Origin: an uncultured Lachnospiraceae bacterium
GTDB lineage: Bacteria > Bacillota > Clostridia > Lachnospirales > Lachnospiraceae
Length of the DNA: 64,000 nucleotides
Direction of reading: 5' to 3'
Assembly: GCA_947625205.1 (NCBI GenBank)
Contig: CANQNN010000003.1
Location: 110,674 to 174,673 of the forward strand
Shown here: one piece after another, positions 1 to 64,000 of the stretch
How positions within the stretch are numbered: the stretch's first letter is position 1
Layout of the letters: the number at the start of each line of letters is the position of its first letter
The notes under the pieces: model-generated
What the model saw: the letters and a program-made list of their open reading frames with translations, nothing else
What the model was told of the DNA's origin: nothing
Databases searched by the model: none
Made by a program: the position numbers and the translations under genes

Positions 1-583
1 TTCCGGGACATATGATCCTTTTCACACACCGCGCGGATGCAAGCAGATCATTGTCCACTCCGGTATGCGCCGACTTGCTCTCGATCACGACAACATCCCT
101 GTCTTTCCATATCTGCTTAATACGCTCGAACCTCGCGGCGCTCAGTTCCCTATTGTCATACATATAATACAGCCGGGAGAAAAAAGCATCATAATACTGG
201 CACTGAGGATCACAGTACTTCTCATATTTCTTTCGGAAGAGAAGCAGGTGCTCCTTCCAAAACTTACGGCTCTCCGGCCGGTATTGTTCCAACGAACCGA
301 AGATATCGGGGATCCCTGTCATGATATTCTCAGAATGCATCCCGATGATCTCTTTAAGCCTCCCCGCCAATTCGCTGTCGGCATCCTGGAGCGGAAGCTT
401 ATCCCCTTCTATCAGACGGATCTCACCGTCCCCAAAACGCACAAAGCTTTTTTCGCTCTCAAGAAGCTCCTCTATGGTTTTGTCCAGATCCGCAACCTGC
501 AGAGGATTCTTCAATATCCCCCGCCGGTACATCTGATAGACTGCTCCGGACAGGCTGTTTTTCAACATTTGCTTCAATCCCAT
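1..583 (-). CDS. GT-D fold glycosyltransferase (DUF1792 family), 3' end cut by window edge
   Basis: Absent from the ORF track because it runs off the window. Hand translation of the minus strand from ATG at 583 stays open to base 1: MGLKQMLKNSLSGAVYQMYRRGILKNPLQVADLDKTIEELLESEKSFVRFGDGEIRLIEGDKLPLQDADSELAGRLKEII...DVVVIESKSAHTGVDNDLLASARCVKRIICPG. The SFxRFGDGE block and the GVxNDL...RIxCP block fit the DUF1792/GT-D signature as I recall it. The ATG shares one base with the TAA of the upstream gene (TAATG). Confidence 0.65.
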   Translation of the reverse strand, partial: MGLKQMLKNSLSGAVYQMYRRGILKNPLQVADLDKTIEELLESEKSFVRFGDGEIRLIEGDKLPLQDADSELAGRLKEIIGMHSENIMTGIPDIFGSLEQYRPESRKFWKEHLLLFRKKYEKYCDPQCQYYDAFFSRLYYMYDNRELSAARFERIKQIWKDRDVVVIESKSAHTGVDNDLLASARCVKRIICPG

Positions 584-1563
584 TATGAACCCCTGATCCT
601 TCTCCTCAACCGGTAATAAAACCGCTTATTTATAAACAGCAATACATATTGCAGCTTTTTGCCGCACGGCAGTCCGCTTCTTAAGATATCTTTCTTCTGC
701 TCCCGGATCAGTCTTATAACCGTCTCCTCTTCACTGTCCAGAGCCTGATCCGCCGCCAACGCGGCGTAGTGAAGCAGCAGTTCATACTCCTGCTCCCTGC
801 TCATTGCCAGAAGCGCCGTCTCATTCCTCTGTTCCAGCACGGCAGTCCGCAGCCGGTATACATACACCTTATCCAGCGAGCGCTGGGAGAACGCCTCCGC
901 CGTGGTGCTGTCATCCCTGAGCGTCCTCTCGTACAGACATTCATTGAGATAGACATACCGGTCCGTGCGCAGGAAGGCTTCGCACAGGAACGCATACTCC
1001 TCGTGGATCCTTCCGTCCGGCAGGCGCAGATCATTCAGAATATCTCTGCGAAACAGTTTGGACCAGACAGATGTGGACGGGTATCTCGATGACACCCGGC
1101 TATCCAGCTGCCTTGCGATCGCCTCCCGGCCGGACATACAGATCACCGTACCTTTTTCCATCCGGTCTGGCGGGTCCTTTTTCCTCCCGTTAAAATTACA
1201 CTCTCCGACAGCCGCGCCGTTCTCCAGCATTAACCGCAGAAGCCGCTCATACATTTCGGGATGCGGCCGATCATCTCCGTCTACAAATCCGATATAATCT
1301 CCGGAGGCCGCATCCATGCCGACGTTTCTGGCATGGCTCTGCCCGCTGTTGGCAATATGGAGCACCCTGATCCTCTGATCCCGGAGCGCATACGCATCGC
1401 ATATCCCACCGCAGGAATCGGGCGAACCGTCATCCACCAGCAGAATCTCCAGATCGTCATATGTCTGGGCGCATATGGATTCAATGCATGCGCCAATATA
1501 CTTCTCTACTTTATAGACAGGAACGATAATGCTGATTTTACAATCCTTCATGGCAATCCCCAT
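583..1563 (-). CDS. GT2 family glycosyltransferase
   Basis: 326 aa ORF. N-terminal GT-A block ISIIVPVYKVEKYIGACIESICAQTYDDLEILLVDDGSPDSCGGICD and DxD-type block GDYIGFVDGDD. Alternative ATG at 1551 (MKDCKISIIVP) is equally plausible. Confidence 0.85.
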   Translation of the reverse strand: MGIAMKDCKISIIVPVYKVEKYIGACIESICAQTYDDLEILLVDDGSPDSCGGICDAYALRDQRIRVLHIANSGQSHARNVGMDAASGDYIGFVDGDDRPHPEMYERLLRLMLENGAAVGECNFNGRKKDPPDRMEKGTVICMSGREAIARQLDSRVSSRYPSTSVWSKLFRRDILNDLRLPDGRIHEEYAFLCEAFLRTDRYVYLNECLYERTLRDDSTTAEAFSQRSLDKVYVYRLRTAVLEQRNETALLAMSREQEYELLLHYAALAADQALDSEEETVIRLIREQKKDILRSGLPCGKKLQYVLLFINKRFYYRLRRRIRGS

Positions 1564-2692
1564 TCCGCAGCGCCTTCATACAGGTTTCTATTCCTTCATA
1601 ATAATCTTCAAACCGGTAGAGAGTCGTCACATCCTGATAACTGTTGCGCCCCATTTCCCTGATCGAAGAGGGGGCTTTTAAAAAGCTTTCTATGGCCTCC
1701 TTGAGCGCCTCTTTATCATTATCCCTGAACTGCCGACCGTTATGGCCCTCCTTCACATAACAAGCAGTCCCGTTTGTATCGCTGCATATGACCGGAAGAG
1801 AGAAAGCCATCGCCTCGATCTGCGATATGCTGGCCGGCTCTAACGTGCTGGGGATCACAAACAGATCCGCCCTGGCATATTCACGTTCCATCTCACTGCG
1901 GCTCAGATTCTTAAGCAGCTCAATGTTATCCTGAAGCCCGTTTTGCATGACATATTGTTCCACCCGGGCATAATATTGCCGGTGAAATTCCGTGGAGCAC
2001 TCCCCGGCAGCCGTCAGATGAACCGCATACCGGTCCGATAATTCCTTCACCGCTTCCGCAAGCATAAGGATGTTTTTTCTTTTCTCGTATTTGCCGACCG
2101 CGAAGATACGGATAACACCGTCCGTATGATATTCCTTTTCTTCCGGTGAAAGCTTTGCCTCCGCCACGAACGGAACAAAGAACACATCTTTTTCTCTCAC
2201 AAGACCCGGCCCGGGCTTACCCGTCACCGGCGTCATGCGCACTCTGGGCGTCAGACTCCTAACAAACCGGTGCGGCAGATCGTTCTTTTCTTCCACCCAC
2301 AGGGGACTCTGATTGTACAGGATCGCCGGAATACGATAGCGTCTGCAAATTAGGTATGTCACCATAGAATAGACGGAGCGCTCCCTGATAACGGCAACGT
2401 CCGGCTTATACTTTCTGATCTTCCCGGCGAGACGGAATATGGGTGGAAAACCGCACAATAGTTTCCGGTCCGCCGCCTTTGGGTCATTTCTGTGCAGCAC
2501 TTTGACATAAAAGCGGTCTATCGCCTCAAATATTTTCGAGTATCCCACGATCTCCGGCGTCAGACAGGAATAATCCTCCACTCTCCCCGCATAATGACTC
2601 AGGAAACATACAGTGTGGCCCCGCTCCTTCAATCCTTTCATGATCGGTATCTGGTTGGTATGATACCGGGGCGCTACATATAAAAACCTCAT
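1538..2692 (-). CDS. GT4 family (GT-B fold) glycosyltransferase
   Basis: 384 aa ORF. C-terminal GT1/GT4 block FVIPSTLEPASISQIEAMAFSLPVICSDTNGTACYVKEGHNG (E-x7-E-like region). AAAGGTAAGG precedes the ATG. Confidence 0.8.
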   Translation of the reverse strand: MRFLYVAPRYHTNQIPIMKGLKERGHTVCFLSHYAGRVEDYSCLTPEIVGYSKIFEAIDRFYVKVLHRNDPKAADRKLLCGFPPIFRLAGKIRKYKPDVAVIRERSVYSMVTYLICRRYRIPAILYNQSPLWVEEKNDLPHRFVRSLTPRVRMTPVTGKPGPGLVREKDVFFVPFVAEAKLSPEEKEYHTDGVIRIFAVGKYEKRKNILMLAEAVKELSDRYAVHLTAAGECSTEFHRQYYARVEQYVMQNGLQDNIELLKNLSRSEMEREYARADLFVIPSTLEPASISQIEAMAFSLPVICSDTNGTACYVKEGHNGRQFRDNDKEALKEAIESFLKAPSSIREMGRNSYQDVTTLYRFEDYYEGIETCMKALRNGDCHEGL

Positions 2693-2705
2693 TGTACCTT
2701 ACCTT

Positions 2706-3767
2706 TCAGCGATTTGTCCGCTCACTCATCACTTCATACCAACGGTGTGTAATATTGGCCTCCGAGAACCGCTCTCTGATCAGGGCTGCCTGTCCGCCGA
2801 GTCTGGCGGCAAACTCATTCTCCTGTGCCAGTCTGCACATGGCCTGCGCCAGAGCGTTCTCATTTCCCACAGGAACAAGCAGTCCGTTCACTTCATTCTG
2901 AATACACAGTGCGGAACCTCCGATGGGGCAGTCCGTAGAGATCACGGGAAGTCCCAGCGCCATAGCCTCCAGCAGAGCGTTGGAGATGCCTTCATAATCC
3001 GATGACAGCACATACATGGACGCACACCGTATCCGCTCATGTACGTTCCTGACAAAGCCTTCCCACACTACCGAGCGATCGATCCCCAGCGCCCGTGCGG
3101 TTTTCTGCAGTTCCTCCCGCAGATAACCGTCACCGAAGATATGCAGTGTGTATTCCGGAAATTTCCCATGAAATGCGGCAAACGCCTTTAGCAGAAGCGG
3201 ATAATTCTTCTGCGGTTCAAGCCGCCCTACGGCGGCGATCTCCCGATTCCGTTCTCCCTGACAGGGTGGCATGATATTATCCGGAATGGGATTGGGGATC
3301 ACGACGCCTTTTCTTTGCAGCCGTTTCGGGAAACATCTGACTGCATCCTCTGTCTGGAAAACAAGTCTGTCCGCACATCCGAACATCATATTTCTCAAGT
3401 GGGGATGCGGACATGCCGCGGGATCATTTCTCTCCGAAATGATAAGGCGGTTCTTTAAACCGATACAGGCCGCCGCAGTATATAAATTACTTCCGAGTCC
3501 GAAAGAAACGATCACTGCCTCTTTGTCCTGGCAGAAGATCCCGCGGAGCTTCTTAAAACGCCGCACTCTTTTTACCATGCTCCCGTCGGCAGTTCCACCG
3601 GCGCAAATGACCTCCACCCCGGTATGCAGCGCATAATCCAGCCTGTTGCCCGCCGTCATGACAATCGTGATTTTATGATGCTCCTGCGCCAGTCTGTTGG
3701 CAAGAACGGATATGACCCGTTCCGCGCCGCCGCCCGCCATGCTGGCTACCGTAAAAATAATATGCAT
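2706..3767 (-). CDS. GT4 family glycosyltransferase (PglH/PglJ-like GGAERV subgroup)
   Basis: 353 aa ORF. N-terminus MHIIFTVASMAGGGAERV. C-terminal block SSDYEGISNALLEAMALGLPVISTDCPIGGSALCIQNEVNGLLVPVGN. Confidence 0.85.
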   Translation of the reverse strand: MHIIFTVASMAGGGAERVISVLANRLAQEHHKITIVMTAGNRLDYALHTGVEVICAGGTADGSMVKRVRRFKKLRGIFCQDKEAVIVSFGLGSNLYTAAACIGLKNRLIISERNDPAACPHPHLRNMMFGCADRLVFQTEDAVRCFPKRLQRKGVVIPNPIPDNIMPPCQGERNREIAAVGRLEPQKNYPLLLKAFAAFHGKFPEYTLHIFGDGYLREELQKTARALGIDRSVVWEGFVRNVHERIRCASMYVLSSDYEGISNALLEAMALGLPVISTDCPIGGSALCIQNEVNGLLVPVGNENALAQAMCRLAQENEFAARLGGQAALIRERFSEANITHRWYEVMSERTNR

Positions 3768-3787
3768 GCTTTCCCCTTTCGGGCATT

Positions 3788-4795
3788 TTACTGCTGTTCG
3801 ATAAACTTATTTTCCTTGAGCGAATACTTGCCGCCCTTTAAAAATTTATGTCTGATGACCCACCATGCCGGCACCCAGATATATTTATGCATAGCGGGCG
3901 ATGCACTTCCTATCATCCAGCAGTTCCTGTCGCAGTTTCTGGTACATCTGCGGACTTCTTCGGCCTGTCTGGAATTCCACAGCTCCTCCCAGCTCTGCGT
4001 CCGCAGATTACCCATAACGGCTTTCTGTTCCATGCCGTTACACGGGATCACATCGCAGAAAGGATCGATAAAGAACGCATTCCTGGACATATCGCAGGGA
4101 AGTAATCTCCTGTTGCCGTATATATAATTGATAAGCCCGTGGTTAAAATACGCCCTGAACCATTTTTTTGGCGAATTGCTTTTTAGCAGTTCATTGATCA
4201 GCTTCTCAAAATTCTGTGATACCTTAAGCTTGTCGTCTATCCGGTTGTCTTTCTTCCTGAAATAAAATGAGTTATGGAGCGTCGCTGTGGCAAACTCCAT
4301 TCCCATATCGTTTGCGATATTGTATAAGGGCACCAGATCTTCACAGTTCATATCCTGCACCGTCATCCCAAATCCCACATCGGGGTGCCCCATGTCCACC
4401 AGCGTTTTTAACGTATTGTATCCCCTGTTAAATCCATCGGGGATCCCTCTGATCCTGTCATTGGTTTCCTGGAGTCCCTCTATGCTGATACGAATCCCTA
4501 CCTTGGGAAACTCTTTGCACAGGGCTATGATCCGGTCTGTAAAATATCCGTTGGTGGAGATCACGATCCGGTCGGATCTCTTGTACAATTCCCGCACAAT
4601 ATCCGGTATGTCCTGCCGCACAAACGGTTCCCCGCCTGTGACGTTGGTAAACGCCATCTCCGGCAGCTTTCTAATATCCTCCAGTGTGATCTCCTCCTCC
4701 GGTCTTGTAGGGTCTTTAAAGCAGTCACACATGTTGCATCTGGCATTGCATCTGTAGGTTACGATCACCGTACCGTATAATTTTCTTCTGGACAT
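3788..4795 (-). CDS. Radical SAM enzyme with Cys-rich SPASM/twitch-like C-terminal domain
   Basis: CX3CX2C cluster motif in VIVTYRCNARCNMCDCF and a TGGEPF (GGE) SAM-binding block. C-terminal cysteines: LLPCDMSRNAFFIDPFCDVIPCNG and RRCTRNCDRNCWMIG. The track ORF extends to 4834 (TTG). I prefer ATG at 4795 (MSRRKLYG) because GAAAGGAAAGAG sits just upstream and it lies beyond the upstream stop at 4809. Confidence 0.8.
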   Translation of the reverse strand: MSRRKLYGTVIVTYRCNARCNMCDCFKDPTRPEEEITLEDIRKLPEMAFTNVTGGEPFVRQDIPDIVRELYKRSDRIVISTNGYFTDRIIALCKEFPKVGIRISIEGLQETNDRIRGIPDGFNRGYNTLKTLVDMGHPDVGFGMTVQDMNCEDLVPLYNIANDMGMEFATATLHNSFYFRKKDNRIDDKLKVSQNFEKLINELLKSNSPKKWFRAYFNHGLINYIYGNRRLLPCDMSRNAFFIDPFCDVIPCNGMEQKAVMGNLRTQSWEELWNSRQAEEVRRCTRNCDRNCWMIGSASPAMHKYIWVPAWWVIRHKFLKGGKYSLKENKFIEQQ

Positions 4796-4808
4796 CTCTT
4801 TCCTTTCT

Positions 4809-6020
4809 TCACTCTGCCTGTCCATAGTACACAAGCAGTTTTTTGCAATAATCCTCTATCTGGTCAAAGGACGTTCCCTGGCATCCGGCAGTCAGCCGCT
4901 TCCTTGTCACGGTATCGTCCCACAGCTTTCTTATGGCGCTCTCAAGCTGCGCCTCATCCCCGCTCTCAAATAAAAGCCCGTTTCCATCTTCCCGAATCAG
5001 TTCCGGCACGCCGCCTATATCCGCGCCGATCACAGGCGTACCATATGTCAGCGCCTCCATAACGGCAAACGGACAATTCTCATTGCACTCCGAAGGGAAT
5101 ACAGAAAAAAGCGCTTTACCGATCAGCTCTTTCAGTTCTTCTCCCGACTTAAAACCCACATCGGTAATATTGGGGAGTGTTTTCACTTCCGCCTCCAGAG
5201 GGCCATTTCCCGCAAAGACAAAGTTGATATCCTCAAGTTTTCTGCATACTCGCAGCAGAGTCGCGATCCCTTTTTCCGCCGAATACCTTCCGAAATAGAG
5301 CACGTAGGGCTTGTCCGTATCTTTCTCATAAGCGCGCTGCGGTTTCTCCACAAAATTATGCATCACCACAGTTTTTCCTTTAAGCTGCGGACAGGCGTCC
5401 AGCTTATCCTGTAGGAATTTACTGGGACAGATCGCCACGTCGATCAGCCTGTATGTTTTCAATCTGCGATAGATCCATGCCTCTACGCTCCCAAGAAGAC
5501 TCCTGGCAAAAGACCCGTGAATACACTTATACTTCGCACAGTTCCACGGACTGCCCCCAATACATTCTGTGCACCGCTCTCCTGTTATATACCGCTGCAT
5601 CAGATGATTGGGGCACACAAGCTGGCTGTCATGCGCCGTAAATACAATTCTTGTATTTCTGCCTGTCTCCTTGCGGTAACGCCGGACCGCATACAGGATG
5701 GAGGGGGTAAGCTGAAAATTAAAATTATTCAGATGCACCGCATCCGGTTCAAAATCGTCCAGGACCCTCCTGATCTTCTTTGCCGCTTCAGCCGAATAGA
5801 TGATCTTAAAAGGATAAAGCAGCCTCCCGATCTTACCCGAATGGAAGTCCATATCCGAAGTATAGCTTTCGACACGGTTTCCCACGATGCGTCCTTCGTG
5901 TTCCATCCCAAAATACTGTACTTCATGTCCCATAGCAGTAAGTTGCTCTCCTATGCGGAAGATATAGGTTTCCGATCCGCCGTTTTGATACAGGAACTTA
6001 TTGACTATCAAAATCTTCAT
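4809..6020 (-). CDS. GT4 family glycosyltransferase
   Basis: N-terminus MKILIVNKFLYQNGGSETYIFRIGEQL. C-terminal block FPSECNENCPFAVMEALTYGTPVIGADIGGVPELIREDGNGLLF. The track start at 6032 is a GTG overlapping the upstream TGA; ATG at 6020 gives the typical GT4 N-terminus. Confidence 0.8.
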   Translation of the reverse strand: MKILIVNKFLYQNGGSETYIFRIGEQLTAMGHEVQYFGMEHEGRIVGNRVESYTSDMDFHSGKIGRLLYPFKIIYSAEAAKKIRRVLDDFEPDAVHLNNFNFQLTPSILYAVRRYRKETGRNTRIVFTAHDSQLVCPNHLMQRYITGERCTECIGGSPWNCAKYKCIHGSFARSLLGSVEAWIYRRLKTYRLIDVAICPSKFLQDKLDACPQLKGKTVVMHNFVEKPQRAYEKDTDKPYVLYFGRYSAEKGIATLLRVCRKLEDINFVFAGNGPLEAEVKTLPNITDVGFKSGEELKELIGKALFSVFPSECNENCPFAVMEALTYGTPVIGADIGGVPELIREDGNGLLFESGDEAQLESAIRKLWDDTVTRKRLTAGCQGTSFDQIEDYCKKLLVYYGQAE

Positions 6021-6028
6021 GCTTATTC

Positions 6029-7930
6029 TCACTTATCCGTCAGTTTCCGATATATCTCTATCGTCTGTCTGGTCACATTGTCCCAGTCATATTTCCGGCA
6101 GATGAATTCGCTGCTCTGCTCCTTGCAGGCGGCAACCTTCTCCGGATGCTCCAGCAGATCCTCAAGCTGCCTGCGCAGATCATCCACATCGGACTTCTTA
6201 AATGTGACAGCCTTGTCCTCCACTACTTCCGTATTTTCCTCGATATCGCTCACCAGACAGCAGTTGCCGAAGCTCATTGCCTCCAACAGACCAAGCGCCA
6301 TTCCCTCCACATCACTTGGAAGGACAAATACCCACGCATTGGAGTAGAGTTCTTCCAGCTCCTGTCCCTGTACAAAGCCTGTCATAATGATATTATCATT
6401 ATTCTCCGCTCTCTTATGGATCTGCGCCACATACTCTGCGGAATGGCTGTTTCCGCCTGCGATCACCAGCTTCTTATCGGTCTTTAACCGCTCGTATGCC
6501 TCGATCAGATAATGCGCGCCTTTTTCCGGAACCAGCCGGGCGAGGAAAAGAATATAGCCGTCTTTCTTAATTCCCCACCGCTCCGTTATCCTCTCTGCGG
6601 GTCGTATGGAGGGCCTGATAATTCCGTTGGGAATATAGACCGTATCCCTTCCGTATGCTTTCTTAAAGTAATCCTGCACATTGCGGGAGAGCACAATGAT
6701 CTCGTCCGCATGCTTTACAGCCTGCTTCTCTCCGAACAGGAGCACATTCGAAGCGAAATTTCCCCACTTGGAGCGCTGCCAGTCGAGTCCGTGAATCGTG
6801 GCAACCACTTTATTGCCAAACAGCTTCTGAAGCCACAGCATGGCACACGGACCTTCCGCATGATAATGACAGACGCCGTATCTGCCAAACAGAGACCTAA
6901 TCGTCGCAAGAAAAGAATAAACGATGGCGTTCAATCTGCTGCTTCTGAAGGTCGGTATCGTCAAAAGCCTGATCCCATTATATACCTTCCCTCTCTTTTC
7001 ATCAAATTCCTTGCCGGACACATGGTAGCCTGACCGGTTGTATGCGTCCACCTGATATCCCTGCGCTACCAGCCGGGTTGACAGCTCGTCCACTACAATT
7101 TCCACGCCGCCTTCACGCGACGGGATCCTCTTGTGCCCGATCATCGCTATCCGCTTATTCCTGATCTGCCTGCGAAACCGGAAGCTCTCTGCAAAAACAA
7201 GCCATAGAAAAGTAAAATTGGTATTAAAATATCTGGGAATAAGCCGCAAGGGATCCTGTGTGATCCGGTACAGCCACTCCAGGCAGCACTCCTGCATCCA
7301 CCTGGGCGCACGCCTGACGGTTCCGGCGCTGAAGTCAAACGCCGCGCCCACTCCCAGCATAATGCCCGATACCCTGAACCGGTGATCGTACATCCACTTC
7401 TCCTGCTTAGGCGCGCCCAGCGCCACCCATATGAAATCAGGCTTGGCCCGGTTGATCTCTTCCACGATCCTCCCGTCTTCTTCAGGGGTCAGATCCCGGA
7501 AAGGCGGCGAGTACATTCCGACAATATTAAGGTTCGGATACGCATGCTCCAGATTGTCCTTAAGGGCCTGCAGCGTCTCCTCGGTGCTGCCGTAAAAATA
7601 ATGACGGTAACCTCTGCGCTCCGATTCTTTAAAAAGGCGCAGCATCAGATCCGGTCCCGGCACCCTCTCCGCATCCCTGTATCCTCTGTGCCTGCTCACG
7701 ATAGACAGCGGTTTCCCATCGGGAAGCGCCATTGCGCCGGAATTCTGTATCTTTCTGTATTCTGCATCACGGTAGGCCATGACCGTCGTATGCACATTGG
7801 ACACACAAACATAATTTCCTCTTAACTGTTCCATGTTATCACACAGATAATTCAGTGTTTTTTCCATAGAAGTCACGTTAATATCGGTTTTCAGTATCGT
7901 ACAATACCGCAACGGCTGATTTCTATCCAT
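6029..7930 (-). CDS. Bifunctional fusion: N-terminal WecB/TagA/CpsF (GT26) domain and C-terminal DUF1972-type GT4 domain
   Basis: 633 aa. The first ~255 aa carry GT26 blocks: VSNVHTTVMA, ALPDGKPL, YFYGSTEETL, DFIWVALGAPKQEKWM, GVGAAFDFSAGTVRRAPRWMQECCLEWLYRITQDPLRL. From about residue 265 comes IAMIGHKRIPSREGGVEIVVDELSTRLVAQGY (DUF1972-like, as in WchF/RgpA-type enzymes). Then VLPSDVEGMALGLLEAMSFGNCCLVSDIEEN (GT4). Confidence 0.75.
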   Translation of the reverse strand: MDRNQPLRYCTILKTDINVTSMEKTLNYLCDNMEQLRGNYVCVSNVHTTVMAYRDAEYRKIQNSGAMALPDGKPLSIVSRHRGYRDAERVPGPDLMLRLFKESERRGYRHYFYGSTEETLQALKDNLEHAYPNLNIVGMYSPPFRDLTPEEDGRIVEEINRAKPDFIWVALGAPKQEKWMYDHRFRVSGIMLGVGAAFDFSAGTVRRAPRWMQECCLEWLYRITQDPLRLIPRYFNTNFTFLWLVFAESFRFRRQIRNKRIAMIGHKRIPSREGGVEIVVDELSTRLVAQGYQVDAYNRSGYHVSGKEFDEKRGKVYNGIRLLTIPTFRSSRLNAIVYSFLATIRSLFGRYGVCHYHAEGPCAMLWLQKLFGNKVVATIHGLDWQRSKWGNFASNVLLFGEKQAVKHADEIIVLSRNVQDYFKKAYGRDTVYIPNGIIRPSIRPAERITERWGIKKDGYILFLARLVPEKGAHYLIEAYERLKTDKKLVIAGGNSHSAEYVAQIHKRAENNDNIIMTGFVQGQELEELYSNAWVFVLPSDVEGMALGLLEAMSFGNCCLVSDIEENTEVVEDKAVTFKKSDVDDLRRQLEDLLEHPEKVAACKEQSSEFICRKYDWDNVTRQTIEIYRKLTDK

Positions 7931-9491
7931 TTATACGCCTCTGTTTCTCTGATGAATCCTTGACCCTGCAACAATATACTCCGGCGGTTATCACAAGAAA
8001 TACGCCCGCTGTCCATACGCTCCATGCGGTCAGACTGCGGATATATTCCAGCTCTGTCGCTTTTCCCGTGAGTCCCAGCCAGAATTCCCCCGGCTCTGCA
8101 CTGCCGTACACCGTGTCGGTATCTTTGACCTGTTCGTCTTCCAGATTCAGCTCCACGCTCCATGTCTCGTCCAGATCGCTTAAGCTTCTCGGCACCACGA
8201 TCCTGTCCGGCTTGTGCACGACGAGCAGGGAAACGGCCAATCCTGCGATACAGCCGGCCGCCACAGGCACTGCGATGCGAATGACGCCGCCTGTGAAAAA
8301 TGCCTTTAACCTTGCCGTCGCCGTTTTCCAGCCTGTTGCCGCGAATTCATACGTCCTGTCATATCTGCGGCAGACCGCATATTCCTTTTGCTCTCCTGCA
8401 CCCCGTGCAAAAAGCTGCTCTCCCAAAAAAAGCAGGGAAATATTTTTAAAGGACGTATTAAACAAAAACGGTTCCGTCACGCCCGCCGCCAGGACCGCCA
8501 GTATGATACAAAGCTCCGCGCCCATCTGCTTACGGCAATACCGCCTGATAACGATCCAGTATCCCGCGGCCAGCAGAGCAAAGGCGACCGCGCCATAAGT
8601 AACATACGCGAACACATAGGAATTATCCATCGTCAACGCTCTGGTAGTGATCTCCGACAGTCTGCGGCCAAACAGAGAGAACGGATAATGCGTCAGAAAA
8701 TGCCGCGACAGCCTGAGTCTGGTATTTAGCAGGCTGTTGACCTTCTCAAACAGCGCCCCCTGAAGCAGTATGGGCGCCAGCATGGAAAACAGCAGGCACA
8801 GCGCCGCGCCGCCGCCAATCAGCGCCTTTTCAGTTGTACCGATCTTCTTTCTCCACAGCCAGTACGCGCAGAGCGCCAGATAGAATACCACGGCGATAAA
8901 GCCGGTATAGCTGACGGAATACAGAAAAACATACAGATTGCCCGCCATCATCAGCGCCAGCCACCGCCATTTCATGCGGTCATAAAGCACATACCCCGCC
9001 AGCAGACACAGAACCAGATAAGACACATGGAAAACATTCGGATGCGAATAACCCATTCCCCATCTGAGGATCAGTCCTCCGCCCTTCATATGGACCTTAA
9101 ACGGGCTGCCGATGATCTGCATCGACGTCAGGAAAAACAGACCGACAAAAGAGATGCTCCAGACTGCCAGCCCGATCTTCATGAGACGCCTGATCGGTAT
9201 ATTCTTCATTCCCACTATCAGCATGACATTGATGAGAAGCCCTTTTTCCCCCGATATGCGGTAAATCACCGCGCTAAAAAGCACCAGCGCGGCGGCTGCC
9301 GCCATCTCTCTTCTACTGTACGGGGTCAGGACCATCTTGCAGATCCAGCATATCCCGGCCGCCACAAGCGCGATCTTAAAAGGCATCTGTCCGTCATACA
9401 GGCCGATCCCTTTTGCAAAAAAGAGAATGGAAAAGAACAGATAATACGCCGCTTCACTTAAATTAAAAGATACCTTCTTTTCTCCGGTCAT
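7923..9491 (-). CDS. Polytopic membrane protein, putative Wzy-type repeat-unit polymerase
   Basis: About 12 hydrophobic segments, then a ~110 aa C-terminal extension with one more TM. Located next to wzx in a Wzx/Wzy-type operon. Start moved to ATG 9491 (MTGEKKVSF), which overlaps the upstream TAA by one base (TAATG). Shares a loop motif with the 23117-24355 product. Confidence 0.55.
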   Translation of the reverse strand: MTGEKKVSFNLSEAAYYLFFSILFFAKGIGLYDGQMPFKIALVAAGICWICKMVLTPYSRREMAAAAALVLFSAVIYRISGEKGLLINVMLIVGMKNIPIRRLMKIGLAVWSISFVGLFFLTSMQIIGSPFKVHMKGGGLILRWGMGYSHPNVFHVSYLVLCLLAGYVLYDRMKWRWLALMMAGNLYVFLYSVSYTGFIAVVFYLALCAYWLWRKKIGTTEKALIGGGAALCLLFSMLAPILLQGALFEKVNSLLNTRLRLSRHFLTHYPFSLFGRRLSEITTRALTMDNSYVFAYVTYGAVAFALLAAGYWIVIRRYCRKQMGAELCIILAVLAAGVTEPFLFNTSFKNISLLFLGEQLFARGAGEQKEYAVCRRYDRTYEFAATGWKTATARLKAFFTGGVIRIAVPVAAGCIAGLAVSLLVVHKPDRIVVPRSLSDLDETWSVELNLEDEQVKDTDTVYGSAEPGEFWLGLTGKATELEYIRSLTAWSVWTAGVFLVITAGVYCCRVKDSSEKQRRING

Positions 9492-10420
9492 TATTGATAC
9501 ACTTCTCCTTTGGGACTTACCAACTTCCATCCGGTCCAGAATTCCCGCATTTTCTTCTCGTTAAACGGCTGGTTGTTTCTGTGAAGGGTCGGCCGTATCA
9601 TGATCTTATCCTCATGACCGTTCAGCCTCGCTCCCCAGAAGCTGAATGTGGAGTTGGCGCAGATATTGTGTTTACACCGGCTCATCAGCCACATATCATA
9701 GAAGCTGTACTGTCCGTGATTAATGTCTACTATGGTATATTGTCCGCCTCTGTATCTCTCCTTAACATACGCACTGTCATCGGAGAAAATGAAGAAATGC
9801 GCATCCGGCACACAGCTCTGTACAGCAGCAAGCGCTCCTTCATAATACGCATCCGTACAGATATCTCCGTACAATTCCCTGTTCCCCGGCTGCAGATAAT
9901 CTCCCCTGCGGATATGGACGCTGACGGACTGTGTCGCCTCTATCTCCTGCAGCATGGCGTTGTTTTGTTCCCGGATATCTGCATCCTGACACTGCGGGAA
10001 CCGGATCTCTCCACGAAGCTTCGGCAGAATATCCGCATGATATTTTTCGCAGGCAAAGTAACCTATCACGTATTTATTATCCAGCGTAAATATATTTTCG
10101 TGGTACATATTCTTTTCTATAAAGCAAGGCGCTGCCGCAGGGAACAGCTTTCTTATCACTTTCTTTCCGAAAGCTTCTTTCTCGTCCCATAGCCTGCCCA
10201 ATACGCTTCTTATCTCATCCGGGGAGGCGCATCTGTAGGAGATCCCCTCCAGTCTGTCCAACTCCAGCTCCCTCTTCTCCCGCATTTTGGCCTGTATGCC
10301 CGCATCCGTAAACCACGAAATATCCAGACGGACATCTTTTCCCAGGCTCTCCATTTTCTTATACAGCGCATATTGCTGGAGCTGGTTTCCCAGACCTCCC
10401 ATAGCTCTGACGATCATCAT
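9491..10420 (-). CDS. GT11 family alpha-1,2-fucosyltransferase
   Basis: MMIVRAMGGLGNQLQQYALY, VSVHIRRGDYL and ICANSTFSFWGARLN correspond to the three GT11 signature blocks. The track start 10447 is a GTG; the ATG ATG at 10420/10417 gives the canonical N-terminus. Confidence 0.8.
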   Translation of the reverse strand: MMIVRAMGGLGNQLQQYALYKKMESLGKDVRLDISWFTDAGIQAKMREKRELELDRLEGISYRCASPDEIRSVLGRLWDEKEAFGKKVIRKLFPAAAPCFIEKNMYHENIFTLDNKYVIGYFACEKYHADILPKLRGEIRFPQCQDADIREQNNAMLQEIEATQSVSVHIRRGDYLQPGNRELYGDICTDAYYEGALAAVQSCVPDAHFFIFSDDSAYVKERYRGGQYTIVDINHGQYSFYDMWLMSRCKHNICANSTFSFWGARLNGHEDKIMIRPTLHRNNQPFNEKKMREFWTGWKLVSPKGEVYQ

Positions 10421-10445
10421 GCCGCTTCTACCGCCTTTCCGCTCC

Positions 10446-10485
10446 ACCGGTCTGTCGTCTGCCTTACCGGTCTGTCGTCTGCTTT
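10446..10485. repeat. Tandem 20 bp direct duplication (one mismatch)
   Basis: accggtctgtcgtctgcctt (10446-10465) is followed at once by accggtctgtcgtctgcttt (10466-10485). The unit spans the last codons and the stop of the flippase gene and the spacer before the GT11 gene. Confidence 0.9.
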
Positions 10486-12035
10486 ACCAACCTGTCAAAT
10501 TTCTTAAGAAACGGAAACCTGTCCGTAACCAGTCGCCACAGATAGACAAACTCTTTCGTTCTTCTGAAAAAGAGCACAAATACCAATTGATAGACCGCCG
10601 TGACAATAACAGCCATCAACAGAAAAGTCAGAATATTTACCCTGGCAAGTATCAGATTGCCGACCGGTATGAGAAGAACCGCTATGCCCACGACAACGCC
10701 GCCGTATCTGAGCGAGTCCGTAAAGTACTCTCTGACACTTTTCTGAAAGCACACCCTGTATATAATGACGGGGCGCACCAGATTGGCTATCACGCCGGAG
10801 ATCACCGTTCCGATATAAACGCCCGGAAGCCCGATCCACCTGGCGGCTATGACGGATATGACCAGATTGATGCCGCCCTGTATAAACGCCAGATACCTAT
10901 CCTGTTCAAATATACCCGCTGCCGTCTTAAAATTAAACAGAACGATCCTTCCGCCCTTTAAGTAAAAATCAAGCAAAATAAGGATCAGAGTGAAGCTTCC
11001 CAGCTCCCAGCTCGGGTCCAGATACAGCCCGGTAATGAAGGGCGTCAGCATAAGGAAAAAACCAACCGCCGCATACCCGTACAGCCAGCATGCCATAAAA
11101 CGGTATACCTTGAAAAGACTGTGCTGCTTCTCCCTCGACTCCGTAGCCACCAGATTGCCGAATCCGGAAATCGCGGAATCAAATATAATATTTACAAAAT
11201 TTGACGCATACGCTATGATCTCGTTATAGTTTTTGACCAGTCCGACGGAATCAAGATCTATCATGGAAGAGATGATAATACTGTCCGTGGAGAGTCTGGC
11301 GGCGTCACCGATCTTGTGCAGCATCTGCGCCTTGCACTTGACAGCTATGGCGCCGGTTTCCTCTTTGTCCAGTTTTCTAATCTCCTTATCCCGCAAATAC
11401 GGATACTTCCGGTTGAAATAGATACTGACGAAAATCTTCTGTATAAGCTCTATAGCCGCCTTGGACAGCAGATACAGCACAAAGCTGCCGCTGACCCACA
11501 ATACGGCGATCTGCGTCAGTGCCGTTACGATCTTGGTGACCGTTAAGATATTGGTCTGAATATAGTTTTTCTGTTCCGCGTTTGCCAGGCTATACTTATA
11601 CGCTACGAAATACGTGCTTACAGTATTAAACAAAAATATAAGATAGTATACGGTAATATTGGCAATGGATATATCGCCCCGCTTCTCTTCACTTATGATA
11701 AGCGGTAAAAACGGTGTGATCGCCAACCCGATGGCAGCGACCGTACCCGCGATCGCCAGATACGCTTTTTTGTAAAAAAGCATATATGCTTTGATCTTGT
11801 CATAATCATGGGTCGCCACCGGCTTATACAGGCTGAAATTGAGCGCGGCGCCGATACCCAGCTCGGCCAGAGACAGAATACCGAGAATATCCGTATACAG
11901 TCCGTCGATACCAAGCAGCGTCCTACCCAGAACAACCACAAAGACTTTTCTCTGGATCATGCCGACGATCAGAATCATGAAGTTGCTGATAATGCCGAAA
12001 AAGATGTTTTTTTCGGTCTGTTTCACTCTTCCCAT
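10464..12035 (-). CDS. wzx: Wzx-type polysaccharide flippase (MOP/PST superfamily)
   Basis: 523 aa, hydrophobic throughout (about 12-14 TM). N-terminal block NIFFGIISNFMILIVGMIQRKVFVVVLGRTLLGIDGLYTDILGILSLAELGIGAAL is typical of polysaccharide biosynthesis protein family flippases. Operon context fits. Confidence 0.75.
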   Translation of the reverse strand: MGRVKQTEKNIFFGIISNFMILIVGMIQRKVFVVVLGRTLLGIDGLYTDILGILSLAELGIGAALNFSLYKPVATHDYDKIKAYMLFYKKAYLAIAGTVAAIGLAITPFLPLIISEEKRGDISIANITVYYLIFLFNTVSTYFVAYKYSLANAEQKNYIQTNILTVTKIVTALTQIAVLWVSGSFVLYLLSKAAIELIQKIFVSIYFNRKYPYLRDKEIRKLDKEETGAIAVKCKAQMLHKIGDAARLSTDSIIISSMIDLDSVGLVKNYNEIIAYASNFVNIIFDSAISGFGNLVATESREKQHSLFKVYRFMACWLYGYAAVGFFLMLTPFITGLYLDPSWELGSFTLILILLDFYLKGGRIVLFNFKTAAGIFEQDRYLAFIQGGINLVISVIAARWIGLPGVYIGTVISGVIANLVRPVIIYRVCFQKSVREYFTDSLRYGGVVVGIAVLLIPVGNLILARVNILTFLLMAVIVTAVYQLVFVLFFRRTKEFVYLWRLVTDRFPFLKKFDRLVKQTTDR

Positions 12036-12057
12036 ACCGCTTTACGATCTCTTTCTG

Positions 12058-14130
12058 TTATAAACTGGCCGCCAGAAACTCTTCCGTAACATCCGCAAGC
12101 CTGACCATACTGCCGTCTGCAGTCCGTCCAACTAAGGACACTCTGATATTCTGCGCATCTTCCCATGTCCCTATGTTCCTGATGATCTCGGCGCTGCATC
12201 CTGTCTCATCCGCCTTCAGACCATATGAGTACAGGAACGAACCGGCAGCGTCCTCAACGTTCAGATAATAATCTTCCCATCCGCCACCGTTTTCCTGCAC
12301 GTCGAACTTAAGATCCGCCCGCACGACCGAGGCGGTATTTCCATCATCCTGCAGATCGGCTACATCTGTAAACTCCGCCTGCACGGACGGCGCGACGCCG
12401 CTTTCACCGGATACAGCCATCGGAACCGTGTACCGCAAATATCTGACGCCGCCATACCGCTCCACAATGCTGACCGCCGTACACTGATCATAATAATCCC
12501 GCAGATAGGCAAGCAATATCCCGTTGCTGTCCGCCGAATAATACCGGACATACAGGCGGGGCTTCGTCAGCATATCGTCCACTATGTTATGCACGCCCAT
12601 ACGTCGCAGCATTTCCTTCTCTCCAATCGTAAAATGCGCCACAAGCGAAATACTGTTGTCCATATACCCCGGCTCATGGGAAGACCACAGGTTGTGCGCG
12701 TCATAATAGCGGGACGCATCCTCGATATTGATGTAGAGCGTATCGGAGTTTGCATCTGTCGCCGCATGCACTGCAGCCGCCTCCGCATCCGTTATTTGCG
12801 GTCTCGGAATACTGAACTCTTTCTCGAATCTGACCGATGCAAGACCCGCCGCAAAGGTCAGCGCCGTCAGGGCAAGAATTGCGGTTTTCTGTGTCAGATC
12901 AAATCTTTTCCGGTTTCTTTCTCCGGTCAAATGAGACGACATCGCCAGAAAAGAGAGCGCGCAGGCCAGAATGCAGCCGTTCGTTACCCGCCATTCGATC
13001 CGGCCGATCAGAAGAAAATAGACCCCGCACAGGAGAAACGCAAACAGGCAGCCGATAAGCGGAAGATAACTGTTCCCTGCGCCGTTTAGATACGCCGCAA
13101 AGACAAGGAGCGCCAAAAGACTGATCCACATGGCCGCATGCCCTTTGAGGGAATTCGTAAAATCCTCCGGCGGCCGGACCGCGGCCTGTTTAAGCGCCGT
13201 CATCTTCTCAAGATCCGCCGAGGAAAAATGATTTTCATCTCCTGTAATAAATGCATTGACCATATTGATCCATGACTGTTGTATTCCCAGATCCTCATAA
13301 GCTTCCCGGCTACTCTCATAAGACGGATAGCGGTCCGCATAATCACATATTTCCTCACGAAGCGCATTGGCTCTGACATATTCGCCCAGATCGGGATCGA
13401 TGACCCCGTACAGCTTATGAAGTCCAAACGACGCAAAGACCGCCGCCGTTACGATCACAATATACAACAGGTATTTTCTGCGGTTTATAAAAGAATCTCT
13501 CAAAGACTCTGCAAAAGAAGACGCCGTATAGGGAAACAGGAAGAAATATCCCAGACACATCACCCCGAACGGCAGAAGAAGAAGAAGCGCTTTCCACCGC
13601 ACCGCACCGGCCGTAAGAAGCAGCAGTACACCCGCAAGCGTCTTGATACCGTCATGCTTTGCAGATGTCCGGTCCGCATAACAGCAGTCAAATATAATAA
13701 GCATTCCCGACAGCCCCGCTATCACCGTTGTCTGCGTAAAGTTAATATCATACCTTAGCATCAGCTCCCAAAAAAACAGCGCGAACAGGCCGTCCATCCA
13801 CAATAGAGCGATCCGCTCCAGGAATGCGAAGCGTCTGTTAATGAACCACAGAAAAACAAACAGCCCGCCAAACATGACCGCCACAGAAAACAGAGCCCAC
13901 CAGTTTGCCCTGACAACAGCATTCAAAAGCCTGAGTACATAAGCCAGCACGGGGGATATGAAGAAAAACCCCGGAGCGATCTTTTCCGACGCCAGATATT
14001 CGGCTATATTGATATCACCCGCCGCAGAAAGCACAGGCTCCGTAACCGCGAAAACAAAAAGCGCAGCCAGTGTAAAAAACAGTGCGATGCCATATGGAGA
14101 TCCGAGTTTTCGATATATCTGTCTTTTCAT
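12058..14130 (-). CDS. Uncharacterised polytopic membrane protein with a ~230 aa C-terminal soluble domain
   Basis: The track ORF starts at 14145 (TTG). I prefer ATG 14130 (MKRQIYRKLG), preceded by GGGAGTAAAA. About 6 TM, a soluble loop (EYVRANALREEICDYADRYPSYESS), about 4 TM, then a non-hydrophobic C-terminal domain. Architecture and several blocks resemble the 60156-61919 product. Confidence 0.45.
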   Translation of the reverse strand: MKRQIYRKLGSPYGIALFFTLAALFVFAVTEPVLSAAGDINIAEYLASEKIAPGFFFISPVLAYVLRLLNAVVRANWWALFSVAVMFGGLFVFLWFINRRFAFLERIALLWMDGLFALFFWELMLRYDINFTQTTVIAGLSGMLIIFDCCYADRTSAKHDGIKTLAGVLLLLTAGAVRWKALLLLLPFGVMCLGYFFLFPYTASSFAESLRDSFINRRKYLLYIVIVTAAVFASFGLHKLYGVIDPDLGEYVRANALREEICDYADRYPSYESSREAYEDLGIQQSWINMVNAFITGDENHFSSADLEKMTALKQAAVRPPEDFTNSLKGHAAMWISLLALLVFAAYLNGAGNSYLPLIGCLFAFLLCGVYFLLIGRIEWRVTNGCILACALSFLAMSSHLTGERNRKRFDLTQKTAILALTALTFAAGLASVRFEKEFSIPRPQITDAEAAAVHAATDANSDTLYINIEDASRYYDAHNLWSSHEPGYMDNSISLVAHFTIGEKEMLRRMGVHNIVDDMLTKPRLYVRYYSADSNGILLAYLRDYYDQCTAVSIVERYGGVRYLRYTVPMAVSGESGVAPSVQAEFTDVADLQDDGNTASVVRADLKFDVQENGGGWEDYYLNVEDAAGSFLYSYGLKADETGCSAEIIRNIGTWEDAQNIRVSLVGRTADGSMVRLADVTEEFLAASL

Positions 14131-14147
14131 TTTTACTCCCATCAAAA

Positions 14148-15368
14148 CTACTTTTCCGGCGCATCATCCGTATTCTTACGGGATGCCCGATGACTGCATT
14201 CGTTCCATAACCTGCGCACTTCTTCGCCCGCCTCCACTGCCCTGGCACAGTACGCCGGCATAACGGAAGCCAGCCTGTCGCGGATCTCCTGTTCTCTTTC
14301 CAGGAGCCAGTCGTATGCCCGGACCAGTTCGTCCGGCTGTTCAAGCGCCTGGACCGGAATGACATAGTGCTCCTCACTGCCAAACAGATCTCTCGCTATG
14401 CCTCTCGCCTTCACGGAATATCCCACAACCAGAGTAGGCACGCAGCTTGAGTAAGCCGCGATCGTCGCGTGCGTTCTGGCGCCCACAAACGCCTTACACT
14501 GTGAAATAACATATTTCAGTTTCTGACAGGACATATCAGGAAAAAGGAAAACCCTGTCATTGGATTCATAACCGCTGTAAAGCTCCTGCAAAGTCAGCCT
14601 GTCATCATTATGATTCCACATGACATGCGGAATAAGCGCCACACAGTCATCCGTGTCCCGGAGAATATGCTCTATCAGGCTGCGGTAATTTTCAAGCGTA
14701 ATGCCGGCGCTGTTTTCATTCCGGACGATCATCGGACTAATATTGATCCCTGTCACCCGGCCGCTCTGAAAACCTTCCGGCAGCTGCGTCTGCTCCGGCT
14801 CCAGCGCGAACGCCGGATCGGGATACAGCTTTACGTTCTCCGTGATACCGGCCTGACGAAGCGCCTGCGCCGTGATAGACTCCCGCGGCGTGATCAGCGC
14901 ATATCGCTTCATATCTTCCACGACTTCCTTATCCTGCAGCAGCTCAGGCTCTATGGAGCATCCCCACAGCACCGTCCTGGCGCCGGCCCTGTTGAACGTA
15001 CTGTTCGCAACGATAGCTTCCCGTTTGGAAGTCTCATAACAGTACATGTCACCGCCCGTTGACAGATACAGCGGAGCACGGTTTTTGCCGAGTACTTTGC
15101 GGAAGCGATACCGCATGAATGATTCCGGGTCATGAAAAACGGCGCGCCAAATATAATACCAGACATGGGCGAAAAAATGCTCGGCGATCTTTTTCTCCTG
15201 CAGAATGTCGCACAAAGGCTCCAGAGAATAATACCTGTCTTCTTTTTCGCTGTTGGTCACGAGAAGCAGGGGAATACCTGCAAGCATATGGCAGGTACTG
15301 TTGATGATCGCCTCGCAGCCGTGATTTCCGCTCCCTCCATGCAAATACATCACTATCCGGTCATTCAT
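14148..15368 (-). CDS. Polysaccharide pyruvyl transferase (WcaK/AmsJ-like)
   Basis: MYLHGGSGNHGCEAIINS N-terminal block, STGGDMY, DPAFAL, and FVGARTHATIAAYSSCVPTLVVGYSVKARGIARDL fit the PS_pyruv_trans family pattern as I recall it. Start set to ATG 15368 (MNDRIVMY), one base after the upstream TAA. Confidence 0.7.
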   Translation of the reverse strand: MNDRIVMYLHGGSGNHGCEAIINSTCHMLAGIPLLLVTNSEKEDRYYSLEPLCDILQEKKIAEHFFAHVWYYIWRAVFHDPESFMRYRFRKVLGKNRAPLYLSTGGDMYCYETSKREAIVANSTFNRAGARTVLWGCSIEPELLQDKEVVEDMKRYALITPRESITAQALRQAGITENVKLYPDPAFALEPEQTQLPEGFQSGRVTGINISPMIVRNENSAGITLENYRSLIEHILRDTDDCVALIPHVMWNHNDDRLTLQELYSGYESNDRVFLFPDMSCQKLKYVISQCKAFVGARTHATIAAYSSCVPTLVVGYSVKARGIARDLFGSEEHYVIPVQALEQPDELVRAYDWLLEREQEIRDRLASVMPAYCARAVEAGEEVRRLWNECSHRASRKNTDDAPEK

Positions 15369-15369
15369 C

Positions 15370-16413
15370 TTAATTACCGTTCCCTTTCCTGCCGGAGCGG
15401 TCATAGCTCCGGACGATCATGCGCAGGATCCATATAAGCGCTCTGTCCGGATGCCGCATTCCGGCATACATCAGAGCATTCGTCCGGTTCCGCACAGTAA
15501 GCGGCGTATTAAGGATCTTATCCCTGACTTCCTTACGCATAAATATCTCCCGGATCCTGGACATATAATCATGTCCCGGGTTGCGCAGCTCGTTTTTCAT
15601 AACATAGATCAGCATATAACAGTATTCCCTGTCGAGCCCGGCCTCACCGTCCGGCACCTTCTTATCGCTCACGATCCTGTGCACGGCGCGAAACCATGCC
15701 GCCACGCTTCGCGCATTGTCGGGATCATAAGCATGCACAATGGAATCATCCACATACCGGTAATGGTAAAACAACGCTTCCTTCATAATAACGATACGGC
15801 TGGCTGCCAGCAGCGCCGGATAGATCAGATTAAAATCGTCCCCCATTCTGAGTGTCGTATCATAGTATTTCTCATTGCCTTGAAAAACAGACTTCTCACA
15901 CAGCTTCATGCAGCGCGACATCGGAATGATCCTGTTTTCCAGCCCCAGCAGTTTTGCCTTGACTTCACTGTCAAGTCTGGATCCCTCATAGATCCCCGCA
16001 GGCAAAGGCTGAATAACAGGGATCGTCTCTTTTCTCTTCTCCAGCACGTGATTACAGCAGACGATCTCACCCGGCTGCCCCACCAGACACGCGGCCATTT
16101 CTTCCAGCATGTCCGCGCTGATATAATCATCGCTGTCAACAAACGTATAATAATCGCCCGACGCCTGGTTCATTCCGTTCGCCACTGCTGCGGTAGGCCC
16201 TTGATTCTGCTGCCGGATCGTCCTGACGCGCTCGTCCATATCTGCGTACCGTTCACATATCGCACCGCTTGCGTCCGTAGAGCCGTCATCAATGAGCAGC
16301 AGCTCAAAACTGCCGTAAGTCTGCGCCAATATACTGTCAATACACTGCTCCAGATAATCTGCCTTATTATAGACGGGAACGATCACACTGATCTTATATT
16401 CTGCTTTTGACAT
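15370..16413 (-). CDS. GT2 family glycosyltransferase
   Basis: KISVIVPVYNKADYLEQCIDSILAQTYGSFELLLIDDGSTDASGAICE and GDYYTFVDSDD. ATG 16413 (MSKAEYK) has GGAG six bases upstream; the track start 16425 has its SD too close. Confidence 0.85.
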   Translation of the reverse strand: MSKAEYKISVIVPVYNKADYLEQCIDSILAQTYGSFELLLIDDGSTDASGAICERYADMDERVRTIRQQNQGPTAAVANGMNQASGDYYTFVDSDDYISADMLEEMAACLVGQPGEIVCCNHVLEKRKETIPVIQPLPAGIYEGSRLDSEVKAKLLGLENRIIPMSRCMKLCEKSVFQGNEKYYDTTLRMGDDFNLIYPALLAASRIVIMKEALFYHYRYVDDSIVHAYDPDNARSVAAWFRAVHRIVSDKKVPDGEAGLDREYCYMLIYVMKNELRNPGHDYMSRIREIFMRKEVRDKILNTPLTVRNRTNALMYAGMRHPDRALIWILRMIVRSYDRSGRKGNGN

Positions 16414-16463
16414 GTTTAGCTCCATTCTCCTGCCGTTCGGCCATGATCGATGAGATCCGCAGA

Positions 16464-17462
16464 TCAGCGGTGCATCTTCTGTAAACGATACAAATACATA
16501 TACAGCGACGGGCTTAACATAAACAGTCCCGTCTTGAGCCGATAGCCTTCCGGCAATTTGTTTTTCGCTCCCGGCACCCGCATAACTTCTTTTAGTTTTT
16601 CATGGCAAAGCCGCACGTGCCCGGTATATTGGCGACGCTTGTTTGCCGGTAGCACAGCCAGCTTTCCCACGGTCAGCATAATACCCGTCATATAGCGGGC
16701 CGTCACCAGTGGATCCAGGCTCTCATCTGTGCAAAGCACTTCTTCTCTCGCCAGCTGCCAGCATTTGACCTGGTCCATATATTCAGGCGTAAATTCACGG
16801 TTTATAGCGCCTGACGGATTACGATAATATCCGTAACCCCGATAGCCGGTCTCCGCGATCCGTGCGATATGCGGCAACATCCTGACGAGGAACAGCATAT
16901 CCTCCCCGATAGTAAGGTCCTCCGGGAAACGCACCTTATCAAATATCTCCCTGCGATACAGCTTGCTCCAGCAGCGACTGTTGCCGCACAGCACTTCATC
17001 TCTGAGATAACTTCCGGCGCCGTACACGGAAACGTCCGCTCCCGCCTGCCCCGGTCGCGATCCCTGCCGCCACTCTTCTTCATTACTCCATATAAAGAAC
17101 CGGCAGCCTGCGACATCGCTTTTCTCTCTGGTCATACACTCGTACAAGCTTCGCAGCATATCGGCGCAGATCCTGTCGTCCGCGTCCACAAAGGTGACAA
17201 GCCCGCCCTTCGCAGCATCCACTCCCGCGTTTCTGGCCGCCGAAACCCCATCGTCGTTCAAAGTCAGGATCCGCACGTTATCATACGTATTCCGCAGCCG
17301 ATCACAGACAGCGGCGGTGTCATCAGTCGAACCGTCATTGACAATGATCACCTCAAAGTTTTCGTAAGTCTGCGCCTCAATACTGCGGATACAGTTTTCC
17401 AGATAATTCTGCCCGTTATAAACCGGCACGATCACGCTGATCAGCGGTTCGTTTTTATTCAT
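16464..17462 (-). CDS. GT2 family glycosyltransferase
   Basis: LISVIVPVYNGQNYLENCIRSIEAQTYENFEVIIVNDGSTDDTAAVCD and GLVTFVDADD. Confidence 0.85.
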   Translation of the reverse strand: MNKNEPLISVIVPVYNGQNYLENCIRSIEAQTYENFEVIIVNDGSTDDTAAVCDRLRNTYDNVRILTLNDDGVSAARNAGVDAAKGGLVTFVDADDRICADMLRSLYECMTREKSDVAGCRFFIWSNEEEWRQGSRPGQAGADVSVYGAGSYLRDEVLCGNSRCWSKLYRREIFDKVRFPEDLTIGEDMLFLVRMLPHIARIAETGYRGYGYYRNPSGAINREFTPEYMDQVKCWQLAREEVLCTDESLDPLVTARYMTGIMLTVGKLAVLPANKRRQYTGHVRLCHEKLKEVMRVPGAKNKLPEGYRLKTGLFMLSPSLYMYLYRLQKMHR

Positions 17463-17474
17463 ATTGGGATCCTC

Positions 17475-18512
17475 TCAACTGATCGACTCATATATTGCAA
17501 GAAGCTGTTTCATATTACTGTCTATGGAATACTCCGCCTGCGCTTTGCGGCGGGCATTTGTCCCCAGCCTGCGGCACAGTCCGGGGTCGGCCAGCAGTGT
17601 AAGAAGCGCCTCCGCCAGAGATTCCGTATTCCGGGGCTCGATCAAAAGTCCTGTGCTCCCGTCAATGATCATATCGGGGATCCCTCCCGTCCTTGACGCC
17701 ACCACAGCGCAGGAATTCGCCATAGCTTCCAAAACGGAAACCGACTGCCCCTCGAAGTAGGAGGGCATCACAAAAATATCACACGACCGCAGATAACGCT
17801 GTTTTTCTTCACCGCTGATCCATCCGAGATCTGTCACCAGATCCCCGAGCGCCCGCGCCTTATCCTGCAGCGTCCGGTCTTCCCATATGCCCGCAAGATA
17901 CAGCCGCGCATCAGGATATTTTTCTCTGATCCGGGGCATCGCGTCCAGGAGTTCGCCGATCCCCTTCGCCCGGCAAAGCCGCCCCATATACAGAATCCTG
18001 TGAACGCCGTACTGCTTATCGGTATGTTCGGGAATGCGGACCGCATCCGGCAAGACCGTGATCCTGTCACTGCCGATGATCGTTCCGAAGAAATCACGCC
18101 ACGCCGTCCCTAACACCAGAAACGCATCCCCCATCATAAGTACTTTCTTTACGCGTTTTCTTCCCTTCGCGCTTAACTGCTTCTCATAGAAATCCGGAAA
18201 ATTTCCGCCGTGCTGGTGGATCACCGTTTTCCTGTGGAACATCTTCGCTGTACGGATAAAAACCGATTTTCTGTAATAACTTGCGTCCGACGCCATATTG
18301 ACATGTACGATATCATACCTGGCAACACATGCCAGAAAAAGGACATATGCCTTCACAGCCTGCAATAGTTTCAACGGCTTTGACCCTTCTGTCATAGTGC
18401 CAATATAACGCAGGTCAACGAGCCGGTCCAGCCCAGCGTCATAATAATTATTTACCACGCCCGATATTCCGCCATGAACGCTTCTGTCAGGGCCTATCAT
18501 CAATACCTTCAT
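17475..18512 (-). CDS. GT4 family glycosyltransferase
   Basis: MKVLMIGPDRSVHGGISGVVNNY N-terminus. FVMPSYFEGQSVSVLEAMANSCAVVASRTGGIPDMIIDGSTGLLIEP C-terminal block. Confidence 0.85.
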   Translation of the reverse strand: MKVLMIGPDRSVHGGISGVVNNYYDAGLDRLVDLRYIGTMTEGSKPLKLLQAVKAYVLFLACVARYDIVHVNMASDASYYRKSVFIRTAKMFHRKTVIHQHGGNFPDFYEKQLSAKGRKRVKKVLMMGDAFLVLGTAWRDFFGTIIGSDRITVLPDAVRIPEHTDKQYGVHRILYMGRLCRAKGIGELLDAMPRIREKYPDARLYLAGIWEDRTLQDKARALGDLVTDLGWISGEEKQRYLRSCDIFVMPSYFEGQSVSVLEAMANSCAVVASRTGGIPDMIIDGSTGLLIEPRNTESLAEALLTLLADPGLCRRLGTNARRKAQAEYSIDSNMKQLLAIYESIS

Positions 18513-18547
18513 CCGTCACACTCCCACGGGCATACCTTTTAATAGGA

Positions 18548-19960
18548 TCATCTGGACCCTTTTCCCGTCAGGACCACCGCAATCGTCCGAAACAGGATCT
18601 TAATGTCAAGCCCCAGCGTCCAGTTGTCAATATATTCGAGATCCAGTTTTACCACTTCGTCAAAATCCACGATATCGCTCCGGCCGTTGACCTGCCATAA
18701 GCCCGTCAGTCCCGGCGTCATGCTGATCCGCCTTCTGTAATGGGAATTATACTGTTCAAACTCGTCTTCCGTCGGAGGTCTTGTCCCAACCAGGCTCATG
18801 TCGCCCTTCACAATATTAAAAAACTGAGGCAGCTCGTCAATGCTTGTCTTACGAATAAATTTACCCACTCTCGTGATACGCGGGTCATTATCCATCTTAA
18901 ACATCAACCCCTGCATCTCGTTCCGGTTTTCCAGTTCTTTCCTGCGCTCTTCCGCATCCACATACATGGAGCGGAATTTATAGATCCTGAACCGCCTTCC
19001 GTTCTTACCGATCCTCGTCTGGGCAAAAAAGACCGGCCCCGGCGAATCGATCCGGATAGCGGCGGCGACAAACGGCGTGACCAGCACTGTCAGCACGCAG
19101 CCCACAAGTCCGCCCGCGATATCGATCATACGCTTCAGCGCCATACGCCGGTAATCATAGTGATTGATGGAATAAGTCACCACCGTATAACCGGCAAAAT
19201 CCTCTACCCGCACCTCTTTCTGCGGACGTTCTATAATGTCTATGTTGTAATGGCACGCGACACCCATAGACTCCAGGTCGTATATGATGTCCCGCACATA
19301 ATCCCTGTCTTCATCCGGCAGATTAATAAACACCTCGTCAAGCGGCATCTGCCTGGCAAGATCCAACACGTTATCTCTGCCTGCGTTCACTCTGACCCCG
19401 TCGATGACCACGCCCTGCCTGTCCGCATCGATACAGGCAAGCGCCACGATCTCATAATTGATATCCATGCCCTCTCTGAGCCGCGACACCGTACTGTCCA
19501 GCACGGAATCCTTCGCAACGATCATGATCTTCACAATATGAGATCCGGAAGTAAAATAGATCCGCAGCATTTTCTTCATGCCGATCCTTACAAGCCAGAC
19601 TATGAGCACATCCAATACGCCGAAATATCCCATGACAAGACGTGAAAACCCCGCGCCGCGCTGGGACAGAAACAGAAGCGCCATAAGCGACAGCACCATA
19701 AAGATATTAAACTTGACAACGGCTATAAATTCTACAAGGACTCCACGCTTAAGAAACTCTCTGTTCCAGTCAAACAAAAAACTGTAGACCGTACAGAACA
19801 GAAGAAAGCAGATATAACCGATAAAATGCAGCTCCGGTTCATCAACCCATCTGAAGCTGTGGTAACGTATTAAGATTGCCGCAATATATGCAACGGAAAT
19901 GCTGACCAGATCTGTAAACAGGAGCCAGTATCCTTCGATGATCTTCGTTTTACGGTTCAT
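18548..19960 (-). CDS. Large polyprenyl-phosphate hexose-1-phosphate transferase (WcaJ/CpsE/WbaP-type initiating enzyme)
   Basis: 470 aa. Four N-terminal TM segments, a central soluble domain, then the bacterial sugar transferase domain: KRMIDIAGGLVGCVLT...SPGPVFFAQTRIGKNGRRFRIYKFRSM...DELPQFFNIVKGDMSLVGTRPP...PGLTGLWQVNGRS. It is the first gene downstream of the divergent intergenic region. Confidence 0.85.
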   Translation of the reverse strand: MNRKTKIIEGYWLLFTDLVSISVAYIAAILIRYHSFRWVDEPELHFIGYICFLLFCTVYSFLFDWNREFLKRGVLVEFIAVVKFNIFMVLSLMALLFLSQRGAGFSRLVMGYFGVLDVLIVWLVRIGMKKMLRIYFTSGSHIVKIMIVAKDSVLDSTVSRLREGMDINYEIVALACIDADRQGVVIDGVRVNAGRDNVLDLARQMPLDEVFINLPDEDRDYVRDIIYDLESMGVACHYNIDIIERPQKEVRVEDFAGYTVVTYSINHYDYRRMALKRMIDIAGGLVGCVLTVLVTPFVAAAIRIDSPGPVFFAQTRIGKNGRRFRIYKFRSMYVDAEERRKELENRNEMQGLMFKMDNDPRITRVGKFIRKTSIDELPQFFNIVKGDMSLVGTRPPTEDEFEQYNSHYRRRISMTPGLTGLWQVNGRSDIVDFDEVVKLDLEYIDNWTLGLDIKILFRTIAVVLTGKGSR

Positions 19961-20010
19961 TCTTATCCCTCAGGCAGTCTTCTCTGCCGCTATAATAAAT
20001 ATACCAGTTT

Positions 20011-20039
20011 AGAATACCATTTTTCAGGCCAAAATTCAA
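20011..20039 (-). promoter_or_regulatory. Candidate sigma-A-type promoter for the 19960-leftward operon
   Basis: On the minus strand: TTGAAT (20039-20034), 17 nt spacer ending in TGG, then TATTCT (20016-20011), an extended -10-like arrangement. It lies about 50 nt upstream of the ATG at 19960. Sequence pattern only. Confidence 0.3.
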
Positions 20040-20085
20040 CCGAATCACATCAAATCATCCGTCACCGGCGCAACCGGCCGAATAT

Positions 20086-20114
20086 TTGCAATATATTTTC
20101 GCATGTTATATAAT
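20086..20114 (+). promoter_or_regulatory. Candidate sigma-A-type promoter for the plus-strand gtrB-like/gtrA/GT-C unit
   Basis: TTGCAA (20086-20091), exactly 17 nt spacer, TATAAT (20109-20114). It sits about 38 nt upstream of the ATG at 20152, which is preceded by GGGAAGGAG. Confidence 0.5.
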
Positions 20115-20151
20115 ACACGTTAGATTATATGCTTTGGGAAGGAGCTTTGCG

Positions 20152-21099
20152 ATGGAGAGAAAAATCTCTTTTGTCATACCCGCTTACAATGAGGAAGAAT
20201 CGCTGGCAGAGCTGTACAGTCGGATCATGACGAACGTGCAGTCGTGCCTGTCAGAAGGGCTTCTGTCGGATTACGAGATCCTCTTTGTGGACGATGGCTC
20301 CACGGATCATTCCGTGCAGGTGATGAAAGAACTGCACAGCCGCGATGACAGGGTGCGCTACATCATCTTCCGAAAGAACTTCGGCAAGTCCATCGCCCTG
20401 CAGGCCGCATTCCGCAACGTTACAGGCGATATCATCATCACGATGGACGCCGATCTGCAGGACGAGCCTTCAGAGCTTAGAAACTTTCTCTTAAAGCTGG
20501 ACGAGGGATATGACATGGTCGTAGGCTGGAAAGTCAACCGCCTTGATCCTATGGAAAAAAAGCTGCCTTCCAAACTGTTCAATAAAGTGACCTCCAAAAT
20601 GTCCGGGCTGAAGCTGCACGATTTTGACTGCGGATATAAGGCATTCCGGCGGGAAGTCGCCGACAGCCTGGATGTGTATGGCGAGATGCACCGCTATATT
20701 CCGGTACTGGCATACCGCAGGGGTTTTTCCATCACGGAGATTCCTGTCCAGCACAACAAGAGGAAACACGGCAAATCCAAATACGGCATGGAGCGCTATA
20801 TGAGGGGACTGTTCGATTTTCTCTCTGTTGCTTTTTTATCCAACTACCACGACAGACCGATGTACTTCTTCGGCAAGGTCGGAACCGGTTTCTTCGGGAT
20901 CGGCTTTCTGATATGTCTGTACCTGACCGTCAGGTGGTTTATGGGCGCCCAGATCGGTACAAGACCTCTCCTGCAGCTGGGCGTTATGCTGATCTTCCTC
21001 GGTGTGCAGTTTCTGTCCATCGGATTTATCGGCAATATGCTTGTGGACGCCACGGTGCGGAACAACTATTCGGAAGCTCACATCAAAGAGAAAGTATAG
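20152..21099 (+). CDS. GT2 polyprenyl-phosphate glycosyltransferase (GtrB/CsbB/ArnC-like)
   Basis: Start at the MERKISFVIPAYNEEESL ATG (20152) with a strong SD; the track ORF begins earlier without one. Motifs: ILFVDDGSTDHS, TMDADLQDEP, GYKAFRREV, HNKRKHGKSKYG. Two C-terminal TM helices (MYFFGKVGTGFFGIGFLICLYL, LQLGVMLIFLGVQFLSIGFIG), the hallmark topology of GtrB-type enzymes. Confidence 0.8.
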   Translation: MERKISFVIPAYNEEESLAELYSRIMTNVQSCLSEGLLSDYEILFVDDGSTDHSVQVMKELHSRDDRVRYIIFRKNFGKSIALQAAFRNVTGDIIITMDADLQDEPSELRNFLLKLDEGYDMVVGWKVNRLDPMEKKLPSKLFNKVTSKMSGLKLHDFDCGYKAFRREVADSLDVYGEMHRYIPVLAYRRGFSITEIPVQHNKRKHGKSKYGMERYMRGLFDFLSVAFLSNYHDRPMYFFGKVGTGFFGIGFLICLYLTVRWFMGAQIGTRPLLQLGVMLIFLGVQFLSIGFIGNMLVDATVRNNYSEAHIKEKV

Positions 21100-21120
21100 C
21101 CCGGGGAAGGGGAAGCCTGC

Positions 21121-21552
21121 ATGATCAAATGGATACGAAAATTGCTGGATAACGAGGTCATACGGTACGCTATCACGGGGGGACTCGTTACTCTGACCAA
21201 TGCCGCAGGATATTTTCTGCTGCGCGAACTGGGGATCATCTATACGGCAGCCAATATTGTGAGCCTTATTCTGTCGAAAGTGGTCGGTTTTTTTCTGAAT
21301 AAATTCTGGGTCTACCGGTCCAAGAATGATACTTTTCTGCAGGCTTTTCTGGAGCTGCTGCGTTTTATTCTTGCAAGGGGATTTACGGGGCTGGTGGATT
21401 TCTTCGGTCTGATCTTGATGGTGGAGCTGCTCGGCTGGAATGACCGTATTTCCAAAATCGCCGTTATGCTGGCGGTGATCGTTCTGAACTATGTGCTCGG
21501 CAAAAAGGCGGTTTTTGTAAACAGAAAAAAAGCAAATCAGGAGTCTGACTGA
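21121..21552 (+). CDS. GtrA family membrane protein (putative Und-P-sugar flippase component)
   Basis: 143 aa with four TM segments. VIRYAITGGLVTLTNAAGYFLL and KVVGFFLNKFWVYRS are typical GtrA family blocks. Directly follows the GtrB-like gene. Confidence 0.75.
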   Translation: MIKWIRKLLDNEVIRYAITGGLVTLTNAAGYFLLRELGIIYTAANIVSLILSKVVGFFLNKFWVYRSKNDTFLQAFLELLRFILARGFTGLVDFFGLILMVELLGWNDRISKIAVMLAVIVLNYVLGKKAVFVNRKKANQESD

Positions 21553-21566
21553 GGGAGCAGAATAAA

Positions 21567-23156
21567 ATGCACGATAAGATTCAAAACATATTTCACAGTC
21601 AAAAGTTTTTTACCGCAGTCTTTATTGTATTTCTTTCCCTCTATATGCTTATCGGACTCTCCTCGTTCCAGGACTACAATGTGTCCGTGGACGAGCCTAT
21701 CCAGAGAGAACACAGCCGGGTCGCCTACAAATATATCAATGAGAAGCTGCTGCACAGGCAGATAGCCAGTCTGGCGGATCTGCCCGATCTGCAGGAATAC
21801 GAACATAAATACTATGGCGTTGCCATACAGATGCCGCTCATGCTGGCGGAAGATCTGTTCCATTTCGATCTGTCGCCCCGGCGTATTTTTCAGGGACGCC
21901 ATCTGTACAATTTCCTGATCTGCACGGCGGGATATATCTGTTTTTTTCTGGCGCTGGTCAAAATCTTTAAGAACAAATGGTATGCCTTTGCGGGAATGCT
22001 GTTTATCTCTTTATATCCACGTTTCTACGCCTGTCAGTATTATGACATCAAAAATATGATCTTTGCCGCCTTAAATATGGTCACGCTCCTGACACTTGTC
22101 AACGTGGCAGAGCGGTGTAATATCACAAACATCCTTCTGTTTGCTCTGGCGGCGGCCATCACCACAAACCAGCGGATCATGGGGGTGCTGTTTCCCGCCG
22201 TTCTGATTGGATATTTTGCGATAACGGATATTGTGGGGAAACGTAAGGAACGCGGTATTCTTATACTGCGCAAATATGTTCTGGTGCTTTTTTTCTACTT
22301 GCTCTTCTGGTTTGCGGTCACCCCGGCTGCATGGGTGTCGCCCATCCGGACGTTTTATGAGACTTTCGCCGGTTTTTCCCACTATGAGAAATGGAACGGC
22401 ACAATGCACTTTAACGGCCGGCTGGTAACCTGCGAGGAGCGGCCGTGGTACTATCTGTTCGTATGGTTTGGCATCACGATCCCTGTCTGGCAGATCGCGC
22501 TGTTTGCCGCAGGCCACGTGTATGCGGCAGTCTGCATATGGGAATCCAGAAGACGCCCGGCCGATCTGGTGGGAAAACACAAATGGCTCGCCTGTTCACT
22601 CGCCCTCTTCTGGGGATCCGTCGGAGCCGTCATCATCCTGAACGCCAGGATCTATGAGACATGGCGGCATATGTATTTCGTTTTTGTACCGTTTTGCTGT
22701 ATCTGTGTCTACGGACTGCGCTTTCTTGCAGAGAAGACCGGTCGGTATGCGGCAGGCGCCGCCGTTGCGGTCTGTCTGACCGTACAGGTGGGATGGATGG
22801 TTTACAACCATCCTTATCAGGATGTGTACTTTAATGCGATTGGAAGAAAATACGCAACAGAATTTGACCGGGATACGTGGCATATGTCCAATCTTGAAAT
22901 GTTAAAGTGGATCGCCCGAAACGATGATGACGATCAGATAACCGTACAGGGATATTTCCTTGAAACCGCAGAGCTGGTGATGGACGATACAGACACCGCC
23001 AGGATCAGGATCGTTCCGGACGATGCGGAATATATCGTGGCAAATTATACGGCTGTTTCAGGCAATACGCTGTCATATGAAGGATACGGGGAGGTATACA
23101 CGGTGTGGACGGACAACTATAAACTCGGTTCCGTATTTCGCAGACTCGAACAGTAA
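21567..23156 (+). CDS. Polytopic membrane protein, putative GT-C fold glycosyltransferase (ArnT/PMT/YkcB-like)
   Basis: 529 aa, about 11-12 TM. Acidic first-loop motif YNVSVDEPIQREH after TM1, as in GT-C enzymes. Third gene of a GtrB/GtrA/GT-C type trio. Non-hydrophobic C-terminal ~100 aa. Confidence 0.55.
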   Translation: MHDKIQNIFHSQKFFTAVFIVFLSLYMLIGLSSFQDYNVSVDEPIQREHSRVAYKYINEKLLHRQIASLADLPDLQEYEHKYYGVAIQMPLMLAEDLFHFDLSPRRIFQGRHLYNFLICTAGYICFFLALVKIFKNKWYAFAGMLFISLYPRFYACQYYDIKNMIFAALNMVTLLTLVNVAERCNITNILLFALAAAITTNQRIMGVLFPAVLIGYFAITDIVGKRKERGILILRKYVLVLFFYLLFWFAVTPAAWVSPIRTFYETFAGFSHYEKWNGTMHFNGRLVTCEERPWYYLFVWFGITIPVWQIALFAAGHVYAAVCIWESRRRPADLVGKHKWLACSLALFWGSVGAVIILNARIYETWRHMYFVFVPFCCICVYGLRFLAEKTGRYAAGAAVAVCLTVQVGWMVYNHPYQDVYFNAIGRKYATEFDRDTWHMSNLEMLKWIARNDDDDQITVQGYFLETAELVMDDTDTARIRIVPDDAEYIVANYTAVSGNTLSYEGYGEVYTVWTDNYKLGSVFRRLEQ

Positions 23157-24355
23157 TATCCCATCATCATAAGCAGGAAATTTCTCCCTATGTAAACGGA
23201 TACCAGATGCGCTTCTATCGTAGTATAGACTGCAAGGATCGCAAAGACCAGCAGCCCGCAGGCGTCCCGCTTCTTATAAAGCTGCCACACAAATCCAAGG
23301 CTGGCCAGAACATACAGTATTCCGGGCACGATGCCGTACCGGTAAAACAGCTTCACCCAGCCCATATCAAAGTAATAATCCATGTTTTCCGGACATGAGA
23401 AAGCGGACCATGTCTCTATCATGCCATCGTTCCTCTCCGAGTCTGTAAGAGATACGATCCTCCCCGTGATCATTTCATCGATCCGCGATAGAATCTCTAT
23501 GTGCCTGTTATCGAAATGCTCTCCGAGAAAATAATCGCACCACTGAAGATCCCGCACACGCTGCGCACACGCCGCCGCGTCCACGGACAGTAACAGACAG
23601 AAAACAAATGCCATAACTCCGCAGATATAGATAAATTTTTTCTCCCGCAGCGCCCTGCAGTACGTCAGCAGACATGCCCCCGCAAGATAGGCAGATGTGA
23701 TGAGCATTCCCGTTCTGGAATCCGTCAGCGCATAAACTCCCACATTCAGCAGCATGACAAAAAGATAAATATACCACTTCATGCGGTCGAACCAGACATA
23801 GACCCCCAGAACCACAAGCATAAAGAACATACAGGAAAACGCATTCGGATGGCCCATCCCCAGCGTATAACGCGTCTCGGACGCCGCAAGCGTTCCGCTG
23901 TACCGCGCCGCATCCAGAGCTTCCCTGCCGACATGCCCGAATACGCCCGTCGCGGTGGGCTCCCCATAGATACCCGTCAGCGCCAGTACCACAATAGATA
24001 CGCATCCGGCAAGCGTCACATAAAATGTATACCGGAGCATCTGCTTAAGCGGGATGCCCTTGCAGGCTGCCACAAATGTCACGATCCTGATAATGTCATT
24101 TTTGCCTGTAACGCGATAGGATACAAATCCCACCGCCTCCAAAAGAAGGATCGCACACCATTCTTTCCGCGAATGATCCGTGCACAGCATCTTCAGGAAA
24201 AAGATCAGGAAAGTAAGCCGGAACAACTGTCCCTCAATGGGATTGATATAATTGCTCTTATCTACAAGCATTATCACAAGCTCGACTGTCAGTCCGGCAT
24301 AGAACAACAGCCACGGAAGTCTGCTTTCCTTTATGCTTCGATACCATTTAGCCAT
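23117..24355 (-). CDS. Polytopic membrane protein, putative Wzy-type polymerase
   Basis: Start set to ATG 24355 (MAKWYRSIKESRLPWLLFYAG), preceded by GAGGAGAG. About 10-11 TM. Motif RYTLGMGHPNAFSCMFFMLVVLGVYVWFDRMKW parallels RWGMGYSHPNVFHVSYLVLCLLAGYVLYDRMKW in the 7923-9491 product. LTDSRTGML block. The 3' end overlaps the convergent GT-C-like gene by 40 nt. Confidence 0.5.
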   Translation of the reverse strand: MAKWYRSIKESRLPWLLFYAGLTVELVIMLVDKSNYINPIEGQLFRLTFLIFFLKMLCTDHSRKEWCAILLLEAVGFVSYRVTGKNDIIRIVTFVAACKGIPLKQMLRYTFYVTLAGCVSIVVLALTGIYGEPTATGVFGHVGREALDAARYSGTLAASETRYTLGMGHPNAFSCMFFMLVVLGVYVWFDRMKWYIYLFVMLLNVGVYALTDSRTGMLITSAYLAGACLLTYCRALREKKFIYICGVMAFVFCLLLSVDAAACAQRVRDLQWCDYFLGEHFDNRHIEILSRIDEMITGRIVSLTDSERNDGMIETWSAFSCPENMDYYFDMGWVKLFYRYGIVPGILYVLASLGFVWQLYKKRDACGLLVFAILAVYTTIEAHLVSVYIGRNFLLMMMGYYCSSLRNTEPSL

Positions 24356-24366
24356 CGCACTCTCCT

Positions 24367-25308
24367 CTATCGGCGCAGAAGCCGCGCCATCTTCCCGTGC
24401 GTTGTGCGCAGCCACCGGCTGCATGCCAACTTGAATTGTCTCAGTCTGATACCTGCCCTGCTGACCTTGGGCGCAATCAGGAACGCATACTCCTTCTGGT
24501 GCATCCTTAGGTATTCAGGATAGCTTTCATCAATCGGGACGCGGACAAACTTCGCATCCCTCTCAAACATATCCTCCCCGCATAGAAGCCTGTCAACCGC
24601 TTCATGCAGATATCGGGACGAATTATATTCCCGGTGCGCCGCCGCCTTTACCTTGACGCCGACGCGCTTAGCCACGCTTTTCTCACCGTCTCCACCCATA
24701 TAGCCAAAATGCCAGCCGCCGTCTGCCACACGCACGCTGCGCGGATCAGCAGGCGATACCTCCCGCAAATACACGATCCCCTCTTCCGGAATATTCTGAT
24801 AGCTGCATATCTTGGTCCCCAGCCACCGTCTATGCTCCACGCCCTCAAATTCTCCCGTAACGGACAGCAGATTGCCGGATACCTCCTCTATATTGAGAAA
24901 GCAGTAAAACATTCTCTGCGCCAGATGATATATTTTCGTGGGATCAAAATCAGCGATGATCTTCTCTAACGCTTTCGGATCCGGTATTTCATCCACATCG
25001 CTTAAGATAATGATATCGTCCGGTCTGCAGTCTGTAAGGCCGCGAATCAGCCGGTTCTTCTGAAATTTATCCCGCTCGTGGGTGGTCACGCCGCTCATCG
25101 GAGAATCGTCCACCGCCACATATATGATCTTGTCCTCAAACTCGGCAAACATATCCCTGTGATCGGCAAACACCATCTTCTTCGGTTCTCCAGAGAAGGT
25201 TACCGTAGATTCTTCCAGCACGAATTTATCTACATAAGGCGCCAGAATATGCATTCTGAGTTTTAAGATATCCAATTCATTAAAAAAAGGAATACAGTCG
25301 TATATCAT
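24367..25308 (-). CDS. GT17 family glycosyltransferase (GnT-III/MGAT3-like)
   Basis: Start set to ATG 25308 (ATGA overlap with upstream stop): MIYDCIPFFNELDILKLRMHILAPYVDKFVLEESTVTFSGEPKKMVF. This matches the F-N-E-L-D-L-L...D-x-F-V...E-S-x-x-T-F-x-G-x-P-K pattern of GT17. Then IIILSDVDEIPD. Confidence 0.7.
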   Translation of the reverse strand: MIYDCIPFFNELDILKLRMHILAPYVDKFVLEESTVTFSGEPKKMVFADHRDMFAEFEDKIIYVAVDDSPMSGVTTHERDKFQKNRLIRGLTDCRPDDIIILSDVDEIPDPKALEKIIADFDPTKIYHLAQRMFYCFLNIEEVSGNLLSVTGEFEGVEHRRWLGTKICSYQNIPEEGIVYLREVSPADPRSVRVADGGWHFGYMGGDGEKSVAKRVGVKVKAAAHREYNSSRYLHEAVDRLLCGEDMFERDAKFVRVPIDESYPEYLRMHQKEYAFLIAPKVSRAGIRLRQFKLACSRWLRTTHGKMARLLRR

Positions 25309-26063
25309 GCCTTTTTCCTCCATCTGCGCCAGAACAGGAACGGACGGAGCGCGTCTTTTACTTTCTGCCATCTGACCTTCCACGGATTTACAAACCGCGG
25401 ATACTGTTCGTTTCTCCCTCTCCACTTATGAAAGATAAAAGGCTTCTCCACATCCATGATCTCGGGTATCATATGTTCATGCCCGAAATATTTTGCCACC
25501 TCAATGGGGGCAAACCTCATGCCGGCATCCTCGATCACATTCTTATATTGGCAGCACAAGAATGTGTCTTCATTATAATCGCCTTCCGCATTTTTTTCCC
25601 ACTTCAATCCGGCCCGTTTCGGATAATCCATCAGCCTTTTACTGCGGATCGACACACTGTTCCCCACGCGGCATATCTGTCCTTTGGAATCGCGGTAGGA
25701 ATGATCGTTATCCGGGAGCGGCCACGGTGATCCGATATAATCGTAATCCAGAAATTCATCCCGCCAGCTCTCAGGGTTTACCACAAAGCCGTCCGCATGA
25801 ACGATCAGCGCATAGTCGGTATGAATATGTCCGCCCAGCTCGTAGACCATTTTATAATTAAATTTATCAATATTGTCCAGCCTGGAAGTATGGGAATACC
25901 GTATGGACCTCGGCAGTGTCAGCGGCTTCCTGTGCGTGATCAGCACCACATCGCCAAACTCAATTCCACGCATACTGTACTGCATGGCGCGGATCGTCTC
26001 ATACAGATCCACGCTTGTCATTGCCGCCAGCGTAACGTTCGGCAGCTTTATTTTGTCAGGCAT
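25305..26063 (-). CDS. DUF5672-like protein (putative glycosyltransferase)
   Basis: 252 aa, soluble. Block ALIVHADGFVVNPESWRDEFLDYDYIGSPW ... VGNSVSIRSKRL resembles the DUF5672 pattern as I recall it (DGF..N...W...FL.YDYIG.PW...GNGGFSLRS). Translationally coupled to the GT17 gene. Confidence 0.45.
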   Translation of the reverse strand: MPDKIKLPNVTLAAMTSVDLYETIRAMQYSMRGIEFGDVVLITHRKPLTLPRSIRYSHTSRLDNIDKFNYKMVYELGGHIHTDYALIVHADGFVVNPESWRDEFLDYDYIGSPWPLPDNDHSYRDSKGQICRVGNSVSIRSKRLMDYPKRAGLKWEKNAEGDYNEDTFLCCQYKNVIEDAGMRFAPIEVAKYFGHEHMIPEIMDVEKPFIFHKWRGRNEQYPRFVNPWKVRWQKVKDALRPFLFWRRWRKKA

Positions 26064-27610
26064 CTCACATACTCCTTATGGTAATACTGTGCGACGGCAA
26101 GATTCAGCCAGTTATACTCATCCTCCGTCAGATCCTCAAAATCAAAGAGCGCCGGCTTCACAGAATAGGGCTGTATCTCCACGCCCCTGACCGTCTCGTC
26201 TAAATAAAGCGCATGACGTTCCATCGCCTCCGCATAGAAAGTCTGCGCCTCACCGTTTACCAGCGACCGCAGCGCGGAAACGCCCGTATAGGTATTTTTA
26301 TCCGCGGTAAAGAGCCACACAGCAAGCACCAGCACAAAGCAGACAGCCGTCATTTTCATTCCCGCCTTATCCATAAACAGACCGAATATATCACCTGTCC
26401 GTAAGTTCTGCACCCCGTTTTCGCCGTACGATCCCGCAGTCTTTCTATGCGTCAGCCAGCCGAACCAGTAAGTCGTCGCCATGATGAGACACAGATAGTA
26501 AACCATCTGGATAATGTTATCCACTCTGGACAGACCGACCGTGCCAATCGCATACAGTGTTGGAGTAAACATCGCCGCGACCACGCACACGCAGCCCAGC
26601 GTGACCCACATCGGATGGCGGAAGTCTCTCCCGGAATCCTTGGCAAGACGCCACAGGATCGGCAGCAGCATAAACCAGATCAGTATGACAAAGACCGGCG
26701 TCCAGCGAATGATGAATACGCCCGCATAATAGAAAGACAGAAGGACGGATCGCACCGCAGAATAGCCCTCAAGCATATCCAGTGCTTCTCTCTGTGCAGT
26801 TCCCGGCGACAAGATATTGAACAGGAACCCTATGCTCTCGACAGCAAAAGGCAGTGCCGCCGCCACGATCTTTCTGCGGTCTCTCAGGGCGGCATAAAGC
26901 ACGAGAAACGCCAGCACGATCTCCGCCTGCAGTCCGGTGATCAGATTACCTCCGCCCACGACCGCAGCCAAAACGACCGCCAAAATGCTATAGGCCGCCT
27001 CTTTGGAGCGTTTTTCGGTCCACAGAGCTGCCGAGACCGCCGTCAGGGCAAAGAACCAAACAGATTCTATCAGGACATAGTGCAGCCCCCCGTTGTACCA
27101 GTAGATGCCTTCAAACGGCGCCTCTAACACCTGATAAAACATAAAGAGTAGGATAAACATAACAAAAGCGCTGCCAGCCTTATCCGCTCCAAGCCACCTG
27201 TGCAGGATATGCCTTCCCAGCACAAACACGGACAAGGACAGCATGCCTATCATCAGGATCGGGACGATGTAAGCGCTGCCGTAATCAAAATTCATCGGAC
27301 AGAGCCCCATCAAAAAACTGGAGACATAAGTGCCATTCATTTCCTGGTAAAACTTCATATCCTGCTGCCATGCCGCCCGCACGGACTGCGCCAGAGAACC
27401 CGTAGCCAGCCATGTATCATGGATCCGCCAGCCGTAATCATAATCGTCGCTGCACATCACATTATATCGCCCGAGGAGCAGAAGCGGAAGCACAGACAGC
27501 ACGAACAAAATACCGGCGTATGCCGCCGCCTTTCTCATCGATGTCCCTTCCAGATGTGCAGATATTCTATCCCGCCATATGGTCGTCCACTGCCGCATTT
27601 TATCTGTCAT
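26048..27610 (-). CDS. Polytopic membrane protein with acidic first-loop motif (GT-C-like, family uncertain)
   Basis: Start set to ATG 27610 (MTDKMRQW), one base after the upstream TAA. About 12 TM. GRYNVMCSDDYDYGWRIHDTW follows TM1 directly. Non-hydrophobic C-terminal ~90 aa. Confidence 0.4.
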   Translation of the reverse strand: MTDKMRQWTTIWRDRISAHLEGTSMRKAAAYAGILFVLSVLPLLLLGRYNVMCSDDYDYGWRIHDTWLATGSLAQSVRAAWQQDMKFYQEMNGTYVSSFLMGLCPMNFDYGSAYIVPILMIGMLSLSVFVLGRHILHRWLGADKAGSAFVMFILLFMFYQVLEAPFEGIYWYNGGLHYVLIESVWFFALTAVSAALWTEKRSKEAAYSILAVVLAAVVGGGNLITGLQAEIVLAFLVLYAALRDRRKIVAAALPFAVESIGFLFNILSPGTAQREALDMLEGYSAVRSVLLSFYYAGVFIIRWTPVFVILIWFMLLPILWRLAKDSGRDFRHPMWVTLGCVCVVAAMFTPTLYAIGTVGLSRVDNIIQMVYYLCLIMATTYWFGWLTHRKTAGSYGENGVQNLRTGDIFGLFMDKAGMKMTAVCFVLVLAVWLFTADKNTYTGVSALRSLVNGEAQTFYAEAMERHALYLDETVRGVEIQPYSVKPALFDFEDLTEDEYNWLNLAVAQYYHKEYVRCLTK

Positions 27611-27611
27611 C

Positions 27612-28676
27612 TTACTCTCCATAAGCACCATTTCCTCCAGTCATTTTCACCAGCCGCTGCAGACGCCGCATTACGCCACGAGCAATCTTTTGCAGATACG
27701 CTTTCTTATAGTAATACCACGCATGCAGCTCCATCAGCTTCAGTCGTATTCCTCCGGGGCGCACATTGACGCCGGCGTATTTTTTTGAAGTCCTCTTATA
27801 TTCCGCCAGTTCCTTCTTGCACTCTTCGGCCGTATACACTCTGCCGCGTCTGTCCATATAATGAAACAGACTGTATATGTTCTGCTCCGACGCCCAATAA
27901 CCGTCCGATACATTATGGCGCGCCCAGTATTTAGGCGCGATCGCATACCGGAGCGTCTCGCTCGTGCAGGCGGGCAGACAGGCAAAGGAAGAATTGGACA
28001 GCAGAAGGTAATAGGCGTTTTTAAGCGTCACATAGTCCTTGCCGATATCAAAATGGTGCGCCTCAATGCCCGGCAGTATATTCTCCGCCGTCTTCACATC
28101 GTCCGTAATGATCACAAACTCCATATCAGGACGGATCCTGCGCATCTGCCTGATGCCGTCCAGCCAGTATCTGCGCTTAAGCAATAGCTCCGGGCTTCCG
28201 GTATATTCGCCGCCCCGCATATTGATGACGCACAGATTCTCCCTGCTGTACTCATAAGAATCATATTCCGGCTTTACCCTGAGCCACGCTCTGACCTGCG
28301 GCAGATATTTCACAAAGTAAGATTCAGCCTGCATATTTCCATAGATCAACGTATTGTCGGCCACATGCAGGATCTCCGGATCCGCCCCTGCAACGTAGCA
28401 GCCGTGCGTCAGATCGTGCCGCGAGTTCCCTGTATACAGTCTGTCTTCCGCATCGTGATAAATGCTGAAACTCTTTTTCTCCTCTTCGGAAATGGCATGC
28501 CCCAAATCTATATCCATAAAGTACATGCCGCGGTCGCTGTGTATATTTACCGCAAAATGCTGCTGCCCTGCGGTGCCAAATTCATACCCATTCTCCAAAG
28601 CTGCCGCTCTGGCAGTCACATAGCAGAACAGCTGGTTCCCCAGCCCTTGTCCGTCAAGAAACTCTGTCCCTACCAT
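27612..28676 (-). CDS. Divergent GT11-like glycosyltransferase (fucosyltransferase-like)
   Basis: GQGLGNQLFCYV (compare GGLGNQMFQYA), VINMRGGEYTG (compare HIRRGDY) and LLLSNSSFACLPA (compare NSTFSWW) keep GT11 block order and spacing, but each block is degenerate. Confidence 0.45.
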   Translation of the reverse strand: MVGTEFLDGQGLGNQLFCYVTARAAALENGYEFGTAGQQHFAVNIHSDRGMYFMDIDLGHAISEEEKKSFSIYHDAEDRLYTGNSRHDLTHGCYVAGADPEILHVADNTLIYGNMQAESYFVKYLPQVRAWLRVKPEYDSYEYSRENLCVINMRGGEYTGSPELLLKRRYWLDGIRQMRRIRPDMEFVIITDDVKTAENILPGIEAHHFDIGKDYVTLKNAYYLLLSNSSFACLPACTSETLRYAIAPKYWARHNVSDGYWASEQNIYSLFHYMDRRGRVYTAEECKKELAEYKRTSKKYAGVNVRPGGIRLKLMELHAWYYYKKAYLQKIARGVMRRLQRLVKMTGGNGAYGE

Positions 28677-28698
28677 ACCGTCCTGTGCCCTCCCTGGG

Positions 28699-30498
28699 TT
28701 ACTCCAATGTTGTCTCCGTAATCTTTTCGTCTTCTACTTTATATATCACATCGCACTTGGCAATGGTATTCAATCTATGTGCGATGATGACCATAGTCTT
28801 TCTGCCGTGAAAGCTGTTGATCGCATCCATAACCGCCTTCTCCGTATCAGTGTCCAGCGCCGATGTGGCCTCGTCAAAAACCAGTATTTCCGGATTGTGA
28901 TACAGAGCTCTCGCAATCCCAAGGCGCTGCCTCTGCCCGCCGGATATCCGTACGCCTCTGTCTCCTATCGTGGTATCCAGCCCTTCCGGCAACTCCTCCA
29001 CAAATTCTTTAAGCTGCGCTTCCTCAAGGACCTCCCAGATGCGTGCATCATCGATCTTATCCGCATCGATTCCGAAGGCGATATTGTCCCTTATGGATTC
29101 GTCGATCAGATAGATAGACTGCGGAATATATCCTATCTTGGCAAGCCATGCCGGATAATGATCAAAAATATTCACCCCGTCACAGGTGATCGTTCCTTCC
29201 TGCGTGTGCAGGAGACCGAGCAAAATGTCTACTATCGTTGATTTGCCGGCGCCGGAAGGCCCCATAATTCCCACTGACTGCCCCTTTTTCACTTCCATAT
29301 GCGCATCCGTAAAGATATTCCTGGTCGTGTTGGGATATGCATAGGTAATATGGTCAAGCACGATCTTATCATGGAGCTCCATCGCAGGCAGTTCCCGGTT
29401 CTCCCCGGCTGTCAGTCCCGTCACGCTGCCGTTTACGTCCATCTTCATGTTCTCATTCAGATTGTCGTACAGATAGTCCAGACAGGGCTGTGAATATGCG
29501 ATCTCAGACAGATATGTGTTGATACGGTTCGTCCCCGGAAGTATCCTGACCGCCGCAACCGCAAAAGCGGACAACTGCGGTACCAGCACGGCGACATCTC
29601 CGCCACGGGAAATATATAACATAATATAGAGAAGCATGGCGCCCATAAAAATGGTCTCGATCAGAAGTCTTGGCGTATTGTTGAGCACCGCGTAATTTCT
29701 CGCCACATTGGCTCCTATGGCGCCGCTCTCATAATAATTCCGCACAAAGAACTCTTCCCGGTGAAGCACCTTGACATCCTTCAGTCCGTAGATGGACTGA
29801 ATGCGCCATTTGGCTATGCGCGACTGGATCTGCTGATTCTTATGTCCGATCGCGTTGAGCCGGGGCTTTAACACCTTCGTGATCACAAGCGTCATGCCCA
29901 GAAAAACGACAACGATAAACAGACTCATGACCGGACTCTTGATCACCAGCACCAGGCACAGGGACACGGCGACCACGATCTCCGTCACCATCTGGATCAT
30001 GACCAGGATCAACTGAAACGCACTGGGAATATCGCTGTCCGTCAGACGAAAGACCGTGGGAATATCCGCTCCCAGATAATCTTCATAGGGTCTGTTCAAA
30101 AATTCACGCATGACCCGGGTGATCATTCTGTTACGGTTACGAGTGACAAAAGTGTTCTGCACATAGGTCTGGAAGATCAAATAACTGTTTTTGACCACAT
30201 ACAGGGCTATCAGTGTTCCGAGCAGGACCATAATAAACTGTCTGCTTGTCCGGATATGCATAAGCTCCGCCACCCGGGACACCAGCGCATTGTCCATAAA
30301 GGACGCAGGATCCATGATGGCTTCCATCACCGGCAGGATCATCCCCACGCCCAGCGTTTCCAGAAGTCCGCCAATCAATATCAAAACGCCCAGCCCGATC
30401 AGCTGGTATTTCTGCTTTTTATCAAAAAGGTAGCTCACCTTATGAAGCAACGAGACTTTACCTTCTTTTCCACTCTTTGCGGCAGTCTGCTCACCCAT
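28699..30498 (-). CDS. ABC exporter, fused permease and ATPase half-transporter (MsbA/PglK type)
   Basis: 599 aa. Six-TM N-terminal domain. Walker A GPSGAGKST, signature ISGGQRQRLGIARAL, Walker B ILVFDEATSALD, H-loop region IIAHRL. Confidence 0.85.
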   Translation of the reverse strand: MGEQTAAKSGKEGKVSLLHKVSYLFDKKQKYQLIGLGVLILIGGLLETLGVGMILPVMEAIMDPASFMDNALVSRVAELMHIRTSRQFIMVLLGTLIALYVVKNSYLIFQTYVQNTFVTRNRNRMITRVMREFLNRPYEDYLGADIPTVFRLTDSDIPSAFQLILVMIQMVTEIVVAVSLCLVLVIKSPVMSLFIVVVFLGMTLVITKVLKPRLNAIGHKNQQIQSRIAKWRIQSIYGLKDVKVLHREEFFVRNYYESGAIGANVARNYAVLNNTPRLLIETIFMGAMLLYIMLYISRGGDVAVLVPQLSAFAVAAVRILPGTNRINTYLSEIAYSQPCLDYLYDNLNENMKMDVNGSVTGLTAGENRELPAMELHDKIVLDHITYAYPNTTRNIFTDAHMEVKKGQSVGIMGPSGAGKSTIVDILLGLLHTQEGTITCDGVNIFDHYPAWLAKIGYIPQSIYLIDESIRDNIAFGIDADKIDDARIWEVLEEAQLKEFVEELPEGLDTTIGDRGVRISGGQRQRLGIARALYHNPEILVFDEATSALDTDTEKAVMDAINSFHGRKTMVIIAHRLNTIAKCDVIYKVEDEKITETTLE

Positions 30499-30561
30499 GT
30501 ACCGTTAATTCCTTTCAACCTTCCAACTCTTGCACACGCCCGGAACCACCGCCGGTCGTTT

Positions 30562-31500
30562 TCACACGCTGATCCTGCGCATATCCTCTCTGTAAATGTC
30601 CCGGCAGTCCCAGCCGTTCAACCACCTGTCAGGCGCAATCACGATCTTATCATCATTCCGGTTCAGATAGGACGCCCACCAGCCAAAGCTGCTGTTCGCC
30701 AGTATATTATGCTTACATCTGCTCATCAGGACAAGCTCTGCATAGTCGTCTTCTTCGGCCGGGTCAACGATCTCCACGGCGTTTTGTCCGTCCCTGGCAT
30801 CCGCCAGTGTATACGCCCACTCCTTGTCGTTCGTAAACAGAAAAAACACACAGCCGGGATGCTCGTCCTTCACAACACGCATTGCTTTTCTGTAATATGC
30901 TTCCGTGCAGATCCCTCCGTACAGATCCCGGTGCTCCGGCATAAGATAATCGCCTCTGCGCACATGTATGCCGACCGACTCAACGGAAGAAATATATAAA
31001 AGCCAGTCATCCAGAGACTTCCTTTTACCGCCGTTTCCGTACTCATCCTGCAGTACACTTCCGGGCGCACGTCTCTCCTGCCGCCTGACATACTGCCATA
31101 ATACGTCCAAGTCATAGACGTTCTTCACCTGATCGGCTATGGACACAAAATACTTCTCCGTCTGCCAGTAGCCTTCCAGATAAATATCGTCCCAGGTCAG
31201 TACTTCGGGATGGTACAGCTTATTCTCCTCGAAATAGGACTTCCTATTCCTGCCGAACAGCTTCCGCCGCACCCTCTGCCACGGCAGCATCGATGAGTCC
31301 AGCATCTGTTCAAGCTCCCTTTTAGTCGGCCTATCGTATTCTATGCCGAAAACCGCCAGCGCCGGCGTGCGTTTATTATCCCCGGCATATCCCGCAACAT
31401 CATCGATCCTGACTTCTTTCCCCAGATTTTTCAATTGCAGATATAGGGCATACTGGAACATCTGATTTCCCAATCCGCCCGCCAACTGTACGATAATCAT
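30562..31500 (-). CDS. GT11 family alpha-1,2-fucosyltransferase
   Basis: MIIVQLAGGLGNQMFQYALY, GIHVRRGDYL and ILANSSFGWWASYLN are canonical GT11 blocks. ATGA overlap with the upstream GT2 gene. Confidence 0.85.
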   Translation of the reverse strand: MIIVQLAGGLGNQMFQYALYLQLKNLGKEVRIDDVAGYAGDNKRTPALAVFGIEYDRPTKRELEQMLDSSMLPWQRVRRKLFGRNRKSYFEENKLYHPEVLTWDDIYLEGYWQTEKYFVSIADQVKNVYDLDVLWQYVRRQERRAPGSVLQDEYGNGGKRKSLDDWLLYISSVESVGIHVRRGDYLMPEHRDLYGGICTEAYYRKAMRVVKDEHPGCVFFLFTNDKEWAYTLADARDGQNAVEIVDPAEEDDYAELVLMSRCKHNILANSSFGWWASYLNRNDDKIVIAPDRWLNGWDCRDIYREDMRRISV

Positions 31501-32576
31501 ATTTTCAAAATCCTTTTGATCTTTGCCTTAAGAGGGATAATGACCTGCTCTTCCAGCCGGATTCTGCGGCTGTATCGGGAGGGTGACTTAAGAAACAGCT
31601 TCATCCTTGCATAGTCCCGCGGATCCGCCTCCGGGCAGCCGTAGGCTCTCTCATAATGATCTCTGTTGTCCTGTATGATTTGCGTAAGCTTCTCTCTGTA
31701 GACCTTATCGTCGGGACTGTCCGACCGATCAAGCTGATCGTAAAAGAGCAGCAGCCTTTTATAGATAAAGTAATCATGAATGTCCGCCAGATCCTGTCGT
31801 CCCAGTTGTTTCAGAAACTCCGTCTTCTCAAAATAAGCCGGAATATGATCCGTAAACGTGCGGGAATTGATCTTTGCACTCATGATGCTTCCCTCTCTGT
31901 CTATTATATAATTATAATGTGCCGTGTCAAGGTAGACGCACCTCTGCACGCGGCTGAGCGCGACTGTCGTAAACAGGATATCCTCATACCATTTTCCCAC
32001 TGGAAATGTGATATCCCCAATAATCTCTCTTCTGTACAGTTTATTCCATGCGGCGTTCTGGATATCATACTCTTCCCGCTCCCGCACATAGTATTCCAGA
32101 GTCTCTTGTCCCTCAAAGACCACTACCCTGTCTACGGAGCCGTCATCTGTCCGGTCCCTGTACACCCGCCGATACCTGCAGACGGCAGCATCCGCCGCCT
32201 GGTCCTTCAGCGCGACCAGCATCCTTTCATACATATCCGGATCGATCCAGTCATCGCCGTCCATAAAGGCAAGATAGCGCCCCGTCATGTTCTGCATACC
32301 CGTGTTGCGGGCATCCGCAAGGCCACCGTTCTCCTTATGGATCACCCGGATCCTCTCATCCGCTGCGGCGGCACGGTCGCAGATACGGCCTGTTTCATCC
32401 GTAGAGCCGTCATCCACCACTATGATCTCCAGCCTGCGGTATGTCTGGTTTCTTATAGAATCCAGCCCTCTCTCAATATAATCTTCGATATTGTATGCCG
32501 CCACGATCACGGATAGCAGCTCCGTCTGCGCTTCCTCCTTTATTGCAGGAGGACGATAGTGCTCCAATATTTTCAT
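31497..32576 (-). CDS. GT2 family glycosyltransferase
   Basis: LLSVIVAAYNIEDYIERGLDSIRNQTYRRLEIIVVDDGSTDETGRICD and GRYLAFMDGDD. Start set to ATG 32576 (MKILEHYRPP), which lies downstream of the upstream stop at 32600. Confidence 0.85.
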   Translation of the reverse strand: MKILEHYRPPAIKEEAQTELLSVIVAAYNIEDYIERGLDSIRNQTYRRLEIIVVDDGSTDETGRICDRAAAADERIRVIHKENGGLADARNTGMQNMTGRYLAFMDGDDWIDPDMYERMLVALKDQAADAAVCRYRRVYRDRTDDGSVDRVVVFEGQETLEYYVREREEYDIQNAAWNKLYRREIIGDITFPVGKWYEDILFTTVALSRVQRCVYLDTAHYNYIIDREGSIMSAKINSRTFTDHIPAYFEKTEFLKQLGRQDLADIHDYFIYKRLLLFYDQLDRSDSPDDKVYREKLTQIIQDNRDHYERAYGCPEADPRDYARMKLFLKSPSRYSRRIRLEEQVIIPLKAKIKRILKI

Positions 32577-32599
32577 CGCCGCCGTTTCCCTTTCCCTGG

Positions 32600-34483
32600 T
32601 CAGTGTATCTTTGTCCCCTCTGCGCACTGCATCCATTGCTGAAACATCAGAATATACCATATCTGCACGCGCCAGATGTCACGTTCAATATAATCGTTCC
32701 ACAGTCTCCGGACGACCCCCGTATTAAGGAGCCCCTGTCTGTCAAGCGTATCGCGGCCGATCAGTTCTTCCGCCCACTCCCGCAGCCCGGCCTCCTTCAA
32801 CCATCTGTGCAGCGGAATGGCAAACCCTTTCTTCGGTCGCTCCATCAGTTCGCGGGGAACATACCGGTAAAGAATATCTCTCAGTATCTTCTTGGTGACG
32901 CCGTCCTTATACCGATAGGAAAAGGGCAGCGTCCATGCAAACTCCACGACGTCCCTGTCCAACATCGGCACTCTTGTCTCAAGAGACACCGCCATCGCCG
33001 TTCTGTCCACTTTCGTCAGAATGTCGTCGGGATGATACATCAGCAGATCCATCAGCATTAGATTGTGCTGCGGCTGCGCCAGAAGTCCCGCCGGATATGT
33101 GTCCATGACGGTGGGACAGTCCGAGCGCTCCCTTACAATATGAAAATTCTCGCCCATCTCTGACCGGAGATACATATCCTCAATGCTGCGGGCCCCCAGC
33201 AGTTTTGCCTTAACGGCAAGGGGACCTTTAACGCCCAAGCTTACGGCATTCAGCACTGCCTCTGCAGGCTTGCGGACGCCATACGGTATCCTGTTGACTT
33301 TATTCCATATCCTACTCACAGAGCTGTAAGTACCGTAACCGCCAAACAGCTCATCCCCTCCGTCTCCGCTCAGGGATACCGTCACATGCTCCTTTGTCAT
33401 TCTGCTCACCAGATAAGTGGGGATCTGCGAGGAATCGGCATAGGGTTCGCCGAACATTGCAGACAGCCGGGGAATCACATCCTTCGCATCCTGCTCCGTA
33501 ATATACAGCTGCGTGTGATCCGTTCCAAGATGACCGGCAATCTTCTGGGCAATGGGCGCCTCATTGTAGTTCTCATCCCACATCCCGATCGTAAAGCTTT
33601 GTACTTTGCGCTCACTCAGAGACTGCATCAGAGATACAACGGTACTGCTGTCGATACCCGCGGACAAAAAAGCCCCCACCGGCACGTCGGCGGACATCTG
33701 CCCCCGTATAGCATTTTTCAGCAGGCGCTCCAGCTCTTCCGCAGCCTCCTCCTCACTTCCCGCAAACAGGTGCTGCTGTCCGTAGACCGCCGTTTCCTGC
33801 ATCGACCAGTAAGTCTCGATCCTGTACTGTTCATAAGGATACGGCAGCACCAGATATCTACCCGGCTGCAGCTTATAGATATTCTCATAAACGGAGTAAG
33901 GCGCGGGAATATATCCGTATCTGAAATAGACAGGCAAAACGCTCCTGTTCACAGAATTGTCAAAACCGTCCAGTGCAGCGATACCGTTTAAATCCGAGGC
34001 AAACACAAACCGCCGGTTCCCCGTGAATCCGTAATAAAGCGGTTTTTCCCCCACCCGGTCGCGTGCCAGCAGCAGCGCCCGCTCCTTCTTATCATATATT
34101 GCAAAAGCAAACATCCCTTTGATCATGCGAAGCGTGTCGGCGGTCCCATATGCAGAGACTGCTTCCAAAAGAACTTCCGTATCCGAGGTTCCCCTGAAAG
34201 CCGTCTTATGCTCCCGGATCAATCTTTCTCTTATCTCCTGATGGTTATAGATCTCCCCGTTAAACGTTATAACATAGCGACCATCGTGCGACTCCATCGG
34301 CTGCGCGCCCGAGGGCGTCAAGTCCACAATGGAAAGACGCCTGTGGCCGAAAGCGACCGTGCGGTCATCAGACGCCCAGACACCCGAAGCATCCGGTCCC
34401 CTGCAGATCATCGCTTCATTCATCCGCTCTATATTACGCTGCCAATCGTCTCCCCAGTTACATAATCCAGCAATCCCGCACAT
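32600..34483 (-). CDS. asnB: Asparagine synthase family glutamine amidotransferase (AsnB/WbpS-like)
   Basis: N-terminal nucleophile MCGIAG, Ntn glutaminase domain, PP-loop FLSAGIDSS. 627 aa. Embedded among glycosyltransferase genes. Confidence 0.85.
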   Translation of the reverse strand: MCGIAGLCNWGDDWQRNIERMNEAMICRGPDASGVWASDDRTVAFGHRRLSIVDLTPSGAQPMESHDGRYVITFNGEIYNHQEIRERLIREHKTAFRGTSDTEVLLEAVSAYGTADTLRMIKGMFAFAIYDKKERALLLARDRVGEKPLYYGFTGNRRFVFASDLNGIAALDGFDNSVNRSVLPVYFRYGYIPAPYSVYENIYKLQPGRYLVLPYPYEQYRIETYWSMQETAVYGQQHLFAGSEEEAAEELERLLKNAIRGQMSADVPVGAFLSAGIDSSTVVSLMQSLSERKVQSFTIGMWDENYNEAPIAQKIAGHLGTDHTQLYITEQDAKDVIPRLSAMFGEPYADSSQIPTYLVSRMTKEHVTVSLSGDGGDELFGGYGTYSSVSRIWNKVNRIPYGVRKPAEAVLNAVSLGVKGPLAVKAKLLGARSIEDMYLRSEMGENFHIVRERSDCPTVMDTYPAGLLAQPQHNLMLMDLLMYHPDDILTKVDRTAMAVSLETRVPMLDRDVVEFAWTLPFSYRYKDGVTKKILRDILYRYVPRELMERPKKGFAIPLHRWLKEAGLREWAEELIGRDTLDRQGLLNTGVVRRLWNDYIERDIWRVQIWYILMFQQWMQCAEGTKIH

Positions 34484-34557
34484 TTATTCATTCCTCTCTG
34501 CACTGCTCATTCCGGCAGCCCATACTTCATCACGCACGATGAATTGTTTACTATTAT

Positions 34558-35649
34558 CTATTCATCCTCTTCCCGGACAGCATAGTCTTCATTCTCTATT
34601 CGTTCGCGTATCGTCTCTTCCGCGGCTGCCTGCTTCTGCTGCCACAACCGGTAGGCTTCGTCCCACGATGCATATTCTGCGTTGCCGCGCTTATCTCCGA
34701 TCTCATAATGTTCCTTTAAATATTGCATCAGAAAATCCGTGCACTTTCTGGCGCCGGCGGCGTTGGTATGACTGCCGTAATCTGCAAAATCCTCCTCGAA
34801 AACGATCCCCAGTTCCTCATAATAATTGTTCAGATTAACAAACGGGTATCCGTAGGAGGATATGATCTTATCCATATAATTAAACATCTGCTGCTCATCC
34901 TCAGACTCGCCATAAGGAGACACGATAAAAAGCGCATCCCTGCCATCCGCTTTCAAGAAATCCAGAAGATCCCTGAGATATTTTTCCTGGACGGGCGGTA
35001 TCTCCATACTGCCTCCGGCGCCGCCGCATGCAGGCATAGCCCTAGGACCCACCTCGTCCTTAAAAGCATAGCCTTTTAGCGGGCTGGGCTTATGATATGT
35101 CATATTGGCCCACTCCGAAGGAAGTATGAGCATTTTCCAGTTGGTGTGGTACTTGATGATATCCAGATAAAAACTCAGGCGCCCTTCTTCGATGTCCCGG
35201 GGTACCATCGCCTGTATCGTTTCATATCTTAAACAGGAATACCGCAGATTATCCGTCACGCCACGGGTATACGCGATATTTTCACTCAGATTATCCTCGT
35301 TCATAGTAAACATCCGCATCTCGAATATATACAGCGCGGGAGACTGATACTTCTCACTCTCACGAACGAGATACTTCGCGGCAACAGGCCGCTGTACATT
35401 GGAGGACAGCGGATACATTGCGATACCTGTCTCTCCAAAGATCTGCGGCGCCGCATAGCAGGAGAACACCGGGCTTGACCCGATTATCACCGCATCCAGG
35501 GTATTCTTTTTCTCCGCATAAAATCCGGAAAATCGGTCCTTCACATCTCCGTTCGTCCTCATGATATAGGACACAGAGATAAACATAAACAGGAAAATCG
35601 CCAGGAAAGCAACCGTCCGTATGAAGGTCCATATTTTATCTTTTCTCAT
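34558..35649 (-). CDS. Membrane-anchored protein, possible SGNH/DltD-like esterase or acyltransferase accessory
   Basis: Single N-terminal TM (IWTFIRTVAFLAIFLFMFISVSYI). AVIIGSSPVF block about 25 aa after the TM (GSS as a possible nucleophile block) and a late DYGSHTNAAGA block (possible Asp/His pair). ATG 35649 overlaps the upstream TGA (ATGA). The family assignment is weak. Confidence 0.3.
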   Translation of the reverse strand: MRKDKIWTFIRTVAFLAIFLFMFISVSYIMRTNGDVKDRFSGFYAEKKNTLDAVIIGSSPVFSCYAAPQIFGETGIAMYPLSSNVQRPVAAKYLVRESEKYQSPALYIFEMRMFTMNEDNLSENIAYTRGVTDNLRYSCLRYETIQAMVPRDIEEGRLSFYLDIIKYHTNWKMLILPSEWANMTYHKPSPLKGYAFKDEVGPRAMPACGGAGGSMEIPPVQEKYLRDLLDFLKADGRDALFIVSPYGESEDEQQMFNYMDKIISSYGYPFVNLNNYYEELGIVFEEDFADYGSHTNAAGARKCTDFLMQYLKEHYEIGDKRGNAEYASWDEAYRLWQQKQAAAEETIRERIENEDYAVREEDE

Positions 35650-36773
35650 CACGCCGTCCTTTCCCCGATGATCCGGTCAAAGTATTCTTTCCATAGACGG
35701 TTGACCCTTTCCGGCGCAAGACTCTGCTGGATCTTACATGCCTCCCGGCCCAGTCTGCCGGCATATTCCGGATCACCTAACAGCCTGTCCATAGCCTCCT
35801 CCAGAGCACGGGCATCCCCCACAGGAATGATCAGACCGTTCTCCCCGTCTCTCATAAGCTCCACCGTTCCGCCGCTCGGCACATCGGTAGAGATAACCGG
35901 AAGACCCGTTGCCAACGCCTCGATCAGCGCATTCGACACCCCCTCTGAATTGGAAGTCATCAAAAAAAGACTGGCCCGCTCTATCTGTGTGGCGACATCG
36001 GGAATGACGCCCGGCAGATATACCCTTGCTGAAACTCCGAGCTTTTCTGCCAGCTCTTCCAGAAATGGCCGCAGTTCACCATCTCCATAGATCGTGAGCG
36101 TATATTCGGGATACTTATCTTTCAGCGCCGCAAAAGCCCGGATCATCATTTCATGATTTTTGTTGGCATCCATGCGCCCGACCGCAACGATCCTCTTATC
36201 CCGCTCTCCCTCATATCTGGGCTTGATAAAAGCGGGATTTAAAGAGTTCGGCAGGATCACCGCCTTCTTCTGTATCTTCCTGTTAAAAAAAAACTTGGAC
36301 CGCTCTGTCTGCAATACGATACCCGCAGCATGCGGGAACAGCAGACCGGCAAATAAACGCATCAGCCTGTCAGGATATTCCTCTTTTGCCTCACCCACTA
36401 CCGATACTACCGGCTTAGTCTTCGTGAATATCGTTGTAACAACCGCCATGAAATTATTCTTACCGATACAGGAAAGAACCATGTCGGGCCGTTCGGATCT
36501 CCATATGCGGTGCAGCTTGCGTATACGGCGGTACAGATTGACCGCGCGGCTCCGGGTCAGTTCTCCGGGCTCCAGATCCGACAGTATCCGCTTGATCCCT
36601 CGGGGCAGAGCATACTCCTCCCCGTCCGGATAACGGTATTGTGTGACCATAGTGACCCGATACCCTTCATTTCGGAAATATTCTGCCAGATTAACGAATA
36701 CCCGTTCAGCGCCTCCTTTATGAAGGGATCCGATATAAAAAGCTATATGTTTTTCCGGAGAATCACAATTCAT
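35649..36773 (-). CDS. GT4 family glycosyltransferase (GGAERV subgroup)
   Basis: HIAFYIGSLHKGGAERVFVNLAEYF N-terminus. MTSNSEGVSNALIEALATGLPVISTDVPSGGTVELMRDGENGLIIPVGD. First gene after the AT-rich spacer. Confidence 0.85.
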   Translation of the reverse strand: MNCDSPEKHIAFYIGSLHKGGAERVFVNLAEYFRNEGYRVTMVTQYRYPDGEEYALPRGIKRILSDLEPGELTRSRAVNLYRRIRKLHRIWRSERPDMVLSCIGKNNFMAVVTTIFTKTKPVVSVVGEAKEEYPDRLMRLFAGLLFPHAAGIVLQTERSKFFFNRKIQKKAVILPNSLNPAFIKPRYEGERDKRIVAVGRMDANKNHEMMIRAFAALKDKYPEYTLTIYGDGELRPFLEELAEKLGVSARVYLPGVIPDVATQIERASLFLMTSNSEGVSNALIEALATGLPVISTDVPSGGTVELMRDGENGLIIPVGDARALEEAMDRLLGDPEYAGRLGREACKIQQSLAPERVNRLWKEYFDRIIGERTA

Positions 36774-36777
36774 AGTT

Positions 36778-36853
36778 TTGCATATTTTCCTTCATATTTA
36801 TATCAATAAGCATCTATTTTGCAAGTTTTTTCATTTTATTCTTGCATATTTTC
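36778..36853. repeat. Direct 12 nt repeat ttgcatattttc, two copies 64 bp apart, in the AT-rich spacer
   Basis: Exact copies at 36778-36789 and 36842-36853 (plus-strand reading). The first abuts the start codon of the 36773 gene. Confidence 0.8.
36797..36824 (-). promoter_or_regulatory. Candidate sigma-A-type promoter for the 36773-leftward genes
   Basis: Minus strand: TTGCAA (36824-36819), 16 nt spacer, TATAAA (36802-36797), then GAAGGAAAA and the ATG at 36773. Sequence pattern only, and AT-rich DNA produces such matches easily. Confidence 0.3.
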
Positions 36854-36898
36854 TGAAATAATGTTTTTTAATTAAATCTTCATTTATTTTTGTTTCCA

Positions 36899-36916
36899 AA
36901 ATTGTGCTGACAATTT
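36899..36916. promoter_or_regulatory. Inverted repeat aaattgt-gctg-acaattt (possible operator or small hairpin)
   Basis: 7 bp arms at 36899-36905 and 36910-36916 around a 4 nt centre, in the middle of the AT-rich spacer. A second perfect 10 bp palindrome, gttatataac, lies at 37019-37028. Confidence 0.3.
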
Positions 36917-37060
36917 AATTTGTTTTCTGACCTTTTATTTTTTGACAAAAACATTTTATTATCATGTTATTTTATTTTTTATAGTATTTCATCGGTTATA
37001 AAAACAAATATATCGCCAGTTATATAACATGCCTTTTCACATTCCGTCACGCAATATACT

Positions 37061-38956
37061 TTAATCCTGATATGTCTCATACCACTGCTGGAATACAAAG
37101 AACGACCAGGCAAGCTTGGAATAATTCGCCCCTGTCGCCGGTCCGGCATCGCCCGTCTCCATATACTGCGCCATCATATCCGATACAAAATCTGCATCAA
37201 ATATATCCTGCCGCTTCAGATAGTCACGACTGCTGTAATCCGTCAACTGCCCGCGCAGAGGACCTCTCAGCCACTTGTCGAGGGGAACGCCGAAACCGAC
37301 TTTCGGTCTGTCCAGCAGTTCCTTCGGAATATAATCGTAAGCTATATCCTTCAGAATATGCTTTTTGTCGCCGGAAGCATATTTAAATTCATGCGGAATG
37401 CGGTAAGAATACTCCATGACATCCACATCCAGTATAGGACATCTCGCTTCCAGCGAGTATTTCATGGATGCGCGGTCCACCTTGCAGAGAATATCGCCCG
37501 GCAGATAAGTATCCATATCCAGCAGCATTCTTCTGACCTGCCAGTTGCTCACATGATACCCGCTCTCGACCGGATAATGCACGGAGAGGGGCACCCCGTC
37601 CTGCGGTGTTGCTTTGACCATCGCTCTGGCTTTCGCCGGATAATTGCCCGCGCCAAACTGCGTTTTGCACTCCTTATCCCGGTTTCCCGCGATCACCCGC
37701 ACCCTGAACGGCAGTTTATCCTCCAGATGCGCCCGCCTGATTCCGGGCAGGCTGCATAAACCGTGCACCATAGCCCCCGCTATATCCAGACGCTGCGCCA
37801 GGGAAACATTATCATATACGTTATAACCGCAGAAAAACTCATCCCCGCCGTCACCGGACAGCGCTACCGTCACATGCTCCCTCGCAAGCTTTGAAACCAT
37901 CATCGTAGCGATCTGCGAACTGTCTGCAAACGGCTCATCATAATACGCCGGTATGCTCTCTACCAGATCAAACATATCCTGTTCATCAATATACAGCTCC
38001 GTATGGGCTGTGCCGAGATGATCCGAAACCGCCTTGGCGTATTTTGCCTCATTGTACTTTTCCTCACGAAAACCGATGGAAAAGGTTCTGACCGGAATAT
38101 CGGAACATTCCTGGGCTATGGCGGTTACAAGAGAGGAATCGTAGCCGCCGCTCAGAAAAGCGCCCAGCGGTACATCCGCTATCATCCTCGCCTTTACCGA
38201 TTTGCGCAAAAGACGCTTAAGTTCTTCTTTTGCTTCACGATAATCCTCCACCTGCATCTTCTGCGCCGCATGATACGCTTTTGCCACGCTCCAGTATCTC
38301 CATGTATTGATTTTTCCTCCGGAAAAACGCAGAACCGACCCCGGTTCCAGCTTATAGACATTTTGATAGATGCTCTCCGGCGCATTGATATATTGCTGAT
38401 ATAAATAGCGCGAAAGCACGCGCCTGTCGATCTCTTTCTTAAATCCGGGACACTTTATGACAGGCTTGAGCTCTGATGCGAAAACCAGATCGTTCTCCTC
38501 GTACCAATAGTACAGAGGCTTCTTGCCAATCCGGTCACGAATCAGATATACATCCTGCCTTTCCCTGTCATAGAGCGCGATCGCAAACATCCCGTTGAAC
38601 CGCTCCACGCAGCGAATGCCCCATTTTAAATAGGCGGCTATGATCACTTCCGTATCACAGCTGGACCTGAAAGGATAATCCGTCAGCTCCTCCCGCAGTT
38701 CACGGTAATTATAGATCTCGCCGTTATAAACTACGGAGATCCTGCCATCGGCAGAATGCATGGGCTGATGCCCCAGTGCGGAAAGATCCAGGATCGACAG
38801 CCGTCTCTGGGCAAATCCCACCTGCCAGCCGCCGGGCATTTCATATATCTCCTCGCCGCTGTCGTCAGGTCCTCTGTGATACATCGTATCATTCATCGCC
38901 TTCAGCTGTTCTTTCGTAATATTTTTCTTACCGATATATCCGCAAATTCCGCACAT
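37061..38956 (-). CDS. asnB: Asparagine synthase family glutamine amidotransferase (AsnB/WbpS-like), second copy
   Basis: The track ORF begins MELYMCGICGY. The functional start must be the ATG at 38956 so that Cys is residue 2 (MCGICGY). PP-loop FLSGGYDSS. 631 aa. Confidence 0.85.
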   Translation of the reverse strand: MCGICGYIGKKNITKEQLKAMNDTMYHRGPDDSGEEIYEMPGGWQVGFAQRRLSILDLSALGHQPMHSADGRISVVYNGEIYNYRELREELTDYPFRSSCDTEVIIAAYLKWGIRCVERFNGMFAIALYDRERQDVYLIRDRIGKKPLYYWYEENDLVFASELKPVIKCPGFKKEIDRRVLSRYLYQQYINAPESIYQNVYKLEPGSVLRFSGGKINTWRYWSVAKAYHAAQKMQVEDYREAKEELKRLLRKSVKARMIADVPLGAFLSGGYDSSLVTAIAQECSDIPVRTFSIGFREEKYNEAKYAKAVSDHLGTAHTELYIDEQDMFDLVESIPAYYDEPFADSSQIATMMVSKLAREHVTVALSGDGGDEFFCGYNVYDNVSLAQRLDIAGAMVHGLCSLPGIRRAHLEDKLPFRVRVIAGNRDKECKTQFGAGNYPAKARAMVKATPQDGVPLSVHYPVESGYHVSNWQVRRMLLDMDTYLPGDILCKVDRASMKYSLEARCPILDVDVMEYSYRIPHEFKYASGDKKHILKDIAYDYIPKELLDRPKVGFGVPLDKWLRGPLRGQLTDYSSRDYLKRQDIFDADFVSDMMAQYMETGDAGPATGANYSKLAWSFFVFQQWYETYQD

Positions 38957-39026
38957 ATACAATTCCACCCATTACCATCTGTCATCCGATGCGCGATGAT
39001 CCACAAACTGCATGAACCATATACAT

Positions 39027-39785
39027 CTACTGTACGCTTTTCTCCATAAAATAATCTTTATATTCTCCGAAATCCTTACACTCGTTATCTATTGATTCTA
39101 CCATTTCCGTATATTTCTCCTGCATTAAGGATTTATAATTGTCAAAATTATCATAACCCTTTTTGCACCACGAAAACGGATGAGTGAGGATCTGCACTTT
39201 ATCATATCCCATAATATTATCCCTGTCCGGATATCCATAACGCCAGATATGATTTGCATCGGACATATATTTCACTTTCAGCGCCGTATCCTCTCCGATA
39301 TTGTCCGCAAAGGTAAAGAAATCATCCTGATATGCATTCAGAAGCCCATCCAGCCTGATATTTTCCCTGAGCACATCTTTGGAAGGCCGGTGGATCGAGA
39401 ACTCCGTGATCTCAAATCCAAACATTTCGCTTAATATATCGATCTCCATTTTGATGCGGCTGCGTATCTGCTGCATATCCGTCATGCCGTTTAGGGCAAA
39501 ATGCAGACCGATATGCTGGCCTCTCTCATGCATATCCTTGATCATATCCATGTTGCGCCTGGAAAGTATGTTATAGTTATTGTTCGTCCACTGGAAAAAA
39601 AAGGTGGATACAAAGTCCATACTCTGCTCTACTTTCGCAAGCTGATATGCTCTTTCCACGCTGAACTCCACATCGTGGCGCATGATAATAAAACGGTCTC
39701 TGTCTATTGCTTCCGCATAGCCGCATTGACGCCCCGTAGACTGTATAAGCCTGATGATCGCTCTGTAATCGTCATATGAAAACAT
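39027..39785 (-). CDS. Polysaccharide deacetylase-like protein (CE4/glycoside hydrolase-deacetylase superfamily)
   Basis: 252 aa. FIIMRHDVEFSVERAYQLAKVEQSMDFVSTFFF...ERGQHIGLHF follows the RHDVD...A...E...STYF...GHEIGLH pattern of a deacetylase-like family common in glycan loci. Confidence 0.5.
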   Translation of the reverse strand: MFSYDDYRAIIRLIQSTGRQCGYAEAIDRDRFIIMRHDVEFSVERAYQLAKVEQSMDFVSTFFFQWTNNNYNILSRRNMDMIKDMHERGQHIGLHFALNGMTDMQQIRSRIKMEIDILSEMFGFEITEFSIHRPSKDVLRENIRLDGLLNAYQDDFFTFADNIGEDTALKVKYMSDANHIWRYGYPDRDNIMGYDKVQILTHPFSWCKKGYDNFDNYKSLMQEKYTEMVESIDNECKDFGEYKDYFMEKSVQ

Positions 39786-39795
39786 ATCTCTCTCC

Positions 39796-40905
39796 TTAGC
39801 TGTAACTGTTTACCAATTCCTCGATATAGTCTCTCCACTGTTCATATACGGCCTGTCCGTTGGCCTTATCGGCAATCTTTCTGGCTTCATCGCCCAGACG
39901 CTCCGCCAGTGCAGGATCCTCGATCAGTCTGTTGATGCTGTCCACAAGCGCCTGTTCATCCTTGATCGGGATCAGTAGGCCGTCCTTTTCATGGGTCATA
40001 ATAGTCCGCGGACCGCCGCAGGGACAGTCTGTGGCAACGATCGGCAGCCCTAACGCCATAGCCTCCATCAATGCGTTGGGAAGTCCCTCCCAGTCGGAAG
40101 TAAACGCAAAAAGCGCGGCATCGGACAACTCCTTTTCCAATGTATCGCTGGCGCCCATAAGCCTGATATAATCCTGCGCCTGATTTTCGCAGATCAGATC
40201 CTCCAGAATTTGCTTCGTGCCGTCAAACGAATCGCCGCCGTATATTTTCAGATCATAGTCCGGATGCTTCTCATGTACCTTCACAAAGGCCCTGATCAGC
40301 ATCGGCTGGTTCTTAAAGTCTACCAGTCTGCCGGACTGTACCACCGTCTTTGTCCTTACGGCGGGTTTTGCCGTACCGATATATTTCTCATGAATAGGAT
40401 TCAAAATGATCCGGGAATTATCCTGCAGTCTAGGTGCAAAAAATGCCTTTGCCCCTTCTGTCTGAAAAACGCATCCGTCAGCCCGCGGAAATAAAAGCGG
40501 GATCTGTATCTTATCAAGCGGCATGTCATAATGACCGACAGGGTCCGTGCGGATCGATATCAGTACAGGGATCCTGATAAAGTATGCGGCCATCAGGCCT
40601 CTATAAATTGCCTTTCTGGCAAAAGGGATAAGAATATCCGGCTTTTCTTCCTTCAGAAAATGCCTTAGACGATTCACGCGGATAAGCATCTGAACGGCAT
40701 GCGGCTTCTTCTTATCGCTTTCGAGAAGCCCCACATGTACCCGCCTGACTCCTGCGCCAAGCTGAAACTCGTTTTCACCGTACCATTCCGTGGCAACAAT
40801 GACTTCATAGCCTTCCTCTGCAAACTGATTTGCCAGATTAGTCACTACCCGTTCCGCTCCGCCCTGTTCCAGACAATTTAAATGAAAGGCTATCTTACGC
40901 GCCAT
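39796..40905 (-). CDS. GT4 family glycosyltransferase (GGAERV subgroup)
   Basis: KIAFHLNCLEQGGAERVVTNLANQF. FTSDWEGLPNALMEAMALGLPIVATDCPCGGPRTIMTHEKDGLLIPIKD. Confidence 0.85.
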   Translation of the reverse strand: MARKIAFHLNCLEQGGAERVVTNLANQFAEEGYEVIVATEWYGENEFQLGAGVRRVHVGLLESDKKKPHAVQMLIRVNRLRHFLKEEKPDILIPFARKAIYRGLMAAYFIRIPVLISIRTDPVGHYDMPLDKIQIPLLFPRADGCVFQTEGAKAFFAPRLQDNSRIILNPIHEKYIGTAKPAVRTKTVVQSGRLVDFKNQPMLIRAFVKVHEKHPDYDLKIYGGDSFDGTKQILEDLICENQAQDYIRLMGASDTLEKELSDAALFAFTSDWEGLPNALMEAMALGLPIVATDCPCGGPRTIMTHEKDGLLIPIKDEQALVDSINRLIEDPALAERLGDEARKIADKANGQAVYEQWRDYIEELVNSYS

Positions 40906-40977
40906 GCCGGATTTTCCTCCATTTACTTATTATACCTGTTTACATAATAAACTTCAATCTTTTCCGAAATATTACTC

Positions 40978-42081
40978 TTACTCTGCCCATGCGCGTATTC
41001 TCTCCACATAAGCCTCCGCCGTATAATCTCCCGCACGTTTAAGCGCCATTTGACGGTAATGCGCCAGAGCCGCCTCGTCCTCAAGCAATGCAATGACCCT
41101 GTCAGCCAGATTTTTCTCTTCCTCTTCAATATGCTCCGGGTCAAAATTTTCCTCAGGACTCATATTCGGAATCAAAACACCGTATTTATCCTCCAGTATC
41201 TCCCCCGGTCCCGTCTTACAGTCGGTAGCGATCACCGGAAGCCCCATAGCCATCGCTTCCACCAGGGCATTAGGAAAGCCTTCATAATAGGAGGTCAATA
41301 CATACAGACATCCCTTTTTCAGATAAGGATAAGGATTCTTCTTAAGTCCCGTAAAGCAGACGGCATCGGAAATTCCGAGCGCGCACGCCAGATCCTTGTA
41401 AGCGCTGTATTCTCCCTGACCGATGATCATCAGTTTCGTATCCGCCAGCTTTTCATGCACCAGTTTAAAGCCTTTGAGCAAATGCCAGAATCCCTTGACG
41501 GGATCCTCCCTTCCCATTGAGATAATAATACGTCCGTTATCCCAGGGCAGCGCTGCCTCTTCGGACTCGGCAAGCGTCCGCGCTTCTTTAAGGTCAAACG
41601 GATTGTGCAGCGCCACCGCTTTATCACACCGGTATTGGTCTGTTATCTCCCTGCAGATCGTCTCAGAGCAGCAGACCACCCGGTCCGCACACTTGCCGAA
41701 CAGCCGTATCTGCCACGGGGTCCCCATATCCATATAGCTTCTGATCCCAAGCCATATTTTCCCAATTTTGCCGGAAACAATATTAGCTATATTGGCCGTC
41801 GGTCCGAAGCTGTAGCTGATGTCGATATGTTCCTTTCTCTTGAGCCGCCGCAGCTTCAATCCACGTATAACGGCGTTGACCGCCTTGCCTGCCTTTCCGG
41901 CGCGGCTGGGCAGGCGCAGATCCGCTACGCGAAGCCCCTTAATGTCATACGCAATGTCCGCCGAGTCAAAAATAGCGATTGTTATATTATAGTACGGCTG
42001 CAACAGCCTTGCCGTTGAGACGCATACCTTTTCAAAACCGCCCTGATGCAGAGCCGGAACGATCAATAACATATTTTTCAT
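40978..42081 (-). CDS. GT4 family glycosyltransferase
   Basis: MLLIVPALHQGGFEKVCVSTARLL. LTSYYEGFPNALVEAMAMGLPVIATDCKTGPGEIL. ATGA overlap with the upstream gene. Confidence 0.85.
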   Translation of the reverse strand: MKNMLLIVPALHQGGFEKVCVSTARLLQPYYNITIAIFDSADIAYDIKGLRVADLRLPSRAGKAGKAVNAVIRGLKLRRLKRKEHIDISYSFGPTANIANIVSGKIGKIWLGIRSYMDMGTPWQIRLFGKCADRVVCCSETICREITDQYRCDKAVALHNPFDLKEARTLAESEEAALPWDNGRIIISMGREDPVKGFWHLLKGFKLVHEKLADTKLMIIGQGEYSAYKDLACALGISDAVCFTGLKKNPYPYLKKGCLYVLTSYYEGFPNALVEAMAMGLPVIATDCKTGPGEILEDKYGVLIPNMSPEENFDPEHIEEEEKNLADRVIALLEDEAALAHYRQMALKRAGDYTAEAYVERIRAWAE

Positions 42082-43235
42082 AATACCGAAGCATCTCCGT
42101 TCAAATAAAAATCCCTATAACGTTTCGCCTGTTCTTTAACGTCAAATCCGTTCTTTATCATCTCGTAACAGGTGTTGTGTCTCTCATAACCGGTCTGTGA
42201 TAACAGCTGTTTTGCCCAGACCGTTGCCGGCTGTTCGATGCTCAGATAAGTGATAAGGTCCGTGGCCTGAGCCTCTCTGGTCACTTTATCCGAAACAAAG
42301 CACATAAGCCCCGCTGCCTGAGCCTCCACCAAAACACCCGGCAGACCTTCATAGCGGGACGGCAGAAGGAAGAAATCAAACGCCTGATAGAAATCCTCAG
42401 GGCGCTTCTGATTTCCCATAAATAGCACTCGTTCTCTAATGCCGAGTTCCCCGCATTGCTGTTCAGCCTTCTCTCTCCCTTCTCCGTCTCCGAGAAGTAT
42501 CAGCACGGCGTCTTCTCTCACGGCGCAGACAGCGGCAAACACCTCAAGCAGATACGGGTGGTTCTTGGGATAGGAAAACCGCCCTACATGCCCCAACACC
42601 AGTTTGTCTGTTATTCCCAGGCGCCGGCGCACCTCGTCTCTGACTTCGGGACGGTAAGCATACTTGTCCACGTCAATGGCATTGTGTATGATCTTAACAT
42701 TGCCCGAACCGGCCCACGCCTTGCCAAATGCGTCAATTCCTGCCGCTTCGGAACACGCAAAACAATAATCTGTTTTGCGGTACAGATTCTTTCGCAATAA
42801 TCTTGTAGCAACCGCCTTCAGACCCTTTCCGGCGCCGGCGCTTCTGGAATGAGCCACCGTAACCGGTATTCCGGCACGTTTCGCAATCGGAAGATAAATA
42901 GACGCGGTACTCGTCATGTGTCCCTGAACGACCCTGTAATCATGATGCTCTCTGAAAAAAGCTTTCACCGCATTCCGATAGGAAAAATAATTATATACTT
43001 TAAATTTAGGGAGCACATAAATCTGTCCTCCCATTCTTCTGATCTCATCATCATAAAACTGCGGTTCTCTTCCGGATGCGTCATCACCCGCACGCTTTAC
43101 GGCATTACTGTGCACAAGAAAGTCGAACTGTATCTCCTTCCTGTCCATCTGCCGGTATAGATCCATGACACGGCTCTCGGCGCCACCCAGCGCAGTACCC
43201 CCGAGAACATGCAGTACGCGTATCGTTTCTGGCAT
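42078..43235 (-). CDS. GT4 family glycosyltransferase
   Basis: IRVLHVLGGTALGGAESRVMDLYRQM. LLPSRYEGLPGVLVEAQAAGLMCFVSDKVTRE. Confidence 0.8.
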   Translation of the reverse strand: MPETIRVLHVLGGTALGGAESRVMDLYRQMDRKEIQFDFLVHSNAVKRAGDDASGREPQFYDDEIRRMGGQIYVLPKFKVYNYFSYRNAVKAFFREHHDYRVVQGHMTSTASIYLPIAKRAGIPVTVAHSRSAGAGKGLKAVATRLLRKNLYRKTDYCFACSEAAGIDAFGKAWAGSGNVKIIHNAIDVDKYAYRPEVRDEVRRRLGITDKLVLGHVGRFSYPKNHPYLLEVFAAVCAVREDAVLILLGDGEGREKAEQQCGELGIRERVLFMGNQKRPEDFYQAFDFFLLPSRYEGLPGVLVEAQAAGLMCFVSDKVTREAQATDLITYLSIEQPATVWAKQLLSQTGYERHNTCYEMIKNGFDVKEQAKRYRDFYLNGDASVL

Positions 43236-43250
43236 TGTCTCCGTTCCTTA

Positions 43251-44171
43251 TCACATTAAAATATCGCCCGTTTTTAACTCTCTGTCACACTCGTAACGGT
43301 CAATCAGCAGCGAACCGTCCACCGTCCGCACCACCGGCTTACCGTCAAACACATCTATGACCTCTCCCGGCGCATACGCCGAGAAATCTATGATCTCATC
43401 AAAGGGATGCGCCTCCCATATCGTTACCTTCGTCTCTCCAGCCATCGCATAGGCTCCCGGAAACGGCGCCGCCACACCGCGTATGAGGTTATATATATTT
43501 CTCGTCCTCTCGTGAAAATCAACCTTGCCGTCGGCCGCAGTACGCTTTTCATACCAGGAATCAAAATCTTTAGAATCGGTGCGGACGGAAATACTGCCCT
43601 GCTCATATGCGGCGATCAGCCTGCGGATCAAATTTTTGGAACAGATCATGTTTTTATACTGAGCCGTCCTGATATCGTCATGCGGCGTTATGGAAAACAT
43701 CTCCGTTGCAAATATATTGGGACTGTCCGCCTTCTCATCGTAACGGAACAGATTCAGATTAAAACGAGTATCTCCCAGAATAATAGACCAGTTGAGCGGT
43801 GATCGGCCCCTGCCGAAAGGCAGATAGCCGCAGTTGCCGTGAAATCCGTATATCCCATACTGAAACCGGTTCAGAACACTTGCCGGGATCAATCTCTGCC
43901 ATCCCATAGATATCCCGAGATCAAATTCATTTTCCTGTAAAAAACGCTGCGTCCTGTCATCCGTCAGAAAATAGCTGTCCGCCTCATGCACCTGGATCCC
44001 ATATTTCCGGGTCAGAACGGATAACCCCTTATATCCCGACACCTGGTTCTTTTTTGTCACCTCGGGGCTTATGGTGATAACCAAATCTACCGGACAGACA
44101 GAATTGTGTATGAATTCAACAATATTCTCGGAGGTGTCTTTTACACCGAATACAACTATCTTATATTTCAT
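43251..44171 (-). CDS. Formyltransferase-fold protein (Fmt/ArnA N-domain-like; putative sugar N-formyl/acyl transferase)
   Basis: 306 aa. MKYKIVVFG N-terminus. Core GIYGFHGNCGYLPFGRGRSPLNWSIILGD...YDEKADSPNIF aligns to the Fmt block G-x-I-N-x-H-x-S-L-L-P-x-x-R-G-x-x-P...D-x-G-x-D-T-G. The His and Asp are present; the Asn is not at the canonical position. Confidence 0.6.
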   Translation of the reverse strand: MKYKIVVFGVKDTSENIVEFIHNSVCPVDLVITISPEVTKKNQVSGYKGLSVLTRKYGIQVHEADSYFLTDDRTQRFLQENEFDLGISMGWQRLIPASVLNRFQYGIYGFHGNCGYLPFGRGRSPLNWSIILGDTRFNLNLFRYDEKADSPNIFATEMFSITPHDDIRTAQYKNMICSKNLIRRLIAAYEQGSISVRTDSKDFDSWYEKRTAADGKVDFHERTRNIYNLIRGVAAPFPGAYAMAGETKVTIWEAHPFDEIIDFSAYAPGEVIDVFDGKPVVRTVDGSLLIDRYECDRELKTGDILM

Positions 44172-44935
44172 GTGCGGCCCTTTCCTTTTATTCCGGTTGA
44201 TCTGACAAGAAGAAACTTAGCCTTTGCCAGTATATACTCCGCAACGCAGCCTCCTACGCGCCTTCTGGACGGTTGCATGGCAAGATACTCCGAATAGGAG
44301 ATCATATGATCCCCATACTCCCTGAAGATCCGTGCATACCGCTCTTTCTGCGCCTCCGTGACCGTGTTGGCATGAAGCACGATCGTTGTCGCTCCGTTTT
44401 TCCGCTTCAGACTGTGACTTAAAACAAACGAGATCGGATAGAACGTGAGCCCGTTTCTCCTATAGGGAGCCTTCCCGAATCCGTCTGTGACCTTTGTAAA
44501 TCCGGTTTCCTTTAAAGCCTTTAGCGTGTTCTTATCGTAAGAGTGGGCCGGAGCCATAAAAATATCGGTATCAATGCCGTGTTCTTTAAGCTTTTTCCTG
44601 CCGAGCATGAGCATTTCTTTCTGCTTATCATAAGGGAGCCCGGCGAATTCAGAGTAATTATTCAGGGGGAAAAGTCCTCCGCATCTTGTCGTATACAAAT
44701 GCCTGAACCCGTGCATTGCAATGCTGTATCCCTCGTCCGCCAGCGCTCTTATCACGTCATAGAAATCCTCCCGCGCCCCGCCACATGTCAGTTTAGGGTC
44801 ACGGTTGTCGGGCACGACTCCCAGAAGCGGCGTGATGCCTGTCTCCCGAAACAGCTCCTGAAAAAAATAAAAATTATCCCAGTTCATGTCCGGCGTGATA
44901 TCATCCATGCGGACCGCAATCTTCTTATCTGTCAT
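44168..44935 (-). CDS. DUF2334-type polysaccharide deacetylase-like protein
   Basis: KIAVRMDDITPDMNWDNFYFFQELFRETGITPLLGVVPDNRD and SIAMHGFRHL fit the DUF2334 pattern. ATGA overlaps with both neighbours. Confidence 0.55.
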   Translation of the reverse strand: MTDKKIAVRMDDITPDMNWDNFYFFQELFRETGITPLLGVVPDNRDPKLTCGGAREDFYDVIRALADEGYSIAMHGFRHLYTTRCGGLFPLNNYSEFAGLPYDKQKEMLMLGRKKLKEHGIDTDIFMAPAHSYDKNTLKALKETGFTKVTDGFGKAPYRRNGLTFYPISFVLSHSLKRKNGATTIVLHANTVTEAQKERYARIFREYGDHMISYSEYLAMQPSRRRVGGCVAEYILAKAKFLLVRSTGIKGKGRT

Positions 44936-45909
44936 TTTAAATATTCCTTATACCAGTCGATCGCCAGTGCAATGCCCTTCTCAAAATCATACTCAGGATC
45001 GTATCCCAACAGCTCTCTTGCCTTGCTGATGTCAGCGTTAGAATCCCGCACGTCGCCTTTGCGCGGCGGTCCGTAATTCGGCCTGACATCTTTGTGAAGC
45101 GCCTTACACAGATGATCATAGATATCGATCAGGTACAGCCTTCCTCCGGCTCCGATATTAAACGCCTGCCCCGCCGCCTCGCCCGAAGCCTTGCAAGCGC
45201 GCAGATTAGCCTCGATCACATTGTCGATATACGTAAAGTCCCTTGACTGCCTGCCATCTCCGTTAATGGTAGGCACCTCACCGTGCAGAAGCTGCTTAAT
45301 AAATTTCGGAATGACCGCGGCATACATCCCCTCCGGGTCCTGCCTGCGTCCGAACACATTGAAATAGCGAAGGCCGTAAGTATCGAGGCCGTACAGCTCC
45401 TTGTACAGTCTTCCGTACTCCTCGTCCACCTTCTTGGTCAGCGCATAGGGAGACAGCACATTGCCCTCCTGTCCTTCTTTCTTGGGCAGCTCCGTGGAAT
45501 CGCCGTAAACCGATGAACTGGAGGCATAGACAAATTTCTTAACACCGTTCTGCCTTGCGGACTCCATCATGTTAAGAGTACCTCTGATATTGATCTCCTC
45601 ATACAGAAGCGGCATCTCAATGCTGCGCGGCACACTGCCCCACGCCGCCTGATTCAGCACATAATCCGCACCCTGTACCGCTTTCGTACAGGTATCCATA
45701 TCCCTGATATCGCCCTCAATGAAGGTAAAGCTTTCATTGGCGGTAAGCGGCTCTATATTCTCATACTTGCCGGTGGAAAGGTTGTCCAGACAGCGCACGG
45801 TATAGCCCATACCGATGAGCGCCTCACAAATATTGGAGCCGATAAAGCCCGCGCCGCCGGTAACCAGAAAAACACTGTCCCTGTCAAATGTAATATCGCG
45901 ATAACCCAC
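44932..45909 (-). CDS. SDR-family nucleotide-sugar 4-epimerase (WbpP/TviC-like, UDP-HexNAc or UDP-HexNAcA)
   Basis: VTGGAGFIGSN Rossmann motif, catalytic SPYALTKKV (YxxxK), ASSSSVYGD, RYFNVFGRRQDP. Apparent GTG start with AAGGAG nine bases upstream. Adjacent to a TviB/WbpO-like dehydrogenase. Confidence 0.75.
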   Translation of the reverse strand: MGYRDITFDRDSVFLVTGGAGFIGSNICEALIGMGYTVRCLDNLSTGKYENIEPLTANESFTFIEGDIRDMDTCTKAVQGADYVLNQAAWGSVPRSIEMPLLYEEINIRGTLNMMESARQNGVKKFVYASSSSVYGDSTELPKKEGQEGNVLSPYALTKKVDEEYGRLYKELYGLDTYGLRYFNVFGRRQDPEGMYAAVIPKFIKQLLHGEVPTINGDGRQSRDFTYIDNVIEANLRACKASGEAAGQAFNIGAGGRLYLIDIYDHLCKALHKDVRPNYGPPRKGDVRDSNADISKARELLGYDPEYDFEKGIALAIDWYKEYLK

Positions 45910-45940
45910 TGTTTCTGTCTCCTTTTGTTCGATAGTCTGA

Positions 45941-47257
45941 TTATAATCTCCAATAGAGATAGTCTTGCGTCATATATTCCTCTTTACTGAGCAGTCCCTT
46001 GATGTCGATCAGGACCTTCTTCTCATTTCCGGGCTTATAGAAGCCGTTTATATCGCTCTTTCCAAGCTTTTTAAACTCCTCGTGCGCCACGGCGACCACC
46101 ACAGCGTCCATATCCCTGACGTCCTCCATACTGCCGAAGGTAATGCCGTACAGACGTTTTGCCTCCGCCGCGTCCGCCGCAGGATCCACCACCAGCGGAC
46201 GGATACCGTACTCGCCAAGCTCGTTGTAGATATCGATCACTTTGGTATTTCTGGTGTCCGGACAGTTCTCCTTAAAGGTAAATCCCAGTATCGCAACCTT
46301 AGCGGTCTTGACGGGAATATTCACCCTGATCAGGTTCTTTACGAGGCTTTCCGCCACATATTTACCCATCTCATCATTGATCCGTCTTCCGGATAAAATA
46401 ATACGCGAGTGATACCCCAGCTCCTCCGATTTATAAGTCAGATAATACGGGTCCACGCCGATACAGTGTCCACCCACCAGACCCGGCCTGAACGGAAGGA
46501 AATTCCACTTGGTGCCCGCCGCCTCAAGAACCTCCAGCGTATCGATGCCCATCTTGTGAAAGATGATGGAAAGCTCGTTCATAAACGCTATGTTGATATC
46601 TCTCTGGCTGTTCTCGATCACTTTGGCCGCCTCGGCTACTTTAATGGACTGCGCACGGTACACGCCGGCATCTACAACAAGCTCGTACACCTTTGCAACC
46701 GTGTCAAGCGTCTCCTCGTCCATGCCGGATACGATCTTGGTGATCGTCTCCAGTCTGTGTACTTTATCCCCCGGATTGATACGTTCCGGTGAATAACCGA
46801 TCTTAAAATCCACACCGCATTTTAGCCCCGACTCCTTCTCCAGAATCGGTACGCAGATATCCTCAGTCACACCCGGATATACGGTCGATTCAAAGACTAC
46901 CACGGAACCTCTGGTCAGATTCTGCCCCAGAATACGGCTGGCGCCCTCCACGGGAGTCAGATCCGGCGTATGATCCGGATTCACCGGCGTGGGAACCGCC
47001 ACAATATGGAATCTGGCTTCCCGTAACCTTGCCGGGTCTGCGGTGAAGTCCACCGTTGTTTTTCTGATCACTTCATCGCCCACTTCCCTGGTGGGATCGA
47101 CGCCGTTCTGATACAGCCTGATCTTTTCCGCATTCAGGTCAAATCCTATCACCTTGATCTTTCTTGCGAAAGCGACCGCGATCGGCATACCTACGTAGCC
47201 CAGGCCGACCAATGATAATTTTTCCTCACCGCTTACTATCTTTTCATACAAATCCAA
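45941..47257 (-). CDS. Nucleotide-sugar 6-dehydrogenase (WbpO/TviB/CapL-like UDP-HexNAc dehydrogenase)
   Basis: LVGLGYVGMPIAVAFA NAD-binding motif and catalytic Cys block GGHCIGVDPYYL. 438 aa. Apparent TTG start; there is no in-frame ATG before the GxGxxG motif. Confidence 0.8.
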   Translation of the reverse strand: MDLYEKIVSGEEKLSLVGLGYVGMPIAVAFARKIKVIGFDLNAEKIRLYQNGVDPTREVGDEVIRKTTVDFTADPARLREARFHIVAVPTPVNPDHTPDLTPVEGASRILGQNLTRGSVVVFESTVYPGVTEDICVPILEKESGLKCGVDFKIGYSPERINPGDKVHRLETITKIVSGMDEETLDTVAKVYELVVDAGVYRAQSIKVAEAAKVIENSQRDINIAFMNELSIIFHKMGIDTLEVLEAAGTKWNFLPFRPGLVGGHCIGVDPYYLTYKSEELGYHSRIILSGRRINDEMGKYVAESLVKNLIRVNIPVKTAKVAILGFTFKENCPDTRNTKVIDIYNELGEYGIRPLVVDPAADAAEAKRLYGITFGSMEDVRDMDAVVVAVAHEEFKKLGKSDINGFYKPGNEKKVLIDIKGLLSKEEYMTQDYLYWRL

Positions 47258-47279
47258 TTTCGTATACCCGTCCTTTCTC

Positions 47280-48377
47280 CTAGTGTGTATTTATATTCCG
47301 GTGCACTTCGTCCATGTAAGCCGCCGTGATATGCGTCCTGTCAAACTCGCGCTCCATCTTTTCCCGCGCCGCGCGCCCCATATTGCTCCTCTCCTCATAA
47401 GGCAGAGCAAGGAAACGCTGCAATGCCGCGATCAGCGCATTGGCGTCTTTGGGTGCAAAGCCAAAGCCTGTCTTCCCGTCCTCGAAGGTCTCCCTGCAGC
47501 CGCTGATATCAGATGCGATGACCGGTCTTCCGGTGGCTGCGGCTTCCATCAGAGAATTACACATTCCCTCATGATAAGAAGGTATCACGATCGCGCTCGC
47601 CGTCTTCAGATAAGGGTGTACATCCGTGTGAAAACCAAGCTGCCGGATCACGCCTTCCTGTTCCAAGGAATCCAGCATATCCTGATAGTCCTCGTCACAC
47701 GCTCCCAGGATATCAAAGAACACCCGGTCGCTGTGAAGCGCTCTGGCGGCGGCGATGTATTCCAGGATTCCCTTGTCCCTCATCACGCGCCCGACATACA
47801 GAAAATGCGTCTCATCTCCTTCGGGATACGGCTCAAAGCAATGTCTTGTCAGATTAACGCCGGAACCCATGACAAGTCTGTCCCTGTGTCCCTTTATATG
47901 ATATCTGTCAAATATCTGCCTGTTTTCCGCATTCTGGAAAAAAACGCAGTCCGCCTTTCTGATGCCCGCACGATACATACATACGATCAGTCTTAAAAAG
48001 ATCCCCGTCTTTTCAAATGCGGTCCCAAGCCCGGTGACTGTGGAAAGACAGGGTATGTGCATTCTTCCAGCGCAAAAGCCGCCGTATATGTTCGGCTTGA
48101 TCGTGTAGGTAACGACCAGATCCGGTTTTAGCTTTTTCATCAGGCTCCGATAGCTGAGATACAGTCTGGCGTCCTCTAACGGATTCACGCCTCTCCTGTT
48201 TACATCCGTATGTATGACATGCGCTCCCTCGGCACAGATCTCCTTTTTTCTGACCTCGTCCGGCACACTGATATAAACCTCATTTTCCTTTAAGAGAGCT
48301 TCCACAAACTCGTTTCTGAAATCATATAACCCGCCCAGGGAATTGGCGAGTATCAACACCCTTTTTTTCCCAACCAT
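47280..48377 (-). CDS. GT4 family glycosyltransferase (PglA-like subgroup)
   Basis: RVLILANSLGGLYDFRNEFVEALLKENEVYISVPDE and VIPSYHEGMCNSLMEAAATGRPVIASDISGCRETFEDGKTGF. The N-terminal layout resembles C. jejuni PglA as I recall it. Lies near the PglC-like gene. Confidence 0.75.
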   Translation of the reverse strand: MVGKKRVLILANSLGGLYDFRNEFVEALLKENEVYISVPDEVRKKEICAEGAHVIHTDVNRRGVNPLEDARLYLSYRSLMKKLKPDLVVTYTIKPNIYGGFCAGRMHIPCLSTVTGLGTAFEKTGIFLRLIVCMYRAGIRKADCVFFQNAENRQIFDRYHIKGHRDRLVMGSGVNLTRHCFEPYPEGDETHFLYVGRVMRDKGILEYIAAARALHSDRVFFDILGACDEDYQDMLDSLEQEGVIRQLGFHTDVHPYLKTASAIVIPSYHEGMCNSLMEAAATGRPVIASDISGCRETFEDGKTGFGFAPKDANALIAALQRFLALPYEERSNMGRAAREKMEREFDRTHITAAYMDEVHRNINTH

Positions 48378-48435
48378 ATCCTGACCACCGTACCGCTGCG
48401 CCTTAGAAACATACAGGAATATCCATACAAAAATA

Positions 48436-49419
48436 TCAGGGAACGATCTGTCTGCCGTTCATATCCTGTATTCCAATCTCATTATACTTCATCATACAGA
48501 TGTTTTCCATATAGCTGCCGATATTTACGGGATTCTCTCTCCCCTCCAGATTGACGATCACCTGCCCCGGCATGTTCACGCCGCACGCATATGCGTGCGG
48601 ATAACCGCCGCCGAAACGCGGGTTGACCTCCGAGATATAATATACCCCGTCGTTCAGAAAAATATCAACATCTATCATACCGGCAAATCCGCAGGTTTCC
48701 ACAAAATCCCGCAGCAAGTCAAACAGCCGGGGATCCCTGACCGATACCGACTTATCCGTTTCCCCGGCCCGCATCTTGATCTTCTTCTTCACAAAGATGG
48801 ATGTGCATTTTCCCGACTTCATATCCACATACACGTCCGCGCCGTATTCCTGTCCGTGCATATACTCCTGGATCATCAGATCGTCGTACAGCCTAAACAG
48901 CAGCTCGATCTCCTCGTCGCTGTTCGCCTGGTTGATATTGATGCTGGCGCTTCCTTTTACCGGTTTGACAAACACGGGATAAGATATGTCTCCCCTCTCC
49001 AGGGCTTCATAAAATTTCCTCTTGTCCACATAGCACTTTCCGGTCGGGATACCCATTTTCTCCAGCAGACAGAACATGCGATATTTATCGAAGCAGGTCT
49101 CTACCAGATCGTATGGAGAAATAACAGGCGTTGTGCCGATTTCCAGAAAGCGTTCCCGCTCTCTCGCCAGAAGACTCAGCTCCGGATCGATCAGTGAAAA
49201 CACTCCGTCTATATGCTCTTTCCTGCAGATATCCAGTATACAGTCCAGATAACCGGGCTCCGTGATCCTCGGCACGAGATAAAAACGATCCGCCTCATAG
49301 ACGGCAGGCGCCAGATTGGAACAGTCCGTAGCAACGACTCTGCCGTTATCTCCGATCTCTTTTTTAAAATACTGCACTATCTTATTGCGCGTTCCCGCGC
49401 TGAGTATCAAAATATTCAT
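48436..49419 (-). CDS. ATP-grasp domain ligase
   Basis: Start at ATG 49419 (MNILILSAGTRNKIVQYFK). FVKPVKGSASI, MIQEYMHGQEYGADVY and YISEVNPRFGGGYP are typical ATP-grasp (carbamoyl-phosphate-synthase-like) blocks. Confidence 0.7.
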   Translation of the reverse strand: MNILILSAGTRNKIVQYFKKEIGDNGRVVATDCSNLAPAVYEADRFYLVPRITEPGYLDCILDICRKEHIDGVFSLIDPELSLLARERERFLEIGTTPVISPYDLVETCFDKYRMFCLLEKMGIPTGKCYVDKRKFYEALERGDISYPVFVKPVKGSASININQANSDEEIELLFRLYDDLMIQEYMHGQEYGADVYVDMKSGKCTSIFVKKKIKMRAGETDKSVSVRDPRLFDLLRDFVETCGFAGMIDVDIFLNDGVYYISEVNPRFGGGYPHAYACGVNMPGQVIVNLEGRENPVNIGSYMENICMMKYNEIGIQDMNGRQIVP

Positions 49420-49467
49420 CGCAATATTACCTTTCTTCCGGCAGACGCGCATATGACAAAACAGCCG

Positions 49468-50421
49468 TTACCGCCCGGTCAGCCTGTCAAAGTAGAGCGG
49501 CGCGCCGCCCGTGTGGATGAAAAGAACGTCTTTGTCCGCGATCTCATGGCTCCGCAGGTACTCCGTCATCCCGTAAAAGGCTTTGCCAACATAAGTAGTA
49601 TCCATAGGAATACCCTCCAGCGCCATCACCCGGTCGATAAGCCGCTCTACTTCTTCCGTATAGCTGCCGTACCCTTCCAGACGGTATCCGTCCTCAAAGA
49701 TCAGCCTGTCATCCGTATATAGTTTGTCAAAGTCATCCGCCAGATATTCCCGTATACTGTCCTTTACCACATTTCTGCCCCGAGCGGCATCCCTGGCAAT
49801 GCTGATCCCGACGATCTTTCTCTTTCCATCTCCCGAAAGAAGCTGTCCGCAGACAAGACCGGCCTGCGTCGCTCCTGTGCCGGAGGCGTGAAAAATATAA
49901 TCAAAATGCAGACCGGCGCGTTTCTCCTGGCACTCGATCTCACGATAGGCCTTCACATAACTGTCCGTCCCGTGATAACCGTGACCGCCCCCGGCAATAA
50001 AATAGGGGACCTTTCCTTCGGTGCGGTAAGCAGCTTCTCTGCGCCTGATCGTCTCCGCCACCTCCGTGACGGGGCACGTCTCTATGACTGCGCCGAAGCT
50101 TTCTACCAGTCTGGTATTATACAGTCTCTCCCTGTGCTCCGCAGGTGAGATCACATGGCATGCCAGCCCCATAGCCGCCGCCATGTTTGCGATAATGCGG
50201 CAATGGTTGGAGCTGTTGCTCCCATAAGTCATGATGACGTCCGTATCCGTTTTCCGTATATCCCTGTAAAACTCTGCGGCTTTTCTAACCTTATTTCCGC
50301 CAAAGCAAAAGGGGATACAGTCGTCTCTTTTCACAAAAAACCTATTGTGCCCGTACTCGCCCGACAACATCTGGATCGGCGTCTCGTCCAGTTCTCTCTC
50401 AAAGAGTTCTATCTTTCTCAC
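49468..50421 (-). CDS. PLP-dependent enzyme, ACC deaminase/D-cysteine desulfhydrase family (Trp-synthase beta fold)
   Basis: TPIQML...FFVKRDDCIPFCFGGNKVRKAAEF parallels TPIQ...[21 protein letters not shown], which holds the PLP lysine in ACC deaminase. GGGHGYHG and HASGTGATQAGL glycine-rich loops. Apparent GTG start. Confidence 0.65.
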   Translation of the reverse strand: MRKIELFERELDETPIQMLSGEYGHNRFFVKRDDCIPFCFGGNKVRKAAEFYRDIRKTDTDVIMTYGSNSSNHCRIIANMAAAMGLACHVISPAEHRERLYNTRLVESFGAVIETCPVTEVAETIRRREAAYRTEGKVPYFIAGGGHGYHGTDSYVKAYREIECQEKRAGLHFDYIFHASGTGATQAGLVCGQLLSGDGKRKIVGISIARDAARGRNVVKDSIREYLADDFDKLYTDDRLIFEDGYRLEGYGSYTEEVERLIDRVMALEGIPMDTTYVGKAFYGMTEYLRSHEIADKDVLFIHTGGAPLYFDRLTGR

Positions 50422-50423
50422 AC

Positions 50424-51041
50424 TCAGTGTGCCCCCTTGCGATATTTATCAAAATCCTCCACGACCTGATCCGCCCCCGACAGGGTGCCGGAATGCCGCA
50501 ATACTCTGCCAACCGTCATGCCGATTATCTTCAGATCCATGCCAAAAGACAGGCGGTTCACATACTCTAAATCATAGGCAAACCGCTCCTCCCAGCCAAG
50601 CGCATTGCGCCCGTTCACCTGCGCAAGTCCCGTGAGTCCCGGCCGCACATCATGCCTGTGTCTTTCCTCCTCAGTATACCACGGAAGGTATCTGACCAAA
50701 AGCGGACGCGGACCGATCAGGCTCATATCGCCTCTCAGTATATTGACCAGCTCCGGCAGCTCGTCCAAACTGGTGCTTCTCAGCTTCTTCCCGAACGGGG
50801 TAAGCCTCACTTCGTCGGGAAGCAGTTCTCCCTTTTCATTACGGGCGTCATTCATGGAGCGGAATTTGTACAAATGAAAGATCTTTTCATCTTTTCCGGG
50901 CCTTTCCTGCTTAAAAATAACAGGTGATCCCAATTTGATCCTTACCAGAACAGCCAGGATCAAATACACGGGAGAAAGCACGATGATGCCGCACAAAGAT
51001 ATAACGATATCCAGTATCCTCTTGACATACTTCCGATACAT
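50424..51041 (-). CDS. Small monotopic phosphoglycosyl transferase (PglC/WcfS-like initiating enzyme)
   Basis: Start at ATG 51041 (MYRKYVKRILDIVISLCGIIVLSP), preceded by AAGGAG. SPVIFKQERPGKDEKIFHLYKFRSM, DELPELVNILRGDMSLIGPRP, PGLTGLAQVNGRN. About 205 aa with a single N-terminal helix, the PglC architecture. Confidence 0.85.
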   Translation of the reverse strand: MYRKYVKRILDIVISLCGIIVLSPVYLILAVLVRIKLGSPVIFKQERPGKDEKIFHLYKFRSMNDARNEKGELLPDEVRLTPFGKKLRSTSLDELPELVNILRGDMSLIGPRPLLVRYLPWYTEEERHRHDVRPGLTGLAQVNGRNALGWEERFAYDLEYVNRLSFGMDLKIIGMTVGRVLRHSGTLSGADQVVEDFDKYRKGAH

Positions 51042-51104
51042 TTCTTTCTCCTTACCGCGGATTCTCCATCCGCTGTTACCGATCACGCTATGCCGCGCCG
51101 CAGA

Positions 51105-52238
51105 CTACCTTCCGAAACACTTCCGTACCATACCGATGATCAGTTCCATATCTTCCGGCGTGTTCTTGATATCGCTCGGCAGGCACAATCCCCTGTCAAA
51201 AATGTCTGCGCCCACGCTGCTGCCGTCATCATTGTGCGGAATAAAATCATAAGGTTCAAAAACCGGCTGTAAGTGCATCGGCTTCCAAATCGGTCTGGTT
51301 TCAATATTTTCCTGTGCCAAGGCATCCATGACCTGATCCGGCGTCACATCGCTATCTCCGTCGATCGTCATGCAGGACAGCCAGCAGTTGGCGTCCCCAT
51401 CCGGATTGAGAGGATTCATTGTGATCTCCTCTATATCCGCAAACGCGTTGCTGTACTGCGCATAGATCGCTTTCTTTAGCATTTTATGCTCTTCCAGATG
51501 CATAAGCTGGCCCCGTCCGATGCCCGCCGTAACATTGCTCATACGGTAATTATATCCGATCTGTGAGTGCTGGTAATGTCTTGCCGGATCGCGTGCCTGC
51601 GTCGCCAGAAAAGTAGCCTTTTTTACTGCCTCCTCGTCTTTCGACACAAGCATGCCGCCGCCGGAAGTGGTGATGATCTTGTTGCCGTTAAAAGAATATA
51701 TGCCGTATATGCCGTAAGTACCGGTATATTTTCCTCTGTAGGTGCTCCCCAGAGACTCTGCGGCATCCTCTATGAGCGGCACGTTATGCTGTGCGCAGAT
51801 CTCCATGATCTCATCCAGCTTCGCCGGCGTTCCATATAAATGCACACAGATCACCGCTTTGGGATGAGGATATTTTTCAAATGCCTTCCTGAGTGCCGCA
51901 GGGGACATATTCCACGTGTCAGGCTCCGCATCGATAAACACCGGCACAGCGTTTTCGTATACAATAGGATTACAAGACGCTGAAAATGTCAGATCCGATA
52001 CAAATACAACGTCTCCGTGACCGATACCCAACAGTTTGAGCGACAGATGAATGGCCGCAGTACCCGAATCAAGAGCCGCCGCATGACCGCAATCCGTATA
52101 TGCCTCCATCTCTCTCTCAAAAGCATTGACATTGGGACCCAGGGGGGCTATCCAGTTTGTGTCAAAGGCCTCCTGCACATATTTCTGTTCATCGCCGTGC
52201 ATGGTGGGACTCGACAGATATATTCTCTTCCGTTCCAT
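51105..52238 (-). CDS. DegT/DnrJ/EryC1/StrS family aminotransferase (PglE-like)
   Basis: IYLSSPTMHGDEQKYVQEAFDTNWIAPLGPNVNAFE and YSFNGNKIITTSGGGMLV (PLP lysine block). AAGGAGG SD. Sits between the PglF-like and PglC-like genes. Confidence 0.85.
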   Translation of the reverse strand: MERKRIYLSSPTMHGDEQKYVQEAFDTNWIAPLGPNVNAFEREMEAYTDCGHAAALDSGTAAIHLSLKLLGIGHGDVVFVSDLTFSASCNPIVYENAVPVFIDAEPDTWNMSPAALRKAFEKYPHPKAVICVHLYGTPAKLDEIMEICAQHNVPLIEDAAESLGSTYRGKYTGTYGIYGIYSFNGNKIITTSGGGMLVSKDEEAVKKATFLATQARDPARHYQHSQIGYNYRMSNVTAGIGRGQLMHLEEHKMLKKAIYAQYSNAFADIEEITMNPLNPDGDANCWLSCMTIDGDSDVTPDQVMDALAQENIETRPIWKPMHLQPVFEPYDFIPHNDDGSSVGADIFDRGLCLPSDIKNTPEDMELIIGMVRKCFGR

Positions 52239-52291
52239 AATTGCTCCTCCTTGTTGATACCGCTGCGCCGGATTTCACGGCATTACGCCTC

Positions 52292-54172
52292 TCATTCATC
52301 CGCCGGACTGTGATAGGTCGGAACGATCTCTTTGATGAGGGGTCTGATATCGGAATTCTCGATCTGGCACTCATCCTTTAATTTTTTCAGCTGGGCGAAA
52401 AATTTCTGTTCATCGATCTCGATCGGTCTGCCGATATAGATCATCTTATTAGCCGTTTCTTTCATGCCCTCTTCGTCCAGCAGCAATTCTTCAAACAGCT
52501 TCTCCCCCGGCCGCAGACCCGTAAATTCGATCTGTATATCTTCCCCCACGCGGTAGCCCGACAGCTTGATCAGATTTTCGGCCAGATCCAATATTCTGAC
52601 CGGTTCCCCCATATCCAGCACAAATATCTCGCCGCCCTTCGCATAGGCGCCCGCCTGCAGCACAAGAGATACCGCCTCCGGTATCGTCATAAAATAACGA
52701 ATAATATCGGGGTGCGTCACTGTCACAGGGCCGCCCGCCTCGATCTGCTTACGAAACAGCGGAATAACGCTGCCGTTGCTGCCAAGCACATTGCCGAACC
52801 GAACCGCCACAAATTCCGTATCGTAATGTTTGTCAAACGTCTGAATAATCATCTCACAGATACGTTTGCTGGCGCCCATAATATTGGTAGGGTTCACTGC
52901 CTTGTCCGTAGAGATCATCACAAAGCGCTGCACGCCGCTCATCGCCGCTGCCTGCGCGGTCTTAAAGGTGCCGAATACATTATTCTTAATCGCCTCCGTG
53001 GGGCTGTCTTCCATAAGGGGAACATGCTTATGCGCCGCCGCGTGATACACGATATCCGGTTTGTATTTTGAAAAAATATAATTCATGCGGTTGGTGTTGC
53101 GCACAGAAGCGATCAATACGACCAGATCAAGATCCGGAAAATGTGCCTTCAACTCCTGCTGCACATCGTACACCGCATTCTCGTAAATATCCACTATGAC
53201 AAGCCGTTTAGGCTTATGAGACGCTATCTGTCTGCACAATTCGCTGCCGATGGACCCGCCGCCACCCGTGACCAGTATCACCTTGCCCTGTACGTAGCCC
53301 AGAATGGAATCCATATCAACGCTGACAGGGTCCCTTCCCAGCAGATCCTCCACTTCCACATCCCGCAGTTTACTGATATTAACTTCCCCGTTTACGAGCT
53401 GATACATACCAGGAAGAGAGCGCAGTTTGCAGTTTGTGTCCTTACAGATCTCAAGTATCTTCCTGATCTCCGCTCTGCTTGCGGAGGGCATGGCGACAAT
53501 GATCTCATCTACGCCATAGACATCGGCGCACTCCACGATCTTCTCCCTTCCGCCTACGACCTTGATCCCCTGAATATATCTGCCCCATTTTCCCTTATCA
53601 TCATCAATGATACATTTGATGACCATTGTGGAGAAGTTACTGTTGACGATCTCTTTAATGATCACATTCGCCGCTTCACCCGCGCCGATCACCATAACTG
53701 AGATCAGGTTTTTCTTATTCTGCTGCTTATGCTTAAGACTTCTGAAAAACCGGTAAGAAAAACGGCTGGCAAAAATGCAGGTGATCAGAAGGAACATATA
53801 CAGGAAGTAATAACTCTTCGGCACCGGCTGTGAGGCCACCTTGACAAACTGAAGCGCAATACTGTGGACTGCTGTAGACAGCACACAGGATATGACAATG
53901 TTCTGCAGCTCCGTCTCGCCGGCAAACGCCCACAAGCTGCTGTACAGGTGAAAGACGTAAAATATCAGAAGCGTTATGACGACATTGATCGGCATGACGC
54001 GCTCGATCGGCTGCATAAAGTGTGAAGGTATCAGATGGATCGCAAATTCGTAACGCATCAGAATAGCAAGATAACTTGCCAGAATAATGCTGATGATATC
54101 ATAAACGATCAGGCATGTCCTTCTGTAAAATATTTTAACATTAAATGTTTTTCTCTTATTATCCTTATTCAT
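52292..54172 (-). CDS. Membrane-bound UDP-HexNAc 4,6-dehydratase (CapD/PglF/WbpM family)
   Basis: Four N-terminal TM segments. First Rossmann VMVIGAGEAANVI. Second, ILVTGGGGSIGSEL, with HAAAHKHVP and STDKAVNPTNIMGASKR blocks. Start set to ATG 54172 (MNKDNKRK), an 8 nt overlap with the upstream gene. Confidence 0.85.
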   Translation of the reverse strand: MNKDNKRKTFNVKIFYRRTCLIVYDIISIILASYLAILMRYEFAIHLIPSHFMQPIERVMPINVVITLLIFYVFHLYSSLWAFAGETELQNIVISCVLSTAVHSIALQFVKVASQPVPKSYYFLYMFLLITCIFASRFSYRFFRSLKHKQQNKKNLISVMVIGAGEAANVIIKEIVNSNFSTMVIKCIIDDDKGKWGRYIQGIKVVGGREKIVECADVYGVDEIIVAMPSASRAEIRKILEICKDTNCKLRSLPGMYQLVNGEVNISKLRDVEVEDLLGRDPVSVDMDSILGYVQGKVILVTGGGGSIGSELCRQIASHKPKRLVIVDIYENAVYDVQQELKAHFPDLDLVVLIASVRNTNRMNYIFSKYKPDIVYHAAAHKHVPLMEDSPTEAIKNNVFGTFKTAQAAAMSGVQRFVMISTDKAVNPTNIMGASKRICEMIIQTFDKHYDTEFVAVRFGNVLGSNGSVIPLFRKQIEAGGPVTVTHPDIIRYFMTIPEAVSLVLQAGAYAKGGEIFVLDMGEPVRILDLAENLIKLSGYRVGEDIQIEFTGLRPGEKLFEELLLDEEGMKETANKMIYIGRPIEIDEQKFFAQLKKLKDECQIENSDIRPLIKEIVPTYHSPADE

Positions 54173-56714
54173 GATTCTGTGTCGTCCTCTGTCTATCAAA
54201 AAGAAGGGGCGTCATTGCCACCAGAAGGCTGCAAGTCGTCGGATTACAGGGGTGAAAGATCCACTCCGTCAGTCCCGCAACGGCAAACATGACTAGAATG
54301 GCGATCGGCAAAGATGCGCATACCCTGTCTTCTTTATGCTTATGATAATAAACCGCAGACTGTACCAATGTACAGACCCCCAGCAGAATAAACGCAATAC
54401 CTACCGGTATACCGTGGTCATAAGCTACCTGAAGATAAATATTGTGTGCATGAACAGTGTAGGTGCCATCCGGCTCCATAATATCCATATCATCATGACC
54501 GTTCCGGTTTAAACGGCTCAGATACAGCTTAAATATATCCATTCGGCCATTGGCATAAGACCTGACGGCATCGCCTTCCGCCTCCTCGCACTGCGCCGGG
54601 ATCTCCACCGGAACATTTTCTGTGGACGCAAGCAGTATGGGATCCGCGCAGGCAAGCATGCTGTCCGGTGTATTAACATACCCTGCCGATTCATCCAAAA
54701 ATTCTATCTCCTCATTGCCGTTCATATAAAAGGGCGCAACAAGAGATTCTTCCTCCGGTATGCCAAGTATCTTCATCTGAAACACCTGTATAAACCTCAT
54801 CGGCGTCATATAGTAAAAGGAATCCATATCCCGCCCGTGCATGATCTCCGAGGGAAGCTCTTCTATCTCAAACACGACCGGTCTGGCAACAAGCGCCGGG
54901 AGCATTCTCTGCGCTGTAAATGTTATCGGAAAGCACAACACAAAAGCAGCCAGTATCATCCCGACGGCACGTATCATACTGCGCCATCTGTGCGCAAACG
55001 AAAAGCATACGATGGGAATCACGACCGCCGCCACAACAACCGCTGCAATATATCCGGTTCTGGACATTGTAAGCAGCAGATATACTGACGCTACGCCGAG
55101 CAGAAGCAGCTCCTTATATACATATGCCAGACGCCTGTTTCTTCTGTAAGCGTCCAGGAACTTCACAAGCGCCGCACATACCACAAGCGTCAGATACACG
55201 CCCGTTATCGTTACGGTGTGGAAAGTAAAGGGGTATCTGGAATATATAAAAAACATATACGGCCTGTGAAGCAGACAATATATTACCATCGCCCCAAAAT
55301 GGAGCAGGATACCGTTACAGAGATTCCCCAACAGCATGGCTTTGCCGTCCCATGCCGCCATGTTCAGATAAAACAGCGCAAAACAGCATACCAGATAGAC
55401 CGGCCATCCTCTGGTGTTGCGGCGCCATATGATCAGGACAAAGAAAACCGCCACCGGGATCCAGTACCAGACAGATATATCTCTGATCTGGCGGCGCACT
55501 AAAAAGCGGATCGTGCCGATTATGACGACTCCCGCCAGCACCCCGGCCCAAACCGTAAGCTTCAGGGCCAGGATCTCCATATCACCGGGGGCTTCCATGT
55601 CTGCAAGCAAACCATTATAATAGCGCAGGCCCACCGTTGCTGCCGCAACAGCATAGATCAGATTCACCCAGTTAAATATATCCCTGCCTCTGTATGTCAC
55701 GATCACAGCCAACGCCAGAAAGATCAGCTGCTGCCTGTAGGCAATGGTATGATACATCTCATACAGGCCATTCACATAATTGCAGCACGCCCAAATCGCA
55801 CCGGCGAAGAAAAAAGACTGCAGATAATTACGCCAGTTCCCGCATACGGCACCCAGAACAGTTCTGTCCGACATGAAGCCTGTCCTGTCATGATTGACGG
55901 CATAAAACAGGACTGCGGCCGCCAGAACAATGCCTGCGATCAGAAAAACGGCGGTCACCGTATCCTGTCTGGGCGTGAACAGTCCACACGGCCATACGGC
56001 TGTCATCGCCACCGCAGCGCCGATCACAATGAGCGGATTGCAAACCGTTTTTACCGTCTTCTCCACTGTGACAAGATGGTCACGTTCCTGTTTCTTCCCA
56101 TAATAGGTGTACGTGATACGGCTGACAAGGAAGCCCGCCAATATAAGAACGGCGGCGCACAACAGTGTCTTTCCTTTCCGAAGCGGCATACTGTACTCAT
56201 ATTTTGTGATGATGCAGTGTTCCGTATCTTCCACATTACCATAGTAGAGTGTGCCGTTATATATATTGCCCGAATCCTCTGTATTTTCATACGCTACGCG
56301 AAAAGAAGAATCCAGTCCCTGTATCAGATAATAATATTCCCTGCCGACTTCAGCATCGATATTGACCTGCACGGTACAGAATCCCGGAATCGCTTCCATA
56401 CCTTCCGTGTCAATGACCTGCTGCATAATAATATTCATCCGGGCATCATAGAGGACAAAATTAAATTTCTCGCCGACTGTGCCCTGTGTAAAATAAATAT
56501 CGATATTTTTCAGCCGGTCATACTGTGCGATAAACATCTGCTGCACCACATAGTCCGATGTGATCGCCTCAGACTCCATGACCGCCTGCGCGCGGCTGCC
56601 GGATACTACCGTCTCCTGTACGAGTCGCAGCGGCCACAGTGAAAAGACCGCGCACAGGACAAAGACCCACACAGTCGCACGAATTGCCTGACTTTTATTT
56701 ATGATCCTGTTCAT
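54165..56714 (-). CDS. Large Wzy_C-domain membrane protein (O-antigen ligase/polymerase/O-oligosaccharyltransferase family)
   Basis: About 849 aa. One TM, then a ~180 aa extracytoplasmic domain, then more than 12 TM. LLTMSRTGYIAAVVV and VHAHNIYLQVAYDHGIPVGIAFILLG match the SRxG and H-x-H-N-x-x-L...G-x-x-G blocks of the Wzy_C family. ATG 56714 (MNRIINK) has AAGGTG upstream; the track start 56720 is a GTG. Confidence 0.65.
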   Translation of the reverse strand: MNRIINKSQAIRATVWVFVLCAVFSLWPLRLVQETVVSGSRAQAVMESEAITSDYVVQQMFIAQYDRLKNIDIYFTQGTVGEKFNFVLYDARMNIIMQQVIDTEGMEAIPGFCTVQVNIDAEVGREYYYLIQGLDSSFRVAYENTEDSGNIYNGTLYYGNVEDTEHCIITKYEYSMPLRKGKTLLCAAVLILAGFLVSRITYTYYGKKQERDHLVTVEKTVKTVCNPLIVIGAAVAMTAVWPCGLFTPRQDTVTAVFLIAGIVLAAAVLFYAVNHDRTGFMSDRTVLGAVCGNWRNYLQSFFFAGAIWACCNYVNGLYEMYHTIAYRQQLIFLALAVIVTYRGRDIFNWVNLIYAVAAATVGLRYYNGLLADMEAPGDMEILALKLTVWAGVLAGVVIIGTIRFLVRRQIRDISVWYWIPVAVFFVLIIWRRNTRGWPVYLVCCFALFYLNMAAWDGKAMLLGNLCNGILLHFGAMVIYCLLHRPYMFFIYSRYPFTFHTVTITGVYLTLVVCAALVKFLDAYRRNRRLAYVYKELLLLGVASVYLLLTMSRTGYIAAVVVAAVVIPIVCFSFAHRWRSMIRAVGMILAAFVLCFPITFTAQRMLPALVARPVVFEIEELPSEIMHGRDMDSFYYMTPMRFIQVFQMKILGIPEEESLVAPFYMNGNEEIEFLDESAGYVNTPDSMLACADPILLASTENVPVEIPAQCEEAEGDAVRSYANGRMDIFKLYLSRLNRNGHDDMDIMEPDGTYTVHAHNIYLQVAYDHGIPVGIAFILLGVCTLVQSAVYYHKHKEDRVCASLPIAILVMFAVAGLTEWIFHPCNPTTCSLLVAMTPLLFDRQRTTQNHE

Positions 56715-56819
56715 TATCACACCTTGTCAAAAAATTATTACGTTTCAGTATATCATAAACGGATTATTTTTACAATCAAGCCTGCGTTATATACGCAAAA
56801 ATACACATAAATACTGGCA

Positions 56820-58631
56820 TTATATTTCCTCCGCCAGCATAGCGGCAAACAGAGGCATACCGAACCAGAATATCAGTACATAGCGAGGCAGATATGTTGG
56901 ACCTAACAGCACGGTCATCCATACGAGCAGCACCATCAGATACGGGATCACAATATGATATCTTCTGCGATACAGCACATAGGCGAATACAAACGCAATG
57001 CACCAGAAGATCCCTCCCGGAGAATACAGCATGGACCAGATCGGTATTTTTTCCTGCGAGATCTCCAGCGCAAGTTTTCTGTAGGCTTCATCCAGCCACG
57101 GGATCTTGCTGTCACGCTCGCCCGGCAGCTCCACCTCGTAACCGAAATAAGAACTGTCCCCGTATGTAAACGTAAAGACGGAATTCCCCGAATATACATC
57201 GATCACGGTATCAGGATACCAGAAGCCGTAGGAATTTACCAGCCACGCGTTAATGTAAGACAAAGGCTTTTTAAGGCCAATACGCATCCACAGGTTTATA
57301 TATTTGAACCTGTCCGCCGCAAAAGCCTCATTGCGAAACTGTACCTTCACGGGATCGGACAGCTTGGGATTATATAAAACGAGCGCCTCTTCGGGAAGGA
57401 TCTCATGCAGTGTATCTACATCCTCCGCCTCAAAGACCTCCCTGTTGAATTTATAGGTCCTCGCAAGCTGCTGGATCGGCACCGTAAGTATTTCCTGATT
57501 CTCCCCGCTCTCCGCATGCAATATAACCGTAAGTCCGGCGTTTACCAGAACATAAGCCAGCACGGCGGCCACCACAAGGCCCGCCGCCTTCTTACTGTAT
57601 TTTCTGTGGTACAGCAAAAGCACCGGGCTTAAAACAGCAAAAGCATAGACGCCGTTTTTACGAAGCAGCATCATAGCCGCCGCACTCAGAACAAAAAAAG
57701 CCATCTTTTTCCTGGACGCAAAGAAATCTTCCTGAAAGGTGCCCATATCCAGCAGCGCGAGCAAAAGCATCAATAACGCCATCGCAAAGAGCGTGTCTTT
57801 CGCCGAGCAGAGGGTAAACATGACAATAACCGGGAAAAAAGCAAAATAGAAAAGCGACAGAATGCGTATCCCCTTGGAAACGCCTCTCCTTCGCATAAAA
57901 GAGAGCAGATAAGTAAAACCGCCGGATACGATCAGCATCTGCACAACCGTATAACAGGCTATCCCAAGATTATAAGAGCCCGTAAACTTATGCACAGCGC
58001 AGACAATACCGCCCAGAAGGAGCACGTGCACAAGCGGATGATGTGTGTTAAAGACCCTCGATGCCACCTGTACCCATTCGTCCTGTGCATCATATACAAA
58101 GAAGCCCGGATATACGGCAAGAAATACCGGTGTCCAGCACAGAAGCAGGAATACAAACGTAAGCGCGTCCCTGTACCGCGCCGCCCTGGCAGGCGTCCCG
58201 GGAAGTCTGATATTCTCGGCGAGCCTTCTTTTGCGCTCCTCCATGCCGCCAAGAAAATTCCAGCATTTCCGTATCAGGATCGCAAAAAGGCTCGTCAATA
58301 CCGCCAAAGATACCCACAGGCGCCAATCCTTAAAATCCACGTTTCCCACCGCATCCAGGCGGGTCCCGAACAGCATAGCCAGCGTAAAACAGAACGCATA
58401 AATACCCGCAATAAACCAGCCTCTCTTATCATGCAGATCGATCGACCGGAGCGACCATTCAACCGCATACAGGCATAATAGCCAGATAAAAACGGCAAAA
58501 ATACTGTTGGTAAATGCAAGCGTATTCTGCTTAAGATTCAGCACCTGCGGCAGACACAGCGTTCCCGCCGTTGCAATACAAAAAGCTGCTATACTTAATT
58601 TTAATTTATTTCTGTACTCATTCCCACTCAT
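56820..58631 (-). CDS. Polytopic membrane protein with C-terminal extracytoplasmic domain (GT-C-like, family uncertain)
   Basis: 603 aa. About 10 TM, a ~170 aa soluble segment (EILTVPIQQLARTYKFNREVFEAED...WYPDTVIDVYSGNSVF), then 3 more TM. ATGA overlap with the upstream GtrB-like GT2 gene. Confidence 0.4.
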   Translation of the reverse strand: MSGNEYRNKLKLSIAAFCIATAGTLCLPQVLNLKQNTLAFTNSIFAVFIWLLCLYAVEWSLRSIDLHDKRGWFIAGIYAFCFTLAMLFGTRLDAVGNVDFKDWRLWVSLAVLTSLFAILIRKCWNFLGGMEERKRRLAENIRLPGTPARAARYRDALTFVFLLLCWTPVFLAVYPGFFVYDAQDEWVQVASRVFNTHHPLVHVLLLGGIVCAVHKFTGSYNLGIACYTVVQMLIVSGGFTYLLSFMRRRGVSKGIRILSLFYFAFFPVIVMFTLCSAKDTLFAMALLMLLLALLDMGTFQEDFFASRKKMAFFVLSAAAMMLLRKNGVYAFAVLSPVLLLYHRKYSKKAAGLVVAAVLAYVLVNAGLTVILHAESGENQEILTVPIQQLARTYKFNREVFEAEDVDTLHEILPEEALVLYNPKLSDPVKVQFRNEAFAADRFKYINLWMRIGLKKPLSYINAWLVNSYGFWYPDTVIDVYSGNSVFTFTYGDSSYFGYEVELPGERDSKIPWLDEAYRKLALEISQEKIPIWSMLYSPGGIFWCIAFVFAYVLYRRRYHIVIPYLMVLLVWMTVLLGPTYLPRYVLIFWFGMPLFAAMLAEEI

Positions 58632-59602
58632 ATTTCTTTGGTTCTTTCCTCATCTGCAGCCGCCGACCCACCGCCGGCATTGATGCATTCACTGATGACG
58701 TACTGGGGAGAGCTGTTGAGTGATATATAGATCCTCCCGATATATTCTCCGATCATGCCGAGCATGATCATGATCATACCGCCGATAAAAACAAGCATCG
58801 CCATCATTGCGCTGAATCCGACCGGCACATCCGGATTGACAAACTTCTTGATCACCGTATAAACGCCATACAGGAATCCTGCACAGGCAGACATAAAACC
58901 AACGACTGTTGCAATGCGCAAGGGTTTAATACTGAAAGCGGTAAAGCCGTTAAACCATAATCCAAGCAGCTTGCCGACCGTGTAGCCGGAGACCCCGTTT
59001 TCTCTCTCCCGGTGCGTCACATCCACATTGGTAATATTTTTCGTGGTGCGCAGTACCAGTCCGATCACATACGGATAAGGATTCTTATACCGCAGCATCT
59101 CTTCCACCACAAACCTGCGTACCGCAAAATAGCTGGATACATACAATTCTTTAGGCTTTCCGAGCATTACCCGCGTCATCAGTTCATTGATCCTGCTGCC
59201 AAAATTGCGAAACCCCGAATGGCGCTTGTGGGTATACCTTGCATAGACCACATCAAATCCCTCTTCGATCCCGGCAAGCAGTTTGCCCACCTCATCGGCC
59301 GGCGTCTGCCCGTCATCATCAAGACACACTGCCACATCTCCGTGCACATAACCAAAGCCCGCCATAAGCGCCGCATGCTGTCCAAAATTCTTCGCCAGAT
59401 TAACACCGCAAATATCCTTCCGTCCGGCGCAGAGTCCGCGTATCACATCATATGTCGCATCGGGCGAACCGTCATTGACAAGCACGATCTCATAATCATA
59501 TGCGTCCATACCCTTCATCGTTGCATCGATCTCGTCAACCACCTTACCGATCGTCTGTGCCGAACGATAACACGGTATTACAAAACTGACCAGTTTCTTC
59601 AT
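58628..59602 (-). CDS. GT2 polyprenyl-phosphate glycosyltransferase (GtrB/ArnC/CsbB-like)
   Basis: Start at ATG 59602 (MKKLVSFVIPCYRSAQTIGKVV; ATGA overlap). VLVNDGSPDAT, CLDDDGQTP. Two C-terminal TM helices (LRIATVVGFMSACAGFLYGVY, AMMAMLVFIGGMIMIMLGMIGEYIG). Confidence 0.8.
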   Translation of the reverse strand: MKKLVSFVIPCYRSAQTIGKVVDEIDATMKGMDAYDYEIVLVNDGSPDATYDVIRGLCAGRKDICGVNLAKNFGQHAALMAGFGYVHGDVAVCLDDDGQTPADEVGKLLAGIEEGFDVVYARYTHKRHSGFRNFGSRINELMTRVMLGKPKELYVSSYFAVRRFVVEEMLRYKNPYPYVIGLVLRTTKNITNVDVTHRERENGVSGYTVGKLLGLWFNGFTAFSIKPLRIATVVGFMSACAGFLYGVYTVIKKFVNPDVPVGFSAMMAMLVFIGGMIMIMLGMIGEYIGRIYISLNSSPQYVISECINAGGGSAAADEERTKEI

Positions 59603-60153
59603 GATTCCTCCGTTTCTGCGCCGTCTGCCATGCATTTTTCTTCCCAGCTGCCTCTGTCGATCTCCATAAAGAGCACCTTTCGCTCCCCCTGCGGCGTCAT
59701 CGCCGTTTCTTGCCTGTCCGTCATATGAAATCCGGCCCGCTCATAGCTTTTGCGTGCTCCGGTATTATCCGCCAGGAAACGCAAAAATACTCTGTCAAGC
59801 CCCAGTTTGTCAAAGGCATACGCCAGGGCATCTTTGGCCGCCGCAGTTCCATAGCCATGCCCCACGGCATCTTTTTCCCCGATAAATATCCCATACTCGG
59901 CAACGGCCCGCTCTCTGTCGATATCCCGGAAATACACGCTGCCGACAGCCCGTCCGTCCGGCAGACATATGATAAACTGCACCACATGTCCGGGAAGGAC
60001 CTGTGTGCGGACCCATTCCAGATGTCCCTCCTTCGTGAAAGGCTTCTGATATATAAAATTCCGGCGAACCCATTCCTGATTGCGCCACTTCACGATCTGT
60101 TCCGTATCTTCTATCGCCATCGGACGAAGATAGACTGCCTGTACCTGTTTCAA
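59599..60153 (-). CDS. GNAT family N-acetyltransferase (PseH/RimL-like, sugar-amine acetyltransferase candidate)
   Basis: VYLRPMAIEDTEQIVKWRNQEWVRRNF...TKEGHLEW follows the N-terminal pattern I recall for PseH-type enzymes. GHGYGTAAAKDALAYAF is the acetyl-CoA loop region. TTG start with GGAGG five bases upstream. Confidence 0.65.
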   Translation of the reverse strand: MKQVQAVYLRPMAIEDTEQIVKWRNQEWVRRNFIYQKPFTKEGHLEWVRTQVLPGHVVQFIICLPDGRAVGSVYFRDIDRERAVAEYGIFIGEKDAVGHGYGTAAAKDALAYAFDKLGLDRVFLRFLADNTGARKSYERAGFHMTDRQETAMTPQGERKVLFMEIDRGSWEEKCMADGAETEES

Positions 60154-60155
60154 TA

Positions 60156-61919
60156 TTACCTCCGCACCTGGTAAACCCCGCAGGTCCCATTTATCCTGTC
60201 GATCTGCCGGATCTTAACCGATATGCTCCGTTCATGATAGTAAGCCGTAAGCCACCTGGTGTCGCTCCCCGGCGAATCATCCGCTATGATAATATACACG
60301 TTCTTATCCTTTAATAAGCCTTCCGCCGCGGAAGCAATATCATAATGTGCAAGCTTCTGTCCACAGAGCGGGCTCTTACACATCCAGCCGCCCATAATAT
60401 CCCGGTTGGCAACGGAATTATCCACATCGCAGAACATCTTTTCGGAAAAAGATACCGTAGAATATACATCTTCGAAATAAAAGCTGTCCGGATCCTCTCT
60501 GCAGTATGCAGCGATCGCCTGCTCCGTCTTATTGGCCTGCCGCCGCAGCTGCATGTCCTGCTGTACGTTCTGCACGCTGCCCGGTATCATACAGGCAAGC
60601 GCAAGCGCCCAGACCGCCGCGGGCAGATACGCCCTGCGCATTTCCGGCATTTGATGAAGCCACAGACACACCGTCCCCATCAGGACAGCAAACTCCGCCA
60701 GATAAAGGGGATGTATGATGCGCGCCGGCTCCCTTCCTTTCAGTAGAATATACATCCAGGGTACGGTCCGCACAAGCATGAGAAGCAGTCCCTGCGCCAA
60801 AAGAAGAAATCTGTCCCGGCCTCGGCGGATAACCGCCGTATACACTCCCGCGCCGAGCGCCGTAATATAACCGAGCAGCACCAGCACGCTATAGGAGCCG
60901 TCCTGCAGATGTATGATCCGATATCTGTACCGCCCCGCTGTCTGCGCCAAATGCGCCTTTACGTCCGTATTCTGTGCGGCATAACCGTCAGCATAATCCG
61001 CAAGCGCCGCCATCATCTGTTCATCGATCGATTCATCCAGGCCGAAATTATAATTGGCAAGCAGCATCTGCTGTGCCTCCGATACTCCCAGTCCGGCCAA
61101 CTCCCCGGCATGCGTGCCGTCCGTCACCACATCCATACGAAAATCATACAGTCTTGTGCGGTCATCGAAAAAGCGGCTAAAATCCCGCCATTCCGGACTG
61201 CTGTATGCCGCCCGGTCGACCAGCAGACCAAATCCCATACCGAGAAGAATTGTTCCCATCACCAGACCGTATTTCAGAAAATTTACTTTCCGCAGGGGCC
61301 GCTCCTCCATCAAAAACCGGAACGATCCGGCGGCCGCTATAAACGGGAACAGCAAAAGCGCCATTTCCGTCCGAAGCCAGAAAGCGACTATCACAAGCAT
61401 AACGGCAGCGCGGTTGTATCCCAGAAACGACCGAACCGAAAGTCCGCCGGGCGCCGTCATAAACAGGAACACGGCAGCGCAGACCATAACGCCGCAGACT
61501 ATCGTATACTGAACCGCTACCATATGCAGAAGCGGCACACTCCATATAAAAAGTGTCAGCATGACAAGCCAGACACACTTCCAAACGCGACTCCTGCATA
61601 GATTTAAGAGCCTGACCCCAACCAGATATATACTGATAAACTGGCACAGACACAGAAACAGTCCATACCACGGGACATTGCGGAACACTCTGTAAAAAAA
61701 GCTGATAACGACACCCAGAATATACAGCGTCTGCATATTATGTCCGTCAGGCGTCCCCGTATATACCCCCGCCAGAACGTCTTTTATCATGACATCGTCA
61801 TTCAGATCATAATAAAAATCATATAGAAGGCTCATCAGGACAACATTGCACAGGACAGTCAGCAGAACCGCAATATGATCTTTATATTTTTCCCACAATC
61901 TGCGCAGCAGCATGAACAT
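60156..61919 (-). CDS. Uncharacterised polytopic membrane protein with C-terminal soluble domain (paralogue-like to 12058-14130)
   Basis: 587 aa. YDFYYDLNDDVMIKDVLAG after TM1. About 6 TM, a soluble loop (EWRDFSRFFDDRTRLYDF...ANYNFGLDESID), about 4 TM, then a ~140 aa C-terminal domain (SFYFEDVYSTVSF...). Confidence 0.45.
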   Translation of the reverse strand: MFMLLRRLWEKYKDHIAVLLTVLCNVVLMSLLYDFYYDLNDDVMIKDVLAGVYTGTPDGHNMQTLYILGVVISFFYRVFRNVPWYGLFLCLCQFISIYLVGVRLLNLCRSRVWKCVWLVMLTLFIWSVPLLHMVAVQYTIVCGVMVCAAVFLFMTAPGGLSVRSFLGYNRAAVMLVIVAFWLRTEMALLLFPFIAAAGSFRFLMEERPLRKVNFLKYGLVMGTILLGMGFGLLVDRAAYSSPEWRDFSRFFDDRTRLYDFRMDVVTDGTHAGELAGLGVSEAQQMLLANYNFGLDESIDEQMMAALADYADGYAAQNTDVKAHLAQTAGRYRYRIIHLQDGSYSVLVLLGYITALGAGVYTAVIRRGRDRFLLLAQGLLLMLVRTVPWMYILLKGREPARIIHPLYLAEFAVLMGTVCLWLHQMPEMRRAYLPAAVWALALACMIPGSVQNVQQDMQLRRQANKTEQAIAAYCREDPDSFYFEDVYSTVSFSEKMFCDVDNSVANRDIMGGWMCKSPLCGQKLAHYDIASAAEGLLKDKNVYIIIADDSPGSDTRWLTAYYHERSISVKIRQIDRINGTCGVYQVRR

Positions 61920-61928
61920 GAAACCTTT

Positions 61929-63056
61929 CTATCGATAGAACGCCTTCACCTGATCGGTGATATAGGTCACTTCGTCCTCCGTCAGCGTATAGAACATCGG
62001 CAATCTGAAAAGTCTTTCACTCTCTCTGGTCGTATATCTGTCCTCACCGTGGAATCTGCCGTATTTGCGGCCCGCCGGTGCAGAGTGCAGCGGTATATAA
62101 TGAAAGACCGCATGCACGCCTCTCTCTTTCAGAAAAGCATCCAGCCGGGTGCGCTCCTCCATATCCTTTGTCTTGATATAAAACATATGTGCATTATGCT
62201 TGCAGTGAGGCGGTATATAAGGCAGCTCGATCCTGCCTTCATCAGCCAAAGGCGTAAGTAGTTCTCTGTACTGGTTCCATCTGTTCATCCTCGCCTGTGT
62301 GATCTCGTCCGCAAGCTCTAACTGCGCATACAGATATGCGGCGTTCATATCACTCGGCAAATAGGAGGAGCCGTAATCCTGCCACCTGTATTTATCCACT
62401 TCTCCTCTGAAATATTTGCTCCTGTCCGTTCCCTTCTCACGAAAGATCTCCGCTTTCTCTACATACCGTTTATCCCGTATGAGAAGAGCGCCGCCCTCTC
62501 CCATGCTGAAATTCTTCGTCTCATGAAAACTGAAACACCCAAAATCACCGAATGTTCCCAGAGCCTTGCCCTTATAGGACGCCATGATGGCCTGTGCGGC
62601 ATCCTCCACCACCATCAGGTGATGTCTGTCAGCAATATCCATGATGACATCCATCTCACACCCCACACCGGCATAGTGCACAGGCGCGATCACACGGGTC
62701 TTATCTGTGACCGCATCCTCGATCAGCGTCTCGTCTATATTCATCGTATCCGGTCTGATATCCACAAATACCGCCTTTGCCCCGCGCAGCACAAACGCGT
62801 CCGCCGTGGACACAAAGGTATAGGACGGCAGGATCACCTCATCGCCCTCCTTAATATCTGCAAGCAGCGCAGCCAGCTCCGTTGCATGCGTACAGGATGT
62901 GGTAAGCAGACATTTAGCCGTGCCCGTCTTAGCCTCGATCCACTCGCTGCATTTCTTTGTAAACGGTCCGTCCCCGCATATCTTCTGATTCTGAACGGCC
63001 TCTTTCATATATTCGATCTCTTTGCCCGTATAAGGCGGCACATTAAAATTAATCAT
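61929..63056 (-). CDS. wecE: dTDP-4-amino-4,6-dideoxygalactose transaminase (WecE-like, DegT family)
   Basis: From MINFNVPPYTGKEIEYM onward the protein tracks E. coli WecE as I remember it, block for block: CGDGPFTKKC, PSYTFVSTADAFVLRGAKAVFVDIRPDTMNIDETLIEDAVTDKTRVIAPVHYAGVGCEMD, VVEDAAQ, FSFHETKN, REKGTDRS, VDKYRWQDYGSSYL. An alternative ATG at 63074 adds six residues. Confidence 0.85.
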   Translation of the reverse strand: MINFNVPPYTGKEIEYMKEAVQNQKICGDGPFTKKCSEWIEAKTGTAKCLLTTSCTHATELAALLADIKEGDEVILPSYTFVSTADAFVLRGAKAVFVDIRPDTMNIDETLIEDAVTDKTRVIAPVHYAGVGCEMDVIMDIADRHHLMVVEDAAQAIMASYKGKALGTFGDFGCFSFHETKNFSMGEGGALLIRDKRYVEKAEIFREKGTDRSKYFRGEVDKYRWQDYGSSYLPSDMNAAYLYAQLELADEITQARMNRWNQYRELLTPLADEGRIELPYIPPHCKHNAHMFYIKTKDMEERTRLDAFLKERGVHAVFHYIPLHSAPAGRKYGRFHGEDRYTTRESERLFRLPMFYTLTEDEVTYITDQVKAFYR

Positions 63057-63141
63057 GTTGGATTTCCGTCCCATTACCGTATTATATCCTCTTCCCTGAT
63101 GCCAACTGCCTGATCTGCAACTATTGTAGCATAGTAATGCT

Positions 63142-64000
63142 TTAATTGGCAATTCCCCGCCGTTTTCGCACCGCATATCCTGCCGCCAGTCCCACCGTTA
63201 CAAGGATACCCGCAACTGTACAGACAGTTCCGGCGTTCCTGTATGGAGTGGTATAAACAAATCTGACATCATGACTTCCCTTGCTTATGGAAACACCCAT
63301 ATATACCGTATTCACGCGTTCAACCGGCACTTTTGTTCCATCGACGCAGGCGCTCCAGCCTTCCGAAAACGGAACCGCCACACAAAGAATACTGTCTTTT
63401 TCACAAGTAACGCTGCCTTCCATGACATTGACAGAAAAACTCCAGTCTTTCACGCCGGAAGACTGCCGGGCGGACAGATATGCTTCGATCGGTTTCCTCG
63501 GCTGTGCAACGACTCTGATCCTGTCAAACGTATAGACACCGCTCTTTCCGGGGCGCAGCGTGATTTCGCTGTCTCCCCTGCCTACATAGCCTAAGTTACA
63601 TAAAAAATTATGTCTTCCGCAGTACATTCTGTTCCAGGGCGTAAAATAGGTCACGCCGCCTTCATGACCGGAATAATCAATACTGATCGCCACATTATCA
63701 TCCGCCGTGTACATGCGCTGGCTTTCCCGTATGACCTGTCTGGAATCCCAGTCCAGATTATTAATATCTCCTCCAGCCCATTGTGTAACCGGGTCCATAT
63801 CCTTCCACTGCATTCCCTCCATAATCACATACACCTCGGCATCCTCGGGAATCCGTTCCAGCTCCATGACGATCTCCCCGTCCCCGCTGTCGGCGATAAA
63901 CCCGTTTTCCGTTATACTCACATTGTCAGAGCGCATCTCATAACCAATATCATAATTGGAAAATGTAAGCCCGGTTTCCGGCAGCGTACTGCTCTCCACC
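63142..64000 (-). CDS. YfhO family membrane protein, C-terminal part only (5' end beyond window)
   Basis: The reading frame is open to the window edge. The C-terminal block VAVPFSEGWSACVDGTKVPVERVNTVYMGVSISKGSHDVRFVYTTPYRNAG, followed by a final TM (TVCTVAGILVTVGLAAGY), matches the characteristic YfhO C-terminus (GW.A.VDGK.V....VN..F.GV....G.H.V.F.Y.P). Confidence 0.6.
   Translation of the reverse strand, partial: VESSTLPETGLTFSNYDIGYEMRSDNVSITENGFIADSGDGEIVMELERIPEDAEVYVIMEGMQWKDMDPVTQWAGGDINNLDWDSRQVIRESQRMYTADDNVAISIDYSGHEGGVTYFTPWNRMYCGRHNFLCNLGYVGRGDSEITLRPGKSGVYTFDRIRVVAQPRKPIEAYLSARQSSGVKDWSFSVNVMEGSVTCEKDSILCVAVPFSEGWSACVDGTKVPVERVNTVYMGVSISKGSHDVRFVYTTPYRNAGTVCTVAGILVTVGLAAGYAVRKRRGIAN

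What the first reader, a model, noticed from the sequence alone, without database searches (positions are those of the whole stretch)
48436..54172. pgl-like 4-amino-4,6-dideoxy-HexNAc initiation block carrying an ATP-grasp ligase and an ACC-deaminase-family PLP enzyme where an N-acetyltransferase is expected
Seen in sequence: the block is contiguous and on one strand. It encodes a membrane CapD/PglF-type 4,6-dehydratase, a DegT/PglE-type aminotransferase and a small PglC-type phosphoglycosyl transferase. Next come a PLP enzyme with the GGNKxRK lysine block, an ATP-grasp ligase and a PglA-like GT4 (47280-48377). No left-handed beta-helix (PglD-type) acetyltransferase lies in the block; the only acetyltransferase in the window is the GNAT at 59599-60153. 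Established knowledge: PglF/E/D/C and WcfR/WcfS-type sets yield Und-PP-diNAcBac or Und-PP-AATGal, and ATP-grasp enzymes form amide bonds through acyl-phosphates. Inference: the ATP-grasp enzyme may attach an amino acid to the 4-amino group or to a uronate carboxyl, and the neighbouring PLP enzyme may make or edit that amino acid. Alternatively the amine stays free; combined with the uronic acids encoded next door, that would give a zwitterionic polysaccharide of the B. fragilis PSA or pneumococcal type 1 kind. To my knowledge, this PLP plus ATP-grasp pairing inside a pgl-like block is not a described pathway.
Basis: partly seen in the sequence, partly recalled or inferred. Interest (0 to 1): 0.72.

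Follow-up and report, generated by a model that had tools for sequence, protein, structure and literature searches.

The report
ATP-grasp/PLP-tailored amino-sugar starter block
A gut Lachnospiraceae bacterium starts a surface sugar chain with a 4-amino sugar that is probably capped by an ATP-driven ligase helped by a vitamin-B6 enzyme, not by the usual acetyltransferase; the ligase trick is known, but its B6 partner is conserved across several bacterial phyla and is undescribed in the literature I could search.

Summary
Six co-directional minus-strand genes encode a PglF-type dehydratase, a PglE/LegC-type aminotransferase, a small PglC-type phosphoglycosyltransferase, an ACC-deaminase/D-cysteine-desulfhydrase-family PLP enzyme, a PylC-like ATP-grasp ligase and a GT4. 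No hexapeptide acetyltransferase was found in the window.

The PLP/ATP-grasp pair is not a stray cassette. PglC–PLP–ATP-grasp are consecutive in 73 of 74 related loci. Distant copies of the pair sit beside sugar 4-aminotransferases in Providencia, Proteus, Sphingobium, Polaribacter and Cyclobacterium. Homologues occur fused to the transferase, to GNAT acetyltransferases, or to each other.

The pair persists in loci with no uronic-acid genes, so it tracks the 4-amino sugar rather than uronates.

"ATP-grasp instead of PglD" is already described: Bacillus cereus Pyl (UDP-Yelosamine) and Neisseria PglB2 (GATDH).

Most likely the ATP-grasp enzyme N-acylates the C4 amine, and the PLP enzyme supplies a non-standard acid, probably an amino acid. 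The identity of that acid is unknown.

Verdict: a new variant of a known kind, with moderate interest (0.5).

The parts
52292..54199 (-). PglF/WbpM-type membrane UDP-GlcNAc 4,6-dehydratase (probable start at the ATG at 54172)
   Evidence: Polysacc_synt_2 at 411 bits plus CoA_binding_3. TDK...Mx3K motif in the sequence (motif from PMC8987622). 45-90% identical in 67 related loci.
51105..52238 (-). PglE/LegC-type PLP sugar 4-aminotransferase
   Evidence: DegT_DnrJ_EryC1 at 318 bits. TIGR04181 LegC family at 373 bits, below its cut-off of 420. Present upstream in 71/73 loci.
50424..51086 (-). Small monotopic PglC-type phosphoglycosyltransferase (probable start at the Met at 51041)
   Evidence: Bac_transf at 210 bits. 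49% identical to the transferase half of the transferase/ATP-grasp fusion P0279. 41% identical to the transferase half of the transferase/PLP fusion P0378. Upstream of the PLP gene in 77/77 loci.
49468..50421 (-). Fold-type II PLP enzyme of the ACC-deaminase/D-cysteine-desulfhydrase family, in a glycan-associated subfamily with a GGGH signature
   Evidence: PALP at 103 bits. Every NCBIfam equivalog is below its cut-off. Best solved relatives are 7YSK, 4D8T and 1J0A. AlphaFold pLDDT 85; Foldseek TM 0.82-0.85 to D-cysteine desulfhydrase. Lys44 and all PLP motifs are kept, and His147 is subfamily-specific. The GTG start lies 2 nt after the PglC stop and is preceded by AAGGGGG.
48436..49452 (-). 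ATP-grasp carboxylate-amine ligase (PRK12767 'carbamoyl-phosphate-synthase-like' family; probable true start at 49419)
   Evidence: PylC-like_N at 139 bits plus ATP-grasp_3. NF009406 at 499 bits against a cut-off of 271. Full-length match to the solved structure 2PN1 (323 bits, E 1.8e-95). 50% identical to the ATP-grasp half of fusion P0279. An RBS-like GGAAGAAAGG precedes the second ATG. Downstream of the PLP gene in 75/76 loci.
47280..48377 (-). GT4 glycosyltransferase that probably adds the second sugar (PglA-like position)
   Evidence: Glycos_transf_1 plus Glyco_trans_4_2. Follows the ATP-grasp gene in 63/72 loci.
59599..60153 (-). GNAT (Acetyltransf_3, PseH-like); a possible but unproven accessory of the pathway
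   Evidence: Best NCBIfam hit is PseH at 71.9 bits, below its cut-off of 93.1. 29-31% identical to the GNAT lying between the PLP and ATP-grasp genes in Sphingobium and to the GNAT half of the GNAT/PLP fusion P0363. In Lachnospiraceae loci, however, it always accompanies the ArnC-like GT2 (28/28), and 16 of 19 loci with at least 9 kb of upstream sequence and no GT2 hit also have no GNAT hit.

Best explanation
The block builds and loads the first, lipid-linked sugar of a cell-surface polymer.

Proposed steps:
1. The PglF-like dehydratase and the PglE/LegC-like aminotransferase convert UDP-GlcNAc to a UDP-2-acetamido-4-amino-2,4,6-trideoxyhexose. These steps are inferred from family membership.
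2. The C4 amine is not acetylated by a PglD-type enzyme. It is amidated by the ATP-grasp ligase, which activates a carboxylic acid as an acyl-phosphate. This is inferred from the B. cereus Pyl and Neisseria PglB2 precedents and from gene context and fusions.
3. The ACC-deaminase-family PLP enzyme, always encoded immediately upstream of the ligase, supplies or edits that acid. My best guess is a non-standard amino acid, for example a D-amino acid made by racemisation or epimerisation. In many lineages a GNAT would then N-acetylate it. A 2-oxo acid made by alpha,beta-elimination and ligated as Pyl ligates 2-oxoglutarate is the main sub-alternative. This step is speculative.
4. PglC transfers the finished phospho-sugar to undecaprenyl phosphate, and the GT4 extends it.
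For: 1. Family assignments of all six proteins.
2. No LbH acetyltransferase in the window. L054-type loci have neither a GNAT nor an LbH acetyltransferase in 21 kb, so the ligase is the only candidate N-acylating enzyme there.
3. Published precedent for an ATP-grasp ligase acting on UDP-4-amino-6-deoxy-HexNAc: Pyl/UDP-Yelosamine (PMC11626204; title) and PglB2/GATDH (PMC11130364).
4. Synteny: PglC-PLP-ATP-grasp is consecutive in 73/74 loci, drawn from 501 matching species genomes.
5. Cross-phylum recurrence of the PLP-then-ATP-grasp pair next to a DegT aminotransferase. It is seen in an E. coli IncR plasmid and Providencia (RmlB, RmlA, Wzx, DegT, GNAT, PLP, ATP-grasp), Proteus, Sphingobium, Polaribacter and Cyclobacterium.
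6. Rosetta-stone fusions among homologues:
   - transferase + ATP-grasp (P0279; 49% and 50% identical to the two window proteins)
   - transferase + PLP (P0378)
   - ATP-grasp + PLP (P0374; P0405, with an L-amino-acid-ligase C-terminal domain)
   - GNAT + PLP (many)
7. Relatives of the ligase in Priestia and Segatella have a HAD hydrolase instead of the PLP enzyme beside the transferase and aminotransferase. That fits a variable acid-supplying partner.
8. Catalytic motifs are intact: EVNPRFGGG in the ligase; Lys44, SNH and HTGG in the PLP enzyme.
Against: - No biochemical or glycan-structure data exist for any member of the PLP-coupled subfamily.
- I could not obtain the Pyl or PglB2 sequences, so orthology to either is untested.
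- Characterised members of the PLP family are deaminating eliminases (D-cysteine desulfhydrase, ACC deaminase, cysteate sulfo-lyase), not racemases. The 'D-amino acid' role rests only on the family's handling of D-substrates and on the GNAT and L-amino-acid-ligase fusions.
- In the window's own lineage the GNAT travels with a separate WecE/ArnC-like/DUF6020 module, and 16 of 19 loci with at least 9 kb of upstream sequence and no GT2 hit also lack a GNAT hit. The N-acetyl-aminoacyl model therefore may not apply here.
- PglC-type transferases that accept free-amine sugars exist, so the ligase could act later or elsewhere.
Confidence: 0.6

Rival explanations
1. A sub-variant of the main model. 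The PLP enzyme is a conventional alpha,beta-eliminating deaminase that makes a 2-oxo acid (pyruvate or 2-oxobutyrate). The ATP-grasp enzyme ligates that 2-oxo acid to the 4-amine exactly as Pyl ligates 2-oxoglutarate, giving an N-(2-oxoacyl) sugar that may later be reduced.
For: - Closest solved and curated relatives of the PLP enzyme all release 2-oxo acids: D-cysteine desulfhydrase, ACC deaminase and CuyA.
- Pyl uses a 2-oxo acid.
- Lachnospiraceae loci can lack a GNAT.
Against: - Pyruvate is abundant, so a dedicated enzyme is hard to justify.
- The recurrent GNAT/PLP fusions and the fusion of PLP to an L-amino-acid-ligase-type ATP-grasp suggest the product keeps an amino group.
- The subfamily has its own signature (GGGH) and scores below every equivalog cut-off.
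Confidence: 0.2
2. The ATP-grasp enzyme amidates a uronic-acid carboxyl (the GalNAcA made by the neighbouring TviB/TviC-like enzymes) with an amino acid or amine prepared by the PLP enzyme. This would parallel capsule amidoligases and TupA-type enzymes.
For: - Uronic-acid genes lie directly downstream in the window and in 52/67 related loci.
- ATP-grasp amidation of uronates is an established kind of chemistry (my own knowledge).
Against: - The pair persists with PglF/E/C in L054-type loci that have no uronic-acid genes in 21 kb.
- In the E. coli plasmid, Polaribacter and Sphingobium cassettes the constant partner is a sugar aminotransferase.
- Close homologues are fused to the phosphoglycosyltransferase.
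- The window already has two asparagine-synthase-type amidotransferases that could handle uronates.
Confidence: 0.08
3. The 4-amine stays free, or is acetylated by the PseH-like GNAT. The PLP/ATP-grasp pair then does something not attached to the sugar, for example making a small peptide or metabolite used elsewhere in envelope synthesis. A zwitterionic PSA/Sp1-type polymer would result if the amine is free.
For: - The window GNAT's best curated match is PseH, a 4-N-acetyltransferase of a UDP-4-amino sugar.
- Aminotransferase-plus-transferase pairs that give free-amine sugars are known (my own knowledge of B. fragilis WcfR/WcfS).
Against: - The GNAT tracks the ArnC-like GT2/DUF6020 module and lies in the same upstream gene run as a WecE equivalog, separated from it by one unannotated gene.
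- Strict adjacency and the fusions of both PLP and ATP-grasp to the transferase argue for action on the transferase's substrate.
- Loci lacking any GNAT still keep the pair.
Confidence: 0.1
4. The pair is an unrelated amino-acid metabolism cassette that sits inside the locus by accident.
For: Generic annotations only: 'pyridoxal-phosphate dependent enzyme' and 'carbamoyl phosphate synthase-like'.
Against: Consecutive PglC-PLP-ATP-grasp order in 73/74 loci, recurrence in other phyla, and domain fusions.
Confidence: 0.02

Closest known systems
Bacillus cereus ATCC 14579 Pat/Pyl pathway to UDP-Yelosamine (Hwang et al. 2014, J Biol Chem 289:35620; cited in PMC11626204 and PMC8987622)
   Same: - UDP-GlcNAc-derived 4-keto sugar, DegT-type 4-aminotransferase, then an ATP-grasp carboxylate-amine ligase that N-acylates the C4 amine of the UDP-sugar.
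- The genes sit directly beside a small phosphoglycosyltransferase.
- There is no acetyl-CoA-dependent N-acetyltransferase.
   Different: - Pyl uses 2-oxoglutarate, the aminotransferase's own by-product, and has no reported PLP (fold-type II) partner.
- Here an ACC-deaminase-family enzyme is obligatorily paired with the ligase, and the acid is unknown.
Neisseria meningitidis PglB2 (GATDH pathway; Chamot-Rooke et al. 2007, as reviewed in PMC11130364)
   Same: - An ATP-grasp domain replaces the acetyltransferase domain in a pgl block. It gives a 4-N-acyl (glyceramido) instead of a 4-N-acetyl trideoxyhexose on undecaprenyl diphosphate.
- The same transferase/ATP-grasp fusion architecture exists among close homologues of the window proteins (P0279).
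   Different: - In the window the ligase and transferase are separate genes with a PLP enzyme between them.
- The Neisseria acyl group is glycerate, and no PLP partner is mentioned in the reviews read.
- Neisseria uses the glycan for O-linked protein glycosylation.
Campylobacter/Neisseria PglF-PglE-PglD-PglC diNAcBac pathway
   Same: The dehydratase, aminotransferase and small transferase, and a following GT4 (PglA position), are all present and in one operon-like run.
   Different: The defining PglD left-handed beta-helix acetyltransferase is absent. The PLP enzyme and ATP-grasp ligase occupy that step.
D-cysteine desulfhydrase / ACC deaminase / cysteate sulfo-lyase (fold-type II PLP)
   Same: - Same fold (Foldseek TM 0.80-0.85).
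- Catalytic lysine, SNH motif, phosphate loop, and the Tyr and HTGG motifs are conserved.
   Different: - Only about 30% identity, and below every curated equivalog cut-off.
- Subfamily-specific GGGH loop, with Val after the conserved Tyr.
- Always encoded in glycan loci and often fused to a GNAT, an ATP-grasp domain or the transferase.
B. fragilis PSA / pneumococcal type 1 zwitterionic polysaccharide initiation (WcfR/WcfS-type)
   Same: A 4-aminotransferase plus a small phosphoglycosyltransferase start a uronic-acid-containing polymer in a gut bacterium.
   Different: Those systems leave the 4-amine free and have no ligase. Here a dedicated ATP-grasp/PLP pair argues for acylation.

Membership tests
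Pgl-type diNAcBac initiation block (PglF/PglE/PglD/PglC) | Membrane PglF/WbpM-type UDP-GlcNAc 4,6-dehydratase with the TDK...Mx3K catalytic motif | tested here: met
   Polysacc_synt_2 at 411 bits plus CoA_binding_3. STDKAVNPTNIMGASK in the sequence. Motif definition from PMC8987622 Table 1.
Pgl-type diNAcBac initiation block (PglF/PglE/PglD/PglC) | DegT/PglE-type C4 aminotransferase | tested here: met
   DegT_DnrJ_EryC1 at 318 bits. LegC-family TIGR04181 at 373 bits, just under its cut-off of 420. C4 stereochemistry is not determinable.
Pgl-type diNAcBac initiation block (PglF/PglE/PglD/PglC) | PglD-type left-handed beta-helix N-acetyltransferase | tested here: not met
   No Hexapep hit in any major ORF of the window.
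Pgl-type diNAcBac initiation block (PglF/PglE/PglD/PglC) | Small monotopic phosphoglycosyltransferase | tested here: met
   220 aa, Bac_transf at 210 bits. LDELPE and PRP motifs in the sequence.
ATP-grasp ligases that N-acylate NDP-4-amino sugars (Pyl / PglB2 C-terminal domain) | ATP-grasp fold with intact nucleotide/Mg motifs | tested here: met
   PylC-like_N plus ATP-grasp_3. Full-length match to 2PN1 (323 bits, E 1.8e-95). KP...E...EVNPRFGGG present.
ATP-grasp ligases that N-acylate NDP-4-amino sugars (Pyl / PglB2 C-terminal domain) | Encoded beside, or fused to, the phosphoglycosyltransferase and a sugar 4-aminotransferase | tested here: met
   Synteny in 73/74 loci. Fusion P0279. Cross-phylum contexts.
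ATP-grasp ligases that N-acylate NDP-4-amino sugars (Pyl / PglB2 C-terminal domain) | Sequence orthology to characterised Pyl (Bc5272) or PglB2 | not tested
   Neither sequence could be retrieved with the tools, and the papers were not held.
ATP-grasp ligases that N-acylate NDP-4-amino sugars (Pyl / PglB2 C-terminal domain) | ATP-dependent amide formation on the C4 amine | not testable with these tools
   Needs an enzyme assay.
ACC deaminase / D-cysteine desulfhydrase family | Fold-type II PLP fold with the Schiff-base lysine | tested here: met
   PALP at 103 bits. Foldseek TM 0.85 to 7YSL. Lys44 is invariant.
ACC deaminase / D-cysteine desulfhydrase family | Score above the curated equivalog cut-off for DcyD, ACC deaminase, CuyA or XcbE | tested here: not met
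   Best is CuyA at 178 bits against 450. ACC_deam_rel scores 172 against 289. DcyD scores 128 against 429.
Zwitterionic polysaccharide initiation (free 4-amino sugar) | No enzyme available to acylate the 4-amine | tested here: not met
   A ligase is encoded two genes downstream of the aminotransferase and directly after the PLP gene that follows the transferase. Whether it actually acts on the amine is unproven.
Uronic-acid amidoligase systems | Co-occurrence with uronic-acid biosynthesis genes | tested here: not met
   The pair is present in L054-type loci with no UDP-sugar dehydrogenase in 21 kb.

The most novel reading that the evidence does not exclude
The PLP/ATP-grasp pair, with a GNAT in many lineages, defines a widespread and uncharacterised pathway to a new class of N-acyl 4-amino-4,6-dideoxy sugars. 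The acyl group could be a D-aminoacyl, dehydro-aminoacyl or 2-oxoacyl group. This would give the ACC-deaminase fold a biosynthetic role, for example as a racemase or epimerase. In gut Lachnospiraceae the sugar would seed an unusually conserved envelope polymer, possibly carrying a free amine and therefore zwitterionic.
Probability: 0.3. Interest if true: 0.7.

Novelty: new variant of a known kind. Interest (0 to 1): 0.5.

Why it matters
- **Unassigned glycan chemistry.** N-acyl groups on 4-amino-6-deoxy sugars are major antigenic determinants. From my own knowledge these include amino-acyl, hydroxyacyl and oxoacyl groups in Proteus, Providencia, E. coli, Vibrio and Pseudoalteromonas O antigens. 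The enzymes that install most of them are unassigned.
- **A candidate explanation.** A conserved PLP + ATP-grasp (+ GNAT) cassette would explain a share of that chemistry. It would also assign a biosynthetic function to a branch of the ACC-deaminase family.
- **Practical reagent value.** It would give phosphoglycosyltransferase researchers a new UDP-sugar substrate to make.
- **Relevance to the gut.** In Lachnospiraceae the whole locus is conserved at about 60-90% protein identity across dozens of species. That is unusual for surface-polysaccharide loci and marks the polymer as a probable core envelope component of abundant gut commensals.

Tried and rejected
1. **Primary papers.** I tried to read Hwang 2014 (PMC4271244), Chamot-Rooke 2007 (PMC1976187) and Viburiene 2013 (PMC3719539). 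None is held. Pyl, PglB2 and the Neisseria 'ORF8' next to pglB2 could therefore not be compared by sequence.
2. **Literature searches.**
   - Combining ATP-grasp with capsule, uronic acid, amide or O-antigen cluster terms gave nothing.
   - 'cysteine desulfhydrase + ATP-grasp + aminotransferase + polysaccharide + gene cluster' gave zero papers.
   - The Proteus O-antigen genetics paper does not mention the module.
3. **E. coli chromosomes.** I looked for the Providencia-type cassette in order to tie it to a known O-antigen structure. It occurs on only four plasmids, in both near and distant mode.
4. **2PN1 as a member of the PLP-coupled subfamily.** Its Exiguobacterium orthologue lies in a polysaccharide locus but has no PLP neighbour.
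5. **The window GNAT as the obligate third partner.** I rejected this as obligate because it tracks the ArnC-like GT2/DUF6020 module and is absent from many loci that keep the pair.
6. **The downstream ArnA-like formyltransferase (43251-44171) as the missing N-acylase.** I rejected this because it is present in only 33 of 80 loci, whereas the pair is essentially universal.
7. **Structure prediction and Foldseek of the PLP enzyme.** This only reconfirmed the D-cysteine desulfhydrase / ACC deaminase fold and gave no functional discrimination.

Full report
**1. The observation**

The region lies in a 64 kb window made up almost entirely of minus-strand glycan-biosynthesis genes. GC is about 50% and GC skew is uniformly negative.

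They belong to the stated families:
- **52292-54199:** a PglF/WbpM-type membrane dehydratase. It scores 411 bits on Polysacc_synt_2 and has a CoA_binding_3 N-terminal region. It carries the TDK...Mx3K motif that PMC8987622 lists for PglF-type enzymes.
- **51105-52238:** a DegT aminotransferase closest to the LegC/PglE group.
- **50424-51086:** a 220-aa Bac_transf phosphoglycosyltransferase.
- **49468-50421:** a PALP-family enzyme with GGNKVRK.
- **48436-49452:** an ATP-grasp protein with a PylC-like N-domain. It passes the curated NF009406 model ('carbamoyl phosphate synthase-like protein', 499 bits against 271).
- **47280-48377:** a GT4.

The PLP gene starts 2 nt after the PglC stop, behind a purine-rich RBS. 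The ATP-grasp gene probably starts at its second ATG (49419), also behind an RBS-like stretch.

I scanned every major ORF of the window with Pfam. No hexapeptide acetyltransferase was found, and the GNAT at 59599-60153 is the only acetyltransferase hit.

**2. Is the PLP/ATP-grasp pair part of the block?**

Yes.

*Distribution of the PLP protein.*
- It has thousands of close relatives, mostly from Lachnospiraceae metagenome bins, annotated only as 'pyridoxal-phosphate dependent enzyme'.
- A motif scan of one genome per species found 501 genomes (of 185,579) that encode a relative.

*Synteny in the 80 best loci* (50-88% identical PLP; Lachnospiraceae plus a few Clostridium, Anaerovibrio and Paludibacteraceae bins), from tblastn with the window's proteins:

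| Neighbour of the PLP gene | Loci with it / loci with room |
|---|---|
| PglC upstream | 77/77 |
| ATP-grasp downstream | 75/76 |
| PglC-PLP-ATP-grasp consecutive | 73/74 |
| PglE | 71/73 |
| PglF | 65/68 |
| GT4 | 63/72 |
| TviB-like dehydrogenase | 52/67 |

*Loci without uronic-acid genes.* A divergent group (L054, L055, L061, L066-L068, L070, L072) keeps PglF-PglE-PglC-PLP-ATP-grasp but no TviB or GT4a homologue is detected after the ATP-grasp gene. In L054, the one scanned with Pfam, a GT4 and an FnlA/B/C (L-FucNAc) set follow. L054 has no UDP-sugar dehydrogenase and no GNAT anywhere in its 21 kb. The pair therefore tracks the 4-amino-sugar genes, not the uronic acids.

**3. The pair outside Firmicutes**

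tblastn against plasmids found the same PLP-then-ATP-grasp pair, at 32-36% identity, in two settings:
- An IS-flanked O-antigen fragment on E. coli IncR plasmids. The order is epimerase, RmlB, RfbA, Wzx, DegT, GNAT, PLP, ATP-grasp, GT.
- A Sphingobium plasmid. The order is GT4, phosphoglycosyltransferase, PLP, GNAT, ATP-grasp, DegT, O-antigen-ligase family, Wza, Wzc.

It is absent from all E. coli chromosomes in the collection.

Relatives of the plasmid PLP protein occur in Providencia, Proteus, Vibrio, Pseudoalteromonas and Photobacterium. Gene contexts:
- Providencia alcalifaciens has the same cassette as the plasmid.
- Proteus mirabilis has DegT, GT2, PLP, ATP-grasp, Hexapep at the cpxA end of two different O-antigen clusters.
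- Polaribacter and Cyclobacterium have Wzx, DegT, a GNAT-PLP fusion protein, then ATP-grasp. In Cyclobacterium a WecF-like GT56 follows.

The constant neighbour in every case is a DegT-type sugar aminotransferase.

**4. Fusions**

An exhaustive search of 1.84 billion cluster representatives gave 299 relatives at E <= 1e-30. Many of the best have extra domains. Pfam shows:

| Protein | Architecture | Identity to window proteins |
|---|---|---|
| P0363 | GNAT (Acetyltransf_3) + PLP | PLP half 50%; GNAT half 31% to the window GNAT |
| P0372, P0388, P0423, P0399 | PLP + GNAT | not measured |
| P0374 | ATP-grasp + PLP | PLP half 42% |
| P0405 | ATP-grasp with an L-amino-acid-ligase C-terminal domain + PLP | PLP half 40% |
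| P0378 | phosphoglycosyltransferase + PLP | transferase half 41% to window PglC |
| P0364 | VanZ + PLP | PLP half 46% |

A search seeded with the solved homologue 2PN1 turned up P0279. It is a phosphoglycosyltransferase + ATP-grasp fusion, 49% and 50% identical to the two window proteins, and it is followed by a CapK_C-DegT fusion. This is the architecture of Neisseria PglB2.

These fusions tie the PLP enzyme, the ligase, the GNAT and the transferase to one pathway.

**5. What is known**

- Neisseria PglB2 is 'ATP grasp/phosphoglycosyl-transferase'. It makes glyceramido-acetamido-trideoxyhexose instead of diNAcBac (PMC11130364; PMC6959607).
[quoted passage not shown] Pyl is encoded directly beside a small phosphoglycosyltransferase (PMC11626204; reference titles).
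- The idea of an ATP-grasp ligase replacing the N-acetyltransferase is therefore established.
- Other relatives of the ligase, in Priestia and Segatella copri, sit with an aminotransferase, a transferase and a HAD hydrolase instead of a PLP enzyme. This suggests a general scheme of a ligase plus a variable enzyme that supplies the acid.
- I found no paper describing the ACC-deaminase-family partner. The paper library is limited to open-access texts.

**6. The PLP enzyme**

- It is about 30% identical to D-cysteine desulfhydrases (7YSK, 4D8T) and to the Pyrococcus ACC-deaminase homologue (1J0A).
- An AlphaFold model (pLDDT 85) superposes on these at TM 0.80-0.85.
- All PLP-binding motifs are kept.
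- It scores below every curated equivalog cut-off.
- Together with the proteobacterial, Sphingobium and Marinimicrobia glycan-locus members, it shares a GGGH loop where the solved enzymes have GGGS or PGGA.
- Its reaction cannot be deduced from sequence. The GNAT fusions and the fusion to an L-amino-acid-ligase-type ATP-grasp point to a product that keeps an amino group. A free amine is also what PLP chemistry requires of its substrate.
- The family's known handling of D-substrates makes a racemase or epimerase role a reasonable guess, but no more than that. An eliminase that feeds a 2-oxo acid to a Pyl-like ligase is the main alternative.

**7. The GNAT in this window**

Its best curated match is PseH, below cut-off. 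It lies in a run consisting of YfhO, a WecE equivalog (631 bits against 375), an unknown 587-aa protein, the GNAT, an ArnC-like GT2 and DUF6020. This looks like a separate lipid-carrier side-branch module for a 4-acetamido-6-deoxy sugar.

In related loci the GNAT always accompanies that GT2 (28/28). Of 19 loci with at least 9 kb of upstream sequence and no GT2 hit, 16 also have no GNAT hit, so many loci keep the PLP/ATP-grasp pair without it. In this lineage the GNAT is at most an optional partner. If the acid is an amino acid, its amine may remain free here.

**8. Verdict**

The most likely mechanism is as follows:
1. The dehydratase and aminotransferase make the UDP-4-amino sugar.
2. The ATP-grasp ligase N-acylates it with an acid supplied by the PLP enzyme.
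3. PglC loads the product onto undecaprenyl phosphate.
4. The GT4 extends it.

My confidence is about 0.6 for the ligase step and much lower for the PLP role.

This is a new variant of a known kind (Pyl / PglB2-type N-acylation). It is notable for the unassigned PLP partner, its spread across several bacterial phyla and its strong conservation in gut Lachnospiraceae.

Noticed in passing
window 56820-63999: A separate module: YfhO C-terminus (63142-63999), a WecE equivalog aminotransferase (61929-63176; 631 bits against cut-off 375), an unknown 587-aa protein with no family hit (60156-61919), a PseH-like GNAT, an ArnC-like GT2 (58628-59635) and DUF6020 (56820-58631). It looks like a lipid-carrier, extracytoplasmic side-branch glycosylation system for a 4-acetamido-4,6-dideoxyhexose. 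No RmlA or RmlB is present in the window.
   Followed up: partly
window 32600-47257: TviB-like and TviC-like enzymes, a DUF2334 (deacetylase-like) protein, an ArnA-N-like formyltransferase (43251-44171) and two asparagine-synthase-like amidotransferases (37061-38968, 32600-34483). This resembles the gene set for GalNAcA, N-formyl-GalNA and uronamide residues, as in P. aeruginosa O6 (my own recollection). The formyltransferase and DUF2334 are variably present across related loci.
   Followed up: partly
window 1-31500: A second glycan locus with its own large WbaP-type phosphoglycosyltransferase (18548-19960). It also has a pyruvyl transferase (14148-15404), a WecG/TagA-GT4 fusion (6029-7930), a radical-SAM/SPASM protein (3788-4834), two GT11 fucosyltransferase-like genes, a GT17-like gene and an ABC exporter (28699-30498). 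A short plus-strand island at 20086-23156 coincides with the only GC-skew reversal.
   Followed up: no
window 54165-56720: An 851-aa polytopic protein with only a weak Wzy_C hit. It overlaps the start of the PglF gene and is conserved upstream of PglF in 56/63 related loci at 26-66% identity.
   Followed up: no
L001-L058 (related loci): The whole arrangement of about 14 genes (GNAT, GT2, DUF6020, Wzy-like, PglF, PglE, PglC, PLP, ATP-grasp, GT4, TviB, TviC ...) is kept across dozens of Lachnospiraceae species at roughly 60-90% protein identity. That is unusually stable for a surface-polysaccharide locus and suggests a core envelope polymer rather than a variable capsule.
   Followed up: partly
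L081 (E. coli plasmid NZ_LR890610.1, locus 2972-13534): A Providencia-like O-antigen fragment carrying the DegT-GNAT-PLP-ATP-grasp cassette sits between ISAs1/IS5 and other transposase genes on small IncR plasmids of four human E. coli isolates. It is on no E. coli chromosome in the collection.
   Followed up: yes
L085 and L086 (Proteus mirabilis), 7800-12890: DegT, GT2, PLP, ATP-grasp and Hexapep are identical at the cpxA end of two otherwise different O-antigen clusters. One has ribitol-phosphate-type genes and the other does not. The five genes may therefore serve a modification shared between serogroups.
   Followed up: no
P0364; L090 7408-8993: VanZ-like membrane domains recur with this system. 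There is a VanZ+PLP fusion protein, and a VanZ-like gene lies directly upstream of the Exiguobacterium orthologue of the solved ATP-grasp structure 2PN1.
   Followed up: no

Follow-up and report, generated by a model that had tools for sequence, protein, structure and literature searches.

The window analysed here, the whole stretch of 64,000 nucleotides, ends in a group of six genes that all lie on the minus strand (Table 1). Their family assignments in the initial annotation (WecE, PseH-like GNAT, GtrB/ArnC-like GT2 and YfhO) were confirmed by profiles and alignments. The five genes from wecE to the DUF6020 gene are closely packed, with a gap of approximately 15 nt between wecE and the gene for the 585-aa membrane protein, and of 2 nt between the latter and the GNAT gene. 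The chaining of the last three genes by ATGA overlaps, described earlier, was also read from the sequence at both junctions, 59602-59599 (GNAT/GT2) and 58631-58628 (GT2/DUF6020), and the DUF6020 gene is predicted to be translationally coupled to GT2. A consensus scan identified a promoter-like site (10/12 consensus matches and an extended -10) that could be the start of a five-gene sub-operon. A 590-aa relative, likewise a GT-C candidate, is encoded upstream, and a GtrA-family gene, which is part of the conserved block, lies 6.5 kb upstream, just outside the window. For comparison, we used 80 species-level Lachnospiraceae loci in which the GT2 is 67-83% identical.

Table 1. Features of the locus, with the signature or observation attached to each.
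Feature	Position	Strand	Signature or observation
YfhO C-terminus	63142..64000	(-)	PF09586 E 2.6e-21; gene continues past window end
Promoter-like site	63123..63152	(-)	TTGCCA, 18-nt spacer, TG-TACAAT; 67-nt YfhO-WecE gap
wecE	61929..63074	(-)	NF008687, TIGR02379; 66% identity to E. coli WecE
585-aa polytopic membrane protein	60156..61913	(-)	no Pfam family; AF2/Foldseek GT-C
GNAT N-acetyltransferase (Acetyltransf_3)	59599..60153	(-)	PF13302 E 1.6e-23
Polyprenyl-phosphate GT2, ArnC/GtrB/DPMS type	58628..59602	(-)	ArnC 9bhc, GtrB 5ekp alignments
DUF6020 polytopic protein, 603 aa	56820..58631	(-)	PF19484 E 2.5e-41
Polytopic protein, 849 aa, weak Wzy_C signature	54165..56714	(-)	PF04932, below cutoff
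Context genes, PglF/PglE/PglC-like	50424..54172	(-)	PF02719, PF01041, PF02397
PglF/CapD-like UDP-GlcNAc 4,6-dehydratase	52292-54172	(-)	PF02719 E 4e-123
PglE/LegC-like aminotransferase	51105-52238	(-)	PF01041 E 1e-94
Small PglC-like phosphoglycosyl transferase	50424-51041	(-)	PF02397 E 2.5e-62

The wecE product belongs to the WecE family, scoring well above both NCBIfam cutoffs (631 bits for NF008687, cutoff 375; 618 bits for TIGR02379, cutoff 435). Its alignment with E. coli WecE (PDB 4piw/4zah) extends over 361 columns and retains the catalytic lysine of the SFHETK motif. It is a WecE orthologue, a PLP-dependent dTDP-4-keto-6-deoxy-D-glucose 4-aminotransferase by family, and would make dTDP-Fuc4N. 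The window was already thought to lack rmlA and rmlB; neither gene was found there or in the 10 kb past each end (about 84 kb of contig), and both were likewise absent from every related locus examined. This counts against the main reading proposed below, for which the dTDP-sugar would have to be supplied from elsewhere.

The best NCBIfam match of the GNAT was PseH (TIGR03585), at 72 bits and thus under the cutoff of 93; the PseH-like pattern recognized initially therefore holds in the sense of a best match only. The enzyme is an unassigned PseH relative and no homologue of WecD, for which Pfam and NCBIfam profiles gave no match. Its predicted reaction is the N-acetylation of an NDP-sugar at the 4-amino position.

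The GT2 has the architecture of its family, with a GT-A domain, juxtamembrane helices and a C-terminal TM pair. Its best matches were ArnC (9bhc; 158 bits, 32% identity) and GtrB sll0501 (5ekp; 119 bits), and both alignments span the whole protein, TM pair included. The catalytic residues are intact: D95-D-D97-G-Q99, R132, S136 and R200 correspond to ArnC D100, D102, Q104, R137, S141 and R205. The motif (L/M)DDDGQTP was invariant in 81/81 orthologues, this clade-specific DDDGQTP standing in place of the canonical DADLQ. The GT2 is predicted to load an acetamido sugar on Und-P, although its donor specificity cannot be read from its sequence. ArnC takes only an N-acylated (formylated) donor (10.1101/2025.01.29.634835), which provides a precedent for acylation ahead of Und-P loading.

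The 585-aa protein matched no Pfam or NCBIfam family. Its AF2 model was confident (pLDDT 89, pTM 0.91), and predicts a GT-C glycosyltransferase fold. Indeed, when this protein, encoded between wecE and the GNAT gene, was compared with the PDB by Foldseek, as the initial annotation had suggested, the top match was ArnT (5f15; E 5e-4, prob 1.0), and the other top matches included PglB, ALG12, STT3, EmbB, AftA and ALG3. A YYDxNDD motif with invariant Y35, N38, D39 and D40 is located in the first outer loop, and the C-terminus carries a beta-rich domain. The DUF6020 protein is extended at its N-terminus by four TM helices, and past TM5 it carries the invariant motif PG..YDxxDE. Its AF2 model failed (pLDDT 47), so its fold was assigned on profile evidence only: hhalign related the DUF6020 family to that of the 585-aa protein (prob 86%, E 5e-6), with VYDAQDE placed opposite YYDLNDD, and family members cross-match PMT_2, DUF2142 and Glyco_transf_22. 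It is probably also a GT-C transferase.

YfhO, a GT-C family protein represented in the window by its C-terminal 285 aa (full gene 924 aa, source contig L001 3687-6461), was among the membrane proteins counted initially with the glycosylation module. This assignment was abandoned: blastp gave no YfhO match in any of the 80 related loci, which indicates a local, genome-specific insertion outside the conserved block and makes it unlikely that YfhO is the dedicated transferase. Thus, the GT-C reading of the flanking membrane proteins stands for the 585-aa protein by its fold and for DUF6020 by profile, and YfhO falls away as a module member. YfhO also bears on whether the sugar is destined for proteins rather than a wall polymer, with Ser/Thr-rich surface proteins, S-layer or flagellin as targets and the streptococcal Pgf and GtrB/PMT-type systems as models. 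The only NCBIfam matches of YfhO are PgfM1 and PgfM2, the GT2 matches PgfS, a PMT_2 protein is encoded upstream, and GtrB-dependent protein O-glycosylation is documented in streptococci (PMC12041528). However, PgfS and PgfM both score far under their cutoffs, YfhO is not conserved, and the module is set among genes of polymer type, which encode an ABC exporter resembling PglK, a Wzy_C-like protein, an initiator of PglC type and numerous GTs. Protein glycosylation is thus very unlikely.

The gene block is common to many Lachnospiraceae gut bacteria, Butyrivibrio sp. AE2015 and Su6 among them. The GNAT gene lies directly upstream of GT2 in 72/78 loci, and in-frame GNAT::GT2 fusions were found in four loci (L017, L018, L047 and L063) as well as in protein P0113. 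A DegT sugar aminotransferase is encoded within 10 kb in 66/68 loci, a WecE orthologue in 50/68, and the gene following GT2 encodes a large polytopic protein in most loci. This aminotransferase is WecE in most loci; in one subclade, PseC or a DegT enzyme of a third type takes the slot upstream of the GNAT. Since its type varies upstream of the GNAT, what is invariant is the pairing of an aminotransferase with GNAT-GT2, and not the surrounding genes. The coupling of aminotransferase, GNAT, GT2 and polytopic protein supposed from the window is therefore strong in related loci, and the linkage and fusions support a chain from the aminotransferase through N-acetylation and Und-P loading to GT-C transfer.

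These data also bear on the proposal that the GT2 is of the ordinary GtrB/CsbB type, loading Glc, GlcNAc or Gal on Und-P, while WecE and the GNAT feed a cytoplasmic Leloir transferase of the 80-kb locus and their adjacency reflects co-expression only. The window encodes more than 15 Leloir enzymes of the GT2, GT4 and GT11 families, and all characterised Gram-positive systems of GtrB/CsbB type use common UDP-sugars (reviews PMC8035078, PMC11127046). Moreover, the window contains another GtrB-like gene whose ArnC score is just as high as that of the module GT2 (192 vs 188 bits), which makes ArnC a generic closest relative. Nevertheless, the fusions recur, GNAT and GT2 stay adjacent though the Leloir GT content varies, the aminotransferase slot persists despite the change of type, and the DDDGQTP motif is invariant. 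We consider this proposal unlikely.

Downstream of the DUF6020 gene, the gene for the 849-aa protein is kept in most loci. Its Wzy_C signature (E 4e-4, 20.5 bits) is under the cutoff, and the protein may serve as ligase or polymerase for the acceptor polymer. The PglF/PglE/PglC-like genes, 59-91% identical in related loci, are likely the initiation arm for an Und-PP-linked bacillosamine-type first sugar; a gene for an ATP-grasp enzyme follows that of the PglC-like transferase.

The block-conserved PglF- and PglE-like enzymes could instead supply the GT2 itself. PseH acts on a UDP-2-acetamido sugar. Together with this substrate type, the PglF/PglE-like route and a sister clade carrying true PseB (546 bits, cutoff 408) and PseC (491, cutoff 423.5) beside the same GNAT-GT2 mean that the donor could be a UDP-2,4-diacetamido-2,4,6-trideoxyhexose and not dTDP-Fuc4NAc. 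PglF-like and PglE-like enzymes (PseB/PseC in the sister clade) would then act before the PseH-like GNAT and GT2, and WecE would serve another step. This route starts at UDP-GlcNAc and so needs no missing supply genes; PseH is the best named match of the GNAT, and the GNATs of the WecE-type and PseC-type classes are 55-62% identical. In L067, WecE adjoins a different GtrB-like GT2 and a GtrII GT-C, apart from GNAT-GT2, which also speaks against the main reading. On the other hand, it is WecE and not the PglE-like gene that shares the tight sub-operon with GNAT-GT2. The WecE-GNAT-GT2 genes are contiguous in L043, L050 and L066, WecE still follows GNAT-GT2 in the rearranged blocks of L061 and L078, and the loci without WecE form a single derived subclade. 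In addition, the ATP-grasp enzyme could acylate the 4-amine of the PglC-like enzyme's own sugar. Such a diacetamido donor is thus improbable.

Altogether, we propose with moderate confidence that wecE and the genes for the 585-aa GT-C, GNAT, GT2 and DUF6020 make up an Arn-like module for extracytoplasmic glycosylation, one that extends the three-component GtrB/GtrA/GT-C type. WecE would aminate an NDP-4-keto-6-deoxyhexose, most likely dTDP-4-keto-6-deoxy-D-glucose, to give dTDP-Fuc4N, and the PseH-like GNAT would acetylate its 4-amino group. The GT2 would then move the acetamido sugar to undecaprenyl phosphate at the cytoplasmic face, and the GtrA-family protein, a candidate flippase, would flip the lipid-linked sugar. 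At least one GT-C (the 585-aa protein, DUF6020 or the upstream 590-aa relative) would finally transfer it, outside the membrane, to a conserved glycopolymer initiated on Und-PP by the adjacent PglF/PglE/PglC-like genes. We infer all the substrates, the role of GtrA and the acceptor from family assignment and gene linkage. The original suggestion of an N-acetylated 4-amino-6-deoxyhexose on Und-P gains from the aminotransferase-GNAT-GT2 linkage, and the sugar would be Fuc4NAc or a diacetamido-trideoxyhexose. That the GT2 loads some N-acetylated 4-amino-4,6-dideoxyhexose is probable; that this sugar is specifically dTDP-derived Fuc4NAc is possible rather than probable.

The Arn (Pmr) pathway of Gram-negative bacteria (ArnB, ArnA, ArnC, ArnD, ArnE/F, ArnT) follows the same logic: a DegT 4-aminotransferase acts first, the amine is N-acylated, a Pren-P GT2 loads the acylated product on Und-P, and a small flippase precedes the final GT-C. 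ArnC is the best solved relative of the GT2, and ArnT the best structural match of the 585-aa protein. The label "Arn-like" thus applies to the logic, but no orthologues are common to both beyond family-level DegT and Pren-P GT2, and the GT2 misses the ArnC equivalog cutoff (188 vs 529 bits). The module sugar would be a 6-deoxyhexose, probably on dTDP, instead of a pentose on UDP, acylated by a GNAT acetyltransferase instead of a formyltransferase. Furthermore, the module is without an ArnD-like deacylase, its candidate flippase is GtrA and not ArnE/F, and it has three GT-C candidates where Arn has one. As the organism is Gram-positive, lipid A cannot be the acceptor.

With the GtrB/GtrA/GT-C systems (Shigella Gtr, B. 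subtilis/Listeria CsbB-GtcA-YfhO, S. pyogenes GacI-L, lactococcal Csd), the locus shares an Und-P sugar synthase, a GtrA-family protein and GT-C enzymes in one surface-polymer locus. The systems described so far draw Glc, Gal or GlcNAc directly from the UDP-sugar pool, whereas here the synthase is tied, and sometimes fused, to an aminotransferase and GNAT tailoring arm, and the GT-C partners come from unstudied families (DUF6020 and one without a Pfam model). The Fuc4NAc branch of ECA in Enterobacterales (RffG/RffH, WecE, WecD, WecF) also has an acetyltransferase following WecE, and the WecE orthologue (66%) is over the equivalog cutoff. However, the locus has neither rffG/rffH close by nor a Leloir Fuc4NAc transferase of WecF type, its acetyltransferase is distinct from WecD, and the product is predicted to go onto Und-P instead of an Und-PP-linked disaccharide. 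The early steps of pseudaminic acid synthesis (PseB, PseC, PseH) share with the module the closest named family of the GNAT and, in the sister clade, true PseB/PseC beside the same GNAT-GT2 pair. Unlike in that pathway, the GNAT is under the PseH cutoff and coupled to a membrane GT2 that the Pse pathway lacks; PseB/PseC are not in the window, nor do PseG, PseI or PseF appear next to the module.

We found no description of such a lipid-linked amino-deoxysugar donor in the literature searched, in agreement with the earlier view that none is known to be described for Gram-positive CsbB/YfhO-type systems. If the proposed module is correct, these Lachnospiraceae appear to use a new sugar donor, which would be passed to unstudied membrane glycosyltransferases decorating a surface polymer.

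Six genes, all on the minus strand, occupy positions 56820-64000 in the order proposed in the initial annotation. The chaining of the last three was also recovered: the gene pairs for the GNAT acetyltransferase and the GT2 glycosyltransferase, and for the GT2 and the DUF6020 protein, overlap by ATGA, as read straight from the sequence. The gap between wecE and the gene for a 585-aa membrane protein is about 15 nt, and that between the latter and the GNAT gene is 2 nt. The wecE product closely follows E. coli WecE, as the initial annotation had noted. As a dTDP-4-amino-4,6-dideoxygalactose transaminase it scored above the curated equivalog and subfamily cutoffs, NF008687 (631 bits, cutoff 375) and TIGR02379 (618 bits, cutoff 434.85), and it is 66% identical to the E. 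coli enzyme (PDB 4piw/4zah) over 361 columns, with the PLP-binding lysine kept (SFHETK).

Coordinates, strands and matches of the features discussed. Positions are those of the window unless preceded by an L-number; L001 is a locus on the source contig, ENA ERZ27248994 NODE_8 of 221,892 bp, and reaches beyond the window; other L-numbers are related Lachnospiraceae loci.
Feature	Position	Strand	Match or remark
YfhO, C-terminal 285 residues	63142-64000	-	PF09586, E 2.6e-21
YfhO, full gene	L001 3687-6461		924 aa; PF09586
Promoter-like site, extended -10	63152-63123		
wecE	61929-63074	-	NF008687, TIGR02379
585-aa membrane protein	60156-61913	-	no Pfam or NCBIfam match
GNAT	59599-60153	-	Acetyltransf_3, PF13302
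GT2	58628-59602	-	end-to-end alignment with ArnC and GtrB
DUF6020 protein	56820-58631	-	DUF6020 family
849-aa protein	54165-56714	-	weak Wzy_C signature
PglF-like	52292-54172	-	
PglE-like	51105-52238	-	
PglC-like	50424-51041	-	
PLP enzyme and ATP-grasp enzyme after the PglC-like gene	48436-51086	-	span includes the PglC-like gene
TviB-like dehydrogenase, TviC-like 4-epimerase, DUF2334 (polysaccharide-deacetylase-like), ArnA-N-like formyltransferase	43251-47257	-	in a row
Two asparagine-synthase-like glutamine amidotransferases	32600-34483, 37061-38968	-	among glycosyltransferases
Second GtrB-GtrA-polytopic set	20086-23156	+	canonical three-component; divergent from rest of locus
GtrA of second set	21121-21552	+	part of second three-component set
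Radical SAM/SPASM enzyme, polysaccharide pyruvyl transferase	3788-4834, 14148-15404	-	inside glycosyltransferase cluster
GtrA flippase candidate	L001 355-786		PF04138, 143 aa
GNAT::GT2 fusion ORFs	L017 9452-10933; L018 9452-10933; L047 9449-10963; L063 2952-4436; protein P0113		
GtrII-type GT-C, second GtrB-like GT2, WecE orthologue	L067 16113-19819		
GDP-mannose 4,6-dehydratase, ManC, phosphomannose isomerase	L066 9833-13304		

The GT2 aligned with ArnC over residues 8-314 of the latter (158 bits, 32% identity), including the C-terminal pair of TM helices that the initial annotation had noted; the alignment with GtrB scored 119 bits. Residues D95, D97, Q99, R132, S136 and R200 correspond to ArnC D100, D102, Q104, R137, S141 and R205, so that the catalytic residues of the ArnC/GtrB/DPMS type are retained. 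The protein displays the architecture of polyprenyl-phosphate glycosyltransferases: a GT-A domain with DxD(x)Q and the acceptor-phosphate Arg/Ser and, beyond juxtamembrane helices, a pair of TM helices at the C-terminus. Within its clade, the canonical DADLQ is replaced by an invariant, clade-specific (L/M)DDDGQTP.

The GNAT covers model positions 2-138 of 138 of PF13302 (84 bits, gathering score 25.4). Its description as PseH-like stands in that PseH (TIGR03585) is its best named match, but the score of 72 bits is below the cutoff of 93.1. A WecD-type identity for this acetyltransferase was not supported, as neither the NCBIfam matches (E<=1e-3) included a WecD/RffC family nor the PDB matches a WecD chain.

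Gene linkage was assayed in 80 Lachnospiraceae loci, sampled as one genome per species, in which the GT2 shares 67-83% identity with that of the module; relatives beyond this sample number over 500. The module proteins were run by blast against all ORFs of these loci. The GNAT gene was located directly upstream of the GT2 gene in 72 of the 78 evaluable loci. In four genomes, and in the fusion protein P0113, the two enzymes are fused in frame into one ORF, 494-505 aa long, and the junctions of the L047 and P0113 fusions contain no internal Met. A DegT-family aminotransferase is encoded within 10 kb in 66/68 loci; counting as WecE orthologues those with 60% identity or more, one is present within the same distance in 50/68. 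WecE, GNAT and GT2 are directly contiguous in three loci (L043, L050 and L066), and WecE remains with GNAT-GT2 in two rearranged blocks (L061 and L078).

The loci devoid of WecE form one subclade, in the GT2 tree and in the GNAT tree alike. In these loci, the slot upstream of the GNAT gene is occupied either by a true PseC (467-491 bits, cutoff 423.5), with a true PseB nearby (542-546 bits, cutoff 408), or by a third DegT type outside named families. Because one or the other fills the WecE slot, the invariant, as judged from gene neighborhoods, is the pairing of an aminotransferase with GNAT-GT2 and no one neighboring gene. This is the pattern expected if the GNAT acetylates the product of the aminotransferase and the GT2 takes the acetylated sugar. 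The GT2 may instead be an ordinary enzyme loading a common hexose, with WecE and the GNAT feeding a Leloir enzyme; the GNAT::GT2 fusions and the conservation of the aminotransferase slot both argue against this. The comparative-genomic support for the module, drawn from these sequence comparisons, is strong.

An additional arrangement was observed in locus L067, where a WecE orthologue (73% identical) is grouped with a GtrII-type GT-C and a second GtrB-like GT2 (29% identical). A PseC-GNAT-GT2 set lies 7 kb away from this group on that contig. WecE can therefore be partnered by a different Und-P synthase as well. Near the group there is a cytidylyltransferase gene and, in sister loci, GT52 sialyltransferase-like genes.

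The initial annotation saw no rmlA or rmlB in the window, and this held more widely: neither these genes nor RffH/RffG were found in the window, in the 10 kb past each end, or in the 80 related loci. An RmlB-like match in L066 was rejected, being a GDP-mannose 4,6-dehydratase accompanied by ManC and phosphomannose isomerase. These genes lie 3.5 kb downstream of the contiguous WecE-GNAT-GT2 triad and may only be supplying fucose; no other 4,6-dehydratase was seen close to a WecE-type module. The donor sugar may alternatively be a UDP-2,4-diacetamido-trideoxyhexose instead of Fuc4NAc, given that the GNAT is PseH-like, that the sister clade uses PseB/PseC, and that a complete UDP-GlcNAc-based route is present in the same block while the dTDP supply is unseen; however, the tight sub-operon holds WecE and not the PglE-like gene, WecE travels with GNAT-GT2, and the PglC-like arm owns an ATP-grasp candidate for amine acylation.

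YfhO, which had been listed among the membrane proteins flanking the module, has to be set apart from the conserved block. The fragment present in the window is a clear member of PF09586 (76 bits, gathering score 28.5), but no homologue was found in any of the 80 related loci, for which reason it was rejected as the dedicated transferase. In this genome the gene has been inserted upstream of wecE, separating it from the conserved 590-aa gene, and a promoter-like site lies inside the gap that the insertion created.

The structure of the 585-aa protein was predicted with AlphaFold from a 62-sequence alignment (pLDDT 89, pTM 0.91) and compared with known folds, as the initial annotation had suggested. 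The top Foldseek match in the PDB was ArnT (5f15; E 5e-4, probability 1.0, TM 0.37-0.40). The further high-probability matches were all GT-C enzymes (PglB, ALG12, STT3, EmbB, AftA and ALG3), and the remaining ones were transporters of low probability. The predicted model thus has a GT-C fold. Catalytic acidic residues of GT-C enzymes are located in the region just after TM1. The 585-aa family displays an invariant YYDLNDD stretch after a positively charged N-terminus and TM1, in which D39 and D40 are invariant.

In most loci the gene following the GT2 gene has a polytopic product, whose length ranges from about 400 to 880 aa; it is of the DUF6020 type in 33 and Wzy_C-like in 8, and most others belong to further types outside named families. 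The AF2 model of the DUF6020 protein was poor (pLDDT 47) because the alignment was too shallow (75-89% identity), and its Foldseek matches are meaningless. The family itself is large, with 7,502 representatives at E<=1e-3 in a whole-library search (about 7,500 clusters at 50% identity), and was analyzed in a diverse 83-member alignment. Among its few invariant positions are P175, G176 and D181, which belong to a PG..YDxxDE motif that follows a TM helix. Some members also match PMT_2 (5/83, best E 2e-5), DUF2142 (3/83, 3e-8) or Glyco_transf_22, all of which are GT-C families. Profile comparison by hhalign with the 585-aa family gave a probability of 86% (E 5e-6) with the option -M first, placing VYDAQDE on YYDLNDD plus the following helices, as against 1.6% and 23% at default settings for the shallower and deeper DUF6020 alignments (A2 and A3). 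Searching the PDB with the DUF6020 profile returned nothing real, only potassium-channel noise. On the strength of the motif, the GT-C family cross-matches and the profile match to the 585-aa family, DUF6020 is probably a GT-C family. The 590-aa protein is related to DUF6020 more weakly (63% probability by profile comparison).

Nearly all of the window is one minus-strand surface-glycan locus with many GT2, GT4 and GT11 enzymes (three fucosyltransferase-like GT11 genes among them), one GT17-like gene and two ABC exporters. The GC skew is uniformly negative (-0.12 to -0.22), in keeping with near-total minus-strand coding. The exception is the interval of 20-24 kb, which contains the few plus-strand genes. 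There, the second three-component set combines GtrA with a GtrB-like GT2 that has the classic motif DADLQD and shares 24% identity with the module GT2; its third member is a polytopic protein of 529 aa without a match in Pfam. Two asparagine-synthase-like enzymes may amidate uronic acids.

Past the window end, upstream of the module, the contig encodes the 590-aa membrane protein, members of the Acyl_transf_3, GtrA and PMT_2 families, and an ABC exporter. The GtrA flippase candidate, about 6.5 kb upstream of the module, is kept in the block in related loci. Downstream of the DUF6020 gene, the 849-aa protein is followed by a PglF/CapD-like UDP-GlcNAc 4,6-dehydratase, a PglE/LegC-like aminotransferase and a small PglC-like phosphoglycosyl transferase, then by a PLP-dependent member of the D-cysteine-desulfhydrase/ACC-deaminase family and by an ATP-grasp enzyme that matches NF009406 at 499 bits. 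The latter resembles the ATP-grasp domain of Neisseria PglB2, and by this analogy suggests that the first, bacillosamine-type sugar carries an unusual N-acyl group. The conserved core runs in the order GtrA, Acyl_transf_3, 590-aa protein, WecE, 585-aa GT-C, GNAT, GT2, DUF6020, 849-aa protein, PglF-like, PglE-like and PglC-like. This block is conserved at 67-90% protein identity in at least 80 species-level Lachnospiraceae genomes, and the Leloir glycosyltransferase content outside it differs from locus to locus.

What these analyses establish are the family assignments, the GT-C fold of the 585-aa protein, and the gene linkage and fusions; from them we infer the substrates, the flippase role of GtrA and the acceptor. 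WecE would form dTDP-Fuc4N, the GNAT would acetylate it and the GT2 would load Fuc4NAc on Und-P; GtrA would then flip the lipid-linked sugar, and the GT-C enzymes would move it to a polymer outside the membrane. The PglF/PglE/PglC-like arm would start that polymer on Und-PP, the PglK-like ABC protein would export it, and the Wzy_C-like protein would act as its ligase or polymerase. The glycosylation targets may instead be proteins, against which the polymer-type neighboring genes argue. Taken together, our proposal, to which we give somewhat less than an even chance, is an undescribed Lachnospiraceae route in which a GNAT and polyprenyl-phosphate glycosyltransferase pair turns an NDP-4-amino-4,6-dideoxyhexose into Und-P-4-acetamido-4,6-dideoxyhexose (here Fuc4NAc, via WecE), for use outside the membrane by the DUF6020, 585-aa and 590-aa GT-C families in building or decorating a conserved wall glycopolymer or LTA-like polymer begun on a bacillosamine-type sugar.

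Such a module functions like the Arn and the GtrB/GtrA/GT-C three-component systems and is, strictly, a member of neither. ArnC takes only N-formylated UDP-Ara4N, a direct precedent for acylation before loading (10.1101/2025.01.29.634835). The Arn-like reading of the initial annotation stands for this proposed acylate-then-load logic and for ArnT as best structural match of the 585-aa protein. It does not extend to the enzymes, since the module has a GNAT and no ArnA-type formyltransferase or ArnD-type deformylase/deacylase. A formyltransferase and a DUF2334 gene are found 13 kb away, among the TviB/TviC-like genes, and probably serve another sugar. A complete Arn pathway through these genes was considered and rejected, as the dehydrogenase and epimerase are of the TviB/TviC type and belong to the UDP-GalNAcA route; the set looks like a route from UDP-GlcNAc to an N-formyl-galactosaminuronic acid, separate from the Und-P module. 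The likeness to three-component systems lies in the GtrA candidate encoded with the synthase and GT-C. However, the GT2 widely missed the equivalog cutoffs of both ArnC (NF007986, 188 bits, cutoff 529) and PgfS (NF047588, 158 bits, cutoff 500), the acetyltransferase is no WecD and falls short of the PseH cutoff, and the GT-C partners come from unstudied families.

Full-text literature searches returned no paper on DUF6020, on GT-C systems in Lachnospiraceae, or connecting an enzyme of the GtrB/ArnC type with WecE or with a 4-amino-6-deoxyhexose pathway of any kind, in agreement with the initial view that such a donor is not known to be described for Gram-positive CsbB/YfhO-type systems. To our knowledge, the Und-P-linked donors of extracytoplasmic glycosylation comprise only Glc, Gal, GlcNAc, GalNAc/GalN, GalA, Man, Ara4N and pentofuranoses. 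If the proposal is true, no earlier donor would have carried an amino-6-deoxyhexose on a lipid monophosphate, and DUF6020 would gain its first function. An aminotransferase and acetyltransferase arm hard-wired to a lipid-loading enzyme would add a new donor class and would show the Arn "acylate, then load" logic in Gram-positive bacteria, and testable functions are proposed for DUF6020 and for the Pfam-less 585-aa family. Lachnospiraceae are dominant gut commensals. Since the block is conserved across so many of their species, its product is probably a core surface antigen, with a bearing on recognition by the host and on the adsorption of phages.
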